Assembly (NCBI GenBank): GCA_015233195.1
Contig: JADFYE010000001.1
Span: 83,583-147,582, forward strand
Direction of reading: 5' to 3'
Source: Candidatus Omnitrophota bacterium
Lineage (GTDB): Bacteria; Omnitrophota; Gorgyraeia; Zapsychrales; Zapsychraceae
Length of the DNA: 64,000 nucleotides
Positions 1 through 64,000 of this stretch are shown here, one piece after another (within the stretch, counting starts at the first letter, position 1; the number at the start of each line of letters is the position of its first letter). A program made the translations under genes and the position numbers. Under the pieces are notes generated by a model. That model searched no databases, was not told where the DNA came from, and saw only the letters and a program-made list of their open reading frames with translations.

Positions 1-1
1 A

Positions 2-331
2 TTAGGCGAATATATAAAAAAGAATCCGCCTAAAGATTGCGCGACGGTGCGTACTGGCGCATGGAATGTTGGCTCGACTACAGGTTTTGATTTTGGTCAA
101 TGGAATGGTTCTGAATCGCAAAAACGCGCTTTAGGATATTTGTATCAGGTTGATACTTGGTATTGGGAAAAGCAGAAAAAGCTGGGCGATGTGCATAATG
201 AAAATTTAGAAAATGCCCGGGCGTGTATTCTCGACGCTGAAACCAGCTGTTATTTATTTTGGGGAGAGATGTGGCTGCCTAAAATATATGAACGGCTGGA
301 TTCTGCTAAAAGATTATTGGAAAGAGTGTAA
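2..331 (+). CDS. C-terminal fragment of a glycoside-hydrolase-like protein (possibly GH57 family); gene continues off the left edge
   Basis: The frame is open from position 2, and the track's M at 47 is an internal GTG. The C-terminal pattern 'AETSCYLFWGEMW' resembles the conserved acidic/aromatic C-terminal motif I associate with GH57 enzymes. Only about 110 aa are visible. Confidence 0.35.
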   Translation, partial: LGEYIKKNPPKDCATVRTGAWNVGSTTGFDFGQWNGSESQKRALGYLYQVDTWYWEKQKKLGDVHNENLENARACILDAETSCYLFWGEMWLPKIYERLDSAKRLLERV

Positions 332-796
332 ATGGAAGACGAGCGCATTTTAAAAGGCATGATCCCTTGGACTCGTAAAGAGTTCGATTTAATCAATCGA
401 TATTTATTTGAATTGCTTAAAAAGCCTAAAGATGACTGGAGTATGCAAATACATGAGCCGGCAGGTTTGGGGTTAGGACCTTTTCATCCTATGTCTCAGG
501 TATATGATTATTTTAGCAAGCAGTATAAAAATACAGTTTTGTTCAATGCTCATTTTGTAAGATATAATAAAATTATATCTTTCTTACAAGCGCATGAAAT
601 GCGGATGAAAGAAGAAGGTTTTATGGTTAAGAAAAGCGGAGTTCCAATGATTAAGGATGAACTGCTGGATGTGCTTTGTTTTGCTTCTTATTCGGCTGTT
701 GGCGAAGATGACCAGCCGGCATTTAATTGCGACGAGATCGTGAAATTCACTAAACAAAAAATCAGCGGTAAAAATCCGTTTCGGGATCATTCTTAA
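332..796 (+). CDS. hypothetical protein (154 aa)
   Basis: Long ORF whose ATG directly abuts the upstream stop, on the same strand as its neighbours. No motif recognised. Confidence 0.5.
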   Translation: MEDERILKGMIPWTRKEFDLINRYLFELLKKPKDDWSMQIHEPAGLGLGPFHPMSQVYDYFSKQYKNTVLFNAHFVRYNKIISFLQAHEMRMKEEGFMVKKSGVPMIKDELLDVLCFASYSAVGEDDQPAFNCDEIVKFTKQKISGKNPFRDHS

Positions 797-2055
797 TGAA
801 AATAAATTCTTCGTTTTTATTTCGTGCGCTGCAAAATCGCAATTACCGTTTATTTTTTACTGGTCAGGGGATTTCTCTGGTCGGTACTTGGATGCAGCAG
901 GTGGCAATGGCATGGATGATATACCGGTTAAGTAATTCCGCTCTAATGTTAGGTATGGTAGGTTTTGTCAGCCAGATACCAGCTTTTTTGATCACTCCTT
1001 TTGCCGGTATTTTTGCTGATCGCTATGACCGTCGAAAAATGTTGGTCATAACTCAAACTTTAGCCATGACTCAAGCTTTGATATTAGCAGTATTAGTTTT
1101 AACTAAACATATTACGATACCGTATATATTTATTTTGAGTGTATTCTTAGGAGTCATAAATTCTTTTGATGTTCCTATCCGCCAGGCGTTTACTATAGAT
1201 ATGATCGAAAAAAAAGAAGATCTAGGTAATGCCATTGCACTTAACTCGTCATTGTTTAATGTAGCACGTCTGATTGGACCGTCTTTGGCTGGATTTTTGA
1301 TCGCGTGGTTGGGCGAGGGAATTTGTTTTTTAGTGAATACGTTGAGTTATGTGGCGGTTATAGTTTCTTTATGCCTTATGATTATGCCGCCTTTTGTGCG
1401 GAAATTATCAGAGCAGCATATTTTCGAAGAAATTAAAGACGGAGTGGTGTATTCATTTGGTTTTATGCCGATCCGGGTGATTTTATTGGCGTTGGCAATG
1501 GTAAGTTTATGGGCGACACCCGCGCAATTATTAATGCCAGTGTTCGCAAGGGATATTTTTCATGGCGGACCTAAAACTTTAGGTATATTAGTGGCTGCTG
1601 CAGGGATGGGAGCTTTATTGGGCGCGGTTTATTTAGCTCAACGTAAGAGCGTGGTGGGGTTAGGTAAAATTATTGTCAGGGCTACTTTACTTTTTGGTAT
1701 AGCAGTGATCGCGTTTGCTTTGTCGACAATTTTTTGGTTTTCATTGGGCTGTATATTTTTGTGCGGGTTTGGCATGATGGTGCAAATGGCAGCTTGTAAT
1801 ACTATTTTGCAGACTATAGTCGAGGAAAACAAACGTGGTCGGGTCATGAGCATGTTCACCTTGGCGTTTATGGGCACAGTTCCTTTTGGGAGTTTGATTG
1901 GTGGTAGTTTAGCGCATAAAATTGGTGCCCCAGCGACTTTAGTTTTTGGCGGGGTATGCTGCATTCTATTCGGGCTGATGTTCGCCCGGATGCTTCCGCG
2001 TTTAAGATCTGAGATCCATCCGATTTATCTGCAAAAAGGCATACTTACGGTATAA
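796..2055 (+). CDS. MFS transporter (EntS/MFS_3-like, about 12 TM)
   Basis: 419 aa and highly hydrophobic. Contains 'FAGIFADRYDRRKML', the typical MFS loop 2-3 motif, and has the N/C six-helix halves. Confidence 0.8.
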   Translation: MKINSSFLFRALQNRNYRLFFTGQGISLVGTWMQQVAMAWMIYRLSNSALMLGMVGFVSQIPAFLITPFAGIFADRYDRRKMLVITQTLAMTQALILAVLVLTKHITIPYIFILSVFLGVINSFDVPIRQAFTIDMIEKKEDLGNAIALNSSLFNVARLIGPSLAGFLIAWLGEGICFLVNTLSYVAVIVSLCLMIMPPFVRKLSEQHIFEEIKDGVVYSFGFMPIRVILLALAMVSLWATPAQLLMPVFARDIFHGGPKTLGILVAAAGMGALLGAVYLAQRKSVVGLGKIIVRATLLFGIAVIAFALSTIFWFSLGCIFLCGFGMMVQMAACNTILQTIVEENKRGRVMSMFTLAFMGTVPFGSLIGGSLAHKIGAPATLVFGGVCCILFGLMFARMLPRLRSEIHPIYLQKGILTV

Positions 2056-2134
2056 ATCTAAAATTTGCAACCTTGTAATCCTTACTTGCGGAAAAGCGGA
2101 AGGTATGGTATCCTTCCTTAAAAGGAGAAGATTT

Positions 2135-2392
2135 ATGACTATTACAATGACCAGCAAAAATCAAGTTACGATCCCGAAGAAAATTGTTGATAGGTTTCAT
2201 TTAAAGAGGGGCACGATCTTTGATATTAAAGTTGATATGAATAGAATTGCATTAATTCCGATGGAATTAATTGAAAAGACTTATACCGAAGATGAATATA
2301 GAAAGCTTGAAGAAATTTTTCAACAGGAAAAGCATACGGCGAAACCAATGAGTAAGGAGTTAATTCAAAAATTAAAAAAAGGCAAAATATAA
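2135..2392 (+). CDS. AbrB/MazE/SpoVT-family DNA-binding protein (antitoxin-like)
   Basis: 'MTSKNQVTIPKKIVDRFHLKRGTIFDIKVD' is a SpoVT-AbrB swapped-hairpin motif. AAGGAG at 2122-2127 lies 7 nt upstream of the ATG at 2135, which is preferred over the track start at 2105. Confidence 0.75.
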   Translation: MTITMTSKNQVTIPKKIVDRFHLKRGTIFDIKVDMNRIALIPMELIEKTYTEDEYRKLEEIFQQEKHTAKPMSKELIQKLKKGKI

Positions 2393-2571
2393 TGCCTCTT
2401 TTCCTCTTATATGCTTCTTCTTTCGAGCGTTCATTATTGTTTTTAAAAAAAGAAGGCTTAAAATGTGTGGCTATCTTAGCCGGTAACCATGATAAAATTA
2501 AGAAATTTTTATCTTAAAAATCGCTTTTGTCCGCGTTTCCCCCAATTTTTCTTTTGCCTTTTTTCTATTTC

Positions 2572-2600
2572 TTGACAGTTCCACATCAAAATGTTAGCAT
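2572..2600 (+). promoter_or_regulatory. putative sigma70-type promoter (TTGACA-17-TAGCAT) for the DtxR-family gene
   Basis: TTGACA at 2572-2577, a 17-nt spacer, then TAGCAT at 2595-2600. Confidence 0.35.
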
Positions 2601-2610
2601 TATATTAGGA

Positions 2611-2630
2611 AAGTTAGATTAGTCTAACTT
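2611..2630. promoter_or_regulatory. putative DtxR/MntR-type operator palindrome
   Basis: AAGTTAGA-ttag-TCTAACTT has 8-bp inverted arms. It contains the GTTAG/CTAAC core of the DtxR/IdeR box consensus TTAGGTTAGCCTAACCTAA. It lies between the putative -10 element and the RBS of the regulator gene. Confidence 0.45.
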
Positions 2631-2649
2631 ATGTAAGGAGAAGATAAGT

Positions 2650-3078
2650 ATGGAAATAACGTCTTGCATGGAAGATTATTTGGAAGCGGTTTTGATTTTG
2701 AAGGAAAGGAATAAAGTCGCGAGGGTTAAAGATCTTAGCGCGCTGCTTCAAGTTAAAACTCCGACGGTTAACAGCGCTTTAAAATGTTTGACAGATAAGG
2801 GCTTGATTGAGCATGAACATTATGGATATATTGATCTGACTGTTTTAGGGGAGAAGATCGCAAAAGATATTTTTTGTAAGCATCAGGCTCTTACTCATTT
2901 TTTGGAAAAAATTTTAGGAGTGGATAAAAAGGAAGCGGCAAAAGATGCTTGCCGGATGGAACATACAATCGGAGTTCAAACTTTTACTAAATTAAGGAAA
3001 TTTGTTAAGTTTATTGAGGATAAACCGAATATTATAAAAGGATTTAATCATGGATATATTAAAAGGGGTACTCATTGA
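2650..3078 (+). CDS. DtxR/MntR-family metal-dependent transcriptional repressor
   Basis: 'MEDYLEAVLIL...ARVKDLSALLQVKTPTVNSALKCLTDKGLIEHEHYG' shows a winged-HTH followed by a dimerisation/metal-binding region ending 'CRMEH'. Confidence 0.85.
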   Translation: MEITSCMEDYLEAVLILKERNKVARVKDLSALLQVKTPTVNSALKCLTDKGLIEHEHYGYIDLTVLGEKIAKDIFCKHQALTHFLEKILGVDKKEAAKDACRMEHTIGVQTFTKLRKFVKFIEDKPNIIKGFNHGYIKRGTH

Positions 3079-4105
3079 AAGTTTTAATTTATTGAACGCA
3101 ATGTCGCCTTATTTGCTGGTAGGTTTTTTTGCGGCAGGGTTATTAAAAGTTTTTTTAAGAGAGGATTTGGTACAGAGACACTTAGGCACACATAATATTC
3201 AATCAATATTTAAAGCTGCTATATTCGGTATCCCGTTGCCTTTGTGTTCTTGCGGAGTAATTCCTGCGGCTTTAGCATTGCGTAAACAGGGCGCGTCAAA
3301 AGCTGCAATATTTTCTTTTTTAATATCTACTCCTACTACAGGAGTGGATTCGATATTGGCGACTTTTGCTTTGTTAGGCGGGTTTTATACTTGGTTTCGA
3401 ATATTGGCGACTTTTGTAGTGGCTATGATAGTTGGAATGGCAGCGCTTTTAATTAAAGACGTAAAAATTAAACAAAATATTAAAGACGAGAAAGAGCATT
3501 CGTGTCCGCACTGTCACGAGGAAGCAGCTAAAGAACCCGCGGTTTGTTGCAGTCATGACCATAATAAATTTGGGTCAAAATTATGGCAGGTTTTAAAATT
3601 TGGTTTTGGAGATTTGCTAAAGGATTCAGGTGTATCAATATTATTGGGTATTCTTATAGGAGGATTAATTTCATATTTTGTTCCAACTACTTTCGTGGAA
3701 CATTATTTAAGCAATCCGTGGTTATCAATGTTGATTATGATGGCAGTTGGTATTCCGATGTATGTATGTTCGACTGGGTCAATACCAATAGTGGCTGCAT
3801 TGATGATGAAAGGGTTGAATCCGGGGGCTGGATTTGTGTTTTTGATAACCGGACCAGCGACCAATGCAGTTTCATTCGCGGTTATAGCTAAAGAATTTGG
3901 TTTTAAGTCGATGTTGTTGTTTTTAGTTTCTTTGATTTTTGCTTCATTGTTAATGGGCTGGGTTTTTAATTTGGCGTGGAATTTTTGGGGTATGAATTTC
4001 ATGACCATTATGCATCATCATCATGGGGCAGGTTTACCGGTGTGGATAAATTATATATCGAGTGGTATTTTTATAGTGTTGATTTTAATCAGTCAGAAAA
4101 AATAG
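3050..4105 (+). CDS. permease of the DUF318/ArsP-like (SO_0444-type putative metal transporter) family with a Cys/His-rich loop
   Basis: Polytopic membrane protein. 'PLPLCSCGVIP' is the CSCG motif. The central loop reads 'HSCPHCHEEAAKEPAVCCSHDH' and the C-terminal region contains 'MHHHHG'. It overlaps the regulator gene by 29 nt. Confidence 0.7.
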   Translation: MDILKGVLIESFNLLNAMSPYLLVGFFAAGLLKVFLREDLVQRHLGTHNIQSIFKAAIFGIPLPLCSCGVIPAALALRKQGASKAAIFSFLISTPTTGVDSILATFALLGGFYTWFRILATFVVAMIVGMAALLIKDVKIKQNIKDEKEHSCPHCHEEAAKEPAVCCSHDHNKFGSKLWQVLKFGFGDLLKDSGVSILLGILIGGLISYFVPTTFVEHYLSNPWLSMLIMMAVGIPMYVCSTGSIPIVAALMMKGLNPGAGFVFLITGPATNAVSFAVIAKEFGFKSMLLFLVSLIFASLLMGWVFNLAWNFWGMNFMTIMHHHHGAGLPVWINYISSGIFIVLILISQKK

Positions 4106-4176
4106 TCGAATATTTGGGGTTGCCATATATAAATTTAAAATATATAATATCTATCTTATTAAAGAAAGGAATACTT

Positions 4177-4497
4177 ATGGGCGCGCTACATGTTAATGAA
4201 CAGAATTTTGAAGCCGAAGTTACAAAATCGGACATGGCAGTATTGATCGATTTTTGGGCGGAATGGTGCGGACCTTGCCGGATGATGTCGCCGGTAATTG
4301 ATGCTATTGCTGATGAATTGAAAGGTAAGATCAAAGTGGTAAAAGTTAATATTGATGAAGCGTCAGGTTTAGCTGAACAATATAATGTCATGTCGATTCC
4401 GACATTAGCAGTTGTAAAAAGGGGTGAAGTAGTAGATGTTTTCGTTGGCGCTATGCCTAAGGAAGCGTTGATCACAAAATTGCAAAAATACGTATAG
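4177..4497 (+). CDS. trxA: thioredoxin
   Basis: WCGPC active site within 'FWAEWCGPCRMMSP', plus 'MSIPT'. The ATG at 4177 is preceded by AAAGGA. The upstream part of the track ORF (from 3976) overlaps the permease. Confidence 0.9.
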   Translation: MGALHVNEQNFEAEVTKSDMAVLIDFWAEWCGPCRMMSPVIDAIADELKGKIKVVKVNIDEASGLAEQYNVMSIPTLAVVKRGEVVDVFVGAMPKEALITKLQKYV

Positions 4498-4515
4498 TTT
4501 TAGGAGAAGAATAAG

Positions 4516-4878
4516 ATGTGGATTGAGATGTTTAAAGCTAAGATAGCTCACGCGACAGTGACTGAGGCGAATCTTAAATATGAAGGAAGTATCACGATCG
4601 ACGAGAAATTGCTCAAAGCAGTTAACATTATTGAGGGCGAGCGGGTGCAAGTTCTGAATATAAATAATGGAAATCGTTTTGATACTTATGTTATTCCGGG
4701 TAAATCAGATTCTGGGGTGATTTGTTTAAATGGTCCAGCAGCGCGGCAAGGTTTGGTGGGTGATCAAGTGATGATAATAGCTTATGCGTCGATGGATGAG
4801 GCAGAAGCAAAAAAATTTAAACCTAAAGTGGTGAATTTAGATGATCGTAACAAAATTAAAAATAAGAACGGACGGTGA
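4516..4878 (+). CDS. panD: aspartate 1-decarboxylase
   Basis: '[23 protein letters not shown]' includes the Gly-Ser self-processing site. Length and layout are typical of PanD. Confidence 0.9.
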
Positions 4879-5320
4879 TCCCTGTCTGCGCAAGAAATCC
4901 GATCCGGTAAAACAGATCGGTGTTGCAGAGCGTATGCTTATCAGCGCAATGGCGCAAACTATGTACGCGGCTGAAGGAGTGGGTTTGGCAGCGCCTCAGG
5001 TTGGGATCAATCAAAGGATATGTGTTGTGGATACTGGTGCGGAATTGATAGTTTTTATCAATCCGGAAATAGTATCTAAAGAAGGCAAATGTGATTTTGA
5101 TGAAGGATGTTTAAGCGTTCCAGGTAAGCTGGTAAAGATTTCTCGTCCAGAAAAAGTCCGGGTTAAGTTTTATGATGATCAGGCTATTTATCAGGAACGG
5201 ACCTTGGCAGGGTTAACTGCCCGGGCGATTCAGCATGAGATCGATCATTTGAATGGTCGTTTGATTTTGGATTATGTTAAAGAAGGTATTGGGATATTAA
5301 AAGAAAAAGTTACAGCTTAA
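4841..5320 (+). CDS. def: peptide deformylase
   Basis: All three PDF motifs are present: 'GVGLAAPQ', 'EGCLSVPG' and 'HEIDHLNG'. Confidence 0.92.
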
Positions 5321-5342
5321 ACATTCCGAAGTAAAATTATCC

Positions 5343-6251
5343 GTGAAAACATCAGAGTTTCCATCAATTGATAATACAAATTCTTGCCGGCAATTGCCTG
5401 TTTGGTTTAAACAGCGCGTCCCAGATCAAAATAAAATAAATGAAATGAAGCAATTACTGACCAGCGTCTCTTTGCACACAGTTTGTGAAAGCGCACAGTG
5501 TCCGAATATGGGACAATGCTGGGGGCAAGGTGTTGCTACTTTTATGATATTGGGCGATCGGTGTACTCGTGCCTGCAAATTTTGTGCGGTAACTTCAGGC
5601 AAGCCTTTGGATGTGGACCCTGAAGAGCCTTTGCGCGTTGCACAGGCAATCAAAAAACTCGGGTTAAAATATGCAGTGATAACATCAGTCACCCGGGATG
5701 ATATTCCAGACGAGGGTGCAGGTCAGTTTGCGTCTACAGTCAGGAATATACGAATGCAGTGTCCAGAGGTTAAGGTTGAACTTTTAGTTCCAGATTTTTC
5801 TGGCAGGGGTGGTTTGATAGAACAAGTCATATCGAGCAAGCCGGATGTGATAGGTCATAATATTGAAATGGTCGAGCGTTTGTTCCCCAGTATTCGTCCA
5901 CAAACTAAATACCGCAGGTCTTTGGATGTGCTGCAGGTTTTTAAAGAAAATAACGACGATATTTTAGTTAAATCCGGTTTTATGATCGGATTAGGCGAAA
6001 AACGAGATGAAATATTTAAAACAATTGATGATCTGGCTAATGTCGGGTGTAATATAATAACTATCGGTCAATATTTATCACCGTCTAAAACAGAACGGCA
6101 TGTTCAAGTAAAGAAATTTTATTCTCCAGAGGAGTTTGAAGAATTTAAAATCTACGGGGAGAAAAAAGGTGTTGGGTTTGTGTTGAGTGGTCCGCTGGTA
6201 CGTAGTTCGTTTATGGCGGAAGAGGGATATAAAAATGTTAAATTAGGATAA
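5343..6251 (+). CDS. lipA: lipoyl synthase
   Basis: Contains the auxiliary cluster motif 'CESAQCPNMGQCW' and the radical-SAM motif 'CTRACKFCAV'. GTG start. Confidence 0.92.
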   Translation: MKTSEFPSIDNTNSCRQLPVWFKQRVPDQNKINEMKQLLTSVSLHTVCESAQCPNMGQCWGQGVATFMILGDRCTRACKFCAVTSGKPLDVDPEEPLRVAQAIKKLGLKYAVITSVTRDDIPDEGAGQFASTVRNIRMQCPEVKVELLVPDFSGRGGLIEQVISSKPDVIGHNIEMVERLFPSIRPQTKYRRSLDVLQVFKENNDDILVKSGFMIGLGEKRDEIFKTIDDLANVGCNIITIGQYLSPSKTERHVQVKKFYSPEEFEEFKIYGEKKGVGFVLSGPLVRSSFMAEEGYKNVKLG

Positions 6252-6254
6252 CAG

Positions 6255-7238
6255 ATGAACGAAAAAGTTAAAAATATTTTATCATGGTTTGTTCGGGTCG
6301 GACTGAGCGCGTTACTTTTGTGGTTTTTGTTTACCAAGATCGTTGACGTGAATAAAATAATTAATGTAGTCAAAGGCGCGGATCTAAAATATTTGGGCTA
6401 TGCACTTTTGGTTTTTATCATAACCACTATTGTTATATTTTTCCGTTGGGTAGTGTTTATCCGAGCGCTGGATCTTACAGTTTCGGGGTTTCAGATCATG
6501 CGTTTTTTTATGGTCGGATTATTCGGTAATTTATTTTTACCGAGTGCTATCGGCGGGGATATTATAAAGATCATTGGCTTATGTAAAAACAGCGACGACA
6601 AACCAAAAGTTGTGGCATCGGTTTTGTTAGATCGTTTGAGCGGATTTGCTGGCATAGCATTTACCGCGGTTGCAGCATTTTTGATAGGTTATAGAATAAT
6701 TAATAATAATTTTCTTTTGATTCCGGTCGTGGTTTTGTTTTTAGGGTCTTTAGTAGTGGCGGTGATTCTTTTTAATTCTGCGGCGTATGAGCTTGTAGGT
6801 AAATTATTTTTTGGATTCCCTAAAGTGCGCGATTCTTTGATGCAGATGCACGCTGATATTGGATTAATGAGAGGGAAAAAGTGGCAAGGATTTTTAGGAA
6901 TAGTATTATCAGCGTTAAACCAGGTTATATATTCCTGTGTTTTTTATTTAATAGCCCGGGCTTTTCACATTGACATAAGCCTTTTATATTTTGTGTTATT
7001 TGTTCCGTTGTTATGCGTAGTATCTATGGTGCCGTCATTCGGCGGGTTGGGTGTACGAGAAGCTGGCGCCGCGTATTTATTCGGGCGGATCGGCGTTGAT
7101 TCAGGAGTAGGAGTCAGTATTTCTTTAATGATATTTACTTTTATGGTTATATTAGGCATCGTAGGAGGAGTGATATATGTCTTTACAGTATCTTCTGGAC
7201 GGATACAACATAATCCACCAGATGCCGGAAGCAGATAA
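6255..7238 (+). CDS. UPF0104 / flippase-like (lysyl-phosphatidylglycerol-synthase TM-region-like) membrane protein
   Basis: About 8 TM helices. 'GGLGVREAG' near the C-terminus is typical of this family. Confidence 0.65.
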   Translation: MNEKVKNILSWFVRVGLSALLLWFLFTKIVDVNKIINVVKGADLKYLGYALLVFIITTIVIFFRWVVFIRALDLTVSGFQIMRFFMVGLFGNLFLPSAIGGDIIKIIGLCKNSDDKPKVVASVLLDRLSGFAGIAFTAVAAFLIGYRIINNNFLLIPVVVLFLGSLVVAVILFNSAAYELVGKLFFGFPKVRDSLMQMHADIGLMRGKKWQGFLGIVLSALNQVIYSCVFYLIARAFHIDISLLYFVLFVPLLCVVSMVPSFGGLGVREAGAAYLFGRIGVDSGVGVSISLMIFTFMVILGIVGGVIYVFTVSSGRIQHNPPDAGSR

Positions 7239-7680
7239 AGGATCTTTGGAAAGTTTGCGCGACCGGTTGGCGCAATTGGTTTCAGGTCAACGTCCACAGG
7301 GTAGTTTACGTAATAAAGTTACTATAGTTTTTGACGGACAGCCGGGTTTTTTAAGTCCTAATTCTTTTAATGACGTTAAGATAATTTTTTCCTCTGATGA
7401 GTCGGCTGATGATAAAATCAAGAAGCTGGTGGAGTACTCGGATAATCCTAAGGCGATAGTAGTCGTAACTGATGATAATGGTATCCGAAACGTGGTGCGG
7501 TCTTTAGGCGCTGGCGTGATGAGCGTGAAAGATTTTTTAAATAAAGGCTCTCGCAATGCTGCTGTTGCTAATAAAAAAACTGGAGTAATACAAGGCAGTC
7601 AGGATAAGAAATTATCGAGTTCACGCGAGCGGCAGATAAATGAGGAATTTGAGAAAAGATGGATAAAAAATAGCAAATAG
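7177..7680 (+). CDS. NYN-domain (YacP/Rae1-like) ribonuclease-family protein
   Basis: The N-terminus 'YLLDGYNIIH' and the later 'VVTDD' match the YacP-type NYN layout. It overlaps the upstream gene by 62 nt. Confidence 0.7.
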   Translation: MSLQYLLDGYNIIHQMPEADKGSLESLRDRLAQLVSGQRPQGSLRNKVTIVFDGQPGFLSPNSFNDVKIIFSSDESADDKIKKLVEYSDNPKAIVVVTDDNGIRNVVRSLGAGVMSVKDFLNKGSRNAAVANKKTGVIQGSQDKKLSSSRERQINEEFEKRWIKNSK

Positions 7681-7698
7681 CAAAGTTTTGACATAAAT

Positions 7699-8469
7699 AT
7701 GAACGGTTATTTTAAAAAATTTTATATTTGGTGTTCTCACATAGGCGAGGCTGTAGTTTTTTTCTCTCGGGCGCTGAAATTTATTATTACTGGCAAGATT
7801 AGATTTAATGAGGTTTGGAAGCAGGTTTATGAACAGGGCGCGCAGACCGTAATAATAGTTATTCTGACTTCTTTGGCTGCAGGTGCAGTGTTGGCAATGC
7901 AAGGTTATGTTTCTATGAGTCGTTTCGGAGCGAAAGAATATGTGTCGCATTTAGTTGCTTTGTCGTTAGTTCGGGAGTTAGGTCCAGTATTCACAGCTTT
8001 GATATTTTCAGGTAAAGCTGGAGCAAAAATAACTGCTGAACTTGGGACTATGAATGTAAATGATCAAATGACTGCCACACGTGCTATGGGGGTTGACCCT
8101 ATGGAATATTTTGTGGTGCCGCGGATGCTGGCGTGTTTTTTGGTATTACCATTATTAGTGATTATTTTTGAGTTAGTTGGTATGTTTGGCGGTTATATCG
8201 TCGGGGTAGGGCAGGCGCATTTACCAGGAGCGTTCTATTTGGCGCAGACTCAGCGGGCGATTGAATATGTGGATTTTTTTAGCGGATTTATTAAAGTTTT
8301 CTTTTTTGCTGTTATAATAGGTTGGACATGTTGTTTTCAAGGGTTTAATACTAAAGGCGGATCGTTAGGTGTTGGACAACATACGACCAACGCGGTAGCA
8401 TATTCATATATTTTGGTAATTATTTCGAACACGATATTAACAAAATTGATTTTAACGATTTGGGGATAG
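7699..8469 (+). CDS. mlaE: MlaE-family ABC transporter permease
   Basis: 256 aa and polytopic, with 'RELGPVFTALIFSGKAGAKITAELGTM', the MlaE signature region. Operon context includes mlaF and mlaD. Confidence 0.85.
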   Translation: MNGYFKKFYIWCSHIGEAVVFFSRALKFIITGKIRFNEVWKQVYEQGAQTVIIVILTSLAAGAVLAMQGYVSMSRFGAKEYVSHLVALSLVRELGPVFTALIFSGKAGAKITAELGTMNVNDQMTATRAMGVDPMEYFVVPRMLACFLVLPLLVIIFELVGMFGGYIVGVGQAHLPGAFYLAQTQRAIEYVDFFSGFIKVFFFAVIIGWTCCFQGFNTKGGSLGVGQHTTNAVAYSYILVIISNTILTKLILTIWG

Positions 8470-8471
8470 GC

Positions 8472-8798
8472 ATGAAAAATTTAAAACTGATTTTAATTGG
8501 GTTTTTGATTCTGCCTTTATTTGGTTGTTTCAGCGGTACGTATACGTCTAAGGGCGGCATAGATGACTATCAGCTTGAGGCGCAGTGGATACGGGATGGT
8601 CTGCCTTTAGAATTCGAACATGAATTATGGTATCCACAAGATGGGATAGAAACTTTTTTGGAGCCGGAAGTTTTGAAAGTCGGGCAATATAAAGAAGTGG
8701 ATGTTTTTGTGGAAAAAGTTGATATTCGACCGTACAACCGTCTTTATACCCGGTTTAATAAGAATAAATTTCGGTATTATGAAAAAAAATCAAAATGA
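8472..8798 (+). CDS. small lipoprotein, unknown function
   Basis: 'MKNLKLILIGFLILPLFGC' is a lipobox-like signal ending in Cys. The gene is embedded between mlaE and mlaF. Confidence 0.5.
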   Translation: MKNLKLILIGFLILPLFGCFSGTYTSKGGIDDYQLEAQWIRDGLPLEFEHELWYPQDGIETFLEPEVLKVGQYKEVDVFVEKVDIRPYNRLYTRFNKNKFRYYEKKSK

Positions 8799-9514
8799 TC
8801 GAAATCTCCGGATTGTATAAAACTTTTGGCAGCCAGAAAGTATTAGACGGAATAAGTTTGGAAGTTCCTAAAGGCGAGATATTGGTTATATTAGGTCAGA
8901 GCGGTACTGGCAAGAGTGTATTGTTAAAGCATATAATCGGATTGTTAAAGCCGGATGCGGGTAATGTGAAACTTAATGGCGTGGACGTATCAAATTTATC
9001 CGAAAAAGCTTTACTGCCAGTCAGAAAGAAAATTGGATATCTGTTTCAGGATGGGGCGCTTTATGATTTCATGAGTGTTTTTGATAATGTGGCGTTCCCT
9101 TTGTTAGAACATACCAAGTTTTCTTTTAAGGAAGTACAGAATAAAGTAATGGCAACTTTGGAAAGTTTAGATTTGCATGATGTGGTTGTGAAATTCCCGT
9201 CGGAGTTAAGCGGCGGCATGCGTAAACGGGTGGCATTAGCTCGGGCGATAATTTTGGATATAGAGATATTGTTGTGTGATGAGCCTACGTCTGGTTTAGA
9301 TCCGATACGCAGTCGGGATATTTCAGAGGTGATACATCAGGTATCGCGTAAATTAGGTTGTACCACAGTTATTGCGTCGCATGATATTGCGAATTCGTGC
9401 CGTATAGGAGATAGAATCGCGTTATTAAACGACGGAAAAATAGCGGCTTTAGGCAGCGCTAAAGAATTGCAGGCGTCAAACGATCCATTTGTAAAAGAAT
9501 TCATGAAAGTATAG
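8795..9514 (+). CDS. mlaF: ABC transporter ATP-binding protein (MlaF-like)
   Basis: Walker A 'GQSGTGKS', signature 'LSGGMRKR' and Walker B 'LLCDEPTSGLD'. Confidence 0.88.
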   Translation: MIEISGLYKTFGSQKVLDGISLEVPKGEILVILGQSGTGKSVLLKHIIGLLKPDAGNVKLNGVDVSNLSEKALLPVRKKIGYLFQDGALYDFMSVFDNVAFPLLEHTKFSFKEVQNKVMATLESLDLHDVVVKFPSELSGGMRKRVALARAIILDIEILLCDEPTSGLDPIRSRDISEVIHQVSRKLGCTTVIASHDIANSCRIGDRIALLNDGKIAALGSAKELQASNDPFVKEFMKV

Positions 9515-9522
9515 GAAAATAT

Positions 9523-10221
9523 ATGTCGAAAGAGATTAATTACGCGGATTTACAAAATCGGGAGCAGCGGAAATATTTTACTGCCGGATTATTCTTTGCA
9601 GTCGGATTGATTTTGTTGATAAGTTTTATATTTACGATCGGAAGCAATAAAGGATTTACCCAACGTAAATTTCATGTAAGTATTCTTTTCCGGGAAGTGG
9701 GCGGTTTGAATGAAGGCGCACCAGTAAGGTTGCTGGGCGTGACTGTTGGAAGCGTGTCGAATATAGAATTTTTAGATAAAGATGTTATGGGCAGGCGGGT
9801 GAGGGTTGATTTGGCGATTTTTAATAAATATCGTAAACAGTTAAGCCAGAGTGTATCTTTTTCCATTGAAACTGAAGGTATATTGGGGGAGAAATTGGTT
9901 GAGATATCAAGTTTGGATGGCGCGCCGATTCCTGATTTAAGTAAAATGATTATTGGAAAAGATCCTTTTGAGGTGCAGGATTTGGCTACAGTTTTTGCGG
10001 ATGCTGCTGCGTCTTTTACTGAAACTGCTAAAGGGTTAAGTGAAATAGATACTAAAGGTCTGGCTGATGTTATGATGGAAAGTTCCCGGGCGCTGTTAAT
10101 TACATCCAATGGTTTGAATGAAACTATGGGGGATTTGAAAGAGGCGGCTAAAAAGACTAACCGGTTATTGGATCGGGTGGAACAGAAAATTATAGACGGA
10201 AGCTTATTTAAAGTATTTTAA
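9523..10221 (+). CDS. mlaD: MlaD/MCE-domain protein
   Basis: An N-terminal TM is followed by 'GLNEGAPVRLLGVTVGSV', the MCE-domain core. Confidence 0.8.
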   Translation: MSKEINYADLQNREQRKYFTAGLFFAVGLILLISFIFTIGSNKGFTQRKFHVSILFREVGGLNEGAPVRLLGVTVGSVSNIEFLDKDVMGRRVRVDLAIFNKYRKQLSQSVSFSIETEGILGEKLVEISSLDGAPIPDLSKMIIGKDPFEVQDLATVFADAAASFTETAKGLSEIDTKGLADVMMESSRALLITSNGLNETMGDLKEAAKKTNRLLDRVEQKIIDGSLFKVF

Positions 10222-10233
10222 CAAAGGAGAATT

Positions 10234-10548
10234 ATGGGCGCTGATGTGCTTGGTAATTTTATACTTGCTTTCACAAAAGTTTTAGAGGTTTTGTTGAGCA
10301 TAGCCTATTGGTTGATATTGATCCGGGCTTTAATTAGTTGGGTATCTCCGGATCCGTTTAATCCTATAGTCCAATTTTTATATCAGACCACTGAGCCAAT
10401 TCTGGTGCCAATACGCCGGATGTTACCAATGATGAGCATTGATTTATCGCCGATAATTGCATTTATTTTAATCTTGTTTGTTAAAGAATTTTTGGTTAGA
10501 ACTTTATTTGAATTTGGCATGAAAATAAAATTAGGGGCAAATGTGTGA
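10234..10548 (+). CDS. YggT-family membrane protein
   Basis: 'LILIRALISWVSPDPFNPIVQFLYQTTEPILVPIRR' is the YggT signature. Confidence 0.75.
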   Translation: MGADVLGNFILAFTKVLEVLLSIAYWLILIRALISWVSPDPFNPIVQFLYQTTEPILVPIRRMLPMMSIDLSPIIAFILILFVKEFLVRTLFEFGMKIKLGANV

Positions 10549-12002
10549 TAGATATATTGCCGATCTTTTTTTCAATTTTTTTAGCCGGCATTGTTTCTTT
10601 GCTTTTGGAATTATCGCTCCTCCGAGAATTTGTTTATGTTTTTGGATGTACTGCAGCAACCAATGCTTACATTATTTCAATATTTTTATTGGGTTTAGTG
10701 GCAGGCGCTTACCTAGGCACATTTAATTATCTGAAAGAATGGTTAGATAAAAATCCCCGTAAATGGTTTGCTTTAATACAGCAGCTCAGTATTCTGTTCA
10801 TTTTATTATTTTTTATCACTAAAAAACATTTGATCTATGACATTGATGGTAAAAATATTGTCAGAATTTATTTTTTTATTTGTGTGCTTACCCCGTCGTT
10901 ATTAGCAGGTTTGGCTTACGCGTTAAGTGTTAAAATAATGCATATCCGAGGTGAAAAAGCCATAACTTATATTTATGCGGTGAGTACTTTGGGCAGCGTT
11001 TTGGGAGGATTGGCGCATGGCATGTGGTTGGTACCGACTTGGGGTATGACCTCGACTTATATGGTTGCAGTTGTGTGCGCAGGGTTGGCTATTTTATTTA
11101 TTATTCCTAAAACACATTGGGTATGGAAAGTTTTACTGATATTACAAATTGTATTGATTTTGTGGGTTATGCAGATTAAGCCTTTTAAGAAATGGTTTGA
11201 AAATAAAAATGTGGTTTTTAGTCAAGACAGTCAATTCGGTATAGTTGAGGTATGGAAGTTGACGCCAAAGTTGGTAACATTTCATAATGAAAGGATTTTT
11301 GGGAAGAGTAAAGATATTAGAGCAGATGAAACCTATGTTGATTTTAAGATCAATAAAGTACATCAAAGTTATAATTTTTTGGTTGATCGGTTAATACATG
11401 AAGATTGGGCGAAGTCGAGCTTGGCAGTGGTTAAACATCCGGCGAAAATTTTATTATTTGGATATGCAAGCGGAGTAACTGCTGCGGCTTATTTAAATTC
11501 TCCTCAGACCGAAGGTATATATATCGTAGAGAATTGTGGACCAATTGTTGAGGCGGGTAAAAGATTTTTTCCTAAAGAATACGTTAAAGTAATGCGAGAT
11601 CCCAGGGCGCATATGATAATTGATGATTTCAGAGGGTATTTACGTTTTACGAAAGAAAAATTTGATATTGTGGCAATTGATCATAGTTTGCAGGATCCAT
11701 ATTCCAGCGGTTTTTTTACAGTTGATTTTTTTGAATTATTGAAAAAGAAAATGAACCCTGATGGTTTAGTGATTTTGATAGGAGATGGTTTGTCGGGGAA
11801 GACTACGCGGGTATCATTTAAATATATTTATCGAAATATTGATCCAAATATTCAAAGGCATGTTAGAGAAAATTGTTTATACATGTCAGATCAGCCGATT
11901 GGTGAATGGGCGGCAAAAGACTATGCTGTAGTTGACCGTATTGCAGATAATAAAGAGCTGGTGTTTTATGATGACCGGGTGGAGCGAAAGAAAAGTGAAT
12001 GA
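10545..12002 (+). CDS. membrane-fused spermidine-synthase-like (class I SAM-MTase fold) protein
   Basis: An N-terminal region of about 200 aa is polytopic. It is followed by an MTase-like fold ('ILLFGYASGVTA', 'FDIVAIDHSLQDP'). GTG start. Confidence 0.6.
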   Translation: MIDILPIFFSIFLAGIVSLLLELSLLREFVYVFGCTAATNAYIISIFLLGLVAGAYLGTFNYLKEWLDKNPRKWFALIQQLSILFILLFFITKKHLIYDIDGKNIVRIYFFICVLTPSLLAGLAYALSVKIMHIRGEKAITYIYAVSTLGSVLGGLAHGMWLVPTWGMTSTYMVAVVCAGLAILFIIPKTHWVWKVLLILQIVLILWVMQIKPFKKWFENKNVVFSQDSQFGIVEVWKLTPKLVTFHNERIFGKSKDIRADETYVDFKINKVHQSYNFLVDRLIHEDWAKSSLAVVKHPAKILLFGYASGVTAAAYLNSPQTEGIYIVENCGPIVEAGKRFFPKEYVKVMRDPRAHMIIDDFRGYLRFTKEKFDIVAIDHSLQDPYSSGFFTVDFFELLKKKMNPDGLVILIGDGLSGKTTRVSFKYIYRNIDPNIQRHVRENCLYMSDQPIGEWAAKDYAVVDRIADNKELVFYDDRVERKKSE

Positions 12003-12020
12003 TATGTTTTATGACATATA

Positions 12021-12049
12021 TTGACAAATAAGTTTTTTCGGAGTAATGT
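12021..12049 (+). promoter_or_regulatory. putative sigma70-type promoter (TTGACA-17-TAATGT) upstream of kdpA
   Basis: TTGACA at 12021-12026, a 17-nt spacer, then TAATGT at 12044-12049. Confidence 0.4.
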
Positions 12050-12081
12050 TTATTTAACTCCGTCAGCGTGGATGGAGTTTG

Positions 12082-12112
12082 AAACCAGAGCGAGCTCTCT
12101 GGTTTTTTCTTT
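12082..12112 (+). terminator. intrinsic-terminator-like hairpin with U-tract in the kdp leader
   Basis: AAACCAGAG-cgagct-CTCTGGTTT is followed by TTTTCTTTTT. It ends 2 nt before the kdpA RBS (AAGGAGG). Confidence 0.55.
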
Positions 12113-12129
12113 TTATAAGGAGGTTGCTG

Positions 12130-13833
12130 ATGACGAATAGTTTTTTTGAAATATGCGTGTCGATGGTTTTGCTTATTTTGCTTTCAATTCCGTTAGGCAA
12201 ATACTTGGCGCATATATACAGCGGTAAAATCGTTTGGTTAATGCGTTGGATGTCGCCGGTGGAGAGATTTATTTATAAACTTTTCAGCGTTAACGACTCT
12301 GAAGAGATGTCTTGGAAGGTTTATATAAGAGACTTCCTTATATTTAATATCTGGGGGATAGTCATTCTTTTTTTTATTCAAGTATTTCAAAACCATCTGC
12401 CTTTAAATCCTCAACATTTACCTGGTCTGTCCTGGGATTTAGCGCTTAATACTGCGGTGTCTTTTGTTACTAATACGAACTGGCAGTCGTATGGAGGTGA
12501 AACAACCATGAGTTATTTCACCCAGATGTTTGGGCTCACTGTTCAGAATTTTGTTTCAGCAGCCGCAGGTATGGCTGCTTGCGCGGCATTTTTGAGAGGG
12601 TTTGTCAGGCATTCTACGGAAATGATCGGTAATTTTTGGGTTGACCTAACTCGCAGTGTTTTGTATGTGCTTTTACCATTAGCAATTATTTTCGCTTTGT
12701 TTCTGGTTTCACAAGGAGTGGTTCAGACATTTAAACCTTATGTGAATGTACAGACGCTGGAAGGACAGAGCCAGTCTATCGCGGTTGGACCTGCAGCAGC
12801 ACAAATATCTATTAAACAAATCGGATCCAATGGCGGTGGATTTTTTAATGTCAATTCCGCGCATCCGTTCGAAAATCCTACTCCGCTGTCAAATTTTCTT
12901 GAGACTATGGCAATTCTTTTAATTCCTTTCGCGTTTCCTATATTTCTGGGCGAATTTCTTAATAAACGAAAAGAAGGCTGGGCTGTTTTTATTGCCATGC
13001 TGATATTGTTCGTTGCCGGGCTGGGTTTAGCTTTGTCGTCTGAAATGAGAGGGAATCCCATCCTTAAAAATTCAGGTGTTCACTGCGGTATTAATATGGA
13101 AGGAAAAGAAGTCCGTTTTGGAGTGATTCCTTCGGTTTATTGGGAAGCTGCTACAACAGCGACTTCGAACGGCAGTGTAAATGCTATGCACGATAGTTTT
13201 ACGCCTATTTCCGGGCTGGTGGCAATGTTTAATATTGCTATTGGAGAAGTTATTTTCGGCGGTGTAGGCGTGGGACTTATAGGGATGATGTTTTACGCTA
13301 TTCTTGCGCTTTTTATTATTGGTTTAATGATTGGGCGCACTCCTGAACTTTACAACAAGAAACTCGGTGAATCTGAAATGAGCATGACTGTTATCGCGAT
13401 TGTTCTGCCATGTGTAACGCTTTTGGCACTAACGGCTATTGCTGTAGCGTTGCCGGTTGGTCTGGCAGGTTTAAACAATTCTGGACCGCATGGATTTTCA
13501 GAAATTTTTTACGCTTACGCCTCTGGTGTAGGTAATAATGGTTCAGCGTTTGCCGGTCTGACTGCTAATACTCCGTTTTATAATTTGACGCTTACATTGG
13601 CTATGCTAATCGGGAGGTTTGCCACTATAGTTCCGGCGCTGGTGATAGCTGGAAGTCTGGCGCAGAAAAAAATGTCGCCTGAGAATCGAGCTACACTTCC
13701 GACCGCGAGTCCGGTGTTTGTGGGTATTCTTTGCGCAACTGTTATTGTAATTGGCGCGCTGACATTTTTTCCGGCAGTTACCATTGGTCCGGTATTAGAA
13801 CATTTTCAAATGACGGCAGGAAAATTATTCTAG
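12130..13833 (+). CDS. kdpA: potassium-transporting ATPase subunit KdpA
   Basis: Polytopic, with 'NTNWQSYGGE' and 'GSNGGGFF', which are KdpA selectivity-filter-like motifs. The ATG at 12130 follows AAGGAGG, and the N-terminus aligns with canonical KdpA. Confidence 0.92.
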   Translation: MTNSFFEICVSMVLLILLSIPLGKYLAHIYSGKIVWLMRWMSPVERFIYKLFSVNDSEEMSWKVYIRDFLIFNIWGIVILFFIQVFQNHLPLNPQHLPGLSWDLALNTAVSFVTNTNWQSYGGETTMSYFTQMFGLTVQNFVSAAAGMAACAAFLRGFVRHSTEMIGNFWVDLTRSVLYVLLPLAIIFALFLVSQGVVQTFKPYVNVQTLEGQSQSIAVGPAAAQISIKQIGSNGGGFFNVNSAHPFENPTPLSNFLETMAILLIPFAFPIFLGEFLNKRKEGWAVFIAMLILFVAGLGLALSSEMRGNPILKNSGVHCGINMEGKEVRFGVIPSVYWEAATTATSNGSVNAMHDSFTPISGLVAMFNIAIGEVIFGGVGVGLIGMMFYAILALFIIGLMIGRTPELYNKKLGESEMSMTVIAIVLPCVTLLALTAIAVALPVGLAGLNNSGPHGFSEIFYAYASGVGNNGSAFAGLTANTPFYNLTLTLAMLIGRFATIVPALVIAGSLAQKKMSPENRATLPTASPVFVGILCATVIVIGALTFFPAVTIGPVLEHFQMTAGKLF

Positions 13834-13842
13834 GAGAAATAT

Positions 13843-15879
13843 ATGGGTGACAAAAATATTTCGTTATGGCAGAAAACCATAATTATAAACGCAGTCGTTG
13901 GAGCGTTAAAAAAATTGGATCCGCGGAGTTTATGGGAAAGCCCGGTGATGTTTCTGGTTGCTGTTGGCGCAGTGGTGACCACAGTTATGGCGGTTATTTA
14001 CGCGGCGCATGGTCAGAACGCGGGATTTGAATTTCACATTTCGCTTTGGTTGTGGTTTACGGTTTTGTTCGCGAATTTTTCCGCTGCCATTGCTGAAGGC
14101 AGAGGTAAAGCACAGGCGGAAAGCCTTAAACGGTCGAGGGAGACAGCGTCAGCAAAACGTATAAATAAAGACGGCAGTATTGAAATAGTAGCGGCATTGG
14201 ATTTGAGAAAAGGCGATCTGATCAGCATTGAAGATAATGATATTATTTCCGGGGACGGTGAGATTGTAGAAGGGACGGCGCTAATCAATGAGTCTGCGGT
14301 TACTGGTGAATCTGCTCCAGTTATCCGTGAATCTGGAGGCGACCGCTCAGGGGTTACTGCTGGTACAAAGATTTTATCCGGAAAAGTTAAAGTCCGGATT
14401 ACCGCTGATCCGGGTAAGACCTTTATTGATCAGATGATAGCTATGGTCGAGGGCGCGGAACGGAAAAAAACTCCGAATGAAGTCGCGTTGGAAATTTTGA
14501 TCATTGGTCTGACTGTAGTATTTTTAATTGTGGTTATTACTTTTCCGTTTTTTGCAAAGTATGTCCAGGTTGACGTGTCAATTGTGGTTTTGGTTTCACT
14601 TTTAGTTTGTCTTATTCCGACGACGATAGGCGGTTTGCTTCCGGCGATCGGCATCGCGGGTATGGACCGGCTGCTTAGGATGAACGTAATTGCTTTAAGC
14701 GGTCGCGCAGTTGAAGCTTCAGGCGACGTGGATGTTGTGCTTTTAGACAAAACCGGAACGCTGACGCTGGGGAACAGAATGGCTACAAAATTTTTTCCTG
14801 CGCCTCAAGTAACGGAAAAAGAATTGGCTGAAGCCGCGTTATATTCGTCGCTGGCAGATGAGACGCCTGAAGGCCGCAGTATTATTACCTTAGCCAAAGA
14901 ACGGCTGGGAATTCATGGTACAGACATTACTCCACCGGAAAATTCAGTGTTTATTCCTTTTAGTGCGCAGAACCGGATGAGCGGTGTGGATATGCGGGGG
15001 CAGCGTATCCGCAAAGGCGCTGAAGATTCCATCGCACAATTTGTTAAAGAAAATAGCGGCGAGGTTAAACCCGAGGTTTCTCAAATTATTGAACAAATTT
15101 CTTTTGAAGGCGGGACTCCGCTGGTGGTAGCTGATAATGGCAGAGTGCTGGGGGTGGTTCAATTAAAAGATATTATTAAAAAAGGGATTAATGAACGGAT
15201 CGGACAGTTGAGGAAAATGGGAATTCAGTCAGTAATGATAACCGGCGATAACCAATTGACTGCTGCGGCTATTGCCGCGGAAGCTGGTTTGGATGATTTT
15301 TTTGCTCAGGCGAGACCAGAGAAGAAATTGGAATTGATCAGGAAATATCAGTCGCAAGGATATCTGGTAGCTATGATTGGCGACGGAACCAATGACGCGC
15401 CTGCTTTGGCGCAAGCGGATGTGGCAGTTGCAATGAACGCCGGAACTCAAGTCGCGCGGGAAGCAGCAAACATGGTTGATTTGGACTCCAACCCTACAAA
15501 ACTTTTAGATATCGTCGAGATCGGAAAACAAATATTAATAACCCGGGGGGCGTTAACCACATTTAGTATTGCCAACGACGTGGCAAAGTATTTCGCGATT
15601 ATTCCCGCAGTGTTTATTGCTCAATATCCGGCTTTGCAGATTCTTAATATTATGCATTTGACGAATGCTAAAAGCGCGGTGTTATCAGCTGTAATTTTTA
15701 ACGCGCTGATTATTCCGGCGCTGATCCCGTTGGCGTTGCGCGGGGTGCGTTATAAACCAGTATCCCCGACGGAATTGTTGTATAGGAATTTACTGATTTA
15801 CGGCGCGGGCGGGATAATCCTGCCGTTTATCGGAATCAAGATCATTGATATGTTGTTGAATTTGTTACATTTAATTTAA
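13843..15879 (+). CDS. kdpB: potassium-transporting P-type ATPase subunit KdpB
   Basis: Phosphorylation site 'DKTGTLT', plus 'MITGDN' and '[15 protein letters not shown]'. Confidence 0.95.
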
Positions 15880-15889
15880 GGGGTGCTAA

Positions 15890-16471
15890 ATGTTTAAAAT
15901 TATTTTTAGACCTTTGTTGGTTTTGTTGTTCTTCTCTGTTTTGACCGGAGCAGTATACCCGTTGTTGATAACTGGATTGAGTCAAACCTTATTCCCTCGA
16001 CAGGCAAATGGGAGTATTATAATAAAAGATGGTAAACCAATTGGATCTGAATTAATTGCTCAGCCGTTCACTCAAAACAAATATTTTCATGGACGTCCTT
16101 CAGCAGTTTATCAGACCACAGCGAATTCCAGCGGCAGTAATTATGGACCTACCAGCGTGAAATTAATGGATTTAGTCAAGGAGCGGGTAGCCGCAGTAAC
16201 CCGAACAAATCCGTCGGCAGATATCAAAAATATTCCTGCTGATTTGGTATTGGCATCAGCCAGCGGACTTGATCCGCATATTAGTCCAGAAGCGGCATTG
16301 TTGCAGGTTGAACGTATAGTGCAAGCGAGAAATATTTCGAAGGAGCTCATCATTAAAATTATAAATGAAAATATAGAATCACAGCAAGCTGGTTTTTTGG
16401 GAGCAGACCGGGTTAATGTTTTGAAACTTAATTTGGCTATAGACGCGATTATGGAGGCAAAACATGAATGA
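15890..16471 (+). CDS. kdpC: potassium-transporting ATPase subunit KdpC
   Basis: Single N-terminal TM, with 'FHGRPSA', 'SGSNYGPT' and 'ASGLDPHISP', the KdpC signatures. Confidence 0.9.
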   Translation: MFKIIFRPLLVLLFFSVLTGAVYPLLITGLSQTLFPRQANGSIIIKDGKPIGSELIAQPFTQNKYFHGRPSAVYQTTANSSGSNYGPTSVKLMDLVKERVAAVTRTNPSADIKNIPADLVLASASGLDPHISPEAALLQVERIVQARNISKELIIKIINENIESQQAGFLGADRVNVLKLNLAIDAIMEAKHE

Positions 16472-18377
16472 TGAAATTTCCCGCCCAGATCCGGACGCAT
16501 TATTGAAATTGACCGATGATGCTGAAAACAAGCGCGGTAAGTTGACGATCTTTTTCGGCGCTGCGCCGGGCGTTGGAAAAACTTATGCCATGCTTCAGGA
16601 AGCGCAGAATCAAAAAAAAGAAGGCGTTGATATTGTGGTCGGTTATGTTGAGCCGCATAAACGCAAGGACACTGAAGATTTGCTGCAGGGGTTATCTCTG
16701 GTACCGGTTCTGAAAGTTAATTATAAAGATCTTCAATTGGCTGAAACTGATGTTGACGCTATTATCCGCCGCCGTCCTAAAATTGTTCTGGTAGATGAAT
16801 TGGCTCATACCAATGCTCCAGGGTCAAGGCATGATAAGCGTTATCAAGATGTCGAAGAGATTTTGCAGGCAGGAGTTGATGTTTATACCACATTTAATGT
16901 CCAGCATTTGGAAAGCTTGAATGATGTGGTGTTTGGTATTACTGGTATTCATGTAAAAGAAACTGTGCCGGATAAAGTGTTTTTTGAAGCGGATGAGGTA
17001 AAAATTATTGATTTGCCTCCTAATGCTTTGCTAAAACGATTGTCTGAAGGAAAAGTTTATTTAGGCGAGATGGCTCAGCGCGCGGTCGAGAAATTTTTTA
17101 CTGCCGGAAACTTGACTGCTTTACGCGAGTTGGCATTACGCTGCATAGCTACCCGGGTTGATAAAGATGTGGACGTTTATAGAAAACTTAAAGCGGTTAG
17201 AGAACCTTGGCCAGTAGCGGATAAAATTTTAGTTTGTTTATTTTCCAGCCCTTCGGCTGAACATCTGGTACGTTCTGCATTCAGATTCGCTTCAGAACTT
17301 AATGCCCGCTGGGTTGCTTTGCACGTTGCCACAGAAAATGACATAGCTATGACTGAGCAGGAAAAACTGTGGCTTAACAAAGCTTCGGATTTGGCTAAGG
17401 AGCTGGGTGCTGAGATGGTTTCTATTAAAGGTATTAATGCCGCTAATGAAATTATACGGTTTGCGCAGGATCATAATATTACTAAGATTGTTTTGGGCAA
17501 GCCTAACCATCTTAGAAATAGTTTATTTTTTGCGTGGAAAATGATTAAAGAGACCAGAGGTATTGATATATTTTGGTTTTCGCATGAATTTAAAAAAGGG
17601 GTTTTCTTCGAGAAAAGTAAATTGAATCAGTGGAGCGGCGTTTTATTTGGTATCTTTTGGGTAGGCGCTGCAGCGATCGGCGGACATTTCCTCAGGGATT
17701 ATTTGAGTGAAACGAATATGTTGTTTTTGATGCTTTTGCCGGTTGTGGTGGTGGCATTGAAGTTCAACCGCAGGTCAGCGATTGCTTCCTCGGCGTTTAG
17801 TGTGATCTTGTTTGATTATCTTTTTGTCAAACCGTATTACACTTTTGCGATTTCAGATTTTCAATATTTTCTTTCTTTTGTGGCTTTTGCCGCAATTGCT
17901 TTTGGTTTGAGCAGTTTGGCTTCGCAGTTGAGGTTTCAGATCCGGGCATTAAGATTTAGTGAGGCTCAGAGCGCCGCGCTTTATAATGTTACCAGCGACT
18001 TGCTGGTGGCACGGACAGTAGATCAGATCGTAGAGGTTATGTTAAATAATATTCGCAGAATATTACCGTGTGAAGCTGGTGTTTTTATTTTTGAAGAGGG
18101 GCGGGGTATAATCGCGCAAAAACGGAGTCCGGGTTTTATTTTTGATGATAAAGAAGAAGCTGTGGTTTTATGGGTTCAAAAAAATGCTCAGCCTGCTGGA
18201 CCTGGAACCAAGACTTTACGTGAAGCTAAAGCTATTTATTTACCGGTAAGTCGTGAGAAATATGTTGAGTGTGTGATTGGTATTAAATTACTTCAAGGCG
18301 GCGCATTGACTACGGAGCAACAGACCTTGTTAGGGGCTGTAGGCAGGGTTGGAATTTTTGTTTTGAAAAAGGTGTAG
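16464..18377 (+). CDS. kdpD: KdpD-like sensor lacking the histidine-kinase transmitter (KdpD N-domain + USP + 4 TM + GAF-like)
   Basis: 'GKLTIFFGAAPGVGKTYAM' is the KdpD N-terminal P-loop. A USP-like region, four TM helices and a GAF-like C-terminus follow. The ORF ends at 637 aa with no H-box or HATPase motifs. Confidence 0.8.
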   Translation: MNDEISRPDPDALLKLTDDAENKRGKLTIFFGAAPGVGKTYAMLQEAQNQKKEGVDIVVGYVEPHKRKDTEDLLQGLSLVPVLKVNYKDLQLAETDVDAIIRRRPKIVLVDELAHTNAPGSRHDKRYQDVEEILQAGVDVYTTFNVQHLESLNDVVFGITGIHVKETVPDKVFFEADEVKIIDLPPNALLKRLSEGKVYLGEMAQRAVEKFFTAGNLTALRELALRCIATRVDKDVDVYRKLKAVREPWPVADKILVCLFSSPSAEHLVRSAFRFASELNARWVALHVATENDIAMTEQEKLWLNKASDLAKELGAEMVSIKGINAANEIIRFAQDHNITKIVLGKPNHLRNSLFFAWKMIKETRGIDIFWFSHEFKKGVFFEKSKLNQWSGVLFGIFWVGAAAIGGHFLRDYLSETNMLFLMLLPVVVVALKFNRRSAIASSAFSVILFDYLFVKPYYTFAISDFQYFLSFVAFAAIAFGLSSLASQLRFQIRALRFSEAQSAALYNVTSDLLVARTVDQIVEVMLNNIRRILPCEAGVFIFEEGRGIIAQKRSPGFIFDDKEEAVVLWVQKNAQPAGPGTKTLREAKAIYLPVSREKYVECVIGIKLLQGGALTTEQQTLLGAVGRVGIFVLKKV

Positions 18378-18473
18378 GCGGGTACTGATTGGCTTGTGTA
18401 ATAATTTACTTGCAAAATATTAATATAAAGTATAAGATTTCTTCATTATTTACATTAGATATATAAGGAGTAA

Positions 18474-18767
18474 GTGATGTTTGGAAAAATGAAAGAATTG
18501 ATGGAGATGAAAAATCAGGCTGACAAGATCAAACGTGAGCTTGAAGCTACTGATGTAGAATGTGAAGAGGTTCGCGGTATCAAGATCACTATGAACGGTG
18601 CTCAAGCGATCAAAGCGATTGATATTGATCCGATGATGTTAGGCGAGAAGAATAAAGAAAAACTTCAAAAAGATTTGATGCGCAGTTTTAATGGCGCGGT
18701 TAAAAAATCACAAACTGTAGCGGCTACGAAGATGCGTGCTCTTATGCCGGGACTTCCAGGATTTTAA
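18474..18767 (+). CDS. ybaB: YbaB/EbfC-family nucleoid-associated protein
   Basis: 'MKELMEMKNQADKIKRELE...V..G.KITMNGAQAIKAIDIDP' shows the typical YbaB layout. The start could instead be the ATG at 18477. Confidence 0.8.
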   Translation: MMFGKMKELMEMKNQADKIKRELEATDVECEEVRGIKITMNGAQAIKAIDIDPMMLGEKNKEKLQKDLMRSFNGAVKKSQTVAATKMRALMPGLPGF

Positions 18768-18799
18768 GCATATTTTATTAATAAAAAAGGAGAAAAAGA

Positions 18800-19033
18800 A
18801 TGCCTTACGAACAAGCTAAAGATGTGTCAGTTTATAAAGAAACTATTGAAATGGGCGATACCCGCGTAACTGTCGGGGTTTTTTCGTATAATGAGGGAGC
18901 TAAAAAATTACAATTATCCCGTGAAAACCAAACTGCAGAAGGCGAATGGCGTTTTGCTAAATTAGGTCGTATGACCAAAGATGAAACCGAAGCAGTTTTA
19001 CCTTTGATGCAAAAAGCTATAGGGCAAATGTAA
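18800..19033 (+). CDS. hypothetical small protein (77 aa; possibly PC4/YdbC-like ssDNA-binding fold)
   Basis: A good RBS (AAAGGAG) precedes the ORF. The PC4/YdbC resemblance is a weak pattern impression only. Confidence 0.45.
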   Translation: MPYEQAKDVSVYKETIEMGDTRVTVGVFSYNEGAKKLQLSRENQTAEGEWRFAKLGRMTKDETEAVLPLMQKAIGQM

Positions 19034-19074
19034 TTTTGTAGGGTTACGATATTTCGTGACTGTGAATTTATCTC

Positions 19075-19114
19075 GGCAGACCTTATCTTAAAAATAGGGT
19101 CTGTCTTATTTATT
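19075..19114 (+). terminator. rho-independent terminator
   Basis: GGCAGACC...GGGTCTGTC stem followed by the T-rich run TTATTTATT. Confidence 0.5.
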
Positions 19115-19141
19115 GTTAATTTGGTTTTATAGGAGATTGGT

Positions 19142-19615
19142 ATGGCAGAAATTTATTTAACCCGCGCAGGGTATAACAAGTTAATGGCAGAATTGGAAGC
19201 GCAGAAATCCGAGCGTTTAAAGATCGCTAAGGCTATTGAAGAAGCGCGGTTACAAGGGGATATTTCCGAGAACGCCGAGTATGACGCAGCTAAAGACGCG
19301 CAAGCGCATAATGCGGTGCGAATATCTGATTTAGAAATGAAATTAACCAGTGTCCGTTTGATTGAAGATCAGGATATACCTTCAGATAAAGTTTTTATAG
19401 GCGCGGTGGTTACTTTGCTGGATATGGATACTGATGAAAAACTTCAGTATATGATGGTTTCTCCTGAAGAATCAAATTATGAAGAGAATAAAATTTCAAT
19501 CACTTCTCCGATCGGAAAGTCTTTAATGGGACATGGCGTGGGTGAGGATCTATCTATAAAAGTTCCGGCTGGGGTGCTGCGGTATAAGATTGAAAAAATA
19601 GAAAGACCTAGTTAG
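19142..19615 (+). CDS. greA: transcription elongation factor GreA
   Basis: 'LTRAGYNKLMAELE' and 'AIEEARLQGDISENAEYDAAKDAQA' form the GreA coiled-coil with its acidic tip. A C-terminal domain follows. Confidence 0.92.
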   Translation: MAEIYLTRAGYNKLMAELEAQKSERLKIAKAIEEARLQGDISENAEYDAAKDAQAHNAVRISDLEMKLTSVRLIEDQDIPSDKVFIGAVVTLLDMDTDEKLQYMMVSPEESNYEENKISITSPIGKSLMGHGVGEDLSIKVPAGVLRYKIEKIERPS

Positions 19616-19719
19616 AATAATACAGAGTACAGAGCACAAAGTCACAGAAACTCTTTCATTTCCTTCCAAAAATCGATATAATATCGGCAATATTAATATT
19701 ATTAATAATAGGAACAGCT

Positions 19720-20733
19720 ATGATAAATATCGGTATAATCGGTTGTGGACATTGGGGTCCAAACCATATTCGTATTTTCGATCAACTTCCCAACTCTAAT
19801 TCTTTGATGTGCGCTGATCTGGATGACAAACGTTTACAAGCGATTAAACAGCTTTATCCGGATATTCAAACGGTAAAAGATTTCAAGGAAATATTAAATA
19901 ACCCTGAGATTGACGCGGTTTGTATTGCTTCACCTACCAAAACGCATTATGAGATCGCGAAGTTAGCTTTAGAAAAAAATAAACACGTTTTATGCGAAAA
20001 ACCGCTCGCTGTTACTGTGGCGCAATGCGAAGAACTATATAAATTAGCTGAGAAACAGAAACGGGTGTTGTTGGTTGGACATGTTTTTGTTTTTAACGCG
20101 ACCATTGCCTGGGTCAAGGAATATATTGATTCCGGAGAAATGGGTAACATATTTTACGCGTATTCTACCCGGGTAAATTTGGGACCTTTCCGTTATGACG
20201 TAAACGCTTTATGGGATCTGGCTCCGCACGATATTTCTATTTTTAATTATTTTTTTAATAGTTGTCCGATCAATGTTTCTGCTCGGGGACATAAGGTATT
20301 AGGGGGGAAGTTGGAAGATCTGTCTTTTGCTACTTTGGAATATCCTAATAATATTGTGGCTAATTTGCATGTCAGTTGGCTGGATCCGCGCAAAGTACGG
20401 CAGATCACTATTGTAGGTGATAAAAAAATGCTGGTTTGGGATGATCTGGACGGTGAATGTCCGGTAAAGATCTATGATAAGCACGTAGAGAAAACTGATA
20501 CTTTTTATGAGACTTATGGCGAGTTTCAATTGTTATCAAAAGTCGGGAGTATTTTGATTCCTAAAATAAATTTGAATGAACCGTTAAAAGCACAGGCGCA
20601 ATATTTTATTGAATGTGTGTCTAAGAATTTACCGCCGGCTAAAGCTGACGGGCAAAAAGCCGCGGACGTGGTCAAGACTTTAATAGCGATACAGAAGTCG
20701 ATGGAAGGGAAGGGCGGGTGTGTTGATTTATGA
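19720..20733 (+). CDS. Gfo/Idh/MocA-family oxidoreductase (WbpB-like nucleotide-sugar dehydrogenase)
   Basis: Rossmann motif 'IGIIGCGHWG' and the 'EKP' motif within 'VLCEKPLA'. Confidence 0.8.
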   Translation: MINIGIIGCGHWGPNHIRIFDQLPNSNSLMCADLDDKRLQAIKQLYPDIQTVKDFKEILNNPEIDAVCIASPTKTHYEIAKLALEKNKHVLCEKPLAVTVAQCEELYKLAEKQKRVLLVGHVFVFNATIAWVKEYIDSGEMGNIFYAYSTRVNLGPFRYDVNALWDLAPHDISIFNYFFNSCPINVSARGHKVLGGKLEDLSFATLEYPNNIVANLHVSWLDPRKVRQITIVGDKKMLVWDDLDGECPVKIYDKHVEKTDTFYETYGEFQLLSKVGSILIPKINLNEPLKAQAQYFIECVSKNLPPAKADGQKAADVVKTLIAIQKSMEGKGGCVDL

Positions 20734-21248
20734 AATTTTTTAAACATGAAAAAGCTATGGTAGATGATGGGGCTATGGTCGGAGATGATACCCGCGTGTG
20801 GGCAAATGTATATATTCAAAAAGGCGCGAGCGTTGGTAAAGGCTGCAATGTATGCAATGGGACGTTTATTGAACGCGGCGCGAAAATTGGCGATCATGTT
20901 ACGATAAAACATAATGTTTCGATTTTTGACGGGGTTACTATAGAAGATGATGTTTTTATTGGTTCTAATATAGCTTTTATTAATGATCGATTTCCGAGGA
21001 GCAATCGCGAAGACGCTTGGACGCTGGAAAAAACTTTGATAAAAAAAGGCGCTACTTTAGGCGCTAACGCGGTGGTGATGTGCGGATTGGTCGTCGGAGA
21101 ATATGCAGTGGTGGGTGCTGGCGCGGTTGTTACGAAAGATGTTCCGGCTTTTACTATAGTGGTAGGTAATCCAGCGCGTAAAGTAGGAATGGCATGTAAA
21201 TGCGGGCGAAAATTAGACGCAGCCATGCAATGTTCTTGTGGGAAATAA
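20730..21248 (+). CDS. left-handed beta-helix (hexapeptide) acyl/acetyltransferase, WbpD/WxcM-like
   Basis: Hexapeptide repeats run throughout. The C-terminal tail reads 'CKCGRKLDAAMQCSCGK'. Confidence 0.8.
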   Translation: MKFFKHEKAMVDDGAMVGDDTRVWANVYIQKGASVGKGCNVCNGTFIERGAKIGDHVTIKHNVSIFDGVTIEDDVFIGSNIAFINDRFPRSNREDAWTLEKTLIKKGATLGANAVVMCGLVVGEYAVVGAGAVVTKDVPAFTIVVGNPARKVGMACKCGRKLDAAMQCSCGK

Positions 21249-21249
21249 T

Positions 21250-21981
21250 ATGTCTAAAATTTTGGTAAGCCCGATTGCGTATAATGAAAATGTTAAATTA
21301 GAAAAAGTTATAACACGTTATTTAGGCAGTCCGGCAAAGGGATTTACTGATTATTTGGTAATGGATGATTGTTCAGACGACGGCACAACTGAAATGATCG
21401 CGTCCTACGCTAACATGGGGGTTAAAACTTTGCGCCATGAAAAGCGTTCTGGTGTCGGCGCAGCGATAAGAACCGTGATTAGATTTGCACAGAAGAATAA
21501 TTATGATGTGTTGGTGATCATGGCTGGGAATGATAAGGACGATCCGAATCAGATACCGCTTTTGGTCAGCCCGATCGTGGATCAGGGATATGATTTTGTA
21601 CAAGGGTCGCGTTATAAAGGCGCGAATGGTATAGGCGGAGATATGCCGTTTTACCGTAAATTAGCTACACGTTTGCATCCGTTTTTGATGAGTTTGATAA
21701 CCGGCGTAAAAGTAACTGATACGACCAATGGGTTCAGGGCGTTTAAGGTATCAATTTTGAAAGATTCTCGGATTGATCTCGACCAAGAGTGGTTAGATAA
21801 ATATGAATTGGAACCATATTTGCTTTTTAAGACTTTAAAATATGGTTATAAATTTACAGAAGCGCCAGTTACTAAGATTTATCCGCCTAAGAAATTGGGT
21901 TATACAAAAATGAAGCCGTTTTCTGGGTGGTGGAGTATTTTAAGACCGCTTATATATTTAGGTTTGGGTATAAAAAAATAG
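21250..21981 (+). CDS. family 2 glycosyltransferase
   Basis: GT-A features 'VMDDCSDDGT' and 'DFVQGSR'. The ATG at 21250 is preferred over the overlapping GTG at 21238. Confidence 0.8.
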   Translation: MSKILVSPIAYNENVKLEKVITRYLGSPAKGFTDYLVMDDCSDDGTTEMIASYANMGVKTLRHEKRSGVGAAIRTVIRFAQKNNYDVLVIMAGNDKDDPNQIPLLVSPIVDQGYDFVQGSRYKGANGIGGDMPFYRKLATRLHPFLMSLITGVKVTDTTNGFRAFKVSILKDSRIDLDQEWLDKYELEPYLLFKTLKYGYKFTEAPVTKIYPPKKLGYTKMKPFSGWWSILRPLIYLGLGIKK

Positions 21982-22013
21982 CCCCGTAAAATCGCGGTGC
22001 GATCACGGGGTTT
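21982..22013 (+). terminator. GC-rich hairpin with T-run (terminator-like)
   Basis: CCCCGT-aaa-ATCGC-ggt-GCGAT-c-ACGGGG followed by TTT. Confidence 0.5.
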
Positions 22014-22029
22014 ATAAGAAAGGGTAAAT

Positions 22030-22302
22030 ATGAAAAAATGGATTTTGTTTTTATTATGCGTTGCAGTAGCTGGCTGTACTTATCAGGGGAAGAAATTTAG
22101 TGATTATATTAGTGATCCTCGGTCAATAATCAAAGATCCGCATTTTGAGCAGTATAAAGAAGAGCGGGATGCTTTAGAAAGTCAATATTTGAAAAAAGAA
22201 ATCTCATACGCGGATTACATTCAGAAGATGAAGGATCTGGATATGAAATATACAAAAGAAGTTAAGGAGCGGGACGATAAGTTACAAAGTCCGAATTTAT
22301 AA
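22030..22302 (+). CDS. small lipoprotein, unknown function
   Basis: The signal 'MKKWILFLLCVAVAGC' has a lipobox. Confidence 0.5.
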   Translation: MKKWILFLLCVAVAGCTYQGKKFSDYISDPRSIIKDPHFEQYKEERDALESQYLKKEISYADYIQKMKDLDMKYTKEVKERDDKLQSPNL

Positions 22303-22305
22303 AGC

Positions 22306-23034
22306 ATGAAATTATATGGAATAAATCCAGTTTTGGAAAGATTACGGGTAAATCCGAAATCAGTAAAGAAGATCTATATTGAGCAAGGGCAATCCGGCGG
22401 TATTATTCAAAAGAAAGCCACGCAGAATCATGTGCCGTTTTTATTGGTTCCGTCTACAAAAATGCAGAAAATCGGCAGAGATAAAAATACCCAAGGGTTT
22501 ATGGCTGATGTAGAAGATTTTCAGTATGCGGATTATGATGATGTGCTTTCAAATGCTAATGAAAAACACCGCACTTTGATATTCTTAGACGAGTTGAATG
22601 ATCCGCAGAATTTAGGGGTTATGTTGCGCAGTTTGGCGTGTTTAGGCAGGTTTGCGGTTATATTGACTACGCATCACTCAGTAAGCGTTACTGAAGCTGT
22701 GTTAAGGATCGCTTCGGGCGGGGACAATTATGTGTTGATCTCGCGAGTGGCTAATTTAGTCAATGCTATAAAAAAAGCTAAGGATCAGGGATACGAGATT
22801 TTTGCCGCTGATGTTAATGAAGGCGAAATTTTAGGAGAAAAAGAATTTCCAGCTAATTTAGGAATTGTTATTGGTTCAGAACAAAAAGGCATCCGGGATA
22901 TAGTTTTAAATCAGGTCGACGGTAAGATTACTATACCTATGTATGCGGAAAACATTTCATTTAACGCGGCGCAAGCCATGACTATTATTGCTTATGAAAT
23001 CACCAGACAAAAACGTCAAAGACAAAAAAAGTAA
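22306..23034 (+). CDS. rlmB: SpoU/TrmH-family 23S rRNA 2'-O-ribose methyltransferase (RlmB-like)
   Basis: An N-terminal substrate-binding domain ('GINPVLERL') is followed by SPOUT motifs 'DELNDPQNLGVMLRS', 'IVIGSEQKGI' and 'SFNAAQA'. Confidence 0.8.
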   Translation: MKLYGINPVLERLRVNPKSVKKIYIEQGQSGGIIQKKATQNHVPFLLVPSTKMQKIGRDKNTQGFMADVEDFQYADYDDVLSNANEKHRTLIFLDELNDPQNLGVMLRSLACLGRFAVILTTHHSVSVTEAVLRIASGGDNYVLISRVANLVNAIKKAKDQGYEIFAADVNEGEILGEKEFPANLGIVIGSEQKGIRDIVLNQVDGKITIPMYAENISFNAAQAMTIIAYEITRQKRQRQKK

Positions 23035-23620
23035 AAATAAAAAACCTGACTTCAAGAGCGCGGTTAATTTTTTTGCTGAAGCTGGATTATTGAAGCATGT
23101 AAAACGCAGCGGGTGGTGGGTTGCGGGAATTAAAGACCCTGAAAGTGTAGCTGAACATTGTTTTAGATGCGCGGTCATGGGTTATTATATTGCACAGCTC
23201 GAGGGAGTTGATCCGTATAAAGTTTTGCTTATGACATTGTTCAATGATATTCATGAAGCGCGGATAAATGATTTGCATAAAATGGGTCATTTTTATATTG
23301 ATTTTAAAGAAGCTGAGAAAAAAGTGTTCGCTGACCAGATTAAACCTTTGGATGAAAAAGTTAATAGCGAAATGGCAGGTATACGGAGAGATTACGATGG
23401 GCAATTAACAGCTGAAGCTATAGTAGCCAGAGACGCGGACATATTAGAATGTCTTTTACAGGCGCGTGAATATTTTGATAATGGACATACTAAAGCTAAG
23501 AAATTTTTTAAAGTCGCGCCAGATCATTTAAAGACTAAAACCGCGAAGAGTTTATGGGAAACTATGAAGGATTGGGATAGCGGTGAGTGGTGGGAAAACG
23601 TAGTAAAATTTGAAAGATAA
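22988..23620 (+). CDS. HD-domain phosphohydrolase (YfbR-like 5'-deoxynucleotidase family)
   Basis: 'ESVAEHCFR' followed by 'NDIHEARINDL' shows the H...HD...D pattern. Confidence 0.75.
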   Translation: MLMKSPDKNVKDKKSKNKKPDFKSAVNFFAEAGLLKHVKRSGWWVAGIKDPESVAEHCFRCAVMGYYIAQLEGVDPYKVLLMTLFNDIHEARINDLHKMGHFYIDFKEAEKKVFADQIKPLDEKVNSEMAGIRRDYDGQLTAEAIVARDADILECLLQAREYFDNGHTKAKKFFKVAPDHLKTKTAKSLWETMKDWDSGEWWENVVKFER

Positions 23621-23680
23621 CCGGCTCCGCAGATGCGGGATCGGTGCTGTGTGGCGCCGATCCCGCATCTGCGGAGCCGG
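23621..23680. repeat. perfect 24-bp GC-rich inverted repeat (hairpin)
   Basis: CCGGCTCCGCAGATGCGGGATCGG-(12 nt)-CCGATCCCGCATCTGCGGAGCCGG. I verified the complementarity by hand. Confidence 0.9.
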
Positions 23681-23727
23681 TTAAAAAGTATGAATAAGCG
23701 TTAAATTTTATTGAGGTTAATGTTAAA

Positions 23728-24036
23728 ATGAAACGTATTGGCATAGCCGCAAGTAAGATCGCCCGGGGTAATTTGTTTGTTTATAATTTACAGGTTCTTT
23801 TAATATCTTTTTTGTTCTCGTTGTTTGTTTTTATTATTTCAGGCGCAACTTTACTAGTGTCGTTAGTGTTGATTTGGTATTTAGGCAAAGAATTAAATTT
23901 TTTTACTTCTGTTAAAGAATGGCGAACGGTTTTTACAATATGCATGGGCACTTTGACTTTTGCGGTAGCTGTATTCAACGTGGTAGCAGTATTAGCAAAT
24001 TTTAAGATAAGAAGGAAACGGCGTAATGGCAGTTGA
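23728..24036 (+). CDS. small membrane protein (about 3 TM), unknown function
   Basis: Hydrophobic 102-aa ORF. It overlaps the start of the downstream kinase gene by 11 nt. Confidence 0.4.
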   Translation: MKRIGIAASKIARGNLFVYNLQVLLISFLFSLFVFIISGATLLVSLVLIWYLGKELNFFTSVKEWRTVFTICMGTLTFAVAVFNVVAVLANFKIRRKRRNGS

Positions 24037-26338
24037 AAAAGATGAACTCAGTCAATTAGTAGAAAGTCTTCCGGTTGGTATCTTAAGAGCTGGTCTAAGC
24101 TCTAAACCCAGAATTATATATTGTAATAATGGATTAAAAGATTTGTTGGATATTTCGGCTAAGACTTTGATTGGTTTACCGCTGCAGGATATTTTTGCTT
24201 ACTCTGGTAATTATCTTGACCTTATGGATATTTTAACTGAACAAGGAAGTGTTGAACAGTTCCAGGTCCATTTAAAAGGAAAAGCTAAAGACCCAATCAG
24301 TTGTTTGGCTTTCGGTCGGGTAGTTTCGGAAGAAAATTCCACGCAAAAATTCTTTGATATTTCGTTTTTTGAAAACTCCAGACAACGCAGGCATGAACAA
24401 GAGTTGTCTGAATCCAAAGAATTATTTAAAACCATATTTGATACTACGTCCGCCGGAATAATTGTAACCGATGATAAAGACCGTATTGTAGCTTGGAACC
24501 CGTCGGCGGAAAAAATGTTTGAAATGGGAAAGAGCGATCTGTTTAATAAATCCATGAAAGATCTTTGTCCTGATTCCGAATGGAAGGATATAAAGTCAGT
24601 GCTTACTGCAGGTGACCGGGATGTGTTGTCAGATATTCAAACTCAATTTTGCCGTAAAGATGGCTCAGTGTTTGATGTGCATTTGACCATATCAGTTCTT
24701 AAGAATTCCGAGAATAAACCCATGGGTTTGATCGGTATTATGCGGGATATAACTAATCAAAAGAATGCGGAAAAAAAGGTTATTGAGTCAGAACAAAAGA
24801 TCCGGATTCTTTTGGATAATTCTTCAGCGTCTATAATTTTGACCAATGATAAAGAACAGATTGTTACTTGGAATAAATATACTGAACATTTGACCGGTTA
24901 TTCAAAAGAAGAATTACACCTTAAGCCGATTAGTGAACTGTATCCGGTAAAAGAATGGGAAAAGATCCGTTCGGCTGATATCCGTAAAAAAGGCAGCGCG
25001 CATCATTTGGAAACAAAAGTTTGTACTAAAACCGGCGAAGCTATCGACGTGGATTTGTCCGTGAATATTTTAAAAGATGAAGAAGGTAAGGTGAGCGGTT
25101 CAGTAGGTATTTTGGTTGATATTACTAAACGTAAGCAGTTGGAAGAAAAATTAGTCCAGGCTAAGTTATCTGCTGAAGAAGCTAACCAGACTAAATCAAT
25201 GTTTTTGGCTAATATGTCGCATGAAGTGCGTACACCTATGAATGCTATTTTAGGTATGCTGGATTTGACCTTGGACATGCCGTTAGGCGCTGAACAGCGG
25301 GAGAACTTAGTAGTAGCTAAGGAAGCTGCGGAAAATCTTTTAGGGTTGCTTAATGATATTTTGGATCTTTCCCGCGTCGAGGCAGGTAAGATAACCCTTG
25401 AGCATATTGAGATGCATTTGCCGAATGTGGTTAAAAATATTTGTAAGGGTTTGGCAGTAATTGCGAAAGATAAAAATTTGGAATTGGTTTTAAATGTTGC
25501 TTCGGATGTGCCTGAGTTAATTCTGGGCGATCCGGTAAGGATACGTCAGATCATAATCAATTTAATTAATAATGCGATTAAATTTACTCCGCATGGACAA
25601 ATTAGGACAATTATTAAAGTTGAACAGCGTAAGGGCAATAAAGTTGTTTTACGTTTTGCAGTACAGGATGATGGGATTGGTATTGCAGCGGATAAGATTG
25701 ATAAAATTTTTGAGGTTTTTACTCAGGCAGAGGATTCAACAGCTCGTCGCTATGGTGGTACTGGTTTGGGGTTGGCCATATCAAAACGCTTGGTCGAAAT
25801 GATGGAAGGCAGGATTTGGGTGGAGAGCGTGGAGGGGAAAGGCAGCACATTTTTGTTTACTGCAAATTTTGATGTAGTTAAAGATGTCTCTGGTTCCGCG
25901 GTTGATACTATGGGTGATTTTATTCCGCAGGGAGTAACCTCTGAGATTAAACATTTAAAAATTCTTTTAGCTGAAGATAATTTGGTTAATCAGAAAATCG
26001 CTTCACGGATGCTTGAGAAACAAGGGTGGGAAGTTTTGGCAGTGGTTAATGGTAAAGATGTTTTAAAAGCTATGCGCGAAGACCGTTTCGACTTGATCTT
26101 AATGGATTCATATATGCCGGAAATGGATGGTTTGCAAGCCACTCGCACTATCCGTGATCTTGAGAAAAACACTGGGAAGCATATTCCGATTATAGCTTTG
26201 ACTGCCCGGGCGATGCAGGAGGATAGGCAGATATGTCTCGACGCTGGCATGGATGGTTATGTGGCTAAACCTATTGACCGGAAAAAATTAGTTAAGGAAA
26301 TAGAAGTAGTAATCCAAAAAAGGAATACAGATGAGTGA
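24026..26338 (+). CDS. hybrid sensor histidine kinase (multiple PAS + HisKA + HATPase_c + receiver)
   Basis: PAS modules carry repeated 'W N..AE..fG' style motifs. The H-box is 'FLANMSHEVRTPMNAI', with N/G boxes 'NLINNAIKFT', 'DDGIGI' and 'GGTGLGLAI'. The receiver domain shows 'LLAEDN...DLILMDSYMPEMDG...ALTA'. Confidence 0.92.
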   Translation: MAVEKDELSQLVESLPVGILRAGLSSKPRIIYCNNGLKDLLDISAKTLIGLPLQDIFAYSGNYLDLMDILTEQGSVEQFQVHLKGKAKDPISCLAFGRVVSEENSTQKFFDISFFENSRQRRHEQELSESKELFKTIFDTTSAGIIVTDDKDRIVAWNPSAEKMFEMGKSDLFNKSMKDLCPDSEWKDIKSVLTAGDRDVLSDIQTQFCRKDGSVFDVHLTISVLKNSENKPMGLIGIMRDITNQKNAEKKVIESEQKIRILLDNSSASIILTNDKEQIVTWNKYTEHLTGYSKEELHLKPISELYPVKEWEKIRSADIRKKGSAHHLETKVCTKTGEAIDVDLSVNILKDEEGKVSGSVGILVDITKRKQLEEKLVQAKLSAEEANQTKSMFLANMSHEVRTPMNAILGMLDLTLDMPLGAEQRENLVVAKEAAENLLGLLNDILDLSRVEAGKITLEHIEMHLPNVVKNICKGLAVIAKDKNLELVLNVASDVPELILGDPVRIRQIIINLINNAIKFTPHGQIRTIIKVEQRKGNKVVLRFAVQDDGIGIAADKIDKIFEVFTQAEDSTARRYGGTGLGLAISKRLVEMMEGRIWVESVEGKGSTFLFTANFDVVKDVSGSAVDTMGDFIPQGVTSEIKHLKILLAEDNLVNQKIASRMLEKQGWEVLAVVNGKDVLKAMREDRFDLILMDSYMPEMDGLQATRTIRDLEKNTGKHIPIIALTARAMQEDRQICLDAGMDGYVAKPIDRKKLVKEIEVVIQKRNTDE

Positions 26339-26684
26339 TCAAATTATTGATGTGCCGGAATTGTTGGAACGAGTTCAAGATGATAAAGAGTTGATGCTGG
26401 AGTTGTTTGATATTTTTATGGAAGATTATCCGGGGAAACGCAAACAACTTGAGGAAGCTATAGCAGAAAAAAATTTTGAAACGATCCGGGGTGTAGCTCA
26501 TTCAGTAAAAGGCGCGTCCGGTAATATTTCCGCGAAATTGGTAAGGGAAGTATGCATGAGTTTAGAGAATAAAGGTAAAAATAATATTATTGACGGAGCA
26601 GATAAAGATTTAGCGGTTTTAGATGTTGAATATGCCAAAATGGTCGAGCGGGTTAAAGAATTAAAACAAGAATATGGGAAATAA
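26331..26684 (+). CDS. Hpt-domain phosphotransfer protein
   Basis: 'HSVKGASGNISA' is the Hpt phospho-histidine motif. Confidence 0.85.
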   Translation: MSDQIIDVPELLERVQDDKELMLELFDIFMEDYPGKRKQLEEAIAEKNFETIRGVAHSVKGASGNISAKLVREVCMSLENKGKNNIIDGADKDLAVLDVEYAKMVERVKELKQEYGK

Positions 26685-26687
26685 TTA

Positions 26688-28373
26688 GTGACAGGCACTA
26701 ATTTTAAACCTTTATCAAGACCGTTTATTTTAGCGGTCTTTTTTCTTTCAGTCCTTATCATCTATATCTGGACTATACGCTTCCCGTTTGTCCACGACGA
26801 TAAATTTTTTATTTTAGGAAATCTCAACATTAGTAGTTTTGATCTTAGGTCGATCTTTGGGGAGGTGGTGTTTCGGACTAAGGATTCGATACTTAATAGT
26901 TATTATCGTCCAGTTTTGGAAATAATCTATCGGATACTATTTATTTTGTTTGGACCGGTTGCTGCAGGATATCATGTTTTTAATTTTTTACTTCATTTTG
27001 TAAATGGGTTGATGTTATTTGTGGTCTTGCGTAATTGGCTGGAACCTTATTACCCGTCGGATACTTCCATATCAAAACACGCGGCTTTTTGGGTTTCGCT
27101 ATTTTTTTTAGTGCATCCGATACAAACTGAGGCTGTGGCTTGTATTTCCGGAATATCAAATCTGGTTTATGTTTTTTTTGTGTTGTTGTGTTTTTATGCG
27201 TATCAAAAAATAAAATGGACTGGAATTCTGTTAATCAGCTTTTTTTGCGGATTAATGGCAAAGGAACAGACAGCAGCAGTACCTTTCATATTGTTTGGTG
27301 CGGATTGGATTATTAATAAGAATTCATTTTTAAAAGTTTTAAAAGGTAAATGGCAGGTGTGGCTGGGATTAAGCGTGGTTTTTGTTTTGTATTTTTTGAT
27401 GCGCAGGTACGCAGGTCATTCAACTAATGAATTTGTTTTTCTTTTAAAGCCGGAGGAATTAATATTACGGGTAGCTTCTATTCCATCGACTTTGTTAATG
27501 TATATTAAATTGGTACTATGGCCAACCGAGCTGCATTATTATCGCTCGACCGACGTTTTAGCTCCTTGGCTTAAGCCGTTATTAGTTTTATTGACAGTGA
27601 AACTGGGGATTGTATTTATTATGGTCAGGCTGGATCCGGATCGACGCAGGATCGCGGGGTTTGGCTTGATCTGGTTTCTGGTCGTATTGCTGCCAGTATT
27701 GAATATTGTGCCTTTAGTAAATGAGTATTCATATATTTTATCGTCAGAACATTTTTTGTATTTACCGGTGGTTGGATTTTTATTATTTATATTCGTGGTG
27801 TTTGATGCTTTTATTTCTTGTGCGGCTGTGAAAATTAGAGTTGCGATACTTTGCTCCTTAGCTATAATTTGTGGGATTTTATCATTTAATCAAATATGGG
27901 TATGGCGGGATGAAGTTTCGTTGTTTGAACGAACAGTAAAATATGAACCAGGTTTTGCTAGGGGTCGGCATTTATTAGGAGTGGCATACGCGGATCGAGG
28001 AGAATTTGATAAAGCTCTTGAACAATATTCAGTGGCTGTAGATAGGATGAAGTATTATGATTCGGTTGCGCTAGACGCAAACGCGCAGTTGTTTTACCGC
28101 AGGTTTGCCGCGGACATATATTTCGACGCTGCTTCCGCATATTTAAGCATGAACAATAGGATGGCTGCTTTGATACTTGCTAAAAAAAGTTTGCGTTGTG
28201 ATCCGGATAATGTAAAGTCTTTGAATTTAGAGGGTGTGATTTATGGGTCGATGAAACAGTATAAAGCTTCAAAAAAATATTTTGAGCGGGCGCTGAAAAT
28301 AACACCGCTGGATGTAAACTTAAAACATAATTATGAACGAACCATGAAATTTATACAAGGAGAAGGGAAATAA
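26688..28373 (+). CDS. polytopic GT-C-type (PMT/TMTC-like) membrane protein with C-terminal TPR repeats
   Basis: About 10 TM helices. The N-terminal 'VHDDKFFI' and 'SYYRP' motifs resemble bacterial TMTC/DUF1736-type proteins. The C-terminal 150 aa are TPR-like. GTG start. Confidence 0.6.
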   Translation: MTGTNFKPLSRPFILAVFFLSVLIIYIWTIRFPFVHDDKFFILGNLNISSFDLRSIFGEVVFRTKDSILNSYYRPVLEIIYRILFILFGPVAAGYHVFNFLLHFVNGLMLFVVLRNWLEPYYPSDTSISKHAAFWVSLFFLVHPIQTEAVACISGISNLVYVFFVLLCFYAYQKIKWTGILLISFFCGLMAKEQTAAVPFILFGADWIINKNSFLKVLKGKWQVWLGLSVVFVLYFLMRRYAGHSTNEFVFLLKPEELILRVASIPSTLLMYIKLVLWPTELHYYRSTDVLAPWLKPLLVLLTVKLGIVFIMVRLDPDRRRIAGFGLIWFLVVLLPVLNIVPLVNEYSYILSSEHFLYLPVVGFLLFIFVVFDAFISCAAVKIRVAILCSLAIICGILSFNQIWVWRDEVSLFERTVKYEPGFARGRHLLGVAYADRGEFDKALEQYSVAVDRMKYYDSVALDANAQLFYRRFAADIYFDAASAYLSMNNRMAALILAKKSLRCDPDNVKSLNLEGVIYGSMKQYKASKKYFERALKITPLDVNLKHNYERTMKFIQGEGK

Positions 28374-29044
28374 TGGATCCGCTTTTAATATGGGGACTGG
28401 GTTTAATGGGTTTGATTATGGCTGCCATAATTTTTATATATTTGGTGCCTGAACAGAAAAAGAGCAAAAAGAAGCGGCAGACCAAACCAAAAGAAGAAGT
28501 ATTATCAGTTGAGCAAAAAGATTGGAAAGAGGCATGTTTAAAATTAGAAAAACATATTGCAGCGCTGCGTCAGGAAAGTGTGCAGATTCAGAAAGAAGTT
28601 GCGGTAAAAGATAAGCAGATTTTGATAGAGCAGGCAAAATATAAAAAATTGGATGAACGGCTGGAGCAAGAGAGAGTTTGGCATAAAAAAGAAGAGCAGG
28701 AAATTGATAAGCGTAAAAATGAATTGCAGAAATTAAAAGATGATTTAAGCAAGCTTCAGGAAGTTTCGGCTCGCGAGCATGGGCAGAACATACGCATGGA
28801 AAAAGAATTGGTGGAAGTGCGTCGGGTTAATGCTGAAGGGGAAGAGTCTCGCCGTAAAATTGATACAGAAAATATGCAGTTAAAAGCACAGATTGAAGGA
28901 TATAAAACTCAGTTGGCTGATTTAAAAAGACAGAATTCTGATTTGGCTCGTCAGCGTGAGGATACAGAGTGGGTGTCGAAGGTTGATTATCTGGAATTAC
29001 AGAAGCAATTGAAAGAATTGAAATTAAAACTTAATAGTGAGTGA
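28373..29044 (+). CDS. membrane-anchored coiled-coil protein
   Basis: An N-terminal TM helix is followed by a Lys-rich stretch, then a long heptad-like E/K/Q-rich sequence. Confidence 0.5.
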   Translation: MDPLLIWGLGLMGLIMAAIIFIYLVPEQKKSKKKRQTKPKEEVLSVEQKDWKEACLKLEKHIAALRQESVQIQKEVAVKDKQILIEQAKYKKLDERLEQERVWHKKEEQEIDKRKNELQKLKDDLSKLQEVSAREHGQNIRMEKELVEVRRVNAEGEESRRKIDTENMQLKAQIEGYKTQLADLKRQNSDLARQREDTEWVSKVDYLELQKQLKELKLKLNSE

Positions 29045-29057
29045 CGTTAGATAAAAA

Positions 29058-29230
29058 GCAAATTTTTGGCTAAAGTCTTAAGTATTTAGCGGAACGCTGG
29101 TTAGTCCCTGCGAGCCTAACTGTGCTCGAAGATAATTCTCGCTCTCGTACGATAAAACTGTACGAGCCGTGCCCGCTCGAATTATCTAACGTCCGCTTAA
29201 ATACTTGCGACTTTTCTTTAAAAAATTTGC
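29058..29230 (+). repeat. copy 1 of a ~175-nt structured intergenic element (candidate ncRNA or MITE)
   Basis: A second copy lies at 51085-51260. Terminal inverted repeats are GCAAATTTTT/AAAAATTTGC. Internal hairpins show compensatory differences between the copies. Confidence 0.8.
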
Positions 29231-29270
29231 TTATATAGCTCTAATTGTTGTCTTTTGAAAAGGATTAGAA

Positions 29271-30458
29271 ATGTTTTCGAATAGAACAAATTGGAATTTG
29301 GAATCAAATGATATTTCGCTTAAGATCAACGATCTTAAAAAACGGGGTAAAATATTTTTTGATTTAACTGTGTCTAATCCGACGCAATGCCATTTTGATT
29401 TTCCAAGTGAAGAAATAATTAGGGCGCTAACTTCGCAGCGAAATTTAATATATGAACCAGCCTCTCAGGGATTAATTGATGCTCGTAAAGTAGTCCAACA
29501 ATATTATGCTTCTCGAGGGTTTGATATACCTTTAAACCGGATATTTTTAACTGCCAGCACCTCAGAGGGGTATTCATTTTTATTTCGGCTTTTGGGAAAT
29601 CCGAATGAAGTAGTATTGTTTCCTGAGCCGAGCTACCCATTATTCCAATTTTTGGTGGATATAAATGACCTTAAAATGCAAACCTATAAATTGAATTATA
29701 ATGGGCAGAGATGGTCGGTGTCGGCTTCAAACATGTTTACAGTTGAAGCCGAAAAAATTTCAGCTATTGTTTTAGTTAATCCGAATAATCCGACCGGGTC
29801 TTTGATAAATGAAGATGATCTTGAAGTTGTCAATCGCATGGCTTCACAAAAACAAGCAGCAATTATTTCGGATGAAGTATTTTTAGATTATTTATTCGAC
29901 GGAAGAATGGATTATCCTAGTTTGGCAGGGAATAAAACTAATTTGACTTTTGTGTTAGGCGGGGTATCTAAAGCTTTGGCTATGCCGCAGATGAAATTAT
30001 CTTGGATCATTATTAATGGTCCTGATGCTTTGGTAAATGAAGCTATTGCTCGTCTTGATGTAATAGCTGACACATATCTTTCAGTTAATGCTCCTGCGCA
30101 AAACGCTTTAGCAATGTGGATGGGATTTCAAAAAAATATTAGAGATGAGGTAATGAAACGGTTGGAGTCCAATCGTAAATATTTGCAGGAAAAAGCGGTT
30201 AATGGCTCAGGATTAACATTGTTAAACAGCGACGGTGGTTGGTATGCAGTGTGTAAGGTCACAAGTGCTGAAGGCGCGAGCGATATTGAAGAAACTGATT
30301 TGGTTCTGCAGCTTTTAGAGAATAAAGGTGTGTTTGTACACCCCGGATTCTTTTTTGATTTTCAAGATTCTCCTTATATTGTAGTAAGTCTCCTTACCCC
30401 GCAGACCATTTTCATGCAGGGCATCGATAGAATTATTGATTATTTACGAAATTTGTAG
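29271..30458 (+). CDS. PLP-dependent aminotransferase, class I/II
   Basis: 'NPNNPTG' is present, and 'GVSKALAMPQMKLSW' carries the PLP-lysine region. Confidence 0.8.
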   Translation: MFSNRTNWNLESNDISLKINDLKKRGKIFFDLTVSNPTQCHFDFPSEEIIRALTSQRNLIYEPASQGLIDARKVVQQYYASRGFDIPLNRIFLTASTSEGYSFLFRLLGNPNEVVLFPEPSYPLFQFLVDINDLKMQTYKLNYNGQRWSVSASNMFTVEAEKISAIVLVNPNNPTGSLINEDDLEVVNRMASQKQAAIISDEVFLDYLFDGRMDYPSLAGNKTNLTFVLGGVSKALAMPQMKLSWIIINGPDALVNEAIARLDVIADTYLSVNAPAQNALAMWMGFQKNIRDEVMKRLESNRKYLQEKAVNGSGLTLLNSDGGWYAVCKVTSAEGASDIEETDLVLQLLENKGVFVHPGFFFDFQDSPYIVVSLLTPQTIFMQGIDRIIDYLRNL

Positions 30459-30561
30459 GGACAAGGTTTCCACCTCTTTTTTAAATCTTAACCAGGTTGG
30501 CATTCTTATAATTTATAGTATATATTTTAAGTCTAATAGATTAATCCATAAGATTTAAAAT

Positions 30562-33500
30562 ATGATACTGAATATTATTCCCAAATTTATTTTACGCAGG
30601 ATAATTGCGGCGATTGTTTTGACTGCATTCGTAGCCACGAGTGTAATTTCTCCTGCAGTCGCGCAAACAGCTTTGAGCTTACCAGCCGCAGGTTCACAGA
30701 TTAGTTTAAGCCCAGCATTTACCCCAACGTTACTTACCGGGGTGAAAATATTCCCTGAAAATCCGTTTAAGTTGGAATTTATTTTAAATAAAAGCCCTGA
30801 ACCACGTGGGGTTCAGGGTGCGCCCTTTGAACCGGGTCTGGTTCAGGGTGATAATAATGATCCCCTCTCCAGCCTCCGGGGAGAGGGTCAGGGTGAGGGG
30901 AAACAGGAAGATATAAAAAAAGAAGCCAATCGTTTAATCAAATATTTTTTAGCTTCTGTAACTGTCCCGGAAAAAGACCTTTGGGTAAACCTTTCGCCTG
31001 TTGAAAAAAATTGCATCACAACTGAAGCATTTGGTCAGACCGAAATGGGTCGCGATTTGCTGGCGCAAGACTATATTCTCAAACAAATCACTGCATCATT
31101 GCTTAATCCTGACAATGAAACCGGTCGGAAGTTTTGGGAATCGATATATTCGAAAGTATACCTTCCCCCCAACAAGAATACTGGGGTGGGGAAGGGCAGG
31201 GTAGGGGGGCAAGACTTTGATATCTCAACAGATATCTTGAGCAAAGTCTGGATCGTCCCTGCAAAAGCGGTGGTGTATGAGGGGAAAGATAGCGCGTACG
31301 TAGTGGAATCAAAATTAAAAGTGCTTTTGGAAGAAGACTACAATGTCATTCTGAGGAACGAAGTGACGAAGAATCTAAAAAAAGATCCTTCCCCTTCGCA
31401 AACTCAGGGTCAGGATGACGCAAAGTTAAATATGCAATTAATGCGTCAAATCATCATCCCTGCCCTAGAGCGCGAAGTTAACGAAGGCAAGAATTTCGCT
31501 CAGCTTCGACAGATTTACAACTCTCTCATCCTCGCCACATGGTACAAAGATAAAGTAAAATCAAGCATATTTGGCAAAGCCTACATTGACCAAAAGAAAA
31601 CCGGCGGCATCAACATCTCCGATAAAAACGAAAAAGAAAAAATTTGGGCGCAGTACGTTGAGATATTTAAAAAAGGCGCGTACAACAATATCAAAGAAGA
31701 ATATGACCCTGCCACGCAGCAGATCATAGCAAAAAAATATTTCTCCGGCGGAGCAGGACTGAATGAAATCAAAGAAAATGGCGCTTATAGCAAGACAACG
31801 GATAAAGCTAAGCAACCTAAAGGTATTTTGGACAGCGCGATGGTTGTTAAGGTTACGCTCGATCCTGCTATGAAATCCGAAGACGCTGCTATGCCAGCTG
31901 ACAAGATCATTCCTATGACCTGGCAGCAGGCTGTTGAAGAATTACGGAAAGTTCCTGTTGTGCGGTCAACAGCGAAAAAGTGGATCGCGGTCATGGCATT
32001 TAATAATAAAGGGGAAGTATTGTTACGGCATAAAGTACTAGATGATTCCAATTTAAATGATTGGATGCATAAAGACCTTATTACAGATCCAGAATTTCAA
32101 CGTAAAAATGAAGTTAGCGTTGATTGGGTTTCGGTTGTGTTCGATTATAAGAATGGGAAAGTGGGAGATATTATTATTGATGCACCAGCTTTGTCAAATC
32201 AAAGGCAAGGACATACAGATGGAATATTGAAATTCAAAGGTCTTTTGCGCGACGAGTTACCGCAAAATTGGCAGATACAGCCTGGACGGGATCATATTCA
32301 GCGATATAAAGTCATGTTAAAAAATGATGTGATCCGTGCGGCGCGTCTTATGTGTGATGCTTGGCAGCCTATTGATCCGCTTATTGGAGAAACAAATACC
32401 AAAGCTTTATATGATGTAAACCTTGGGGAACAAGAAAGGTCATTAAAACAAATCGCAGCAGAATCATTGACAGAGGATTTTGCGATGCTGGCAGACGCGG
32501 AAACATTGGAAATTTCTTCTGGTCAGGATTTAGGGTGGGAATTACAAAAATTTCTTAAAATAAATCCGAATTTAATCTTAGAGAATAAGCGGCAGGGGCT
32601 TAAATATAAAATTCAGCGACGATTAGGAGACGCGGAGCATCTTGGAGTTTATCAAGCTTTACGATTTTCTGAACAAGAACCACAAGGTAAGATGGTAGCT
32701 TTAAAAATATATCACGCGCCGTTTATGTATTATGTTGAGATTCAGGAAATAGCCGACTTTTTTAAAGCCATTAAAGACGATCCGCAAGCAATTGAGTTTT
32801 TTGCAAAACCAACAGAAAAATTAGCAGTCAGTATGGCGCAATGGGAAAATTATCATTTGCTGGATATGGATTTTGTAGAGGGCACACCTTTAAGTCATAT
32901 TACTGATAAAGAAAAAAGGCTTAAAATAATTTTAGATTTTATTGAGAAGTTAGCGCACATTCATAGAACATATAAAGCATTTCATGGAGATTTAAATGAA
33001 AATAATGTTATGGTTCATCCTGATGGTAGTCCGGTAGTTATAGATTGGGATTTTTTAAGAATTGCAGATGACCGGGACAGCATCGAGCAGATTAAGTTTT
33101 CAATGAAGTATAAAGATATTTTTTCTGTTGGTTCTATGCTTTTACAGACTTTTGTACCGTCAGCAGAAGTGTTGGAATCTCCAAATGTGTTTACTGGTGA
33201 TCTTTGGCAGACTGATGTTGACATCAGCGCAACAACCCCAACTGAAATAAAAGGAGCTGACGGTATTGTGCCCGAAGGAATATTAAAAATAATCAAAAAA
33301 GCCATGTTGTGTACGCCGAGTGATCATTATGAATCACTGGATCAATTATTGAATGATTTAAGAAATGAGCTAGGTGTAGCGAAGAATACTTATAGTAATG
33401 GCACCAGTCCAATATTTACTAATAAACAACAAATAATAGATTTCTTACAGCAGTTTCCTTTTGCAGAGGGGCATGTACATTTTGGAAGTTCAGTTCCGGA

Positions 33501-36057
33501 GGATACTTTGTGGGAATTGGCGCTTGAAAGGACTGAATTAGATTGGACGGATATAAATCAGGAATTAAATCGAGTCTTTGGTGTAACAGTTGATATTAAA
33601 GATATTTTAGATGAGGCACGTCGAGAATATGCTGTAGGTAAAGGTGAATTGATTAATATAGAAAAAATAAATAAGTTAAAGACTGAATTTTTAAGTTATT
33701 TTACATTGAAAATAACTGATAAAGTTGATTTGAGAAAATTTAGCACACTTTATGACATTTTAGGAACTTTAACGCGAGGGCCATCTGCGTTGGTTGAAAG
33801 AATATCAAAACAGATTGCGTTAAAAAATTATGTAAATGGAGTAAAAGTTTTAATTCAAAGAGCTACTTTGCCTAAAGGACATAATGAAATAGATGTGTAT
33901 TTTAAAACGCGGGATAAATTATACGCGATCAAGCGGGGTTTTGAAAGCGCTGAACAAGAGGTTAATTCAAAATTAAAAAGTGGTGAGGTTGGTCTTCAAA
34001 CTAAATTGGTAGTTACTATTGGAAGATCATCGAATGTAGATGTGCTGCTTATGCAAACTAAGGCTTTATTACGGGTATTGGCAGATTATAAAGATTTACG
34101 AGAGTTTGTAGTTGGATTTGATGTGGCAGGAGAAGAAAGTTTAAAATCGCCGACTGAATTGATTCCGGTGTTTGATTTGATCGATCAATATAATCATCAA
34201 AGGCAATTGAAACAAGAAGAGGTTTTAGCCATAACTTATCACGTAGGAGAAGACTTTAAGCATGTTTCAGTTGAGAGCAGTATTCGTAACGCGGATGAAG
34301 TTATTGAATTGGGAACGCGTGGGATCGGTCATGGTTTGGTGCTGGGACTTGATCCTCAAAGATTTTTGGGCAAAACTAAAAAAGAACACATTAGTGAACG
34401 GCTTACTCAAATATATTATGATCTTAAGAATAAAAAGTTTTTCAAGAAAGAATTAGCTGCTGTTGGTTTGGTTATTGATGAAACTGTACTTTGGGAGGAG
34501 CTGAAAGCATTTCCAGATGAAAATGAATACATTAAAAAACAAATTTTGCCGCTGATGGAGAAAATTTTAACGGCATCAGCGCTGGATATAAAGTCTGAAA
34601 AGAAACTTTATGCTCGGTTGAATAAAATGAAACAATTATTTAGGCACAAAACTGTTTCAACGTTATATGAAACGCAGGAGAGCATTAAAGTGTTAAGACA
34701 AAGGCAAAGGTTTGTTTTAAATAAAGCGATTGAAAGACAGGTGATTATAGAAGTTAATCCATCGGTTAATGTTCTTATCGGTCCAATTGAGGAATATAGA
34801 GAGCATCCTCTACCTAATTTGCTTAGATATGAATATACTGGAGCCAAGGCGGAATTTAAAGGCCAGCGGCCGCTGGTATCGATTAATACGGATAATCAAA
34901 CAATTTTGGGTATAGATTTGATTCATGAATATCTGCAAATGATATTAACATTTGGTTTGACGCATGACGACGTGAAACAAATCATTTTAAACGGAATTAA
35001 ATATAGATTAGGTGGGTTTCCATTAAAGTATGCTGAACAAATCCGTGCAGTATTTGAGGCTATGGGGGTGAGTGTAGATATTGATCAGGCTATGGCAGTA
35101 AAAAGCAGACCAGGTCAATATGCCAATTTTACTGATTTTTCAAAGCGCGCGATTTTAGGTCCTCTCCCAGACGGGAAAGGTAGTAGCATTACGGCTCAGG
35201 AGATTATTGAAAGAGAGTTGCCGGCAGCTTTATATACGGTTAAAAATTTGATTCGTCTGAGAATATGGATGGATGAGAATGGATATGCCGATCGACCGGT
35301 TGTTATTTGGCAGAATTTAAGTTTGGGGGAATATTATCCTTATTTTACTGAGGATATTAAGCGTCACATGGGCGTAGTTGATTATCTTGAAGAAGGTATT
35401 ACGAAAAAAAATATTATGCGATTAAAGAATGCCAGGTTTATTTTGATTAAAGCCAAAATGAGTTCAGAATTCGCTAACATTAGTGAGGAGTATGAAAAGT
35501 TTATGTATTTATCGTCTAGAATCAAAGCTCCGATAGTGATGATTGACCACAGTAATGGTATTTTTTCAAAAGCGCAAATACAAATTAAATTAAACGAGGA
35601 GAGCGCGAAGCGTGAGGTATTGTCTTTGGGCGTTAAGGATGATAAGGATTTAGATAAGTATGCAAGTTTATTTAGGCAAGAAAATTTGTTTGTTTTATTA
35701 AATCCGAATTTAAAACCAATTGCTCGTGACGGGATATCATCGTTTGATGATCCAGGCGGTAACTTAGTTTCAGAAGTTACGATTAATAGCGAAAGAATGA
35801 AAGCTTTAAAGGCATTGAAAGTGTTATTAGGATATGCTGTAGAAAATAACTTGAAATTAAATGACACAGACGAAAAGGGCGGGATTGATTTAACTCGCGA
35901 TAAAATGAATATCGAGGTTAAAGGGGCACAGGATAGTGTTAAATTTAAAGTGGATCAAGCCATGTTGCAACAATTGCAAAATTCTTCAGGTTTAATGCCA
36001 GTAGTGGTTGATGTCCATCCGCTTACAACGACGATTGAAGTTTATTTGAATAATTAA
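30562..36057 (+). CDS. giant exported mosaic protein: signal peptide + conserved N module + kinase-like domain + adenosine/AMP-deaminase-like domain + conserved C-terminal 'GGIDL' module
   Basis: Uninterrupted 1,831-codon ORF. The signal reads 'RRIIAAIVLTAFVATSVISPAVAQT'. Kinase motifs are 'VALK' (K715) and 'HGDLNENN' (H808-D810, nt 32983), followed by 'VIDWD'. Deaminase motifs are 'GHVHFGSS' (H971/H973, nt 33472), 'YHVGED' (H1227/E1230, nt 34240), 'GIGHG' (H1257, nt 34330) and 'SINTDNQ' (D1444, nt 34891). Confidence 0.85.
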   Translation: MILNIIPKFILRRIIAAIVLTAFVATSVISPAVAQTALSLPAAGSQISLSPAFTPTLLTGVKIFPENPFKLEFILNKSPEPRGVQGAPFEPGLVQGDNNDPLSSLRGEGQGEGKQEDIKKEANRLIKYFLASVTVPEKDLWVNLSPVEKNCITTEAFGQTEMGRDLLAQDYILKQITASLLNPDNETGRKFWESIYSKVYLPPNKNTGVGKGRVGGQDFDISTDILSKVWIVPAKAVVYEGKDSAYVVESKLKVLLEEDYNVILRNEVTKNLKKDPSPSQTQGQDDAKLNMQLMRQIIIPALEREVNEGKNFAQLRQIYNSLILATWYKDKVKSSIFGKAYIDQKKTGGINISDKNEKEKIWAQYVEIFKKGAYNNIKEEYDPATQQIIAKKYFSGGAGLNEIKENGAYSKTTDKAKQPKGILDSAMVVKVTLDPAMKSEDAAMPADKIIPMTWQQAVEELRKVPVVRSTAKKWIAVMAFNNKGEVLLRHKVLDDSNLNDWMHKDLITDPEFQRKNEVSVDWVSVVFDYKNGKVGDIIIDAPALSNQRQGHTDGILKFKGLLRDELPQNWQIQPGRDHIQRYKVMLKNDVIRAARLMCDAWQPIDPLIGETNTKALYDVNLGEQERSLKQIAAESLTEDFAMLADAETLEISSGQDLGWELQKFLKINPNLILENKRQGLKYKIQRRLGDAEHLGVYQALRFSEQEPQGKMVALKIYHAPFMYYVEIQEIADFFKAIKDDPQAIEFFAKPTEKLAVSMAQWENYHLLDMDFVEGTPLSHITDKEKRLKIILDFIEKLAHIHRTYKAFHGDLNENNVMVHPDGSPVVIDWDFLRIADDRDSIEQIKFSMKYKDIFSVGSMLLQTFVPSAEVLESPNVFTGDLWQTDVDISATTPTEIKGADGIVPEGILKIIKKAMLCTPSDHYESLDQLLNDLRNELGVAKNTYSNGTSPIFTNKQQIIDFLQQFPFAEGHVHFGSSVPEDTLWELALERTELDWTDINQELNRVFGVTVDIKDILDEARREYAVGKGELINIEKINKLKTEFLSYFTLKITDKVDLRKFSTLYDILGTLTRGPSALVERISKQIALKNYVNGVKVLIQRATLPKGHNEIDVYFKTRDKLYAIKRGFESAEQEVNSKLKSGEVGLQTKLVVTIGRSSNVDVLLMQTKALLRVLADYKDLREFVVGFDVAGEESLKSPTELIPVFDLIDQYNHQRQLKQEEVLAITYHVGEDFKHVSVESSIRNADEVIELGTRGIGHGLVLGLDPQRFLGKTKKEHISERLTQIYYDLKNKKFFKKELAAVGLVIDETVLWEELKAFPDENEYIKKQILPLMEKILTASALDIKSEKKLYARLNKMKQLFRHKTVSTLYETQESIKVLRQRQRFVLNKAIERQVIIEVNPSVNVLIGPIEEYREHPLPNLLRYEYTGAKAEFKGQRPLVSINTDNQTILGIDLIHEYLQMILTFGLTHDDVKQIILNGIKYRLGGFPLKYAEQIRAVFEAMGVSVDIDQAMAVKSRPGQYANFTDFSKRAILGPLPDGKGSSITAQEIIERELPAALYTVKNLIRLRIWMDENGYADRPVVIWQNLSLGEYYPYFTEDIKRHMGVVDYLEEGITKKNIMRLKNARFILIKAKMSSEFANISEEYEKFMYLSSRIKAPIVMIDHSNGIFSKAQIQIKLNEESAKREVLSLGVKDDKDLDKYASLFRQENLFVLLNPNLKPIARDGISSFDDPGGNLVSEVTINSERMKALKALKVLLGYAVENNLKLNDTDEKGGIDLTRDKMNIEVKGAQDSVKFKVDQAMLQQLQNSSGLMPVVVDVHPLTTTIEVYLNN

Positions 36058-37676
36058 TTATTAAGTAAACTTTTCTGCACTAAAAGTTTTTTCTCACCTA
36101 TAGGGATCACTTTATATCCATATTTTTCCGGATCAGCTAGAAATTCGTGAAATTGGGTGTCAGCTCTGAATCGGGAATATTCGAGCAAAGGAGGGGACAC
36201 AACTATCATGTTGAGATTTTGTCTTTTTGAAAAATCCCAGTATTTCTCGTCTGGTTGTTTTGAGTATTCAGGATATGAGCAGTAGTTATTATCAAGGTAA
36301 ATATTTAAACTGCCTTCAGCTTCTAATAAATTGACGGGCGCTTTAATATGTAAATCATCTATAGCGCGGATAATTTGTTCAGTAGGTTTAGGAATACTTT
36401 TAGTTTTATTATAAAAAAAGAAACAGCTGGGCGTAATGATAAATAAGATTAATGCTGGAATCATAATTTGTTTTAGGGAATGATTTTTAGTGCTTTCTTT
36501 TGGGTTTAATAAAATGCATAAAAGCAGGATTAACATTATCCCGGTGAATAATATGTAGTGCGTGCGGGGAAAGATAACTAATACAGATATGAGTGAAGTT
36601 AACAGATAAATTGAAATGAAAAAAATTGGACGTAAATTAGTTTTGAAGTTTTGTTTTATTGGGATTTGTTTGTTTTTTAATAAGACAAATAAATATAGAA
36701 AAATTGCTGATATTAACATATATGCTTCCGCGTAAATATAAACTAGCGGCGGCAGTAGAATGTTGGTGTGCAGCATAAAGCATTTGAACATTTGGTTGCA
36801 AGTGCGAGGGATATTCGCGAGCACGTGTTTTATAAATAGTATTGGGTTGTTTAACAGCGCTTCTTTTACAGTGGTAGCTGTTCCAAAATTTATTTGCATT
36901 ATTTCATTCCAATTAGTCATGGGGTTCAGCGTTGAATGGGTCCATCTGACCCAGTTGACACCAAAAGAAGGACCAAAGGCACAAAACCCGCGGTCTCCGT
37001 TTTGGAAATGGAATGGCATACCACGGAATATTTTAATGGCACATAGGGAAGTAATAATTACCGCACCGAGAATAATATAGTCTTTTATTTTTAAATTTTT
37101 TATTTTAAACAGAAAGGATAACAGGTAAATACCGAAGAAAATTAAAAAAGTTAAAAATAATTCTGGTCGGATGTATGCGCCTACCAGCGCTCCGATAGTT
37201 GCTATTGCTATACTTGAAGTGAAGGTTTTAGGTTTTTGCGCAAGTGCTAGGGATATTAGTATGCTGATAGTAGCAAAATGATAAACTTTAGTGAACACGT
37301 CGAGATTTACTTTGGCTATAAGCATAAAAAATGTAATGATGGCTGAATTTAAAATAGGGATTTTGTAAGCGCGAAGGGTTACATACAGAATTAAGGGCAA
37401 TAAAATGGTTAGTATTTGCTGGTTTAAATAATATAACGCAAATTTTTGGGGTGTTATTAAAGATAATAAAAAATACCAGATCGAATATATAGGACCTACT
37501 TGAGCTCCGGTTATGCCGGATTTAAGAAAATTTACACCGCCGGATAAATATGAGCTTTCATCGAACAGGGTGATATCCATAAAGTTTGGCATGCCATAAG
37601 TGAATTTTAAGGCGCATAAAAATAACGCGAAAAACATTATCAGGTCAAAATGGGCAGATAAAAATTTTTTAAACAT
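36054..37676 (-). CDS. polytopic membrane protein, probable GT-C-type glycosyltransferase with C-terminal soluble domain
   Basis: At least 10 TM helices. The first extracytoplasmic loop contains 'LFDESSY', an acidic motif like those of PMT/ArnT-type enzymes. It lies immediately downstream, on the minus strand, of a polyprenyl-phosphate-GT-like GT2 gene. Confidence 0.5.
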   Translation of the reverse strand: MFKKFLSAHFDLIMFFALFLCALKFTYGMPNFMDITLFDESSYLSGGVNFLKSGITGAQVGPIYSIWYFLLSLITPQKFALYYLNQQILTILLPLILYVTLRAYKIPILNSAIITFFMLIAKVNLDVFTKVYHFATISILISLALAQKPKTFTSSIAIATIGALVGAYIRPELFLTFLIFFGIYLLSFLFKIKNLKIKDYIILGAVIITSLCAIKIFRGMPFHFQNGDRGFCAFGPSFGVNWVRWTHSTLNPMTNWNEIMQINFGTATTVKEALLNNPILFIKHVLANIPRTCNQMFKCFMLHTNILLPPLVYIYAEAYMLISAIFLYLFVLLKNKQIPIKQNFKTNLRPIFFISIYLLTSLISVLVIFPRTHYILFTGIMLILLLCILLNPKESTKNHSLKQIMIPALILFIITPSCFFFYNKTKSIPKPTEQIIRAIDDLHIKAPVNLLEAEGSLNIYLDNNYCSYPEYSKQPDEKYWDFSKRQNLNMIVVSPPLLEYSRFRADTQFHEFLADPEKYGYKVIPIGEKKLLVQKSLLNN

Positions 37677-37694
37677 GGGTATTTCTCCGGAATA

Positions 37695-38420
37695 TTATTT
37701 TTTAAGCCAATGTTTTTTTAATGCGAAAATATACCATTTGATATATCTGGGCAGCCATTGAGCTAACTTGAAATTTGATTTACCTGCAGTGCGGTCTTGC
37801 CAGGTGGTAGGGATCTCGGCAATTTTAAATCCTTTAAAGTGGGCTTTAATGGTTATTTCCATTCCTAATTCAAAGCCGCCGTTACTTTCAATAGTAATAG
37901 CTTTTAAGACTTGAGGCGAATACATTTTAAAGCTATTGGTTATATCGTGGGTAGGCAGACCAGCTAAATAATGTAAAGAAACTCCGGCTACGCGGGATAA
38001 GGTTTTTTTAAACCAGGGACCACCAATCTGTTTGCCGCCTTTCATGTAACGGGAACCGCAGACCAGGTCAAAGTCGCTATTAAGTAATTCTAACATTTTG
38101 TCAACTTTGCAAAGGTCATCTGAGAGGTCAGCCATAGTAACTAAAGCCGGATTTTCCCCAGAGGATTCAAGACCGGTTTTAATAGCGTTTAAAGCTCCAC
38201 GACCGTATTTATTTTGCATTAATAGTATGTTAGTCGCCTTAGTATTTTTTATATATTCAGTAACTTTGGGGATAGTGGTATCTTGCGGAGTATCGTAGAC
38301 GATAAGTACAGTGTTTGGTACAAGGATTAATTCTTTGATTTTGTCCAGCGTCGATTTAATGACGTCGCTTTCATTATAAACCGGGATAACAATGGTTAAA
38401 TGCTCAAATTTCATTGTCAC
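37695..38420 (-). CDS. family 2 glycosyltransferase (ArnC/DPM1-like polyprenyl-phosphate glycosyltransferase)
   Basis: 'LTIVIPVYNE', 'LIVYDTPQDTT' and 'MADLSDD' mark a GT-A fold of about 240 aa, typical of the Dpm1/ArnC/GtrB group. Confidence 0.78.
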   Translation of the reverse strand: MTMKFEHLTIVIPVYNESDVIKSTLDKIKELILVPNTVLIVYDTPQDTTIPKVTEYIKNTKATNILLMQNKYGRGALNAIKTGLESSGENPALVTMADLSDDLCKVDKMLELLNSDFDLVCGSRYMKGGKQIGGPWFKKTLSRVAGVSLHYLAGLPTHDITNSFKMYSPQVLKAITIESNGGFELGMEITIKAHFKGFKIAEIPTTWQDRTAGKSNFKLAQWLPRYIKWYIFALKKHWLKK

Positions 38421-38425
38421 GTTTT

Positions 38426-39445
38426 TCAGATTCCTCCCAACTTAATCTGTTCTCTAATCCAGGGGATGATTTCATCTAACGCTGTATCGAGCGAGGTGTT
38501 AGCTTCGAATCTAAGTATATCTTTGGCTTTTTGTACGTTAGGAACTCGTTTTTGTACGTCGTACTGGAACGGTTTATCGGTTGTGTATTTAAATGGTTTA
38601 TTCGGATTTATTTTTTTCCAAATTGTTTCTGCAAGTTCAAGTACGGTAGTTGAGATAGGCGTGGATAAGTTAAAATCATTGTTAATAGCTTTAGGGTTTT
38701 CTATGCAAAGCCGGATGCCTTTAGCTAAATCACCGCCGTAAGTGTAATGACGGATTTGCCCACCATCGCCTAAAATATGCAGAGGGTCTTGACCTTTTAA
38801 AATCTTTTGGACTAAGTCAGGTACTACGTGGCTCATTGCCAGTTTTACATTGCCGGACATGATCTCTTTATCAGTTAACGCGCGTTTCTCGCCTGTTCCT
38901 ATACAATTAAAAGGTCGGATTATGGTGTAAGGTAATTTATATTGTTCCCACGCGCCTTTGGCAAAATATTCACAGGATAATTTTTGAAAGCCATAAGTAG
39001 AGAGCGGAGGAGGACATTTTAGCTGTTCTCCCTCAGGCGTGGGGAATATGTCGGTTGATTCAAAAACCATGGAAGAAGACATCACGTTGATTTTTTTTAA
39101 TTGTTTATTTTTAAATGCCCATAATGCCGCGTCAAAAGTGGCAGCAGTAATGCGTTCGTTTTCTGCTAATAGGTCATAAGCGAATTCGTGGAATAAAGAG
39201 ATGCCGCCGATGATCGCGGCACAGGCTAAGACCTGATCGCAGTCAGCGATAAGCGCTTTCATTAAAGGCAGGTCTTTGGCATCGCCTTCAACCAGACGGT
39301 AATTAGGGTTAAGGTCATAACTCTTTTCTACTTTGCCGTATTTGGAAAAATTATCGATACCGACTACATGATGACCATGACTTAATAATTCTTCAATTAA
39401 ATATCCGGCAATAAATCCGCTGGAACCTGTAACTAATATTTTCAT
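38426..39445 (-). CDS. NAD-dependent epimerase/dehydratase (extended SDR)
   Basis: 'ILVTGSSGFIAGYL' is the Rossmann motif. 'YGFQK' supplies the catalytic YxxxK. Confidence 0.85.
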   Translation of the reverse strand: MKILVTGSSGFIAGYLIEELLSHGHHVVGIDNFSKYGKVEKSYDLNPNYRLVEGDAKDLPLMKALIADCDQVLACAAIIGGISLFHEFAYDLLAENERITAATFDAALWAFKNKQLKKINVMSSSMVFESTDIFPTPEGEQLKCPPPLSTYGFQKLSCEYFAKGAWEQYKLPYTIIRPFNCIGTGEKRALTDKEIMSGNVKLAMSHVVPDLVQKILKGQDPLHILGDGGQIRHYTYGGDLAKGIRLCIENPKAINNDFNLSTPISTTVLELAETIWKKINPNKPFKYTTDKPFQYDVQKRVPNVQKAKDILRFEANTSLDTALDEIIPWIREQIKLGGI

Positions 39446-40638
39446 AATATTTTCCCGCCTTTATTATAAAAGTTCCAAATGTCGACTAAGTGAATATGCT
39501 CGGGGATTTTTAATTCAGAGTATTCTTTGTGTGGTGTGCCAACTATAAGTATGTCGCATTTTTTTAGAAGCTCATCAGTAGTTACAAAATCAGCATCTTT
39601 TATGTAAACGTCATGGCACAATACTTGAGCAGCTTCGACAGTCAAGATTTTTTTAAGTTTGTAGGATAATGATTCGCGTTTATCGTCTATGTTAGCTTTA
39701 AAAGCCATGCCTAAAATTCCGACGGTCTTAGTTTTTAGGTCAATCTTGGATTGAAGCTGGCTAATTACAAAATTAGGCAAGCCTTCATTAAGCAGCATAG
39801 CAGAATGCCCTAAAAAGAAATTGTTATTGCTGAAAGAAGAGAGCTGCATAGTGTCTTTAAATAAACAAGGACCAGCCGCAAACCCGGCTTTGGGGAACGC
39901 TTTTGCCCGAGGATAATTAAAAGTAAGGGCATCGTAAATTTTATAAAAATCCAAGTTGTGACTCGCGGCTAATTGATAGAACTGGTTAGCAGTAGCGAAC
40001 ATTATGTAGCGCCAGGAATTGGTAAATAATTTTGCCAGTTCAGCTTCAGGCGGAGTCAGGCGTAATACATCTTTAGTCAGATGTTTGAATAATTTTTCAG
40101 CCTCTTCAAATGAGGTTTCATCAAAAGCGGAAATTATTTGGGGAAGGGTTCGTAATTCTTCCATGCCTTTGCCTTCAGCTAAACGTTCCGGACAAAAGGA
40201 TAAACGCACATTTTTATTATGTTTTTTTAAATAAGCACAAACGTTTTCAGTAGTACCGGGATAAACTGTACTGCGTAAGACGATATGCTGCCCGTCAACA
40301 ATGTCTTGCATTAATCCGTCGAAGAAATCTAAAAATATGCGGTATTGCGGATTTAAGTATTCATCGACCGGAGTACCAATCACTACGACTACATAATGGG
40401 CTTGGCGGATGACATTTTTATCGTTTGAAACAAAGAAGGTGTTATTTAAGACTTTTGCCAGCACCTCATCAGCGCCTTGTTCCATAAACGGTATTTTTCC
40501 TGCGGATATAGTCTGGACAGCTTTTTCATTAATGTCATAAGCTGCGACTTTCATTCCAGTTTGAGCGAGGGATATCCCAAGAGGTAAGCCAATGTGACCC
40601 AGCCCGCCGATAACACAAACATCGTAAGCATTTGCCAT
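39442..40638 (-). CDS. nucleotide-sugar dehydrogenase (UDP-glucose/GDP-mannose dehydrogenase family)
   Basis: The N-terminus reads 'VCVIGGLGHIGLPLG'. The catalytic Cys lies in 'AAGPCLFKD'. Confidence 0.85.
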   Translation of the reverse strand: MANAYDVCVIGGLGHIGLPLGISLAQTGMKVAAYDINEKAVQTISAGKIPFMEQGADEVLAKVLNNTFFVSNDKNVIRQAHYVVVVIGTPVDEYLNPQYRIFLDFFDGLMQDIVDGQHIVLRSTVYPGTTENVCAYLKKHNKNVRLSFCPERLAEGKGMEELRTLPQIISAFDETSFEEAEKLFKHLTKDVLRLTPPEAELAKLFTNSWRYIMFATANQFYQLAASHNLDFYKIYDALTFNYPRAKAFPKAGFAAGPCLFKDTMQLSSFSNNNFFLGHSAMLLNEGLPNFVISQLQSKIDLKTKTVGILGMAFKANIDDKRESLSYKLKKILTVEAAQVLCHDVYIKDADFVTTDELLKKCDILIVGTPHKEYSELKIPEHIHLVDIWNFYNKGGKIL

Positions 40639-40798
40639 AAATATTCCTGTTTATCCGATTAAAATAAAAAAACTATTGAACTATCCCTATATTAATAACA
40701 AACAGAGATTTTGCAATTTATATTTGTGATTTGCTTTTATGATTAAGGACGTGGCATACTTTAGAATCAATAACAATAATACTATTTATATTAAATCT

Positions 40799-43102
40799 AT
40801 GCGTTTAAAACACTTATATATATTGCGTAAAAGTGTTACGTCAATTGTTCTATTCGCTTTCCTATTAACAAATGGGTTTGCTCATGTCTGTTCTGCGCAA
40901 AATGTTGTTACGCAAATAACTTTAAGTCCGGCATTTACACCCTCGCTTCTTACTGGTGTGAAAGTTTTTCCTGAAGATCCGTTTAAGTTGGAGTTTATTG
41001 TTAATAAAGGTCCAGTAAAATCGCTTCGCGATCACGGGGTTGATGATAGTCATTCTGAGGCTTTAGCCGAAGAATCTAAAAAATTAATCAAATATTTCCT
41101 CGCTTCAGTTACTATCCCAGAAAATGATCTTTGGGTTAATCTCTCGCCTACAGAAAAAAATCGGATTACAACAGAAGCATTTGGTCAAACTGAAATGGGG
41201 CGAGACTTACTCGCGCAGGATTACATCCTTAAACAAATCACATCAGCACTACTTAATCCTGATAATGAAACAGGTCGGAAATTTTGGAATGAAATTTATA
41301 GTAAAAGTTATAACGTAGGGGCACGACATGTCGTGCCCGAAATTCCAACAGATATCTTGAGTAAAGTTTGGATCGTCCCAGCAAAGGCAGTGGTTTATGA
41401 AGGGAAAGATAGCGCGTATGTTGTGGAGAGTAAATTGAAAGTGCTTTTGGAAACTGATTATTTTACGATGCAAAAAATGAAAAATTCCAAAAGCATCCCG
41501 AGGACACAGGACGAGGGAGTACCACAAAAAGATCCTTCACCTTCGCAAGCTCAGGCTCAGGATGACGCAAAGTTAAATATGCAATTAATGCGTCATATCA
41601 TTGTCCCCGTACTTGAAAAAGAAGTTAACGAAGGCAAGAATTTTGCACAACTGCGTCAGGTCTATAACTCACTCATCCTTGCAACCTGGTACAAGAAAAA
41701 AATAAAAGATAGTATATTTAACGCGTATATCGACCAGAAAAAAATCGCTGGCGTTGACATTTCGGACAAATCCGAAAAAGAAAAAATTTGGGCACAGTAC
41801 GTTGAAACATTTAAAAGAGGCGCATATAATTATGTCAAAGAAGAATACGACCCTAACGCTCAACAGATAATTGCAAAAAAATATTTTTCAGGTGGGGTAC
41901 AAATTAATGGGCGTTATAAAAAAGCTGAACGCGCGCAACTCGCCGCTAAAAAATCAGACGGAGCAATGATAGTTCGCGTTTTTTTGGATCCAGAGCAAAC
42001 TCAAGAAATTATTCAGATTAAAGATGGAATAGATCTTCGGAAGGTTGTAAAAGAAGCTTTTGTGAAAAATCCTAATATTGTTTTAGAAATACCAGGACAT
42101 AATATTCGATATGAAAATTTGCAAAGTTTAGGATTTGGAGGGTTTGGAAATGTTTATGCGGCTACGAGAAGGTCTGCGGATATGCATGACGGTAAAAGAG
42201 TGGCGATTAAAACATATGAAAGTGTAGGATGGTTTAGCTCGAAAACTGAAGTTTTTAGGGAATTTTTAAATGTAAGGAGTGGCGATGTTGCTGCTAAAAA
42301 CTTTTTTGTTGGTGTGACAGATTTTCGGGATGCAGCCAATGGCGACAGTTTAGATGTATGGAAAAATTATGGTTTGTTGGATATGGATTATATTGAAGGT
42401 ACGCGATTTTTTGAATTAAAAGATAAACAGCAGAAAATCAGAATTTTATTATATGTAATTGAGCAAATGGCAGGTTTTTTTAGAGAATATGGCGTTGTTC
42501 ATGGTGATTTACGAGCGAATAATATTTTGATCAAATCTGACGGCTATCCAATTGGAATTGATTGGGATTCGTTGTATATGTATAACGATTTGATGGATCG
42601 GTTTAAGTTTGTAAAAAGAGATATTAATACAGTTGGAACAATGCTTTTACATGTATTTGATCCTAAAGCAACTCTTCATTTAGTTACTGATCCCAAGTCG
42701 ACAACTAAAGGTTTAATCGTACAAATTAGTGGAGGCGAAAACATTCCTCCTGGAATAAAAAAAATTATTAAAAAGGCGGTATTTTGCAGAGAAGATAATC
42801 GTTTTGAATCTTTAGAAGATTTGTTGATTGATTTAAAAGCAGCTTTAGCAGAAGAAATGCCGGAGATTTTTACGAATAATAATTTACACGACGGTGATCA
42901 GGCGATGAAACACACTGGGGGTATTGATTTAACCGGAGATAAAATGGCTGTTCAGGTTGAGGGGACTGGTGATGGCATTCAGTTCAAGTTCGATCAAGCT
43001 ATGATCGCTAAAATTCAAAACGCTTCAGGACTTGCGCCTGTCATTATTGATATTAGGAACATGAATATAAGCCTGCTGCAGTTTTTAGGAGTTAATGAAT
43101 AA
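40799..43102 (+). CDS. exported paralogue of the giant protein: signal peptide + N module + Hanks-type kinase-like domain + C-terminal 'GGIDL' module (no deaminase)
   Basis: The signal reads 'SIVLFAFLLTNGFAHVCSAQN'. The N module aligns with 30562-36057 along about 360 aa. The kinase has a G-loop 'GFGGFGNVY' (nt 42131), 'VAIK' (nt 42200), 'HGDLRANN' (nt 42500) and 'GIDWD'. The ATG at 40799 is preferred over the track start at 40739. Confidence 0.82.
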   Translation: MRLKHLYILRKSVTSIVLFAFLLTNGFAHVCSAQNVVTQITLSPAFTPSLLTGVKVFPEDPFKLEFIVNKGPVKSLRDHGVDDSHSEALAEESKKLIKYFLASVTIPENDLWVNLSPTEKNRITTEAFGQTEMGRDLLAQDYILKQITSALLNPDNETGRKFWNEIYSKSYNVGARHVVPEIPTDILSKVWIVPAKAVVYEGKDSAYVVESKLKVLLETDYFTMQKMKNSKSIPRTQDEGVPQKDPSPSQAQAQDDAKLNMQLMRHIIVPVLEKEVNEGKNFAQLRQVYNSLILATWYKKKIKDSIFNAYIDQKKIAGVDISDKSEKEKIWAQYVETFKRGAYNYVKEEYDPNAQQIIAKKYFSGGVQINGRYKKAERAQLAAKKSDGAMIVRVFLDPEQTQEIIQIKDGIDLRKVVKEAFVKNPNIVLEIPGHNIRYENLQSLGFGGFGNVYAATRRSADMHDGKRVAIKTYESVGWFSSKTEVFREFLNVRSGDVAAKNFFVGVTDFRDAANGDSLDVWKNYGLLDMDYIEGTRFFELKDKQQKIRILLYVIEQMAGFFREYGVVHGDLRANNILIKSDGYPIGIDWDSLYMYNDLMDRFKFVKRDINTVGTMLLHVFDPKATLHLVTDPKSTTKGLIVQISGGENIPPGIKKIIKKAVFCREDNRFESLEDLLIDLKAALAEEMPEIFTNNNLHDGDQAMKHTGGIDLTGDKMAVQVEGTGDGIQFKFDQAMIAKIQNASGLAPVIIDIRNMNISLLQFLGVNE

Positions 43103-43167
43103 TCTTCTTCTAGGATGATTCAATAATAAAATGAATATTTATATTAAGATCATTAGGAAACCTTGCC

Positions 43168-43196
43168 TTGTCATTAGCGTTAACGTCTGGTAGAAT
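43168..43196 (+). promoter_or_regulatory. putative promoter (TTGTCA-17-TAGAAT with upstream TG)
   Basis: TTGTCA at 43168-43173 and TGgTAGAAT ending at 43196. Confidence 0.35.
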
Positions 43197-43237
43197 GGTC
43201 GAAATTTTAATAGTATATAGTATAAGGAGAAATGATT

Positions 43238-43711
43238 ATGGCTCGACCGGATTGGGATCAATATTTTATGAAATTGGCAATGTTAGCGTCGGAAAGGGCA
43301 ACTTGTCCACGGATGCATTGCGGTTGTGTTTTGGTAAAGGGTAAAAGTGTTATCGCGACTGGATATAATGGTTCTATTCCCGGTGATGATCATTGTGAGG
43401 ATGTGGGTTGTCTGGTCGTGGAAAATCATTGCCAGCGGACTAATCATGCGGAGATGAACGCGCTTACGCAGGCGGCAAAACATGGCAGTGCGGTTGATGG
43501 GGCAACTGCTTATGTTACTAATATGCCGTGTACGACTTGCGCGAAAGCGGTCATTGCTGCGGGTATTAAGCGGGTGGTTATTTTCTCGGATTATCATAGC
43601 ACGTTAGCTACGGATTTTTTTGCTAAAGCTAAAGTGCAGATTGATAAAATTGCTATGCCGAGTAAAGATATTGTGTATGATTTGGAAAAATATACGTCGG
43701 CGAAAAAATAA
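43238..43711 (+). CDS. comEB: dCMP (deoxycytidylate) deaminase, ComEB-like
   Basis: Zinc motifs 'HAEMNAL' and 'PCTTCAKAV'. AAGGAG lies 8 nt upstream of the ATG at 43238. Confidence 0.85.
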   Translation: MARPDWDQYFMKLAMLASERATCPRMHCGCVLVKGKSVIATGYNGSIPGDDHCEDVGCLVVENHCQRTNHAEMNALTQAAKHGSAVDGATAYVTNMPCTTCAKAVIAAGIKRVVIFSDYHSTLATDFFAKAKVQIDKIAMPSKDIVYDLEKYTSAKK

Positions 43712-44892
43712 TGTTAAAGACTAATAAAACACATATTGTTGATGAAAAAGGTAATCCGGTTCAACTGCGCGGAGTAAATTTCGGCGGTTGGTTGATGATG
43801 GAGGCGTATATACTTCACGCGCCTAATTACGCGGAACATTTATTTAAAAAGAAATTTGCGCAAGTGTTGGGTGAGGATGTGTTGGCAGAATTTGAATGCG
43901 CGTTCCGAGATAATTTTATTCAGGAGGAGGATTTTAAGAATATAAAAAAATTAGGTTTTAATTGCATCCGTGTTCCGTTTAATTATCGTGTGGTAGCGCC
44001 GGCGATGTCTGGTAAAGATAGAGGCGGATTAAAGTATTTGGATTTGGCAGTTGAATGGGCAGAGAAATATGGGATATGGGTAATATTGGATTTGCATGCC
44101 GCGCCAGGAAGCCAGAATCACGATTGGCATTCTGACAGCGATGGACGAGCGAAATTGTGGACGCATCGGTCCAATCAGAAAAAGACTTTGGCAGTGTGGG
44201 AATTTGTGGCAAATCGATATAAAGATTGTAAATCAGTTGCCGGTTATGATCTTTTGAATGAATCAGTATTAGAGGATACAGCGCTTTTGAATAAATTTTA
44301 TAAAGAGATTATTAAGACGATCCGTTCGGTTGATAAAAATCATATTTTGTTTATTGAGGGGAATAAATGGGCTACTAATATCGCGTGTTTAGATGAATTC
44401 GAAGATGATAATTACGTTTTAAGTATTCATAGTTATGAACCTTTGCATTTTACTTTTCATTTTGAACCAGGTTTAAGATATCCGTTAAAATCATTAAATT
44501 ATAAGTGCGATCGTTCGACTTTGGCCAAGCATTTGAAGCAGTATGCTGATATTGGTAGAAAACGACAAGTTCCTTTGTATAATGGCGAATTTGGAGTGCA
44601 TTATAGAGAAGGGTTTTATGGCGAGGATTTATGGGTTCTGGATATGGTTTCGATTATGAATGATCTTGGCATTCATTGGACGTACTGGACTTATAAAGCG
44701 ATTAAAAATTCTGTTTTCCCAGACGGATTATATAGTTATTATCCTAACCCAGTTTGGGTAAACCGCATGGGACCAGTAAGCGGATGGGATACATTCAGCC
44801 GTTTATGGAAAGAGCATAAAAATGCAAAGGCACTTTCTTGGCGGACACAAGAATTTAAATTGAATAAAGAAATATTAAATGGTTTAAAATAA
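43711..44892 (+). CDS. glycoside hydrolase family 5 (cellulase-like)
   Basis: 'RGVNFGGWL', 'IRVPF' and 'DLLNES' (acid/base Glu region). No obvious signal peptide. Confidence 0.78.
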   Translation: MLKTNKTHIVDEKGNPVQLRGVNFGGWLMMEAYILHAPNYAEHLFKKKFAQVLGEDVLAEFECAFRDNFIQEEDFKNIKKLGFNCIRVPFNYRVVAPAMSGKDRGGLKYLDLAVEWAEKYGIWVILDLHAAPGSQNHDWHSDSDGRAKLWTHRSNQKKTLAVWEFVANRYKDCKSVAGYDLLNESVLEDTALLNKFYKEIIKTIRSVDKNHILFIEGNKWATNIACLDEFEDDNYVLSIHSYEPLHFTFHFEPGLRYPLKSLNYKCDRSTLAKHLKQYADIGRKRQVPLYNGEFGVHYREGFYGEDLWVLDMVSIMNDLGIHWTYWTYKAIKNSVFPDGLYSYYPNPVWVNRMGPVSGWDTFSRLWKEHKNAKALSWRTQEFKLNKEILNGLK

Positions 44893-45704
44893 TGGAAAAG
44901 ATCACCAGTACTACTAATCCTAAAATTAAAAAATTGATCAGCTTGCGTGACAGTAAACACCGTCGAGAAGAAGGGCTTACGGTGGTTGAAGGCTATATGG
45001 AGGTTAAGCGGGCGTTAGCTTGCGCGTTTCAATTGACTGAAGTGTTTTATTGCGCGGATTTATTAAAAAAATATGACGATTGTATGGTTTTGGAACAATT
45101 GAAAAATCAACGGGCACGTTTAGTTGAGGTGTCAGATAGTGTTTTTGAAAAAATTTCATACGGCGATCGGCAGGAAGGGATTATAGCTTTATGTAAACCA
45201 AAAACATATGCTTTACGTGAATTAGTCAAGTTACAAAAGCCAAAATTACTTATGGTTTTGGAATCTGTAGAAAAGCCGGGTAACTTAGGTGCGATATTAC
45301 GGACTTGCGACGCGGTTGGTGTGGACGGTGTTATTGTGTGTGATAAGCGTACTGATATTTTTAATCCTAACGCGATCCGAGCGAGTTTAGGCACGGTATT
45401 TTCAGTTAAGATCGCGTTGTGTTCAAATGATGAGGCGTTGGAGTTTTTTAAAGCTAACAAAATTCAAGTGTGCGCGGCGTTTCCAGACGGAAAACAAGTT
45501 TATTCAGATACGGATTTGACTAAATCTACTGCGATAATAATGGGGACAGAGCATGAGGGATTGACGGAGTTTTGGATGCGCAACGCGGATACTCGAGTTC
45601 GTATACCAATGAACGGATTAGCAGATTCTTTGAATGTTTCAGTATCAGCGGCAGTGCTGTTATATGAAGCCCTTCGTCAAAGGACAAAGAAAGAGGTAGC
45701 ATGA
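44892..45704 (+). CDS. TrmH/SpoU-family RNA 2'-O-methyltransferase
   Basis: SPOUT motifs 'ESVEKPGNLGAILRT', 'IIMGTEHEGL' and 'SLNVSVSAAVLLYE'. Confidence 0.8.
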   Translation: MEKITSTTNPKIKKLISLRDSKHRREEGLTVVEGYMEVKRALACAFQLTEVFYCADLLKKYDDCMVLEQLKNQRARLVEVSDSVFEKISYGDRQEGIIALCKPKTYALRELVKLQKPKLLMVLESVEKPGNLGAILRTCDAVGVDGVIVCDKRTDIFNPNAIRASLGTVFSVKIALCSNDEALEFFKANKIQVCAAFPDGKQVYSDTDLTKSTAIIMGTEHEGLTEFWMRNADTRVRIPMNGLADSLNVSVSAAVLLYEALRQRTKKEVA

Positions 45705-46561
45705 GACTACAAGTTTTTTTATCCAGAAATGGCGTGAGTTCTCGTCGAGAAGCTTTGGAGATTGTTAAAGCTGGTACGGTTGAGGTTAATGGTACAGTTA
45801 TTGATGAACCTTCTTTTGAAGTTGATCCGACCAAAGATCGGGTTATGTGTAAAGGCATAACTATTGAGCCAAAGCCGTACAAATATATTCTTATGAATAA
45901 ACCTAAGAATGTTACGACTACAAAATTTGATCCGCACGCGACGAAAACGGTTTATGATATTTTACCAAAACATTTTAATTTTGTGGCTCCAGTAGGGCGA
46001 TTGGATCGCGACACCGAAGGGTTATTATTATTGACCAATGATGGAGATGTGGCTCACGCTTTGACTCACCCTAGTTTTAAAGTCGAGAAAACTTATTACG
46101 CATGCGTGGAAGGTCGGCTGGACGGTGAATCTAAAACTAAATTAGAAACCGGAGTATATTTAGACGGTATAAAAACTGCTCCTTGCCATATACAGATCTT
46201 GCGTAAAAGTAAAGAAATGACTGAAGTGCGGATCACTTTACATGAAGGTCGGAATCGTCAGGTCAGACGCATGTTTGCTAAAGTAAAAACCAGAGTTAAA
46301 TTTTTACAGCGTATTGAGCAGGGTCCATTGAAACTTGGCAATTCTAAACCTGGCTGGTGGCGGGAGCTGACAACAGAGGAAGTGGCAGCGTTGAAAGAAA
46401 TAGTTCAAAAGAACCGGCTGAAAGAAGAGCAAGTAAGCGATAGTATCGTCACCCGAAAACCTGGATCAGGCAAAAGTTTTTGGAAGTCGAAAGCGTTAAA
46501 GAAGTTAAAACCAAAACAAAAAATAAACATAAGAAGTAAGAAAGTTTACGGCAGAAAATAG
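45701..46561 (+). CDS. rluB: pseudouridine synthase, RsuA/RluB family, with S4 domain and Lys-rich tail
   Basis: The S4 N-terminus reads 'RLQVFLSRNGVSSRREA'. The catalytic motif is 'GRLDRDTEGLLLLTNDG'. Confidence 0.8.
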   Translation: MRLQVFLSRNGVSSRREALEIVKAGTVEVNGTVIDEPSFEVDPTKDRVMCKGITIEPKPYKYILMNKPKNVTTTKFDPHATKTVYDILPKHFNFVAPVGRLDRDTEGLLLLTNDGDVAHALTHPSFKVEKTYYACVEGRLDGESKTKLETGVYLDGIKTAPCHIQILRKSKEMTEVRITLHEGRNRQVRRMFAKVKTRVKFLQRIEQGPLKLGNSKPGWWRELTTEEVAALKEIVQKNRLKEEQVSDSIVTRKPGSGKSFWKSKALKKLKPKQKINIRSKKVYGRK

Positions 46562-46566
46562 GGTTT

Positions 46567-48516
46567 ATGATTACGATCAATAATATTACCATGGGGTTCT
46601 CGGAGAGAACCCTTTTTAAAGATGTCACGCTTAGTATTTTTAATAATGAAAAGATTGGTCTGGCTGGTCCAAACGGCGCAGGTAAATCCACATTATTTGC
46701 TATAATTCGTCGAGAATTAGAGCCGGTATCCGGCTCAGTCCAAATTCAAAAAAATATTAATATCGGACACCTTCCTCAGGAAGCTAAATTTCATTCAGAA
46801 AAAACTGTTATGGAAGAAGTTACTTCTGGGGATGACCGGATCAAGGCTCTGCTCGAAGAGAAACACAAACTTGAAGAGACAGATAAAGTAATGACAGACC
46901 GGTATGGTGACATCATGCATGAATTGGAATTATTGGGGCTATACGAAGTTGAGCATAAAGCGGAAAAAATTTTGGCAGGTTTAGGATTTAAAGAACAGGA
47001 ATTCCATAAACCTATAATGCAGTTAAGCGGCGGCTGGCAAATGCGGGTATTGTTAGCTAAGCTTTTAACTTATCAATATGATCTGCTTTTACTCGATGAG
47101 CCTACCAATTATTTGGATTTGGAAGCTACTTTGTGGTTAAAAAGTTTTTTAAAGAATTATTCTGGTTCTTTTGTTCTGATCTCGCATGACCGGGTGTTTT
47201 TAAGTGAAGTTACTAATTACACTATTATGCTTGAAGGCAGACAGATGTTTAAGGTCAAAGGTAATTATGACGACTATAAAGCGCAAAAGGAATTGGATAA
47301 CCGTTCGATAGAGAAGAGGCAAAAGGTAATTGAAAAAAAACAACAGCAGTTGGAGCGGTTTACCCAGCGTTTTCACGCCCAGCCTAACCGAGCTTCAGCA
47401 GTTAAAAATAAATTGAAGATGCTGGAAAGATTAGCAGATGAGAAGGAAGAATTGCCTGGTGAAGTTAAGAGTGTCGGGGAATTTGAATTCCCGCCGGTGG
47501 CTCGTCCGGGTTATGTGGTTGCAGGCGCGTATCAGGTCAGCAAGTCGTACAAAGATATAACTGTTTATAAAAATTTAGATTTTGAAGTTTTACGCGACCA
47601 AAAGGTTTGTTTAGTAGGACCGAATGGCGCGGGTAAATCTACTTTATTAAAAATGTTAGCTGGAGTTTTAACGCCTGATACCGGCGAGATAAAATATGGT
47701 AATAATGTGGACGTGGGTTATTTTTCTCAAACTCGTTTAGATATTCTTAATCTTGAAAAAAACGCGTTTGAAGAAGTTGTGGCTAATTGTCCCAGCGGCG
47801 TGCCTGCAGTTAGGGTGAGAAGTCTTTTAGGTTTATTTAATTTTCATGGCGATGATGTTTTTAAACCGGTAAAAGTTTTATCTGGAGGGGAAAAGAGCCG
47901 GTTGATTTTAGCTAAATTGTTGATTGACCCTCCGAATTTTATGTGTTTGGATGAACCTACCACCCATTTGGATCTCGACGGTATTAAAGCTTTGACTACT
48001 GCGTTTCAGAGATATGAAGGCACTGTTTGTTTTATTAGTCATGATCTGTTTTTTATTCGGGAAGTAGCGGATTGTATTGTTGAAGTAAACCGGGGTAATT
48101 TACGGATTTTTCCAGGCGGGCTGGATTATTATTTGGAAAAGAAAAGTCAGTCAGATGACCAGCTTCGGGAAGAAGCTAAATTATTGAAAGAAGCTCAGCT
48201 TAAGAAACAGGAGCAGGAACGAAAACAAAAAGAACGTCAGTCTGCCAGTTCAGTAGTTGATGATGCGCATCGTAAACATTCAGAGGCTAAGAAGCGTTTA
48301 AAAGAGATAAAAGAGGAATTGAGCAGTTTGGAAGAGGAGAAGAAAAATCTTGAGGTTGAGAATTATGTTAAAGCGCGGAAAATGACGGAGTTGTATAATT
48401 CGCCGGAAGTTAAGGATTTCGGACGGAGATTAAAAGAGATTCAATTGCGGTTAAGAAGTATAGAAATGACGTATAATGGTTTGGTGGAGGAGCGGGATAA
48501 TATTAATAAGGTTTGA
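46567..48516 (+). CDS. ABC-F family ATPase (two NBDs, no TMD; coiled-coil C-terminal tail)
   Basis: Two Walker A motifs ('GPNGAGKS' twice) and two signature motifs ('LSGGWQMR', 'LSGGEKSR'). Confidence 0.9.
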   Translation: MITINNITMGFSERTLFKDVTLSIFNNEKIGLAGPNGAGKSTLFAIIRRELEPVSGSVQIQKNINIGHLPQEAKFHSEKTVMEEVTSGDDRIKALLEEKHKLEETDKVMTDRYGDIMHELELLGLYEVEHKAEKILAGLGFKEQEFHKPIMQLSGGWQMRVLLAKLLTYQYDLLLLDEPTNYLDLEATLWLKSFLKNYSGSFVLISHDRVFLSEVTNYTIMLEGRQMFKVKGNYDDYKAQKELDNRSIEKRQKVIEKKQQQLERFTQRFHAQPNRASAVKNKLKMLERLADEKEELPGEVKSVGEFEFPPVARPGYVVAGAYQVSKSYKDITVYKNLDFEVLRDQKVCLVGPNGAGKSTLLKMLAGVLTPDTGEIKYGNNVDVGYFSQTRLDILNLEKNAFEEVVANCPSGVPAVRVRSLLGLFNFHGDDVFKPVKVLSGGEKSRLILAKLLIDPPNFMCLDEPTTHLDLDGIKALTTAFQRYEGTVCFISHDLFFIREVADCIVEVNRGNLRIFPGGLDYYLEKKSQSDDQLREEAKLLKEAQLKKQEQERKQKERQSASSVVDDAHRKHSEAKKRLKEIKEELSSLEEEKKNLEVENYVKARKMTELYNSPEVKDFGRRLKEIQLRLRSIEMTYNGLVEERDNINKV

Positions 48517-48773
48517 TTATGGATATTAAGTTAGATTTACATGCAATTTTTTCTGACGGGAGGGCGTTGGAGAATGCTTTGCATAGCGCGATGAGCGAGG
48601 CGAAGACGAAGAAGGCGAAATGTTTGGAAATTATTCCAGGAAAAGGGTCTGGGCAGTTGAAAAAATCTGTTTTACGTTTTCTGGAAAAAAATTATAAAGG
48701 GGAGTATCATCGTATTGAGAAGGATGATAAGAATTGGGGCAGGGTGTTTGTGCATTTTAGATGGGAGAAATAG
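48513..48773 (+). CDS. Smr-domain protein
   Basis: 'LDLHA' and 'IIPGKGSGQLK' resemble the Smr 'LDLHG...HGxG' motifs. Confidence 0.65.
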   Translation: MIMDIKLDLHAIFSDGRALENALHSAMSEAKTKKAKCLEIIPGKGSGQLKKSVLRFLEKNYKGEYHRIEKDDKNWGRVFVHFRWEK

Positions 48774-48776
48774 ATT

Positions 48777-49163
48777 ATGAGATTATTTTTATTGTTATGT
48801 GTTTGTGTGGTTGCTTCTGGTTGTTCTACCGCCTCGGGCTTGGTGACTTTAAAAAATTTGACTAAAGAGCAGAAGCAGACTCAGCTTGAAGTTGATAAAC
48901 AGGATGTTCAGTTTGCGAAATTATGGGTGCTGGCTAGTACAGGTTCTTTTGGAGATAGAAAAAATGCTCAGGATTTTGAAAGAGATTTTGGTGCTCCGAT
49001 ATTGATTAAGCAAGTAGAGGTTAATGGCAAAAAAATGGAAAAGTGGTTATATCGGAACAGCACGAAGTTTTTTGACGCGCAAAAAGTTTATTTATATTTT
49101 GATGAACAAAAAAATTATGTAAAGTTTGATCGAGTAGACGCAAAACCCGTAGTTAAAAAATAA
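48777..49163 (+). CDS. lipoprotein, unknown function
   Basis: The signal 'MRLFLLLCVCVVASGC' has a lipobox. Confidence 0.5.
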   Translation: MRLFLLLCVCVVASGCSTASGLVTLKNLTKEQKQTQLEVDKQDVQFAKLWVLASTGSFGDRKNAQDFERDFGAPILIKQVEVNGKKMEKWLYRNSTKFFDAQKVYLYFDEQKNYVKFDRVDAKPVVKK

Positions 49164-49171
49164 AAGGTCTT

Positions 49172-50386
49172 ATGTCCATTTTTGATATTTTAATAATTGT
49201 TGATACCGCGCTTATAGCGTTTTTGGTATTTTTCCGCAAAGATATTGGTGGGAAACATATTGACGAACAATTTGATCGTCTGGAAAAAAATCAGGAACGC
49301 ACTGAACGTATGGTACGCGAGGATGTTGCTCAAAATCGTGAGGAATTATCCAAAACGCTTAATCAGTTTAGTGAGACTTTTTCTAAACAAATTTCGTCTA
49401 TGGCGCAGGGTAATGAGGCGCGGTTGGAAAAAATGCGGGATGTGGTTGAGGCACGATTGAAAGAGTTACAGGCGGATAATAGTCAGAAACTTGAACAAAT
49501 GCGGGTTACTGTAGACGAGAAACTGCATAATACTTTGGAACGGCGTTTGGGTGATTCATTTAAATTGGTGAGTGAACGTTTGGAAAAAGTTCATCAGGGT
49601 TTGGGCGAGATGCAGAATCTAGCGTCTGGTGTGGGAGATTTGAAACGAGTGTTACTTAATGTGAAGACTAAAGGTATTTGGGGTGAGATTCAGTTAGGTA
49701 ATTTGTTGGAACAAACTTTATCGCCGGATCAATACGAAAAAAATGTTAGGACTAAATCAGGTAGTAATGACGCGGTAGAGTTTGCGGTTAAGCTTCCTGG
49801 GCGTAGCGGCAGTGATATTGTGTATTTACCAATAGATTCTAAATTTCCGACTGAAGATTTTGAACGGTTATTGGACGCGCAGGATAAGGCGGATGTTGTT
49901 GCTATGGTTGAAAGCCAGAAAGCGTTGGAAGCTCGTATCAAAATGGAAGCTAAAAAGATTAAAGATAAATATATTGATCCTCCGCATACTACTGATTTTG
50001 CGATTATGTTTTTACCGACTGAGGGTCTTTATGCTGAAGTGTTGCGTCATCCCGGATTATTCGATCATTTACAGAGAGAACAACGGGTTACATTAGCTGG
50101 TCCAACGACTATAACTGCGATATTAAATAGTTTACATATGGGCTTTAGAACTTTGGAAGTTGAGAAACGCGCGTCGGAAGTTTGGCAGGTATTAGGCACA
50201 GTTAAGACTGAATTTCATAAATTCGGCGAGATTCTCGAGAGTACACAGAAGAAGATCGAGTCAGCGCAAAAAGAATTAGAATCTGCTACGCGTAAGACCA
50301 GAACCATTGAGAAAAAATTGGATAAAGTTCAAGGCATTACTGTGAGTGAAACTGAAATACTTCCTAATTTAGAAGAACATGAATAA
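49172..50386 (+). CDS. rmuC: DNA recombination protein RmuC
   Basis: An N-terminal TM and coiled-coil are followed by a nuclease-like core ('VEFAVKLPG', 'LPIDSKFP', 'FAIMFLPTEGLYAEV'). Confidence 0.85.
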   Translation: MSIFDILIIVDTALIAFLVFFRKDIGGKHIDEQFDRLEKNQERTERMVREDVAQNREELSKTLNQFSETFSKQISSMAQGNEARLEKMRDVVEARLKELQADNSQKLEQMRVTVDEKLHNTLERRLGDSFKLVSERLEKVHQGLGEMQNLASGVGDLKRVLLNVKTKGIWGEIQLGNLLEQTLSPDQYEKNVRTKSGSNDAVEFAVKLPGRSGSDIVYLPIDSKFPTEDFERLLDAQDKADVVAMVESQKALEARIKMEAKKIKDKYIDPPHTTDFAIMFLPTEGLYAEVLRHPGLFDHLQREQRVTLAGPTTITAILNSLHMGFRTLEVEKRASEVWQVLGTVKTEFHKFGEILESTQKKIESAQKELESATRKTRTIEKKLDKVQGITVSETEILPNLEEHE

Positions 50387-51080
50387 AGACCGCATCTTTC
50401 CCGAACATATTGTATATTTCACCTCTTTACGCGACCTTGATTTTACCTTTCCTAAACCAGAATACATTCCGAATGAGAAGCAGATAGCTTATTTGACACA
50501 ACGTTTGGGCATATCCAAGTTTCCTGTTCTCAGCTTAAATCAAGTGCATGGCGCGGATGTATTCGTTGCAGAAGATCTGCTGGAACAGGGGACTATGCTC
50601 GTGGATGGTGATGCAATAATCTGCCAGCAGTCAAAAATCCCGATTATGGTACGCACCGCTGATTGTCAGCCGATCTTTGTTTACGATGCTGGTACGGATG
50701 CGATCGGAATGGTGCATGCAGGTTGGCGCAGTACTAATCAAAATATTTTGATTAACACTTTGGAATTGATGAGTAAAAAATATGGTACTGAGTTTCAGGA
50801 TGTAAGTGTTGTTTTAGGTCCGTCGTTGCGTAAATGTTGTTACGAAGTAGGTGAAGAATTTTTAGAATATTTTCCAAAAGAGGTTGAGATAAGCAACGGT
50901 AAGAGAATGTTTGATTTGGCGCAAGCTAATGTGCGGCAAGCTTTGGATAGAGGGGTGGGAAAGGATCGGATATTTGATATAGGCGAATGTACTGGATGTT
51001 TAGCGGATAAATATTTTTCGTATCGGCGTGAAAAAGACGCAGCCGGCAGAATGATAAGCGTGATTATGAAGAAGTTATAA
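50379..51080 (+). CDS. pgeF: YfiH/PgeF-family (laccase-domain) protein
   Basis: 'QVHGADV', 'TADCQPIF' and 'HAGWR' are the family's conserved His/Cys motifs. Confidence 0.85.
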   Translation: MNKDRIFPEHIVYFTSLRDLDFTFPKPEYIPNEKQIAYLTQRLGISKFPVLSLNQVHGADVFVAEDLLEQGTMLVDGDAIICQQSKIPIMVRTADCQPIFVYDAGTDAIGMVHAGWRSTNQNILINTLELMSKKYGTEFQDVSVVLGPSLRKCCYEVGEEFLEYFPKEVEISNGKRMFDLAQANVRQALDRGVGKDRIFDIGECTGCLADKYFSYRREKDAAGRMISVIMKKL

Positions 51081-51084
51081 GTGC

Positions 51085-51260
51085 GGCAAATTTTTGGTAA
51101 AAATCTTCGGTATTTTGCTGAACGCTTGTTTAATCCGGCGTATTAAACTACGCTCGAAGATAATTCTTGCTCTTGGACGATAAAATTCGTCCAAACCGTG
51201 CCCACTCGAATTATCTAACGTCCGCTTAAATACCTGTGATTTTTAATTTTAAAATTTGCC
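51085..51260 (+). repeat. copy 2 of the ~175-nt structured intergenic element
   Basis: Collinear with 29058-29230, sharing the core CTCGAAGATAATTCT...CCGTGCCC(G/A)CTCGAATTATCTAACGTCCGCTTAAATAC. The hairpins differ by compensatory substitutions. Confidence 0.8.
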
Positions 51261-51315
51261 GATTGGAAATTGATTTCAACGTTGCTTACGAATTTTAAAA
51301 ATATGATAGTTTATT

Positions 51316-51357
51316 ATCCCCTCTCCAGCCTTTGGGGAGAGGGTAGGGTGAGGGGAT
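51316..51357. repeat. GC-rich palindromic repeat unit (CCCCTCTCC...GGAGAGGG...GAGGGG type)
   Basis: Nearly identical to 30862-30900 inside the giant ORF. It has both inner (CCCTCTCC/GGAGAGGG) and outer (ATCCCCTC/GAGGGGAT) pairings. Confidence 0.85.
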
Positions 51358-51425
51358 CTTTTAAAAATATTTATTTTTTTACTTTGTACTCTGTGTACTC
51401 TGTACTTTTTAAAAAAGGAGCGCTT

Positions 51426-51743
51426 ATGTATTCTATAGTTTTTGTTACGGTTAAGGGTAATGAGGAAGCAAAAAAAATCGCGGACACTTTAGTGATAGAA
51501 AAATTGGTAGCGTGCGTTAATATGATTGATCAGGTCAAGTCAGTGTTTTGGTGGAAAGGTGAAGTGCAGTATGGGGAGGAAATTTTGTTGATTATGAAGA
51601 CCAAAGATTCGGCGTTACCTCAATTGATTGCTCGGATAAAATTATTACACAGTTACACTGTACCTGAGATCATATCAGTTCCGATTAAAACTGGTAATCC
51701 GGATTATTTAAAATGGATTGGTGATTCTGTTGTCGATCATTGA
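51426..51743 (+). CDS. cutA: divalent-cation tolerance protein CutA
   Basis: 'VFVTVKGNEEAKKIADTLVIEKLVACVNM...SVFWWKGEV' has the CutA1 layout. AAGGAG precedes the ATG at 51426. The track's upstream extension reads through repeat DNA. Confidence 0.8.
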   Translation: MYSIVFVTVKGNEEAKKIADTLVIEKLVACVNMIDQVKSVFWWKGEVQYGEEILLIMKTKDSALPQLIARIKLLHSYTVPEIISVPIKTGNPDYLKWIGDSVVDH

Positions 51744-53407
51744 TTTTTTGGTACAACACCCAGTTCTTGCATTGCTTCCAGCAGATCTTGTTTAGGATTC
51801 CATTTCATTTTTTGCAGCTGAGGTATGGTAACATCATAAACGAGGAATGAGTATGCGATATGATCTACTGGTTTGAAATTATCTCTGAGCCATTTAAACT
51901 TTAGCGGTTGGTATACACCGACCAGCCAGTTAACTTCAACAATTATCTTTCCTGGTCTAGGGCTGTCAGGTTCAAAAATCACTTCAGGATGTTGTTTCCG
52001 GTATTCGTCGAGTCTCCCATAATTTTCACCCCAATGCAAATTTGAATCTGCAAGGATTTTATAGGAGTTCATTCTTTTTCCTACCAGTTCGTTAAAATAT
52101 GAAATGTATAAAGGAAAATAAGACAGTACTGAAATTATTGACCAGGTGATAAGGATAGTTGCGGGAATTATTTTACCTTTCCAATTTGTTTTTAATATGC
52201 ATCCGCAAAATATATAAATAAAAGGAAGTACTACAATAAAAAAACGTATACCGATCTGGGCGTTAAAAAAGTAATTGAAATATATCCAGAAAAACAAGAT
52301 TGGAACAGCTAAAAATAATTCATTGTCAAAAAATTTAAATTTTTTAAAATTTATTATTGCGAATATTATAGCCCAGCTAAACAAAACAATGTTAGCGAGC
52401 GGTTCTTTATATAAATAAGCGATAGTGTAATAGTTCTTGAATCCGGTAAAATTCGCGGTTTTGTATTTTAATTTTCCAAGCAGATAAATATTAGAATAGC
52501 TTACCCCAGTTTTTTCATTAAAACTTACCCAGTCCATCCCGTCTATATATGCCACTGGTAAGGGCATTGGTATTGAATTTAATATTGGAATGTTTTGGAT
52601 TGATTTGAATAGTTCACTGCGGAAAGTATATTGTTTTAACGGGGTGCCGGTTTTATGGAATTGGAAGCCGATGTTTACTATTATAATGAACGCGAAAAAG
52701 ACGGATAATACATAGAGTAAAAAAGGTTTGATTGAATTGTTTACGTATCCGCCTAATTTTTCCGGTTCTTGTTTTGCGCAGCCTCTTAAAAAACGGATAA
52801 ATGCAATTGCGAAAAAAATTAAGAATAAATAAATACAGGTGTATTTTACTAATTGACTTGTAGCTAATGCTATAACGCTTATGATCGCATTTTTTTTATT
52901 TGGTTGGTTGTAGAATTTCCAGAAATAATAGGATGCAATCAGTATTGCGGTTGCACAAAAAACGTCGGTGGTTACCAAATTACTATGGGCGAGCATGTTG
53001 GGGGCGAAGACCGCCAAAATTAAGGATAATATGCTTCCATTAACGCCGTATAATTTTTTACTCCATATAAAAATATAAAAACAAAATAATAATGAAAATA
53101 ATGGAGTTATATATCTGCCTTGTTTAATGCCGGAAGCTACATTAAAGGTTGTTTCTTTTGAGATTCGCGAGGACAAATATGCAGGCAGCGCATTTAAAGC
53201 TGATATTGGCATTTTACTATCCATAAAATATTCACTACGCTCTGGATGCCCAGAAAGATAAGCCAAGCCGTATTTTAAATGATATTTTTCGTCGCCAGTT
53301 TCACCTTTTTTATGCAGGCTGGCTAGGGAAAGCGTTAAATTACAAAGTAGTAGCACTATTACCCAGAGACGTGTATTTTTCAGGCTAACTGGAATTTGGT
53401 TTAACAT
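51737..53407 (-). CDS. GT-C-type (family 39/83-like, ArnT/PMT-like) membrane glycosyltransferase
   Basis: At least 11 TM helices. The first loop reads 'GETGDEKYHLKYG' (acidic motif). The overall layout is ArnT/PMT-like. Confidence 0.6.
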   Translation of the reverse strand: MLNQIPVSLKNTRLWVIVLLLCNLTLSLASLHKKGETGDEKYHLKYGLAYLSGHPERSEYFMDSKMPISALNALPAYLSSRISKETTFNVASGIKQGRYITPLFSLLFCFYIFIWSKKLYGVNGSILSLILAVFAPNMLAHSNLVTTDVFCATAILIASYYFWKFYNQPNKKNAIISVIALATSQLVKYTCIYLFLIFFAIAFIRFLRGCAKQEPEKLGGYVNNSIKPFLLYVLSVFFAFIIIVNIGFQFHKTGTPLKQYTFRSELFKSIQNIPILNSIPMPLPVAYIDGMDWVSFNEKTGVSYSNIYLLGKLKYKTANFTGFKNYYTIAYLYKEPLANIVLFSWAIIFAIINFKKFKFFDNELFLAVPILFFWIYFNYFFNAQIGIRFFIVVLPFIYIFCGCILKTNWKGKIIPATILITWSIISVLSYFPLYISYFNELVGKRMNSYKILADSNLHWGENYGRLDEYRKQHPEVIFEPDSPRPGKIIVEVNWLVGVYQPLKFKWLRDNFKPVDHIAYSFLVYDVTIPQLQKMKWNPKQDLLEAMQELGVVPKNQ

Positions 53408-53409
53408 AA

Positions 53410-54618
53410 TTAATATGCTTTTTCTGGGAGTAATTTATTTTTTGGATCAATAAACATTTCAGCGTGGATAATTGCCCAAAGCGCGTTGCCTTTAGGATTA
53501 AAATGCATATCATTTTCGTAATAAAACATATTTTGTGGAGTATCTTTTAGTAAAGGAAGTAAGGGGGAGTATGAATCTAAATAAAAGGCTCCGGTTCTTT
53601 CTGCCGCGTCTTTTATCACCGAGAATGGTCTTAAAGACCATTTGGGCTTTTCTTGATTATTGAAAGTAAATTGTTCCCAATGTGGAACTCCGGTAAGAAC
53701 TAGTTTTATGTTATTTTGTTTGCAGTATTCGCCTATTTTAACCAAGATGGAATGACTGAACATTACGCTATCGAGGATGTTTTGATCCCATTCGTAAGTA
53801 CACCAGGAAAAACGGTTAAAGACCACGGGGTTGTCTTTAATTTCTTTTTTAAAATATTTTTCCAGGTTTGCCTTGTTGGTATATTTTTTTTCTTTGAATA
53901 ACTTTATATAAAGGTTATAAAGGTTAGAGTTTTTAAAAAGAAAAAGTTTTAGGGTATTATTGAAATTAGCTTTTACCAAACCGTCGGGAGTATCAATGAA
54001 TAATCTTTCATGGAGCAAAAGTGGGGGAACTGCCCAGGGATCGCCGTTTTTGTCGAATATAGTATTATGTTTATAAACCCAATCATCATAACTGTCAGTC
54101 ATATCAACGTTGATCACAACTACGTCCGGATGGTATTGGGTAATAAAATAGCGGATTAAAATATAGTATATAACATTTCCATAACTAGACGTTCCGGTAT
54201 TAATAACTTCAAAATTTATCCCTTTGTTTGAAAATTTATCATTCAAGACTTGCTGCACAATGGACGGTACAGATTGCTCCATAGGCATGACCCCTTCAGT
54301 AAACGAATCTCCAACATAGAATATACGGTAGGTGTCTTTAGGTTTTTTGAGGGCAATATCATATTTTGCTATCCAGCCTTGTTTATTATAATAATGAGTA
54401 TAAGAGTTGGGATAATTTTTGCCGTGACCAGGAAAGGTGTTTTTATAATTTGGTCGCCAAGCGTGGTTAAGCCGTGGATGTTCAATAAGATTGCTGGTGG
54501 GCTTGGTTACCCAGAAACTTGCTACCCAGTCTAAGAAAAATAATAATAAACCAGTAATTATCAAAATAATAACGACGTTGATAATTACTGTTGTGATTTT
54601 ACGTAATGTTTTTTTCAT
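53410..54618 (-). CDS. membrane-anchored SGNH/GDSL-family hydrolase
   Basis: An N-terminal TM is followed by block I 'FYVGDSFTEG' (GDS motif). A 'DMHF' region near the C-terminus resembles block V. Confidence 0.6.
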   Translation of the reverse strand: MKKTLRKITTVIINVVIILIITGLLLFFLDWVASFWVTKPTSNLIEHPRLNHAWRPNYKNTFPGHGKNYPNSYTHYYNKQGWIAKYDIALKKPKDTYRIFYVGDSFTEGVMPMEQSVPSIVQQVLNDKFSNKGINFEVINTGTSSYGNVIYYILIRYFITQYHPDVVVINVDMTDSYDDWVYKHNTIFDKNGDPWAVPPLLLHERLFIDTPDGLVKANFNNTLKLFLFKNSNLYNLYIKLFKEKKYTNKANLEKYFKKEIKDNPVVFNRFSWCTYEWDQNILDSVMFSHSILVKIGEYCKQNNIKLVLTGVPHWEQFTFNNQEKPKWSLRPFSVIKDAAERTGAFYLDSYSPLLPLLKDTPQNMFYYENDMHFNPKGNALWAIIHAEMFIDPKNKLLPEKAY

Positions 54619-54626
54619 TATTTGAA

Positions 54627-56102
54627 TTACATTGCTTTATTAGGCTGCTTTTTTTGACTGATAAAATCTTCTAGTCTTGCTTGAGTTCTTAATTCAGTTA
54701 TGAATTCATTAAAAGCTTGGGAATATTTTTCCTGGCGTAATTCTTTATTGATACTCTCTTTGTTTTTTTCGAACTCGACTTTATCGGCAGGTTGATAATT
54801 ATCTAAATGTAAGATAGCGTAACCTAAGGATATTTTAGTGACCGGACTTATTTTGTTGTCCTGATTAAGATTGAACGCTGCTTCTTGGAAATTTTTAGAT
54901 AATCCTATTTTAGGCAGATATTCTTCTCTATTAAATAGCGGAGTTTGCGCGATATCCAGTCCTAAGGATTTTGCGATTTTTGCAAAATCATCTAATTTAG
55001 TCAGACCTTGTTCAGTTTTGATTTTTTCTAAATATTCTTCGGCTTTTTTCTGCGCGATATCTTTAGCGTTGTTTAAAAGAACCGCATCTTTAACTTTATC
55101 TTTAATATCTTTCAATTCTGGAATGTAGGCGTCTTTACGTTCTTTTACTTGCAAGATTTGGATACCTTTGGTGGTTTCAAATGGAGCAATAGTATCACCT
55201 TGATTTAATTCGAATAATTGTTGTAACAATTCATACGTCCAGCCTAAGGATAAATCAGCTTTTTCCATGGAGAAGAAAGGAGTAGTTGACGCTTGCATTT
55301 TAAATTGTTGCGCGGTTTTATCTATATCTTTTATTTTTTGTAATTCTTGGTATATTTCATAAGCTTTGGTACGCGCTGCATCATTTTTAGTAAGATCCTG
55401 TGCATCAAAAGGAATATTAATATAAGACACATTTATCGTAGGCGGCATAACGAATTCGAGTTTATATTTTTCATAATATCGATTGATCTCGTCTTCAGTT
55501 ATTGAAGTTTCTTTTTTGAATTGTTCCGGAGTTATAAGAGCATAACTTATTTGGACTTTTTCATTTTTGCGTTGATAAAGTCCAAAAACTTCTTGTTCGG
55601 AGATGATGCCTGGATTGATGTGTGAATCAACTAATTTACTGATTTTTATATTGTTACGGATCATTTTTTCAAAAAGGTTAGGTTGTATACCCATCACTTT
55701 GGTCAGTATTATAGTGTAAAGCTCATTATCGAATTTATTGTCGCGTTGGAAGAAGGGAAGTTTTTGTATGTATTCTACAACTTCCTGGTCAGATACTTTT
55801 ATTTTTTTTGCGTTATATAACATTATCAGGCGGTTCCAAGTTTCTTGATCCATATTTATCATGTTACGGACTTTTTCAAAATTTTCGCCGTATTGAAGCA
55901 TATAATGGATTTGGATTTCATCGTGCGCTTTACGAAATTGCACGTGATCAATTGGTTTACCGTATATTTTTCCAGCCATATCTTCTTTGGACATTCCTAA
56001 CTTAAGAACATAGCCGGAAATGGCAAAAGAAATAATTATAAAAAAAGTAATAATGTAAAGAACGGTTTTGGCTACATGTTTTTTGCGGATGATTTTTAGC
56101 AT
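54627..56102 (-). CDS. ppiD: PpiD/SurA-like periplasmic chaperone (membrane-anchored, degenerate parvulin domain)
   Basis: An N-terminal TM is followed by a SurA_N-like region ('IDHVQFRKAHDEIQ...') and C-terminal chaperone-like repeats. Confidence 0.7.
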   Translation of the reverse strand: MLKIIRKKHVAKTVLYIITFFIIISFAISGYVLKLGMSKEDMAGKIYGKPIDHVQFRKAHDEIQIHYMLQYGENFEKVRNMINMDQETWNRLIMLYNAKKIKVSDQEVVEYIQKLPFFQRDNKFDNELYTIILTKVMGIQPNLFEKMIRNNIKISKLVDSHINPGIISEQEVFGLYQRKNEKVQISYALITPEQFKKETSITEDEINRYYEKYKLEFVMPPTINVSYINIPFDAQDLTKNDAARTKAYEIYQELQKIKDIDKTAQQFKMQASTTPFFSMEKADLSLGWTYELLQQLFELNQGDTIAPFETTKGIQILQVKERKDAYIPELKDIKDKVKDAVLLNNAKDIAQKKAEEYLEKIKTEQGLTKLDDFAKIAKSLGLDIAQTPLFNREEYLPKIGLSKNFQEAAFNLNQDNKISPVTKISLGYAILHLDNYQPADKVEFEKNKESINKELRQEKYSQAFNEFITELRTQARLEDFISQKKQPNKAM

Positions 56103-56208
56103 GATACTCCTTTTGACTGCTTGACTTTTTGAAAGTTTTGTGGATGATTATATATTCACAAAAATCATTTTACAAGTAATTTATAAAGGTTTAGCTTGAA
56201 ATAAACTC

Positions 56209-56236
56209 TTTACAAGCGAGAACGGATTGATATAAT
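56209..56236 (+). promoter_or_regulatory. putative promoter (TTTACA-16-TATAAT) for hisG
   Basis: TTTACA at 56209-56214 and TATAAT at 56231-56236. Confidence 0.4.
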
Positions 56237-56296
56237 ACGTTACTTTTTATGAAGAATATAAGTTTATAATATGGTGAAACTTATGAAAGGTATTGT

Positions 56297-57172
56297 ATGG
56301 CTAAATTAAAACTAGGTCTGCCTAAAGGCAGTTTACAGGAAGCAACGGTTAAGGTTTTTGAACGGGCTGGTTTCAATATTTATGTGTCCAGCCGTTCTTA
56401 TTTTCCGTCTATAGATGACGTTGAAGTTGAACCGGTATTATTACGCGCGCAAGAGATGTCAAGGTATGTTGAAGAAGAGGCTTTGGATTGCGGTATAACT
56501 GGCGCGGATTGGGTGGCTGAGAACGGGTCTAAGATCCAGGTGTTAGCTGATTTTAATTATGCTAAACAAAGTTCGTCGAAAGTCCGCTGGGTATTGGCTG
56601 TTCCGGAAAATTCAAAAATAAAAACCGTCAAAGATTTGGAAGGCAAGCGTATCTCGACGGAAGTGGTGAATATAACTAAAAATTATTTGAAAAAAAATAA
56701 AGTCAAAGCTGATGTTGAATTTAGCTGGGGAGCTACTGAAGCTAAGGTCGCGGATGGCTTGGTCGACGCTATTGTGGAATTAACTGAAACTGGCAGCAGT
56801 TTGCGCGCGCATAAATTACGAATTGTGGATACGATTTGTGTGTCAGTTACGCAGTTTATTGCCAACACCAAAGCGATGAAAGATCCGTGGAAGAAAAAGA
56901 AAATGGATCAGTTGGTTATGCTTTTAAAAGGCGCGATCGACGCTACTAATATGGTCGGGCTTAAAATGAATGTCAGTGAAGAAGCTTTGATGAAAGTGTT
57001 GAGTTTGTTACCGTCTTTACAAGACCCGACGGTTTCACATTTGACTAAAAAAGGCTGGGTTGCCATTGAAGTGGTAATTGATGAAAGTATCGTCCGAAAT
57101 CTGATCCCTAAGTTAAAGGAAGCAGGGGCGAACGGGATTATTGAATACTCTTTGAATAAATTAATTTACTAA
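56297..57172 (+). CDS. hisG: ATP phosphoribosyltransferase (long form)
   Basis: The N-terminus reads '[23 protein letters not shown]', with '[15 protein letters not shown]' later. The length fits HisG-L with its C-terminal regulatory domain. Confidence 0.9.
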
Positions 57173-57193
57173 CCATAAAAGAAGGTGATTGTT

Positions 57194-57295
57194 ATGCCGT
57201 GCGGTAAAAAAAGAAAACGTTGTAAGATTAGAACGCATAAGAGAAAGAAGTTGCGTAAGTCTTTGCGTCATTTGAAAAAACGCGATACTAAATAA
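57194..57295 (+). CDS. tiny highly basic protein (33 aa; AURKAIP1/COX24-like K/R-rich family)
   Basis: Not in the ORF track. ATG at 57194, preceded by GAAGGTGA. Translation: MPCGKKRKRCKIRTHKRKKLRKSLRHLKKRDTK. It matches the pattern GKKRKRxKxxTHKRKK seen in small basic bacterial proteins. Confidence 0.6.
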   Translation: MPCGKKRKRCKIRTHKRKKLRKSLRHLKKRDTK

Positions 57296-57301
57296 AAGAG
57301 G

Positions 57302-58315
57302 ATGTCGATGACCGCGCATCTTAAAAAGTGCGTCTTTGTGATGTTGCTTACGGGGTTAATAGTTTTTAGCCGGGCTGCGTATGCTTTTGTCGACGAAGAC
57401 AGGGTCTCAACCTCCAAAGGCTTGGCTCATTACGCAATGGGACAAGTATATGATCTTTTAGGGTTGTCAAATCGGGCTGCCTTTGAATATGAAAAGGCAG
57501 CCCAGTTTGATCCATCTAATTATTTAGTCCGCCTTCGTTTAGGTACTGTTTACGCCCGCTTGAATATGGTAGACAAAGCAGAGCAGGAACTTCAAGAATC
57601 AACCCGCCTTAATCCTGAAGAAGTCCAATCCCATTATCTTTTAGCATTGTTATATTCTAACGGCAGTGATTATGAAAAAGCTGCGGTAGAATATGAGTCA
57701 GTATTGAATAAATATTCTAAATTAGACCCAAAGAATATTGACATCTATACATATTTAGGTCAGTTATATTATTCGCAGAAAAAATTTGATCAGGCTATAA
57801 AACAATTTGAAAATATTTATACTTTGGAGCCGGATAATGTAGATGTTATGTATTTATTAGGATCTTTGTATGTTGAGGTTGGTCGAGAAAAAGAAGCGGT
57901 GGATATTTTAAAAAAAGCTTTAGTTTTGTCGCCGGAACATGACGGGTGTTTAAATACTTTGGCTTACATTTTCGCTGAGCAGGGCAAGGATTTGGATGCG
58001 GCGCAAAAATTATCAAATAAGGCTTTGGAAATAAGTCCGCAAAGCGGAGCTTACTGGGATACTTTAGGCTGGATATATTTTAAAAAAGGAATGTATAAGG
58101 AATCTTTGGAAGCTTTGTTAAAAGCTGATCAAAGGATCAAAGATCCGGTTTTATATGATCATATGGGTGATGTTTATCAAAAATTGAATCAACATGATAA
58201 AGCGTTGGAATTTTGGAAAATGTCGATAGCTTTGGATCCAGACCAGAAAGCTGTTGAAGATAAGATTAATGAAATTAAGAAATCTCAATCCAGTGTTTTA
58301 ACTCACCATGAATAA
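57302..58315 (+). CDS. TPR-repeat protein with N-terminal signal peptide
   Basis: The signal reads 'VFVMLLTGLIVFSRAAYA'. About 8 TPR-like 34-aa repeats follow. Confidence 0.7.
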   Translation: MSMTAHLKKCVFVMLLTGLIVFSRAAYAFVDEDRVSTSKGLAHYAMGQVYDLLGLSNRAAFEYEKAAQFDPSNYLVRLRLGTVYARLNMVDKAEQELQESTRLNPEEVQSHYLLALLYSNGSDYEKAAVEYESVLNKYSKLDPKNIDIYTYLGQLYYSQKKFDQAIKQFENIYTLEPDNVDVMYLLGSLYVEVGREKEAVDILKKALVLSPEHDGCLNTLAYIFAEQGKDLDAAQKLSNKALEISPQSGAYWDTLGWIYFKKGMYKESLEALLKADQRIKDPVLYDHMGDVYQKLNQHDKALEFWKMSIALDPDQKAVEDKINEIKKSQSSVLTHHE

Positions 58316-59165
58316 ATTACAATTATTCTCTCCTGCCAAATTAAATCTTTTTTTAAAAGTCGTTAATAAACGTGCAGATGGTTTCCATAACATTGAAACT
58401 TTGTTTCAGCGTATCAGTTTGGGTGATGAAATTATTTTAACTAAAAACACTAAGGGAAGTATAACTGTAAGTTGTAACCATCCGGATGTGCCTATAGATG
58501 AACGCAATTTGGTTTATAAGGTGGCAGCTATGTTTAAACAGGATTTTTTAGTAAAATCCGGGGTTCATATTGATATAAACAAGCGGATACCAGTTGCTGC
58601 TGGATTGGCTGGCGGTTCAGGTAATGGTGCAACTGTTATTAAGGGTTTAAACCAGTTGTGGGACTTGAAGTTAAGTAAAAAACAACTGATAGAATGTGCC
58701 AGAAAAATTGGAAGTGATGTAGCTTTCTTTTTGTACGATACTCCCTGGGCTTTAGGTACAGAGCGTGGGGATAAAATTCAGGTGCTGGATATCAAAACTA
58801 AGTTTTGGTATGTTATCATTACTCCCTGTATTAAGCTATATACATCAGACATATATGGGGGGCTGAATTTACAGTTGACAAATAAAAAAGTAGATGTTAC
58901 TATTCTTATCCAAAAATTAAAAAATAATAAAATTAACGAATTAAAGTCTTTATTATTAAATGATTTAGAAACTGTGATCCTTAAGGTTGCTCCAAGATTG
59001 AAAACTATCAAGGAGAGATTGGGATTATTTGATATAAAAGGGGTTTTGACCTCAGGCAGCGGGCCTTCGGTTTACGCAGTGGTTGAAAATGAGACTACGG
59101 CAAAAGAGATAGCTCAACATTTTTCAAAGCGGTATAAGCAGGTTTTTGTGGCTCACACCCTTTGA
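58308..59165 (+). CDS. ispE: 4-(cytidine 5'-diphospho)-2-C-methyl-D-erythritol kinase
   Basis: 'SPAKLNLFLKV...R.DG.H' and the GHMP motif 'PVAAGLAGGSGNGA'. Confidence 0.9.
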   Translation: MNKLQLFSPAKLNLFLKVVNKRADGFHNIETLFQRISLGDEIILTKNTKGSITVSCNHPDVPIDERNLVYKVAAMFKQDFLVKSGVHIDINKRIPVAAGLAGGSGNGATVIKGLNQLWDLKLSKKQLIECARKIGSDVAFFLYDTPWALGTERGDKIQVLDIKTKFWYVIITPCIKLYTSDIYGGLNLQLTNKKVDVTILIQKLKNNKINELKSLLLNDLETVILKVAPRLKTIKERLGLFDIKGVLTSGSGPSVYAVVENETTAKEIAQHFSKRYKQVFVAHTL

Positions 59166-59182
59166 GGGAAAGGAGCAAGCTG

Positions 59183-59587
59183 ATGGAAGTTACAGAGATC
59201 CGGATTTTTCCTAAACAAGGGCAGGATAAAAAACTTCAAGCTTACGCGACCGTGACTTTTGATAATAAATTTGTGGTGCGGAATATCAAAGTTATACAAG
59301 GTTCTAACGGTCTTTTTATTGCTATGCCGTCGAGAAAAAGTAAAGCGGCATGTCCTAACTGCAATTTTAAAAATGAGGTGGGGAGTAAATTTTGTAATCA
59401 GTGCGGAAAAAGTGTTCCGCTGCTGAAGACTGATCACACCCCAGATCCCAAAGCGGACCATCGTGATGTGGCGCATCCGATCACGCAGGAGTTCCGCGAT
59501 TATCTGCAAACAAAGATTTTAGACGCCTATCAGCAGGAAAAGGTCAAAGGACCAAGCGCTTATGCGCATGATGATATTGGCGATTAA
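59183..59587 (+). CDS. spoVG: SpoVG-family protein with an inserted CxxC...CxxC zinc-ribbon
   Basis: 'MEVTEIRIFP...AYATVTFDNKFVVRNIKVIQGSNGLFIAMPSRK' and '...DVAHPI' are the SpoVG core. 'CPNCNFKNEVGSKFCNQCG' is inserted between them. Confidence 0.85.
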   Translation: MEVTEIRIFPKQGQDKKLQAYATVTFDNKFVVRNIKVIQGSNGLFIAMPSRKSKAACPNCNFKNEVGSKFCNQCGKSVPLLKTDHTPDPKADHRDVAHPITQEFRDYLQTKILDAYQQEKVKGPSAYAHDDIGD

Positions 59588-59594
59588 ATTTGCT

Positions 59595-59668
59595 TGCCTG
59601 GTGGTGTAATGGTAACACACAAGAATTTGGATCTTGTTTTCATGGTTCGAATCCATGCCGGGCAGCCA
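59595..59668 (+). tRNA. tRNA-Gln (anticodon UUG)
   Basis: Hand-folded 74-nt cloverleaf. Acceptor TGCCTGG/CCGGGCA with the U1-A72 pair typical of bacterial tRNA-Gln. D stem GTGT/ACAC. Anticodon stem CAAGA/TCTTG with loop AT-TTG-GA. T arm CATGG-TTCGAAT-CCATG. Encoded CCA. Confidence 0.88.
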
Positions 59669-59783
59669 TTTTTTTGCACGGCAAAAAAATGGCAGAGCAA
59701 TTGAGCAATCGAAAATAGACAATAGATAAAAAAACTCAATTGCGGTCTAATGTTCAATTGTTCTATTGTTCAAAAGGTTATTT

Positions 59784-60128
59784 ATGGCTTTTTTGTTTGA
59801 AAATCTTGAGGTTTATAAAAAAGCGATTACGTTTGCCGATGAAATTAGTGTTTTGACTGATAATTTTGTTAAAGGGAATTATTATCTGGTTGACCAGTTG
59901 AATCGTGCAGCCCTTTCAATTGCTGCTAACATAGCAGAGGGGAATGGTCGTTTTCATAAGGCTGACAGGAAAAATTTTTTTATAATTTCGCGGGGTTCTG
60001 CTTTTGAATGTGTACCGATTTTAGAATTATGTAAAAGAAAAAATTTGATTAATGAAGAAAAAGCTCAGGTTTTAAAAGATAAGTTAGATGAGATTTGTAA
60101 AATGTTATCAGGGTTAATTAATTATTGA
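59784..60128 (+). CDS. four-helix-bundle protein (23S rRNA intervening-sequence protein family, TIGR02436-like)
   Basis: 'FENLEVYKKAITFADEI', 'QLNRAALSIAANIAEGNGR' and 'SRGSAFEC' are characteristic of the family. Confidence 0.8.
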   Translation: MAFLFENLEVYKKAITFADEISVLTDNFVKGNYYLVDQLNRAALSIAANIAEGNGRFHKADRKNFFIISRGSAFECVPILELCKRKNLINEEKAQVLKDKLDEICKMLSGLINY

Positions 60129-60142
60129 TAGTTAAATAATAT

Positions 60143-60364
60143 ATGGCTAAAAGTGAAATTCAAAGCTTACTTGATGGGTTGACAGATGAAGGAAATGGAT
60201 ATGGCGATCCAGAAGCAAGAAGAAACGCTGAGTTGAGACTTCAAATTCTTATTGCAAAAGAACAACAGAAGACTAGTTCTACACTTAATTGGTTAACGTT
60301 TTTTCTTGTTGTTGTGGGAATTTTACAGGTGGTTATATTGGTATTTCAGATCTGGATAAAATAG
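60143..60364 (+). CDS. hypothetical tail-anchored small protein
   Basis: 73-aa ORF with a single C-terminal TM ('WLTFFLVVVGILQVVILVFQIWI'). Confidence 0.4.
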   Translation: MAKSEIQSLLDGLTDEGNGYGDPEARRNAELRLQILIAKEQQKTSSTLNWLTFFLVVVGILQVVILVFQIWIK

Positions 60365-60392
60365 TTATTTTTAAAAAAGCAAATAGTTTTTT

Positions 60393-61652
60393 ATGTCTGA
60401 ATTACGCACAGTTATATTGGCAGCTGGAAAAGGGACTCGGATGAAATCTGATGTTCCAAAGGTTTTGCATTTGGTTTTGGGCAAACCGATTATTCAGTAT
60501 GTGATCGACGTAGCAAAAGCTGTTGGTTCTTTGAAAAATTATGTGGTTTTGGGACATCAGGCGGATATGGTAGCGGCTGTGGTCGGTAAAGACTGCGAGT
60601 ATGTGAATCAGACGGAGCTTTTAGGTACTGGCGACGCTGTTAAAAGGACTAAAAAACTTTTAAAAAATTTTAATGGTAATGTTTTGATTTTGTGTGGTGA
60701 TACTCCTTTGCTGGATAAGAAGGTAGTAAAACAGTTGGTCAGTTTGCATAACCGGAAAAAAGCAGTCTGTACTTTTTTAACTGCGGTATTGGATAATCCT
60801 TTTGGTTATGGACGGATAGTTCGGGATAAAAAGGGCAATGCGGTTGCTATTCATGAACATGGGGACGCAACGTCGGATGAAAGAAATATTAAAGAAATAA
60901 ATGTTGGTGTGTATTGCGTGAGAAGCAAGGATTTGTTCGCGGCTCTGGATTTAGTTAAGCTCAATGCCAAGAAAAAAGAACTTTATTTGACTGACATGGT
61001 CGAGTATTTTGCGAAAAAAGGTATGAAGGTTGAGACGGTGGTAACGGATGATCCAGATGTGGGTTTAGGAGTGAATACGCGGGAACAGTTGGCTTTGGCA
61101 GGATTAAAGCTGCGGGATAAAATTGTGCAGTATTGGATGGAACAGGGCGTGACGATTATGGACCCTATTTCGACGTTTATTGCGCCGGATGTTACGATCG
61201 GTAAGGATACTCTGATTAGACCCTTTACATTTATTGAAAATAATGTTAAATTGGGTGCCCGTTGTGTGGTCGGACCTTTTGTGCGGTTCCGTCCTGGTAC
61301 GCGTATCGGTAATAATGTTGATATTGGAAATTTTACGGAAGTTAATAATTCGTCGATGGGTGACGGTTGTTTTATGAAACATTTTAGTTATTTGGGTGAC
61401 GCGGTTTTAGGTAAGAATGTTAATATTGGCGCGGGCACAGTTACTGCGAATTTTAATGGCATTAAGAAGAATGAAACTAAAATTGGCGACGGAGCTTTTA
61501 TCGGCTCTGATTCTATATTAGTCGCGCCGGTAACCGTCGGTAAAGGCGCGTTAACTGGAGCGGGAAGTGTGGTAACAGCAGGCACTAAAGTTCCGCCGGG
61601 TTATGCGGCAATAGGTGTGCCGGCTCGTTTGCGAAGGAGAAAAACTTTATGA
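60393..61652 (+). CDS. glmU: bifunctional GlcNAc-1-phosphate uridyltransferase / GlcN-1-phosphate acetyltransferase
   Basis: 'ILAAGKGTRMKS' and 'GTGDA' are followed by a C-terminal hexapeptide-repeat domain. At 419 aa it is slightly shorter than typical GlmU. Confidence 0.85.
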   Translation: MSELRTVILAAGKGTRMKSDVPKVLHLVLGKPIIQYVIDVAKAVGSLKNYVVLGHQADMVAAVVGKDCEYVNQTELLGTGDAVKRTKKLLKNFNGNVLILCGDTPLLDKKVVKQLVSLHNRKKAVCTFLTAVLDNPFGYGRIVRDKKGNAVAIHEHGDATSDERNIKEINVGVYCVRSKDLFAALDLVKLNAKKKELYLTDMVEYFAKKGMKVETVVTDDPDVGLGVNTREQLALAGLKLRDKIVQYWMEQGVTIMDPISTFIAPDVTIGKDTLIRPFTFIENNVKLGARCVVGPFVRFRPGTRIGNNVDIGNFTEVNNSSMGDGCFMKHFSYLGDAVLGKNVNIGAGTVTANFNGIKKNETKIGDGAFIGSDSILVAPVTVGKGALTGAGSVVTAGTKVPPGYAAIGVPARLRRRKTL

Positions 61653-62587
61653 AAATTTTTACTGGAAATGCCAATCCGGAATTAGCGCAAGGCATGGCGG
61701 ATTGTCTGGGAATTCCGCTGGGTAAAGCCCTGGTATCTCGTTTTTCTGAGGGAGAAATCCGGGTAGAGATAAAAGATAATGTGCGCGGTCGCGATGTTTT
61801 TATAGTACAGCCGACTTGTTCACCAGCGAATGATAATTTAATGGAATTATTGATTATGATCGACGCGATTCGTCGGGCATCAGCTAAACGGATCACGGCG
61901 GTTATCCCGTATTATGGTTATGCTCGTCAGGATCGTAAAGATCAGCCGCGGGTTCCAATCACTGCAAAGTTGATCGCGAATTTGATTGTAGCTGCAGGCG
62001 CGCACCGGGTGTTGACTATGGATTTGCATGCCGCGCAGATACAGGGATTTTTTGATATACCTGTGGATCATTTGTATGGTATTAATACGATTTGCGAATA
62101 TTTTTCACGTAAGAATATTGAGGATCTGGTCGTGGTTTCACCGGATGTGGGTGGTATTAAAATGGCGCGCGCGTATGCTAAACGTTTAGGCGCTGGTTTA
62201 GCTATCGTGGATAAACGCCGTGATAGTCCGGAAAAAACTGAAGTCATGCATATTTTGGGTAATGTTACTGGGAAGAACGTGGTGTTGGTCGATGATATTA
62301 TTGCTACCGGCGGCTCGATGGTCGAGGCGGTTAATGCCCTGGAGAAGCATGGAGTAAAAGATGTTTATGCTGCGGTTACTCATGGAGTGTTATCTGGTGA
62401 TGCGATTAAAAAATTGCAGAATTGCGTGGCGTTAAAGGAATTGGTAGTTACTAATAGTATTCCTTTGGATGAATCTAAAAAAATCAAAAAAGTTATTCAG
62501 GTTTCAGTTGCACCGTTGTTAGCTGAAGCGATTAAACGGATAAAGGAAGAACAGTCGATAAGCTGTTTGTTTTACGAAAATAAATAA
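61649..62587 (+). CDS. prs: ribose-phosphate pyrophosphokinase
   Basis: 'YYGYARQDRK' and 'DLHAAQIQGFF', plus the PRPP loop 'VLVDDIIATGGS'. Confidence 0.95.
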   Translation: MKIFTGNANPELAQGMADCLGIPLGKALVSRFSEGEIRVEIKDNVRGRDVFIVQPTCSPANDNLMELLIMIDAIRRASAKRITAVIPYYGYARQDRKDQPRVPITAKLIANLIVAAGAHRVLTMDLHAAQIQGFFDIPVDHLYGINTICEYFSRKNIEDLVVVSPDVGGIKMARAYAKRLGAGLAIVDKRRDSPEKTEVMHILGNVTGKNVVLVDDIIATGGSMVEAVNALEKHGVKDVYAAVTHGVLSGDAIKKLQNCVALKELVVTNSIPLDESKKIKKVIQVSVAPLLAEAIKRIKEEQSISCLFYENK

Positions 62588-62611
62588 TCAAGGAAGAGGT
62601 GGTTAGTCAAA

Positions 62612-63313
62612 ATGGAAGAACTTAAATTAGATGTACAAATTAGAAAGAACACTGGAAAAAAGGATGTGGCAATTACCCGAAGTGCTCAGCAGGTACCGGC
62701 GGTAGTTTATGGTGAAAAACAAGAACCTACTAATGTTAAGGTCGATCAAAAAATTTTTGAAAAATTAATGCGGCAGCACCATGGTCAAAGCGTTATGTTC
62801 CATTTGAATGTTATGGACGGTGATAAAAAATTGCGCGACCATTCGGCTTTGTTGAAAGAAGAACAACGCGATCCAGTATCCAATGAATTGATCCACCTCG
62901 ATTTTTTAAGAATTTCTGCTACTCATGAACTTAATGCTAAAGTTCCAGTGGTATCAATAGGCGAACCAGTTGGTTTAAAAGCCGGCGGATCTTTGGAACA
63001 TGCTTTATGGGAGATCGAAGTTGTTTGTTTACCAAAAAATTTACCAGAGAGACTTGTGGTTGATGTTAGCAGTTTGGAAATTGGTAAATCGATTCACGTG
63101 TCGGATTTAAAATTGCCTGAGGGTGTACGCACCAAACATGATCCTGCTGCAATTGTATTCGCGGTAGTTCATGCTATACGTGAAGAAGTTGAGGTAGCGG
63201 CAACTGAAGAAGCACCAACAGAGCCGGAAGTAACAAAAGAAAAGAAACCTGCAGCAGCTGCAGCAGCGGCACCAGCAGCAGGCGCTAAAGATAAGGATGC
63301 AAAGAAGAAGTAA
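62612..63313 (+). CDS. rplY: 50S ribosomal protein L25 / general stress protein Ctc
   Basis: L25 N-domain ('R...GK...R..G.VPAVVYG'), then a Ctc C-domain and an Ala/Lys-rich tail. Confidence 0.9.
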   Translation: MEELKLDVQIRKNTGKKDVAITRSAQQVPAVVYGEKQEPTNVKVDQKIFEKLMRQHHGQSVMFHLNVMDGDKKLRDHSALLKEEQRDPVSNELIHLDFLRISATHELNAKVPVVSIGEPVGLKAGGSLEHALWEIEVVCLPKNLPERLVVDVSSLEIGKSIHVSDLKLPEGVRTKHDPAAIVFAVVHAIREEVEVAATEEAPTEPEVTKEKKPAAAAAAAPAAGAKDKDAKKK

Positions 63314-63324
63314 AGAGGTAAAGA

Positions 63325-63909
63325 GTGGAGAATTATCTTATTGTTGGGTTAGGTAATCCAGGAAGTAAGTATCAATATACTCGGCACAATATCGGTTGTT
63401 TAGCGATCGAATATTTGGCTGAAGAAATGAAGTTGAAGTTTCACGCTAGTTCTTTTACAAAGGCTGTAATAGCCGAAGGGTTGTGGGAAGGAAAGCAAGT
63501 TTGTTTGCTTTTCCCGACCACGTTTATGAACAATTCCGGTACGGCAGTTCGCAGGATGGCGGAAAAATATGCTACCCCGCTGGAGCATATTTTGGTCATT
63601 TGCGATGATTTTAACCTGCCATTTGGCCAGTTGCGTCTTCGATCTAAAGGCAGTGACGGCGGTCATAACGGTTTGTTATCTGTGATTGAGCATTTAGGCA
63701 GCCAAGATTTTGCCCGGCTACGGATGGGGGTTGGTGAACCTAAAGGTGGAGATGTCGCGGATTATGTTTTGGAAGAATTCACAAACATTGAAAAAAAGGG
63801 TTTGAAAGAATTTGTTTCTGAAGCAGCAGAGTGTTCACACTCGTGGATACAAGAAGGTATAAGCAGATCAATGGAGAAGTTTAACAGAAGGAAGGAAAAT
63901 GGAAAATAA
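63325..63909 (+). CDS. pth: peptidyl-tRNA hydrolase
   Basis: 'LIVGLGNPGSKYQYTRHNIG', 'MNNSG' and 'GSDGGHNGL'. GTG start. Confidence 0.92.
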   Translation: MENYLIVGLGNPGSKYQYTRHNIGCLAIEYLAEEMKLKFHASSFTKAVIAEGLWEGKQVCLLFPTTFMNNSGTAVRRMAEKYATPLEHILVICDDFNLPFGQLRLRSKGSDGGHNGLLSVIEHLGSQDFARLRMGVGEPKGGDVADYVLEEFTNIEKKGLKEFVSEAAECSHSWIQEGISRSMEKFNRRKENGK

Positions 63910-64000
63910 GGTGTTAATAAGAAAATACGAATTAGTCACGATCATTGACGCAAAATTGACTAATGATCAAAAAGAAGCTATCTGCAAAGAGGTGGTTGAG
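63899..64000 (+). CDS. rpsF: 30S ribosomal protein S6, N-terminal fragment (continues off the right edge)
   Basis: 'RKYELVTIIDAKLTNDQ' is a typical S6 N-terminus. The start is ambiguous: ATG at 63899 (overlapping pth) or GTG at 63911. Confidence 0.7.
   Translation, partial: MENKVLIRKYELVTIIDAKLTNDQKEAICKEVVE

Follow-up and report, generated by a model that had tools for sequence, protein, structure and literature searches.

The question raised by this locus is what kind of element occupies two separate intergenic regions of one Candidatus Omnitrophota genome, just behind a stop codon in each case, and in which form, RNA or DNA, it acts. Omnitrophota is an uncultivated, widespread phylum of very small cells, whose non-coding RNAs are almost uncharted. 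In the window, which here means the whole 64-kb stretch of DNA that was analysed, copy 1 occupies positions 29056-29232 (177 nt) and copy 2 positions 51084-51261 (178 nt), both on the + strand, and the two are 79% identical over 174 nt (BLASTN, E 1e-38). Copy 1 starts 11 nt past the TGA stop (29042-29044) of a gene for a 223-aa coiled-coil protein and ends 38 nt before the ATG (29271) of an aminotransferase gene, while copy 2 starts 3 nt past the TAA stop (51078-51080) of pgeF (Cu-oxidase_4) and ends 164 nt before the ATG (51426) of cutA; all these flanking genes lie on the + strand. The initial annotation had described two collinear + strand copies between + strand genes, with which the coordinates and BLASTN agree, and the bounds given here are the best ones. 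The two dispersed copies lie within 22 kb, and neither BLASTN nor nhmmer nor an unfiltered covariance-model search showed a third one in the 64-kb window. A coding reading of the element was ruled out, as it has no conserved frame.

In either copy, a long outer stem leads to a hairpin H1 and to an inner stem (AGATAATTC/GAATTATCT) inside which a hairpin H2 lies, at minimum free energies (MFE) of −62.6 kcal/mol for copy 1 and −56.9 kcal/mol for copy 2 (z = −6.1 and −6.4), and none of 200 dinucleotide shuffles was as stable as the native window copies. The three-way-junction fold proposed earlier for both copies is thus reproduced by MFE folds that lie far below those of shuffled sequences. When the MFE fold of copy 1 is mapped onto copy 2, 45 pairs are unchanged, 7 are compensated, 1 is a wobble and about 9 are broken; two of the seven compensated pairs sit in the flanks just outside the homologous core, and the substitution rate in this fold is 19% at paired positions and 28% at unpaired ones. 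Under a random-substitution null, at least five compensated pairs arose in 0.56% of trials and at least seven in 0.009%, so the two sequences alone show a moderate excess of compensation. RNAalifold on the copy pair gave 53 pairs, 8 of them changed on both sides, and it bears out the paired changes that had been named earlier for H2, H1 and the outer stem. The broader statement that the copies differ mainly by compensated pairs does not hold, since about 14 of the 39 substitutions fall in the seven compensated pairs, 15 fall at unpaired positions, and about 9 pairs are broken. Likewise, some of the nearly invariant stretches that had been read as single-stranded are paired in part, since they contain strands of the inner stem and of P3/P2b.

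A more distant relative of the element came from other Omnitrophota loci, which were gathered to polarise the pgeF-cutA junction and then searched with R1, a covariance model derived solely from the window copies (210 bits on copy 1, 217 bits on copy 2). R1 gave a full-length match (38.1 bits, E 1e-8) at positions 5353-5502 of locus L051 (assembly GCA_001805375.1), with an identical sequence at 2711-2860 of L052; in the 58 kb searched, nothing beyond these two loci rose above hairpin noise. Both loci were fetched via PgeF P0129, a protein named Omnitrophica WOR_2 GWA2_47_8. The GWA2_47_8 copy begins 1 base past the pgeF TAA, at the same junction as window copy 2, and the PgeF proteins of the window and of GWA2_47_8 are 43% identical. 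The GC content of this copy is 59%, against 38-42% in the window copies, and its sequence alone folds into the same architecture. Its downstream gene, with a start codon 249 nt away, encodes a 2450-aa transketolase/PDH-E1-like protein. The distance from stop codon to element is therefore 11 nt in copy 1, 3 nt in copy 2 and 1 nt in GWA2_47_8, and all three copies share the orientation of their flanking genes.

The three sequences, which come from two genomes and two of which are 79% alike, were aligned by hand, fitted to the structure helix by helix with gaps written as N to keep the register, because MAFFT failed on the GC-rich copy. In this hand alignment (n = 3) six helices comprise 58 pairs, 98.1% of the 155 cells are standard pairs, and 31 of the 58 pairs are changed on both sides. 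None of 500 column shuffles attained any of the five measures, and in a control in which the 3' partners were slid by 1-3 columns, pairing was 26-48% with at most 8 double changes. RNAalifold on the three-sequence alignment returned the same helices with 33 compensated pairs, as well as an alternative junction, where H1 continues into 43-46/72-76 and ACGUCC faces the CG of GCUCG instead of that of GAACG. On the + strand, the six helices hold no G-U pairs. Between the window and GWA2_47_8, identity is 32-42% in paired columns versus 66-70% in junction and internal-loop columns; by helix it is 11% in P5, 14-40% in H1, 17-20% in H2 and 32-46% in P1, so that these four have been almost fully replaced (11-46%). 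The strands between the helices are kept across lineages, namely GAACGCU-G, GCUCG, CUC, CCGnGCCC, ACGUCC and UGnGA, and some 45 bases of the loops and junctions have been retained. Helices that are rewritten and still complementary, together with conserved loop bases, indicate that a single-stranded fold is under selection, which excludes chance, a double-stranded operator and a plain MITE dependent on its terminal inverted repeats. The earlier inference of selection on a three-way-junction structure thus gains strength from the covariation of all helices in a distant homologue, and the element shows both helix covariation across diverged members (n = 3, hand-made alignment) and conserved unpaired junction and loop nucleotides, as is typical of a conserved structured RNA family.

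The helices can be followed along copy 1 on the + strand. The 5' strand of P1 (helix 1; 29056-29067) pairs with 29221-29232, and 8 of its 12 pairs are changed on both sides, the stem reading GCAAATTTTT/AAAAATTTGC in the window and AAACGAGCCTGA/TCAGACTCGTTT in GWA2_47_8. In P2, AAAGTC (29072-29077) pairs with GACTTT (29209-29214), followed by the conserved internal loop UUA (29078-29080) opposite UGC (29206-29208). The 5' strands of P2b and P3, AGTATTTA GCGGAACG (29081-29096), pair with 29190-29205; P2b is missing in the GWA2_47_8 copy, while P3 (GGA(A)CG/CGUCC) has kept its sequence and shows a single covarying pair. The junction strand CUG and hairpin H1 (GTTAG/CTAAC) follow at 29097-29120, where 6 of the 7 pairs of helix 4 are changed on both sides; H1 is GTTTAAT/ATTAAAC in copy 2 (51128-51148) and GAAACGA/TCGTTTC in GWA2_47_8. 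The next junction strand, J45 (TGTGCTCGA, 29121-29129), includes the invariant GCUCG and leads into an inner domain (29130-29187) composed of P5, internal loops and H2. P5 (helix 5) is formed by 29130-29138 with 29179-29187, the inner-stem strands given above, with 8 of 9 pairs changed on both sides, and its counterpart in GWA2_47_8 is GACCCGGCC/GGCC(TA)GGGTC. Inside P5 lie a 5' internal loop with the invariant CUC (29139-29144), H2 (helix 6; 29145-29165; 5 of 7 pairs changed on both sides) and a 3' internal loop, GCCGTGCCCGCTC (29166-29178), with the conserved CCGnGCCC. H2 reads TCGTAC/GTACGA or, in copy 2, TTGGACG/CGTCCAA in the window and GTCCCC/GGGGAC in GWA2_47_8. The strand J53 (AA) and the 3' strand of P3 (CGTCCGC) close the junction at 29188-29196, with ACGUCC invariant. 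In copy 2, also on the + strand, the inner domain spans 51158-51216, with P5 at 51158-51166 and 51208-51216, H2 at 51173-51194 and the conserved 3' internal loop, ACCGTGCCCACTC, at 51195-51207. The left flank of copy 1, GACGTTAGATAA (29043-29054, + strand), which overlaps the upstream stop codon, is a perfect reverse complement of the conserved TTATCTAACGTC (29182-29193). At an equal offset, copy 2 has 7 of 12 matches and the GWA2_47_8 copy none; this 12-nt complementarity therefore probably lies outside the family core, and it was dropped as a family feature, not being common to the other copies.

Searches for further relatives covered several kinds of data. Rfam 15, run over the whole window at gathering thresholds, returned tRNA alone, and both window copies and the GWA2_47_8 copy, scanned at E up to 10, gave chance matches far under gathering scores; the initial annotation had recognised no known RNA family here, and the Rfam scan, its own refuting check, gave no match. 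Its other refuting outcome, a multitude of copies with terminal inverted repeats and target-site duplications but devoid of covariation, did not arise either. R2, a second covariance model built from the three sequences (155 bits on copy 1, 154 bits on copy 2) and run with filters off, gave no further copy in loci of nine other Omnitrophota lineages (L002, L049, L053, L054, L059, L180, L182/184, L186 and L187), about 140 kb in all; viral loci totalling 0.9 Mb were likewise empty, and in the window no copy was added to the known two. In 185,579 species genomes (596 Gb), an 18-mer of the conserved 3' block had a single exact match, in a TetR-operator-like palindrome of a Deltaproteobacteria MAG, and the same 18-mer and a gapped inner-stem pattern had no matches in JGI metagenomes. 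In viral contigs, 15-mers and a three-block pattern gave chance matches only, with nhmmer E values above 0.07 and no extended motif found by regular expression. A six-frame chimeric protein query, designed for mis-called ORFs over the copies, matched nothing among 5.8 billion proteins.

The history of the two junctions could be read from relatives. The window's aminotransferase and PgeF match proteins of a Candidatus Omnitrophica MAG (MBF0483190.1, on a 166-kb contig) at 100% identity; exact look-ups of window proteins returned no record. The closest relative of the source genome (JADFYJ010000015, GCA_015233115.1, locus L002; aminotransferase 71% and PgeF 67% identical) is syntenic with the window and lacks the element at both places: 11 nt separate its pgeF and cutA, and an AAA_14 gene lies between its coiled-coil and aminotransferase genes. 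Five lineages (L002, L049, L054, L059 and L186) have pgeF and cutA 0-19 nt apart, and three (L180, L182 and L187) have 0-20 nt between the coiled-coil and aminotransferase genes. The gene order is largely common (Hpt, TPR, coiled-coil, aminotransferase, deaminase, cellulase, SpoU, pseudouridine synthase, ABC-F, RmuC, PgeF and CutA), except that ABC-F and RmuC are separated by a few genes that vary. Such compact junctions in relatives suggest that both window copies, and the entire pgeF-cutA spacer of 347 nt, are derived insertions. The element thus behaves as an insertion, and mobility might be the cause of its distribution; for the pgeF junction, the alternative is a repeated precise loss of the element. 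No direct repeat that could be a target-site duplication abuts the ends of any of the three copies, and the two additional pairs in the flanks (AA/TT and CG/CG) are in inverted rather than direct orientation. The termini pair in each copy (11-12 bp), yet the P1 sequence is only 32-46% identical between lineages. As a separate observation, an insertion of some 8 kb in GWA2_47_8, which includes the 2450-aa gene, has the element at its 5' edge; there is a parallel in the window, where a 12.5-kb block bearing an 1831-aa gene has been inserted one gene past copy 1.

With regard to the strand, the signals are split, in that thermodynamics slightly favours the − strand and gene orientation the + strand. 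The reverse strand folds better by 1.5-6.7 kcal/mol in all three copies (− versus + strand: −63.1 versus −61.6 in copy 1, −60.8 versus −55.6 in copy 2 and −79.1 versus −72.4 kcal/mol in GWA2_47_8), and the RNAalifold consensus of the two window copies is −51.5 on the − strand versus −41.6 on the + strand. C.A mismatches of the + strand become G-U pairs on the − strand, and the conserved unpaired bases are pyrimidine-rich on the + strand and purine-rich on the − strand. Scans found no promoter or terminator common to both copies, the promoter scan being empty at copy 2, and no intrinsic terminator on the + strand at either copy. The P1 of the window copies is A/U-rich. By eye, U-rich runs are seen on the − strand past P1 in copy 1 and GWA2_47_8, and a promoter-like site, TTCAAA-16-TATATA, lies right of copy 1.

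The reading that we favour, to which we give about an even chance of being right, is that the element is a new structured RNA family carried on operon transcripts just past stop codons, which works through a tertiary fold or a partner and can come to occupy new junctions. The Omnitrophota family, of about 150-178 nt, would consist of a closing stem built from P1, P2, an optional P2b and P3, leading to a three-way junction that bears H1 and a second arm, in which P5 is followed by a large conserved internal loop and H2. The element would be transcribed within the operon mRNA, as a 3' UTR or an intercistronic segment, and would act as RNA by means of a specific tertiary fold or a bound partner. 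It might serve as a processing, stability or termination module, or possibly as a small self-cleaving ribozyme-like unit, and it may have spread to new junctions via duplication or insertion instead of by vertical descent at one locus. In a bolder form, which we regard as rather improbable, the element would be a new catalytic or partner-binding RNA class dispersed by insertion, either a self-cleaving or processing ribozyme or the RNA component of a so far uncharacterised system that is guided by RNA or recognises it, and would land behind stop codons; ribosomes terminating upstream would then unwind the closing stem and couple folding to translation.

The favoured RNA family competes with the view that the element is a non-autonomous mobile DNA (MITE- or PATE-like), folded as single-stranded DNA and recognised by a trans-acting transposase or HUH enzyme, with the loop bases as the recognition site and the RNA fold as a by-product. 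We consider this unlikely, yet it deserves serious weight. The insertion behaviour at otherwise compact, syntenic junctions speaks for it, as do the size below 200 bp, the two copies within 22 kb and the inverted repeat that each genome shows at the termini; the occupation of the pgeF 3' end in two distant lineages suggests a target preference. Strictly Watson-Crick helices without G-U pairs are unusual for RNA, and both strands fold. Compensatory changes that keep an RNA structure have a precedent in a mobile element, the bcr1 MITE of Bacillus (PMC3184786). However, no target-site duplication flanks any of the three copies, and the termini, which are exactly what transposase-dependent MITEs conserve, are the part that differs between lineages (P1 32-46%). 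Moreover, none of the 59 window proteins scanned against Pfam is a transposase, a reverse transcriptase or an HUH protein, the copy number is low where measurable, and six helices with a three-way junction are far more elaborate than known single-stranded transposon ends. Among the three options put forward by the initial annotation, the Correia/ERIC-like MITE has become the least likely for related reasons, as the termini are unconserved, target-site duplications are lacking and the conserved bases are internal.

Other readings keep the element as a nucleic acid signal of another kind. An independent small-RNA gene transcribed from the − strand, antisense to the host operons, appears quite improbable: it would accord with the lower energy of that strand in all three copies and in the two-copy consensus, with the C.A mismatches turned into G-U pairs, with purine-rich conserved unpaired bases and with the U-rich runs and promoter-like site seen by eye, but the energy differences are small, the promoter scan found no shared site and nothing at copy 2, the alternative junction pairing adds U-G and U-A pairs on the + strand, and a start 1-11 nt past a + strand stop codon better fits a + strand role. 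Conserved junction and loop bases among freely varying helices are also the typical signature of an aptamer, and a gene lies downstream of the element in every case, as a riboswitch or 5' leader controlling that gene would require; such a role is nevertheless very improbable, because the genes downstream bear no relation to one another (an alanine-type aminotransferase, cutA and the 2450-aa transketolase/PDH-E1-like protein), their start codons lie at varying distances (38, 164 and 249 nt), no terminator or platform for sequestering a ribosome-binding site was found, the 11-12 bp P1 with P2/P3 makes a closing stem too stable for a switching helix, and the orthologous genes of other sampled relatives lack the element. 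As for a double-stranded operator cluster for a TetR-like regulator, it was suggested by locus L001, where three palindromes of the form AATTATCTAACG-YCCGCT-CGTTAGATAATT surround a TetR gene and have GAATTATCTAACGTCCGCT in common with the element, with a 19-nt identity to it. It is scarcely credible: a single 18-mer match in 596 Gb is within chance expectation, helix covariation would be meaningless for a double-stranded site, no TetR homologue occurs in the window, and the matching stretch (the 3' strand of P5) is completely different in the GWA2_47_8 copy, which effectively refutes this reading.

Although only three sequences underlie it, the proposed structured RNA-like family of this uncultivated phylum has a good chance of being new. 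A motif of six helices and about 45 conserved bases that survived both the rewriting of its helices and a GC shift from 38-42% to 59% would imply a specific fold with a specific job, and its insertion-like behaviour by stop codons fits none of the usual MITE, riboswitch or sRNA categories. In addition, the element is small enough for synthesis and direct tests, and the covariance model can be used to chart the family across genomes.

Compared with known systems, the element shares with the bcr1, ERIC and Correia MITEs a size below 200 bp, an intergenic position, ends that pair in a long stem, and presence or absence at syntenic junctions; these MITEs also often lie within operons and are co-transcribed. 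The Correia target-site duplication is TA. What defines MITEs of this kind is a conserved terminal inverted repeat together with a target-site duplication, whereas the Omnitrophota element shows no duplication and its termini differ between lineages; such MITEs are confined to a genus or family, whereas the element spans lineages with 43% protein identity. With respect to copies, two occur in 64 kb, and the matching junctions of the sampled relatives, the closest at 67-71% protein identity, are without the element. In bcr1, the duplication is 5 bp (PMC3184786). REP and BIME sequences resemble the element in being structured repeats that follow closely on genes within operons. The mRNA upstream is stabilised by REPs, and those within about 15 nt of the stop codon, a range in which all three copies of the element begin, reportedly lower translation of the upstream gene, as Liang, Rudd and Deutscher are said to have found in 2015. 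However, REPs are simple GC-rich hairpins of 20-40 nt with a conserved GTAG-type tetranucleotide, hundreds of copies and a link to RAYT transposases, while the Omnitrophota element is a six-helix branched fold of 150-178 nt with a low copy number and no RAYT seen.

Integron attC sites are alike in lying immediately past the upstream stop codon in the same orientation, in the pairing of both ends into a long, near-Watson-Crick stem that has bulged bases and whose tip varies and may branch, and in a structure that is more conserved than the sequence. They were rejected, as the RYYYAAC...GTTRRRY core sites are missing at the base of the stem (they occur in reversed order in copy 1 and were not found in the others), the neighbours are syntenic housekeeping genes instead of cassettes, and no integrase was found in the window. 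An intrinsic terminator was also rejected, since the + strand scan gave no GC-rich hairpin with a U tract at either copy. Retron msr-msd, 6S RNA, Y RNA, IS110 bridge RNA and single-strand origins were set aside on the size, architecture or gene context of these families, in line with the empty Rfam search and with the lack of reverse transcriptases and transposases among the 59 window proteins scanned. The hammerhead ribozyme was excluded as well, its CUGANGA/GAAA core being missing (CUGYGA only, with no conserved GAAA and no Rfam match). Among orphan RNA motifs and small ribozymes (twister-sister, hatchet, pistol and the Weinberg/Breaker sets), the element is larger than the known small ribozymes and is matched by no Rfam model. 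It is like them in its conserved junctions and loops, its covarying helices and its multi-stem junction, as well as in a sporadic distribution, the possibility of several copies per genome and the absence of a consistent gene association.

The window carries a 12.5-kb block (30562-43102) in the interval that separates the aminotransferase gene from the dCMP deaminase gene; the syntenic Omnitrophota relative L002 and the further Omnitrophota loci L182 and L187 lack it there. The block encodes an 1831-aa protein with RIO/kinase-like and adenosine-deaminase domains, as well as a 787-aa protein, which is its kinase-like paralogue (77-85% identity across the first ~1.1 kb).

Both paralogous ORFs contain a short hairpin repeat. 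A second repeat of the form CCCCTCTCCAGCC..GGGGAGAGGGT.AGGGTGAGGGG, which can form a hairpin, is found in the pgeF-cutA spacer (51313-51355), 52 nt beyond copy 2 of the branched ~177-nt element, and again within the 1831-aa ORF (30857-30900), where it is in frame and translated as ...SSLRGEGQGEG.... The hairpin AGCCCCGTAAAATCGCGGTGCGATCACGGGGTT makes up a third repeat: one copy is intergenic (21974-22015), and the other (41003-41044) lies in frame within the 787-aa ORF, at the exact position occupied by the GEGQGEG repeat in the paralogous 1831-aa ORF. This position appears to be a hotspot at which repeats are inserted in frame.

Short octamer repeats of the GTACTCTG type are also present in the window immediately ahead of the cutA ribosome-binding site (51380-51408). 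In L002 (the 71% relative), arrays of AGTAACCG/GTTACTCG octamers, arranged as inverted pairs (1370-1431, 1624-1650, 11203-11272, 11415-11454), bracket ~200-nt spacers upstream of two genes. L002 additionally has intergenic repeats of its own at 17716-18012, namely three 49-nt units in tandem together with the inverted repeats GTTGTAGGGGCGATC.../...GATCGCCCCTACGAC, and none is found at the corresponding place in the window. Downstream of the distant copy of the element in Omnitrophica WOR_2 GWA2_47_8 (locus L052), a long hairpin GGCGATGGGT...ACCCATCGCC (2890-2975) is followed by a 2450-aa gene (3109-10461) with transketolase/PDH-E1-like domains, which is inserted between pgeF and cutA.

The strongest simple hairpin within the window is a near-perfect palindrome at 23618-23683, with 30-nt arms that are 97% complementary and 67% GC; a + strand gene flanks it on either side, and it is a possible terminator. 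Elsewhere, at 59595-60125, a tRNA (60 bits) directly precedes the gene for a four-helix-bundle protein of the 23S-rRNA-intervening-sequence type.

In the Deltaproteobacteria MAG locus L001, a TetR-family gene is surrounded by three AATTATCTAACG-YCCGCT-CGTTAGATAATT palindromes (1396-1427, 1554-1570 and 2271-2288), which look like operators of that gene. These palindromes have 19 nt in common with the 3' block of the element, and this sharing was judged to be due to chance.

Follow-up and report, generated by a model that had tools for sequence, protein, structure and literature searches.

Small structure-forming repeats of several known classes are probably translated passengers in three loops of an Omnitrophota protein family

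We analysed GC-rich palindromic units that lie in frame within a giant open reading frame (ORF) in a window of 64,000 nucleotides, the whole stretch of Omnitrophota DNA considered here. Our preferred reading, to which we give a probability of about 0.8, is that these units and those of a nearby paralogue represent several known classes of small GC-rich structure-forming dispersed repeats that were inserted into tolerant loops of the encoded proteins and are carried there as translated passengers. Judged from their sequences, U1 and U2 are probable BoxC/PIT elements, U3 and the paralogue L1 unit are probably CGTC/TGTC REP-like, the palindrome in paralogue loop L2 is a candidate GTAG REP, and U0 and the paralogue L1 hairpin are putative lineage-specific hairpins (Table 1). 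The repeats would have entered, and partly overwritten, three short surface loops (L1, L2 and L3) of the N-terminal domain.

Table 1. Host genes, loop units and their intergenic counterparts (window positions)
Feature	Positions	Strand	Description
Giant ORF (1831 aa)	30562–36057	+	Hosts U0–U3
U0	30795–30849	+	Two tandem GC-rich hairpins, loop L1; overlooked in the earlier note
U1	30862–30900	+	BoxC/PIT/TMECO-type potential intrastrand-triplex motif, in frame, loop L1
U2	31161–31209	+	PIT-like potential triplex motif with different stems, loop L2
U3	31345–31419	+	Inverted pair of CGTC/TGTC-tagged REP-like units, loop L3
Paralogue (787 aa)	40739–43102	+	N-terminal domain in common with giant ORF; other inserts in every loop
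Paralogue L1 hairpin	41015–41041	+	GTAAAATCGC-TTC-GCGATCACGGGGTT; overlooked in the earlier note
Paralogue L1 unit	41049–41083	+	GTCATTCTGAGG-8-GAAGAATCT plus A-run; overlooked in the earlier note
Paralogue L2 candidate GTAG-tagged REP	41315–41338	+	GTAG + GGGCACGAC-AT-GTCGTGCCC, read VGARHVVP
Paralogue L3 units	41494–41566	+	Degenerate left unit (CATCCCGAGG..CGAGGGA) plus right unit
Intergenic twin of U1	51318–51355	+	BoxC/PIT copy between PF02578 (Cu-oxidase_4) gene 50379–51080 and cutA
Intergenic terminator-like hairpin	21986–22012	+	Downstream of ORF 21238–21981; twin of paralogue L1 hairpin

The giant ORF encodes a signal/TM helix, a ~400-residue family-specific N-terminal domain, a RIO/APH-like kinase, an adenosine-deaminase domain and a C-terminal GGIDL motif, and its repeat inserts are housed in the N-terminal domain. 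The earlier note had placed them in inter-domain linkers; the sites are instead loops between secondary-structure elements of this one domain. The insert segments (residues 84–110, 203–220 and 271–283) are coil or have pLDDT < 50 in an AlphaFold model of the domain that is of moderate confidence only (mean pLDDT 66.5), and a Foldseek comparison of the model with the PDB gave no match with E < 0.2. The family is predicted to comprise Omnitrophota-specific, membrane-anchored or secreted multi-domain proteins in which L1–L3 are short surface loops. The base lengths of these loops in homologues are 16 residues for L1 (73 of 101 relatives in one comparison, 36 of 63 in another), 18 for L2 (75 of 78) and ~32 for L3. 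Other sites with units are a loop of the GGIDL domain at the C-terminus and the stretch directly behind the N-domain.

Over the three conserved blocks between the loops, the paralogue is 84–97% identical in amino acid sequence to the giant ORF, with dN/dS of 0.07 and dS of ~1.3, and the two are non-homologous in all three loops. The dN/dS value suggests that purifying selection acts on the flanks of the inserts. Both ORFs are intact despite the inserts, and U1, U2 and U3, which lie where the earlier note had put them, are read without stops. The features that define insertions of Rickettsia palindromic elements (RPEs), an in-frame insert, an intact ORF and a fold-compatible site, are thus all present.

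U1, translated as PLSSLRGEGQGEG, consists of CCCCTCTCC (30862–30870), a 9-nt loop, GGAGAGGG (30880–30887), tcagggt and GAGGGG (to 30900), which form a C-stem, a G-stem and a mirror G-stem. The near identity to an intergenic unit described in the earlier note amounts to 36 of 39 positions, the twin differing by two loop substitutions and one deleted base; no such match arose in 100 shuffles. Both copies contain the loop AGCCTnnGG, which is lineage-specific and absent from 119 other copies. The twin does lie between genes: in the TTG-initiated ORF that overlaps it, the CutA1 domain begins only at residue 56 (ATG at 51427). A candidate target-site duplication around the twin was dropped, its flanks being only AT/AT and these bases extending the stem; target-site duplications were not evident at the units.

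BoxC/PIT/TMECO repeats (Bachellier 1996; Hoyne & Maher 2000; both as cited by Holder et al. 2015, PMC4666352) have the published pattern CCCTCNCCC N3-6 GGGNGAGGG N3 GGGNGAGGG, with one stem mismatch allowed (PMC4666352). U1 and its twin resemble them in the order of C, G and mirror-G blocks and in the G-blocks GGGAGAGGG and GGGTGAGGG. U1 is an exact fit in its second loop (3 nt) and its two G blocks and a near fit in its C block (8 of 9 positions), but its loop 1, with 7 nt (9 nt unpaired), exceeds the 3–6 nt of the pattern; the second loop of the twin is 2 nt instead of N3. The 3' 25 nt of U1 match one E. coli BoxC copy at 24 positions. With the loops left free, the pattern occurs at more than 118 loci in at least seven phyla (in the groups Proteobacteria, Planctomycetota, Verrucomicrobia, Omnitrophota, Ignavibacteria, Methylomirabilota and Actinobacteria) and in 4685 of 5426 E. 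coli genomes, at a median of six places each. A call of 21 of 119 of these copies in the 118 loci as intragenic, based on long stop-free frames, was rejected as unreliable because these mostly GC-rich genomes contain long ORFs by chance.

U2 does not fit the published BoxC sequence pattern. Its layout is CCTTCCCC, a loop of 19 nt, GGGGAAGG, GCAG and GGTAGGGG, so that it differs from the known repeats in its CCTTCCCC/GGGGAAGG stems and in the length of loop 1 (7–9 nt in the other two copies). It does obey the same structural rule, a pyrimidine stem followed by a complementary purine stem and a mirror purine stem with at least eight G·G-C, A·A-T or T·A-T triads, and the architecture that the earlier note saw in both U1 and U2 is the same triplex rule with different stems. 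U1, U2 (8 perfect triads) and the intergenic copy (51319–51353) each contain at least eight perfect triads; these are the only three such motifs in 64 kb, and neither 100 dinucleotide shuffles of the window nor 5000 local shuffles of U1 or U2 yielded any. The insertion in L2 was not clean: the usual KRYGTT is replaced at U2, whose 19-nt loop may retain the KRYGTT codons.

At the U2 site the paralogue carries the 20-nt palindrome that the earlier note described (41319–41338; hairpin z −3.8 relative to shuffles). Together with the preceding bases it has the structure of a GTAG-tagged REP, a class defined, like the CGTC REPs, by Di Nocera et al. 2013 (PMC3733652): an unpaired GTAG at one end and a 6–13 bp stem with a very short loop, here 9 bp and 2 nt. 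The sequence GTAGGGGCACG is present once in the window and in five other fetched loci, including the Omnitrophota loci L125 and L186. A homologue (P0010) bears a palindrome read as RADIKSAPTT..VGADLVSAR.

U3 comprises a left unit (31345–31376), an A-run spacer and a right unit (31383–31419). The left unit starts with tGTC-ATTCT and the right unit ends with AGGAT-GACg, which is CGTC-ATCCT on the other strand. Both therefore have the terminal CGTC (or TGTC/CCTC) tag and the stem starting with AT of CGTC REPs (the Neisseria dRS3 type), and together they form the inverted dimer typical of that class. An 8–9 bp stem, a 4–5 nt loop and a CCA tail complete the definition; U3 left and the corresponding paralogue segment (41049–41077) have instead a 5-bp perfect stem (ATTCT/AGAAT), an interior of 17 nt or 14 nt, and a CTA tail. 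Because stem, loop and tail depart from the definition, we regard the units of the window as related variants and not as canonical CGTC REPs. An exact fit to CGTC-1 is provided by the unit of the L128 homologue, tGTC-ATTCCCGC-GAAA-GCGGGAAT-CCA.

The paralogue L1 unit is a second copy of the left unit of U3 (zero matches in the shuffle test), with a degenerate tag (aGTC-ATTCT, at 41048), in a different loop and in a different reading frame (HSEALAEES). In paralogue L3 the right unit is almost identical to the right arm of U3; this arm and the next 33 nt are 90–97% identical between the paralogues against a background of 73–87%, a patch that points to gene conversion or to constraint at the nucleotide level.

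U0 is composed of the hairpins CCCTGAACC-6-GGTTCAGGG and CCCTTTGAACC-6-GGTTCAGGG, is translated as PEPRGVQGAPFEPGLVQG, folds better than shuffles (z −4.75) and is missing from 31 aligned relatives. Tandem Repeats Finder reported nothing in 30700–31500, and U0 is thus not a scored tandem array. A search of the window and of 201 fetched loci (1.9 Mb) turned up no relative or further copy of U0 or U2; both, being single-copy in these data, owe their status as repeats to their architecture and their absence from homologues. The paralogue L1 hairpin matches its intergenic twin at 24 of 27 nt, again with zero matches in the shuffle test.

The earlier note had called all three of its units hairpin-forming. 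This holds for U3, which folds into one long hairpin (−23 kcal/mol, z −2.7); U1 and U2 have ordinary hairpin energies (z −1.0 and +0.1 relative to shuffles) and are potential intrastrand-triplex motifs, not simple hairpins with a tail. A scan for GC-rich perfect stems, used in place of a whole-window inverted-repeat listing that was dominated by AT-rich chance palindromes, found only 10 perfect GC-rich hairpins (stem of at least 8 bp) in the window, four of them in the linkers of the paralogues.

The ordinary energies of U1 and U2, no better than composition-matched shuffles, and the single-copy status of U0 and U2 in 1.9 Mb of fetched loci would suit a view of the units as ordinary low-complexity coding sequence, chance palindromes or assembly artefacts. 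We find this hardly credible and consider it already largely refuted by the intergenic twins, by the zero matches in shuffles, by the absence of the inserts from most homologues and by the occurrence of the same phenomenon in dozens of independent metagenome assemblies. The earlier note had conceded that the units would count as ordinary coding sequence if they occurred only in these genes and kept their protein sequence across distant homologues, which is not what we find. Four lines of evidence support its proposal that permissive linkers received intergenic-type repeats that are now translated: two intragenic/intergenic twin pairs in the window, the occurrence of a U3 unit in different linkers of the two paralogues, the absence of the inserts from most homologues, and a ~60-fold higher density of CGTC-type units in the loops of the family than in other coding DNA.

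The units are missing from most of ~200 homologues. In 1 Mb of Omnitrophota loci, where the homologue counts are not independent, CGTC-type units occur at 3.16 per kb in L1 and L3 and at 0.46 per kb in intergenic DNA, while the remainder of the family genes has 0.07 per kb and other ORFs have 0.05 per kb; the loops thus exceed intergenic DNA 7-fold and other coding DNA ~60-fold, in agreement with the hot spot proposed in the earlier note. At the DNA level, extended linkers have mean hairpin z values of −2.2 and −2.1, compared with −0.3 and −0.2 for linkers of base length. The frame and orientation in which a given unit is read can differ from site to site; the L3 unit of L128 is identical to five other copies within 21 kb, and PIT motifs recur in loops of homologues L132, L154 and L189. 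On a tree of 61 tips, at least 13 changes of state are needed for L1 and at least 14 for L3, a pattern that implies many gains and losses.

Passive tolerance alone does not predict a 7-fold excess of loop over intergenic density, and part of it may come from targeting, selection or shared ancestry. A stronger version, with active targeting of the loops or with elements selected because they diversify exposed loops by indels, replacement or gene conversion, recombine the cargo modules of this polymorphic family or have a function at the DNA level, seems unlikely to us. It would account for that excess in L1 and L3, for gains and losses that are near random on the tree, for the units found after the N-domain and in the GGIDL-domain loop, for the G-rich strand of all PIT motifs being the leading, non-template strand, and for the high-identity patch next to U3; BoxC/TMECO sites are, moreover, tied to local instability in E. 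coli (PMC4666352). Against it, the homologue counts are not independent, compact genomes may limit intergenic DNA more than they limit loops, and the dS of the paralogues is such that turnover need not be fast. The purine-motif triplex of E. coli TMECO was established for single-stranded DNA by CD and NMR but was not detected in vivo (PMC4666352).

According to the same study (PMC4666352), RNA does not form triplexes of the purine motif, which counts against selection of the units as RNA structures, for example as mRNA hairpins that stabilise the transcript or pause the ribosome, whether between two folding units or while the protein is being targeted to the membrane. U0 and U3 do beat shuffles as RNA folds, and the G-T pairs of REP stems have been taken as a hint of RNA function in the REP literature (PMC3733652), but U1 and U2 are no better than shuffles as RNA hairpins and most homologues have no insert. 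Of 51 extended linkers, 39 have a more stable fold on the antisense than on the sense strand (mean 4.4 kcal/mol, p = 1e-4). Nor is there an Rfam match: a scan of the whole window at gathering thresholds returned only a tRNA, and an E-value scan of 30700–31500 returned only sub-threshold chance matches. We regard a role as mRNA hairpins as very improbable.

If the units are indeed passengers, their persistence could be explained by three circumstances. Most frames of most GC-rich units contain no stop codon (four to five of six for U0, U1, U2, the intergenic twin of U1, the paralogue L1 hairpin and the GTAG REP, but only one of six for U3 and the paralogue L1 unit); selection would spare only the in-frame products; and the loops would tolerate additional coil rich in Gly, Pro, Ser, Glu and Arg. 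Because each genome supplies its own repeat families, homologues would differ in the elements that occupy a given site, and the set of elements would turn over. For the GTAG elements and the REP doublets the mechanism may be RAYT-type transposition, and BoxC/PIT elements could have been inserted by gene conversion with other copies as donors.

REP doublets mobilised by RAYT are known as REPINs (Bertels & Rainey 2011, PMC3116915). U3 and many L3 inserts resemble them in having two inverted units, a short spacer and one long hairpin, and in that the arm subtypes of L3 inserts agree within a gene. The L3 insert of homologue P0039 has the design of U3, and single-hairpin folding of the inverted dimer holds for P0039 and P0054 as well. 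A further difference from GTAG and CGTC REPs is that no RAYT was found nearby: the 22 window ORFs scanned include no transposase, Y1 or other. Omnitrophota are not among the phyla with REPs in PMC3733652.

In-frame REPs are already known from Opitutus terrae and R. conorii, and loops and linkers have been proposed as neutral sites for them (PMC3733652). A close parallel is with the RPEs (Ogata 2000/2002; Claverie & Ogata 2003; as summarised in PMC3733652 and PMC10969869), of which RPE-4 and RPE-6 have been equated with CGTC REPs (PMC3733652). As those summaries describe them, RPEs are likewise in-frame palindromic repeats at fold-compatible positions of functional ORFs in a compact genome; RPE-1 is ~100–150 bp long and spread over many unrelated genes, mostly as single events, whereas the present units are 25–75 nt long, belong to several classes and occupy the same three loops of one family throughout the phylum. 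The basic finding is accordingly an additional example of in-frame REP/RPE insertion, from a poorly known phylum. Three aspects go beyond the literature compared. A repeat of the BoxC/PIT triplex type is translated here (U1, U2), in an AT-rich Omnitrophota genome, whereas all 23 BoxC copies of E. coli K-12 are intergenic (PMC4666352); at least three unrelated repeat classes converge on three loops; and the hot spot is measurable across the family.

The inserts produce spurious peptide similarities across phyla (such as PLSPxGGEGQGEG, VIPAKAGIQ and VGARHAVPL), which annotators should treat as repeat-derived. A bolder proposal, which we offer as doubtful but conceivable, is that L1 and L3, and rarely L2, are specific recurrent sites of integration or retention in a phylum-specific family of cargo-delivery proteins. 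REP and triplex elements would there introduce variation into exposed loops and might also bring about recombination of cargo modules, and the L3 linker may be REP-derived throughout the family. If targeting or selection is involved, these loops would provide a route to study how small repeats choose and keep their sites, and the hot spot also offers a view of surface-loop diversification in these proteins.

The giant ORF (30562-36057) runs uninterrupted for 1831 codons, and the unit sequences quoted for U1, U2 and U3 in the earlier note are all present inside it at the positions given there. U1 reads as PLSSLRGEGQGEG and has, as that note had claimed, a near-identical intergenic copy, which differs by two loop substitutions and one deleted base (0 matches to the pattern in 100 shuffles). 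The TTG-started ORF overlapping this copy (51270-51743) is over-called, with a CutA1 domain from residue 56 and a likely start at ATG 51427, preceded by GGAG; the copy is therefore intergenic. An rmuC-family gene (PF02646, 49172-50386) lies ~1 kb upstream of it. In E. coli, inversions at short inverted repeats are more frequent in rmuC mutants, and the proximity may be coincidental.

Three further elements had been missed: U0, a hairpin in the paralogue (40739-43102), and a second copy of the left unit of U3. U0 is translated as PEPRGVQGAPFEPGLVQG and has G[GT]TCAGGGTG in common with the second loop region of U1; neither U0 nor U2 has relatives elsewhere in the 201 collected loci (1.9 Mb). The paralogue hairpin matches a terminator-like intergenic sequence downstream of a glycosyltransferase gene at 24 of 27 nt (0 matches in shuffles), a second intragenic/intergenic pair within the window. 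The left unit of U3 (GTCATTCTGAGG..GAAGAATCT plus an A-run) recurs in the paralogue (41049-41083), there in loop 1 instead of loop 3 and with a different reading frame. Hairpin energy alone is indecisive for U1 and U2, since a sequence made of a C-run and then G-runs can pair however it is shuffled, but significant for U3 and the paralogue palindrome. The perfect 20-nt palindrome of the paralogue is as first described. Four of the 10 perfect GC-rich hairpins in the window fall within loops of this protein family. Further into the giant ORF (34550-34581) is another GC-rich hairpin, with a perfect 8-bp stem (CGCTGATG..CATCAGCG). A GC-rich palindrome (23618-23683; 30+30 nt, 97% complementary), unrelated in sequence to the other units, occupies the spacer that separates an HD-domain ORF from a PAS histidine-kinase/response-regulator ORF.

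Repeat units and their copies. z, hairpin energy relative to shuffles; residues and low-confidence/coil segments refer to the AlphaFold2 model.
Feature	Position	Strand	Location	z	Residues	Low-confidence/coil segment
U0, two tandem GC-rich hairpins	30795-30849		L1, directly upstream of U1	-4.75 (best fold among all units)	79-113 (with U1)	84-110
U1	30862-30900	+	L1, giant ORF	-1.0	79-113 (with U0)	84-110
U2	31161-31209	+	L2, giant ORF	+0.1	201-217	203-220
U3	31345-31419	+	L3, giant ORF	-2.7	262-286	271-283
Intergenic twin of U1 (near-identical)	51318-51355	+	intergenic
Paralogue L1 hairpin	41015-41041		L1, paralogue
Intergenic twin of paralogue L1 hairpin	21986-22012		intergenic
Perfect palindrome, 20 nt	41319-41338		paralogue	-3.8
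CGTC-1-type units of metagenome locus L128	6458, 10694, 15481, 16041, 16488, 18468		locus L128

The window is 38% G+C and ~88% coding. The N-terminal ~440 residues of the giant ORF have >1300 relatives (best hit 52% identical), and the named ones are all Candidatus Omnitrophota/Omnitrophica; the family is large and Omnitrophota-specific. Its members have a signal/TM helix, then an N-terminal domain of ~400 aa that matches no Pfam family or PDB fold, a highly variable enzymatic cargo and a conserved C-terminal GGIDL motif (GGIDL..F.FD). As cargo, the giant ORF carries a RIO/APH-type kinase together with an adenosine deaminase, and the paralogue carries a kinase; cargo domains elsewhere in the family include methyltransferase, HAD, GNAT, peptidase and ATPase. 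This layout resembles a polymorphic cargo-delivery architecture. Protein identity between the paralogues is 84-97% across the three conserved blocks that the loops set apart, with dN/dS 0.07 and dS ~1.3; the genes are therefore both functional and the duplication is old.

At the nucleotide level the conserved blocks of the paralogues are 73-90% identical, and the alignment drops to non-homology at exactly three places, the loops L1, L2 and L3. The base length of L1 is 16 aa (73/101 database relatives, 36/63 metagenome loci), compared with 25 aa in the paralogue and 47 aa in the giant ORF, the longest database value (one metagenome locus has 50 aa). L2 has 18 aa in 75 of 78 relatives and deviates only in the two window genes (31 aa in the giant ORF, 21 aa in the paralogue) and in locus L189, where it is likewise extended. 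L3 is modally 30-32 aa and reaches 76 aa, with 39 aa in the giant ORF and 48 aa in the paralogue. The units are additions relative to the family ground plan. Together with the intergenic twins, the paralogue alignment and the family loop lengths support the core of the original proposal, that intergenic-type repeats had been inserted into coding sequence. The units are translated and sit in loops. An AlphaFold2 model of moderate confidence (mean pLDDT 66.5, pTM 0.64) places the inserts in coil or in segments with pLDDT<50, each flanked by well-predicted strands and helices; they are therefore loops inside one domain and not the inter-domain linkers first supposed.

U1 and its intergenic twin are members of the repeat named first BoxC, later PIT (potential intrastrand triplex) and later TMECO, with the published pattern CCCTCNCCC N3-6 GGGNGAGGG N3 GGGNGAGGG (PMC4666352). 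Compared with this pattern, U1 has a longer first loop, 8/9 matching positions in the C block, and no difference in either G block or in the 3-nt second loop. Of the 25 nt at its 3' end, 24 agree with the E. coli copy in the cca-bacA spacer. Searching one genome per species, with no constraint on the first loop, found the BoxC core in at least 118 loci, and the matches listed include Alpha-, Beta-, Gamma- and Deltaproteobacteria, Planctomycetota, Verrucomicrobia, Omnitrophota, Ignavibacteria, Methylomirabilota and one actinobacterium. The core is present in 4685 of 5426 complete E. coli genomes. The loop variant AGCCTnnGG, common to both window copies, occurs in 0/119 other copies among the matches listed; U1 and its twin are therefore in the same lineage-specific subfamily.

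We scanned the window for a pyrimidine stem, a complementary purine stem and a mirror third strand forming at least eight perfect triads (G*G-C, A*A-T, T*A-T). The scan returned exactly three motifs, all on the + strand (U1, U2 and the intergenic copy), and none in 100 window shuffles or 5000 local shuffles. U2 is therefore a second potential triplex motif, and the co-varied stem noticed at the outset is strengthened to three co-varied blocks (CCTTCCCC / GGGGAAGG / GGTAGGGG). Triplex motifs also occur in L1 of the family genes at loci L132 and L154. In a distant family member at locus L189, two BoxC/PIT-type motifs lie as an inverted pair inside L3 (1490-1590), like the palindromic TMECO pairs of E. 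coli. GC skew is strongly positive (+0.10 to +0.30) in all 4-kb bins of the window, and most genes are on the + strand. With this skew, the G-rich + strand of the three motifs is leading-strand sequence, and for the giant ORF it is the non-template strand as well. This strand is exposed during lagging-strand synthesis and transcription, and a triplex there is only potential; for the E. coli element triplex was not detected in vivo (PMC4666352).

The paralogue palindrome, preceded by GTAG, appears to fit the GTAG-tagged REP class, whose members combine the tag with a stem of 6-13 bp and a very short loop (PMC3733652). U3 comprises two inverted units that carry TGTC/CGTC tags and have stems starting with AT, features that it shares with the CGTC-tagged REPs, a class taking in Neisseria dRS3 and R. 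conorii RPE-4 and RPE-6 (PMC3733652); it differs from them in its shorter perfect stem and CTA tail. Locus L128 carries six identical tGTC-ATTCCCGC-GAAA-GCGGGAAT-CCA units in 21 kb, all in one orientation, that match the CGTC-1 definition exactly. A single copy occupies loop 3 of the family gene, and there are others in intergenic arrays; some are arrayed with other GTCAT-headed units, and some lie inside long ORFs. The inserted elements are members or variants of dispersed repeat families. Rfam has no match for any unit.

The same loops hold different palindromic elements in other homologues, with peptide footprints that include VIPAKAGIQ, VIARSEATKQS, VVASEAKQS..SRND, VETQNFASL, RADIKSAPTT..VGADLVSAR, VGTRHAVPL, GLIHQT..MINHAPT and PSPSWEGDGRG. 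Long hairpins were confirmed at the DNA level in homologues P0039 and P0054, the former having the U3 design read in a different frame. Extended loops fold far better than shuffles (mean z -2.2 for L1, -2.1 for L3), and base-length loops do not (-0.3 and -0.2). Across 82 Omnitrophota loci (1.02 Mb), CGTC-type unit heads occur at 3.16 per kb in L1+L3; the remainder of the family genes has 0.07, other ORFs have 0.05 and intergenic DNA has 0.46, homologue counts not being independent. On a rough neighbour-joining tree of 61 family genes, built with the loops left out, the minimum number of state changes is 13 for extended L1 (19 tips) and 14 for extended L3 (24 tips), close to the 16.3 and 19.1 obtained with randomised tips, and nearest neighbours are often unlike in state or element type. 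These loops accumulate such elements far more than other DNA, a hot spot that extends across the family.

In-frame palindromic repeats are established for the RPEs of Rickettsia, as cited in PMC3733652 and PMC10969869. Intragenic GTAG and CGTC REPs are most numerous in Opitutus terrae and R. conorii, and flexible linkers or loops have already been suggested as neutral REP sites (PMC3733652). Here the phylum is different, at least three repeat classes converge on the same loops, and the hot spot is strong and broad within one protein family. BoxC/PIT/TMECO was reported to be always intergenic in E. coli K-12 (PMC4666352), whereas here a triplex-type element lies within coding sequence. We found no mention of such inserts in the literature on Omnitrophota.

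RAYT-type transposition is the accepted candidate for GTAG REPs and REP doublets. We know of no insertion mechanism for BoxC/PIT, for which gene conversion from other copies would be an alternative route; no transposase is among the 22 window ORFs scanned. Most GC-rich units would persist because they seldom contain stop codons (4-5 of 6 frames are open for six units, 1 of 6 for U3 and 41049-83), selection would leave in-frame outcomes only, and the loops would put up with flexible Gly/Pro/Ser/Glu/Arg-rich peptides. Two observations fit a purely passive picture poorly. The loop density is 7-fold the intergenic density (homologue counts not independent), and nucleotide conservation between the paralogues peaks at the right arm of U3 with the next 33 nt (31378-31452 versus 41526-41600), at 90-97% identity against 73-87% elsewhere despite nearly saturated synonymous sites. 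Gene conversion could account for this identity, as could constraint at the nucleotide level. We think it unlikely that the loops are targets of insertion, or that the elements are kept because they diversify loops or modules.

Two points speak against the units acting as mRNA hairpins: of 51 extended linkers, 39 form a more stable fold as antisense than as sense strand (L1 and L3 of loci L122-L201; mean 4.4 kcal/mol, Wilcoxon p = 1e-4; +1.0 in base-length linkers), and purine-motif triplexes do not form in RNA (PMC4666352). Among the window units, antisense folds better for U3 and not for U0, U1 or U2. Selection against strong structure in the mRNA could explain this, and so could a bias in orientation or mutation. 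We put the insertion model as a whole at about 80%; the units themselves most likely have no function and are passengers in the loops of these proteins.

Follow-up and report, generated by a model that had tools for sequence, protein, structure and literature searches.

Dockerins are short, mostly C-terminal elements carried by many secreted enzymes; they bind cohesins, which assembles their carriers on a scaffold, and they are conditionally structured. MARTX toxins have conserved N- and C-terminal regions enclosing a variable array of effectors, which is shuffled by recombination, and are processed between domains. These toxins depend on type-1 secretion and contain long glycine-rich repeats and a cysteine protease domain that cuts after Leu. 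The polyvalent proteins of phages and conjugative elements are long chains of unrelated enzyme domains, among them the ART-PolyVal family of Pfam. Omnitrophota are widespread, uncultured and very small bacteria that are suspected to live off other cells. According to passages of PMC11285876, the T9SS CTDs are autonomous Ig-like 3+4 beta-sandwiches.

The window, i.e., the whole stretch of 64,000 nucleotides that was analyzed, encodes two proteins ending in a common module that starts with GGIDL, which the original prediction proposed as a sorting or anchoring signal. As a constant element, this module caps the C-terminus in a very large family of modular proteins found almost only in Omnitrophota. 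These proteins consist of a signal peptide of the Sec type, a conserved domain at the N-terminus (N-domain), interchangeable enzyme cargo and, at the very end, the module. Within the literature and databases searched, the family is undescribed so far. A literature search for "GGIDL" returned nothing relevant, and the single Omnitrophota passage of the lipocone paper contains no description of the module family.

The two copies of the window and their family

Translation of the two module segments (Table 1) exactly reproduced the tail peptides of the original prediction, each followed by a stop codon, and these tails are the C-termini of carriers 1 and 2. Pairwise BLASTP of the two copies revealed 32/70 identities (E=5e-15), and 28 of 66 columns were invariant between them in a MAFFT alignment. 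A six-frame scan of the window did not reveal any third copy. Profiles built from module copies recover thousands of proteins with E values down to 1e-32, indicating that the similarity of the tails is far beyond chance. Both proteins contain the complete module (GGIDL...DPAM...PVIINIQP...FLG) within ~33 aa of the C-terminus, and both contain the signal peptide and the N-domain, with the consensus LSPxFxPPLLKGIKV...LIKYFLAS...DLWVNLSP...TEMGRDLL.... Carrier 1 is composed, in this order, of the signal peptide, the N-domain, an unknown segment, a RIO/Bud32-like kinase, an adenosine-deaminase-like domain, a further unknown segment and the module; carrier 2 is composed of the signal peptide, the N-domain, a protein kinase and the module. 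The description of the two proteins as exported is consistent with the single signal-peptide- or TM-like segment of each, which is N-terminal, since no other TM-like segment was detected. The last 80 aa were likewise free of TM-like segments (highest 19-residue hydropathy, 1.16-1.21). The carriers are not "otherwise divergent," as they had been called, since the two also have in common the N-terminal domain of ~400 aa (61% identity) and a domain of the kinase type (34%).

Table 1. Positions in the window of the two carriers and their parts
Feature	Position	Strand	Details
Carrier 1 (giant protein), 1831 aa	30562..36057	+	ORF
Predicted Sec signal peptide, carrier 1	30562..30663	+	K8/R12/R13 n-region, hydrophobic core, A-V-A before Q35; heuristic call
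Conserved N-domain, carrier 1	30664..31830	+	aa ~35-423
Three D-x-A-M, carrier 1, directly after N-domain	31831..31893	+	DSAM aa 424, DPAM aa 434, DAAM aa 441
D-x-A-M, carrier 1, border before kinase cargo	32476..32487	+	DFAM, aa 639
Kinase cargo, carrier 1	32500..33375	+	RIO1/APH/Bud32-like; HGDLNENN and IDWD motifs present
Adenosine-deaminase-like cargo, carrier 1	33430..35004	+	matches A_deaminase; RdrB far below its cut-off
D-x-A-M, carrier 1, border after deaminase cargo	35083..35094	+	DQAM, aa 1508
C-terminal module copy 1, subtype A	35878..36057	+	GGIDLT...DQAMLQQLQNSSGLMPVVVDV...; aa 1773-1831 + stop; family profile E=3.2e-26
D-x-A-M within module copy 1	35953..35964	+	DQAM, aa 1798; start of predicted helix
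Carrier 2 (paralogue), 787 aa	40739..43102	+	NCBI protein HQL25_00670, Candidatus Omnitrophica MAG
Conserved N-domain, carrier 2	40898..41956	+	aa ~54-406
D-x-A-M, carrier 2, directly after N-domain	41957..41968	+	DGAM, aa 407
Protein-kinase cargo, carrier 2	42101..42853	+	domain profile matches
D-x-A-M, carrier 2	42896..42907	+	DQAM, aa 720; 3 residues upstream of GGIDL
C-terminal module copy 2, subtype A	42917..43102	+	aa 727-787 + stop; family profile E=1.4e-26
D-x-A-M within module copy 2	42992..43003	+	DQAM, aa 752

A two-sequence profile returned only 7 matches in a word-indexed search because of the sensitivity of the index, and an exhaustive profile search of 1.84 billion proteins was used instead. 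This search, of the kind that had been proposed for finding further carriers, afforded 3,147 cluster representatives of the module at E<=1e-3, including 1,479 at E<=1e-10; the module is therefore not limited to the two paralogues. The consensus of its core (57 positions) is GGIDLT-x9-QN-x-G-x-GIKFHLDPAMLQQLQNAPGFVPVIINIQPM-x-DL-x2-FLG. Most of the core columns hold >2 bits of information, and nearly every position is conserved. The claim of a strictly C-terminal location held for all complete copies examined (328/328), which end 0 to 33 residues (median, 5 aa) before the stop codon. Internal occurrences were half-modules only (GGIDL to DxAM). Neither of the two outcomes that were to refute the original prediction was thus obtained, since the carriers extend far beyond the pair in the window and every internal copy was incomplete. 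Module loci confirmed in species-representative genomes numbered 202, and among the best 80 of these an Omnitrophota label was present on 57; several genomes contained 3 to 5 of the listed loci. This distribution agrees with the anticipated lineage restriction. Family members typically comprise 700-2,000 aa, i.e., most are not giants.

Short ORFs limited to the module were considered as small tag genes, and most were treated as fragments or remnants. Among those on long contigs, two (L002 and L003) are located directly downstream of a family gene. For two others (L004 and L005), neighboring genes of the same assemblies are also split, indicating frameshift errors.

The genes neighboring the carriers in the window are involved in housekeeping and glycan synthesis. 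No gene family recurs beside the module genes in 80 loci, and no secretion gene was detected in the window or recurrently in the 80 loci. The expected association with a candidate processing or secretion gene was thus not recovered in either set. Relatives of the module were absent from 2.9 million viral contigs, and an origin of the family from mobile elements was rejected on this basis. At one locus (L069), a tandem pair of paralogues whose cargo is unrelated has 303 nt in common at 97% identity, extending from the middle of the module to past the stop codon. The conserved ends may serve as homology arms for the exchange of cargo between paralogues.

The N-domain, the cargo and the D-x-A-M motif

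Sec-like N-termini, defined by a basic n-region and a hydrophobic core, were present in 104 of 110 intact N-termini according to a heuristic rather than a dedicated predictor, in agreement with the proposal that the carriers bear signal peptides. The N-domain that follows spans ~350-400 aa in the family and was folded with confidence in prediction. In the AlphaFold2 model of carrier 2, pLDDT values were mostly 70-96 across aa ~30-380, with a few 10-residue blocks at 53-69. Foldseek did not detect any structural match of the N-domain at E<=0.001 in the PDB (best, 0.27) or BFVD (best, 0.03). Neither the N-domain nor the module matched a PDB entry by sequence in single-sequence and profile searches or a known domain in Pfam, NCBIfam, PADLOC and PHROGs.

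The two ends of the family occur together. The module terminates 99 of 108 (92%) of the N-domain relatives, and the N-domain is present in 28 of the 31 module ORFs with a closed 5' end, two of the three exceptions being split genes. In two carriers devoid of the N-domain, 29 and 45 nt separate the start from the edge of the contig. Carriers of this type were therefore rejected as proof of an independent tag, since the two that were checked are cut at contig edges and split genes account for two of the three closed exceptions. Thus, the module does not behave as the free-standing tag on unrelated proteins that had been envisaged, being almost obligately paired with one particular N-terminal domain of ~400 aa.

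In contrast to the N-domain, which had mostly pLDDT values of 70-96 in the same AlphaFold2 run (whole paralogue, 87 sequences), the module was modeled with values of 40-72. Modeling of the module alone (125 sequences) resulted in a mean pLDDT of 60.6 and a pTM of 0.30, with one hairpin and two short helices at low confidence. The module is not predicted to fold alone, although the low pLDDT might equally reflect a failure of AlphaFold2 on a small novel fold.

The cargo was surveyed by a Pfam scan of 44 carriers and with the precomputed domains of 120 relatives. Between the two ends, this survey revealed unrelated enzymes of the cytoplasmic type, including radical SAM, ART, hexokinase, GNAT, PLD, PRTase, M48, HATPase, PGK, transketolase-like, NUDIX, methyltransferase and other domains, thereby bearing out the proposal that the carriers differ in their cargo. 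Many of the cargo enzymes depend on ATP, SAM or Fe-S clusters, which makes a destination in the periplasm or outside the cell difficult to explain unless they are finally delivered into another cell.

Judging from its distribution in the sequences, D-x-A-M is a family-specific linear motif that separates the cargo domains. We found 158 occurrences in 58 carriers versus 7.5 +/- 2.5 expected (~20-fold enrichment), 6 versus 0.15 in the giant protein and 3 versus 0.08 in the paralogue; the other proteins of the window showed no enrichment (3 observed, 1.5 expected). The sites are located at apparent domain borders, their flanks are not conserved, and most family members have one <= ~15 residues upstream of GGIDL. 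The codon usage of the motif indicates selection on the protein rather than on the DNA. Internal translation starts were rejected as an explanation, since D codons are used as in the background, the x position is encoded by diverse codons and the enrichment of SD-like sequences is only weak (22% versus 11%). Cleavage at D-x-A-M is a conjecture.

Possible roles of the module

The proposal of a C-terminal tag stands in part. The module is terminal, lineage-restricted and multicopy, and its carriers combine Sec-like N-termini with unrelated cargo, but it is not free-standing and, in the window and the 80 loci, is not linked to a machinery gene. Because the module is terminal, very highly conserved and not predicted to fold autonomously, we infer that a function in sorting, anchoring or oligomerization is plausible, if unproven. 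The reading that we favor, at about even confidence, is that the module is an end-cap through which a partner recognizes the members of a modular family exported via Sec. Following export, the module, which would have to be at the C-terminus, would be recognized by this partner, a conserved factor whose gene is located elsewhere in the genome. The factor may sort, retain, assemble or process the protein, and the hydrophobic strand P-V-I-I-N-I-Q-P of the module could be bound by strand addition. The D-x-A-M sites, including the one inside the module, may provide further points of contact or cleavage for the same machinery. In its mode of action, the module would thus resemble a C-terminal tag for sorting or assembly, except that the N-domain always accompanies it.

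A broader version of the preferred reading is tentative. The signal peptide, the N-domain, D-x-A-M and the GGIDL module would together define a phylum-specific protein-handling pathway, in which cytoplasmic-type enzymes are exported as fusions, the module is recognized and D-x-A-M is cut. The cargo of this putative pathway would include dozens of enzymes (kinases, deaminases, radical-SAM and glycolytic enzymes, ADP-ribosyltransferases), and these might be directed either into host or prey cells, as an arsenal of effectors, or into an assembly or compartment of enzymes outside the cytoplasm.

Since the N-domain is always present, unlike the unrelated mature N-termini that carry classical tags, the N-domain and the module could work as one unit without external machinery. 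Under this explanation, the module binds the N-domain, either in the same chain, closing around the cargo, or head to tail between chains, forming enzyme chains or arrays. The near-obligate co-occurrence of the two ends, the absence of a linked gene for an external partner and the combination, in the module, of no autonomous fold with a strongly strand-forming hydrophobic stretch between prolines are all consistent with such binding. However, the whole-paralogue AlphaFold2 model, with its much lower pLDDT for the module than for the N-domain, does not indicate any confident intramolecular docking, and we regard this explanation as unlikely.

Somewhat less probable still is a removable pro-segment, acting as an intramolecular chaperone or an autoinhibitory cap and cut at D-x-A-M upstream of or inside the module during a polyprotein-like maturation. 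Large modular toxins, which release effector arrays by cleavage, offer a model for such maturation. The closeness of D-x-A-M to GGIDL in most members, its recurrence inside the module and its ~20-fold enrichment at apparent domain borders family-wide fit this scheme, as does the post-translational cleavage into several products proposed for Omnitrophota giant proteins in passages of 10.1101/2023.11.21.568195. However, a family-wide protease domain was not found in the carriers surveyed, M48 occurring in only 2 of 44, and a cap destined to be discarded is not obviously in need of 57 near-invariant residues.

The module is very unlikely to be a divergent version of a described C-terminal signal, whether T9SS CTD, dockerin, a type-1 secretion signal or a signal for sortase, exosortase or rhombosortase. 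The general behavior of the module fits, since it is terminal, lineage-specific, multicopy and borne by signal-peptide carriers, but there was no Pfam or NCBIfam match at E<=0.1, no C-terminal TM helix or basic tail and no predicted beta-sandwich, and the carriers have signal peptides, unlike type-1 substrates. Ordinary common ancestry of two neighboring paralogues whose tail has no special role is scarcely credible, since the module is retained by thousands of carriers whose cargo is unrelated, is far better conserved than that cargo and is terminal in every complete copy examined, even though the window proteins are paralogous along their whole common architecture.

At least several thousand proteins belong to the family, with several copies per genome. 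In them, a signal peptide is joined to enzymes whose normal place of work is the cytoplasm alone, with a conserved element at either end and a motif that punctuates the chain. Should the module prove to be a signal for sorting or assembly, its sequence could be used to list the exported or effector proteins of an entire phylum and to guide the search for the machinery that recognizes it, and multidomain and giant Omnitrophota proteins would gain defined candidate cleavage points. Passages of published work note the lack of information on cleavage points in such proteins. Irrespective of what they do, the N-domain and the module each constitute a well-defined domain family that the searched collections (Pfam, NCBIfam, PHROGs and PADLOC) do not contain.

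Comparison with described systems

The claim that the module lacks any known sorting motif was upheld, since no known tag was matched in Pfam, in NCBIfam or by the hydropathy of the tails. The module resembles the T9SS CTD of Bacteroidota in its C-terminal position, its length (~60-100 residues), the Sec signal peptides and diverse cargo of its carriers, its multiple copies and its confinement to one lineage. It differs from the T9SS CTD in its phylum (Omnitrophota), in the absence of a predicted autonomous fold and in its constant association with one specific N-terminal domain. The T9SS CTD models (Pfam Por_Secre_tail or its NCBIfam/TIGRFAM equivalent) did not match either window protein at E<=0.1, and the AlphaFold2 model of the module did not display an Ig-like beta-sandwich. 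In contrast to LPXTG, PEP-CTERM and GlyGly-CTERM signals, the module is not followed by a TM helix and a basic tail, only 0-33 residues being present after FLG. The family also differs from type-1 (RTX) secretion substrates, since 104 of the 110 N-termini are Sec-like and GGIDL occurs about once per protein (63 in 58), without nonapeptide arrays.

The module shares with dockerin its shortness, its C-terminal location and the diversity of the putatively secreted enzymes that carry it, and it may likewise bind a partner and be structured only conditionally. Pfam did not detect a dockerin match, the module consensus is devoid of DxDxDG-type or duplicated calcium-binding loops, and no cohesin-like partner was found. 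The cargo is of the cytoplasmic type, in contrast to the carbohydrate-active enzymes of cellulosomes.

The conserved ends around variable enzyme domains recall the MARTX toxins in architecture only. The family differs by its Sec signal peptide, its short and nonrepetitive ends and the conjectural nature of the cleavage at D-x-A-M, and Peptidase_C80 was absent from the Pfam matches of the 44 carriers and the precomputed domains of the 120 relatives. Similarly, the combination of unrelated enzyme domains in long proteins recalls the polyvalent proteins, and ART-PolyVal was present in 2 of 44 carriers, but the family has no copies on viral contigs, has chromosomal housekeeping neighbors and combines a signal peptide with fixed N- and C-terminal ends.

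Passages of two reports on Omnitrophota giant proteins (10.1101/2023.11.21.568195 and 10.64898/2026.06.07.730766) contain no description of the N-domain, the GGIDL module or D-x-A-M. As described in these passages, the giant proteins resemble the family in their phylum, their signal peptides, their proposed cleavage into multiple products and a similar mix of enzymes, including methyltransferase, HATPase, GNAT, radical SAM and PGM domains.

C-terminal module of two window proteins

Translation of the two module segments yielded exactly the peptides on which the original prediction was based, each followed by a stop codon, confirming that the GGIDL module forms the C terminus of both the giant protein and its paralogue (table). 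The tails share 32 identities over 70 positions (BLASTP, E=5e-15), 28 of 66 columns were invariant in the MAFFT alignment, and these two copies were the only ones detected in the window by a six-frame motif scan. The proteins had been considered otherwise divergent, a description that does not hold, since identity reaches 61% over the N-terminal ~400 residues and a RIO/Bud32-like protein kinase is common to both (34% identity). The giant protein additionally contains an adenosine-deaminase-like domain, for which RdrB and CARF_ADA matches were weak and far below cut-off. Enzymes with cytoplasmic substrates, namely, this kinase and deaminase, are apparently exported. The sole transmembrane-like segment of each protein is N-terminal, and no transmembrane-capable stretch was found in the last 80 residues of either.

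NCBI protein HQL25_00670, from a Candidatus Omnitrophica MAG, has the same sequence as the paralogue, and this MAG encodes at least a third family member on a different contig. The annotated start of the paralogue (M1; window 40739-40801) adds 20 residues, MIKDVAYFRINNNNTIYIKS, before a typical signal peptide beginning at M21. Translation may in fact begin with the ATG at 40799; a clear ribosome-binding site was seen ahead of neither start codon (M1 or M21).

Features of the two module-bearing proteins and of the intervening region
Feature	Window position	Strand	Remark
Giant protein, ORF	30562-36057	+	1831 aa; module at C terminus
Giant protein, N-domain	30664-31830		~350-400 aa
Giant protein, D-x-A-M at aa 424, 434, 441	31831-31893		apparent domain border
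Giant protein, D-x-A-M at aa 639	32476-32487		apparent domain border
Giant protein, kinase and adenosine-deaminase-like domain	32500-35004		behind Sec-type signal peptide
Giant protein, D-x-A-M at aa 1508	35083-35094		apparent domain border
Giant protein, module	35878-36057		subtype A
Giant protein, D-x-A-M at aa 1798	35953-35964		inside module
Glycan-synthesis block	36054-40638	-	between the two paralogues, opposite strand
Paralogue, ORF	40739-43102	+	787 aa; module at C terminus
Paralogue, N-domain	40898-41956		~350-400 aa
Paralogue, D-x-A-M at aa 407	41957-41968		apparent domain border
Paralogue, D-x-A-M at aa 720	42896-42907		apparent domain border
Paralogue, module	42917-43102		subtype A
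Paralogue, D-x-A-M at aa 752	42992-43003		inside module

Distribution and architecture of the carrier family

A word-indexed protein search with a two-sequence profile gave only 7 matches, one from a Candidatus Omnitrophica MAG. Exhaustive search of 1.84 billion cluster representatives with a nine-sequence profile identified 3,147 proteins at E<=1e-3 (1,479 at E<=1e-10). The match was always near the C terminus among the 150 matches listed (tail median of 5 and maximum of 21 residues), and complete copies were located 0 to 33 residues from the C terminus in 328 of 328 cases in the 340 proteins collected, in which internal matches consisted only of half-modules (GGIDL, hairpin, DxAM) or insertion-interrupted copies. 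Thus, with thousands of carriers and complete copies terminal in all 328 cases, the module is neither restricted to two paralogues nor internal in cytoplasmic proteins, the two outcomes that would have spoken against the original prediction. Internal half-modules were seen within two long carriers, P0010 (aa 980-1002) and P0027 (aa 615-635); they may mean that the first half also serves as a linker unit, or that these proteins are fusions of tandem members.

Scanning one genome per GTDB species by pattern and tblastn confirmed 202 module loci. The best 80 of these were labeled Omnitrophota or Omnitrophica (57) or, as deposited, 'uncultured Planctomycetales' third-party MAGs (17), 'bacterium' (3), Ca. 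Elulimicrobium (2), and 'Alphaproteobacteria' (1). Several genomes contributed 3-5 loci each to these 80, and some copies were ~10 kb apart on a single contig, as in the window. No relatives were found on 2.9 million viral contigs. The data show the module to be the constant C terminus of a very large family, almost exclusive to Omnitrophota, with signal-peptide-like N termini.

Most full-length carriers start with a basic and then a hydrophobic stretch, followed by the common N-domain (LSPxFxPPLLKGIKVxPDNPFRFDFILDKG...LIKYFLAS...DLWVNLSPYEKDRI...FGxTEMGRDLLxQDYxLKQ), and signal-peptide-like features were present in 104 of 110 intact N termini. Searches of Pfam, NCBIfam, and PDB sequences gave no match to the N-domain, nor did Foldseek at E<=0.001. 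This domain is a near-obligate partner of the module, and the pairing holds both ways. The whole paralogue has at least 2,984 relatives, and the canonical module ended 99 of 108 newly seen top matches, several of the other 9 appearing truncated. Reciprocally, among the 31 module ORFs from genome loci with an upstream stop codon inside the locus, the N-domain was present in 28, two were split genes with the N-domain just upstream on the same strand, and one had no N-domain within the ~4 kb available upstream. Two long carriers lacking the N-domain begin close to a contig edge (29 and 45 nt away), and short 'module-only' ORFs on long contigs had neighboring genes that were also fragmented or a family gene just upstream.

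The content between the N-domain and the module varies without limit. The cargo of 44 carriers scanned with Pfam comprised radical SAM with a B12-binding domain, ART-PolyVal, M48 peptidase, GNAT, phosphoribosyltransferase, HATPase, hexokinase, ABC1, PLD, HEAT, receiver, and methyltransferase domains; precomputed domains of further relatives added PGK, PGM, transketolase/DXS-like and PEP-utilizing enzymes, histidine phosphatase, NUDIX, Zeta toxin, M23, GT2, epimerases, TPR, and WD40. The family plan is a fixed N-domain and swappable enzyme cargo, punctuated by D-x-A-M.

Alignment of 333 distinct module copies defined a core of 57 positions, from G-G-I-D-L-T to F-L-G, with >2 bits in most columns and near-invariant G6, G7, I8, D9, G43, P46, and I48 (profile column numbering). 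Two subtypes, A (...GLTPVIIDIQPMTTTVPMFLG) and B (...GFVPVIINIQPMxDLxxFLG), can coexist in one genome. The variable tail following the core frequently ends in ...(Q/K)LSMR or V/A-x-R/H in subtype A; the window copies lack such an end and terminate in ...VYLNN and ...FLGVNE.

D-x-A-M motif and genomic context

In 58 carriers of at least 500 aa, D-x-A-M occurred 158 times versus 7.5 +/- 2.5 in shuffles, and 110 of the 158 sites were outside the module. Sites are often found right after the N-domain, between cargo domains, or no more than ~15 residues upstream of GGIDL. Their flanks show no conservation, and doublets or triplets are frequent. The motif was not enriched in the other 52 window proteins (3 observed versus 1.5 expected in 16,766 residues). 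Internal start sites were ruled out, since the D codons show no departure from background usage, x is encoded by diverse codons, and Shine-Dalgarno-like sequences are only mildly enriched (22% versus 11%); at the sequence level, this indicates a family-specific peptide motif. Because it is short, context-free, and located at apparent domain borders, D-x-A-M is a candidate site of recognition or processing, cleavage being conjectural.

The carriers are flanked in the window by genes for an aminotransferase, the glycan-synthesis block, a tadA-like deaminase, a GH5 cellulase, SpoU methylase, RluA, and an ABC-F protein. The block encodes a GT2, an NAD-dependent epimerase, a UDP-glucose/GDP-mannose dehydrogenase, and a 540-aa protein with at least 9 transmembrane-like segments and no Pfam match, the convergent gene of which overlaps at its end the stop codon of the giant gene. 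The order module gene, SpoU methylase, RluA, ABC-F (window 43102-48516) is conserved in the metagenomic contig L005 (10001-13802), except that in the window only, the tadA-like deaminase and GH5 cellulase genes intervene between the module gene and that for SpoU.

Clustering of all ORFs from 80 genome-scan loci, two further loci (L002 and L003), and the central window revealed the carriers as the only recurrent family (59 loci), the next family reaching 6 loci. No processing or secretion gene was genetically linked to the module in this set.

In CAVYLG010000003.1 (L069), two neighboring ORFs of the family, arranged in tandem and ending at nt 1623 and 6213, encode unrelated cargo but have in common a 303-nt stretch (97% identity) that runs from the middle of the module to at least 150 nt downstream of the stop codon. 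This stretch is a tract of recent recombination or gene conversion, one boundary of which falls within the module, showing that the conserved end is able to serve as a homology arm when cargo is exchanged. In JADFXH010000003.1 (L003), a 1298-aa member (5900-9796) ends in a divergent module (...NGGIDLNTANG...VDPALIARIQ...SPVIFKMTP...), and a 147-aa ORF ~200 nt downstream (10001-10444) carries a canonical subtype-B module without a credible N terminus; this ORF may be the remnant of a replaced 3' end.

Proposed role of the module and related systems

In the AlphaFold2 model of the whole paralogue (87 sequences in the alignment), the N-domain (aa ~30-380) is predicted to fold confidently, with pLDDT values mostly of 70-96 and a few 10-residue blocks at 53-69, and the module scored 40-72. 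Modeled alone (125 sequences), the module had a mean pLDDT of 60.6 and a pTM of 0.30, with one small hairpin and two helices, one beginning immediately past the D of D-x-A-M and the other short and terminal; it is thus not predicted to fold alone. Since the module is terminal, conserved at almost every residue, and devoid of a predicted fold of its own, we infer that it is a partner-dependent recognition element resembling a sorting or assembly tag. Following Sec export, a partner would recognize the module, leading to sorting or assembly, and the D-x-A-M sites would offer the same factor additional points of contact or cleavage.

The obligate pairing of N-domain and module would also be accounted for if the module bound the N-domain, as an intramolecular clamp or a candidate head-to-tail polymer, but the monomer model displayed no confident docking. 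Alternatively, the module might be a pro-segment that is removed. The data contradict both simple shared ancestry and membership in a known tag family. Any model must solve the puzzle of Sec signals on enzymes requiring ATP, SAM, or Fe-S clusters. Their delivery into another cell would, speculatively, explain these signals, and fits the host-dependent or predatory lifestyle proposed for Omnitrophota in two reports (10.1101/2023.11.21.568195; 10.64898/2026.06.07.730766).

The module behaves like T9SS CTDs and dockerins, and the family resembles MARTX-type modular toxins in architecture, but the defining tests of each of these systems are failed. The full-text literature searched on 'GGIDL' and on Omnitrophota protein families contained no description of the N-domain, the module, or D-x-A-M. 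The family, with its putative function, is large, clean, and undescribed.
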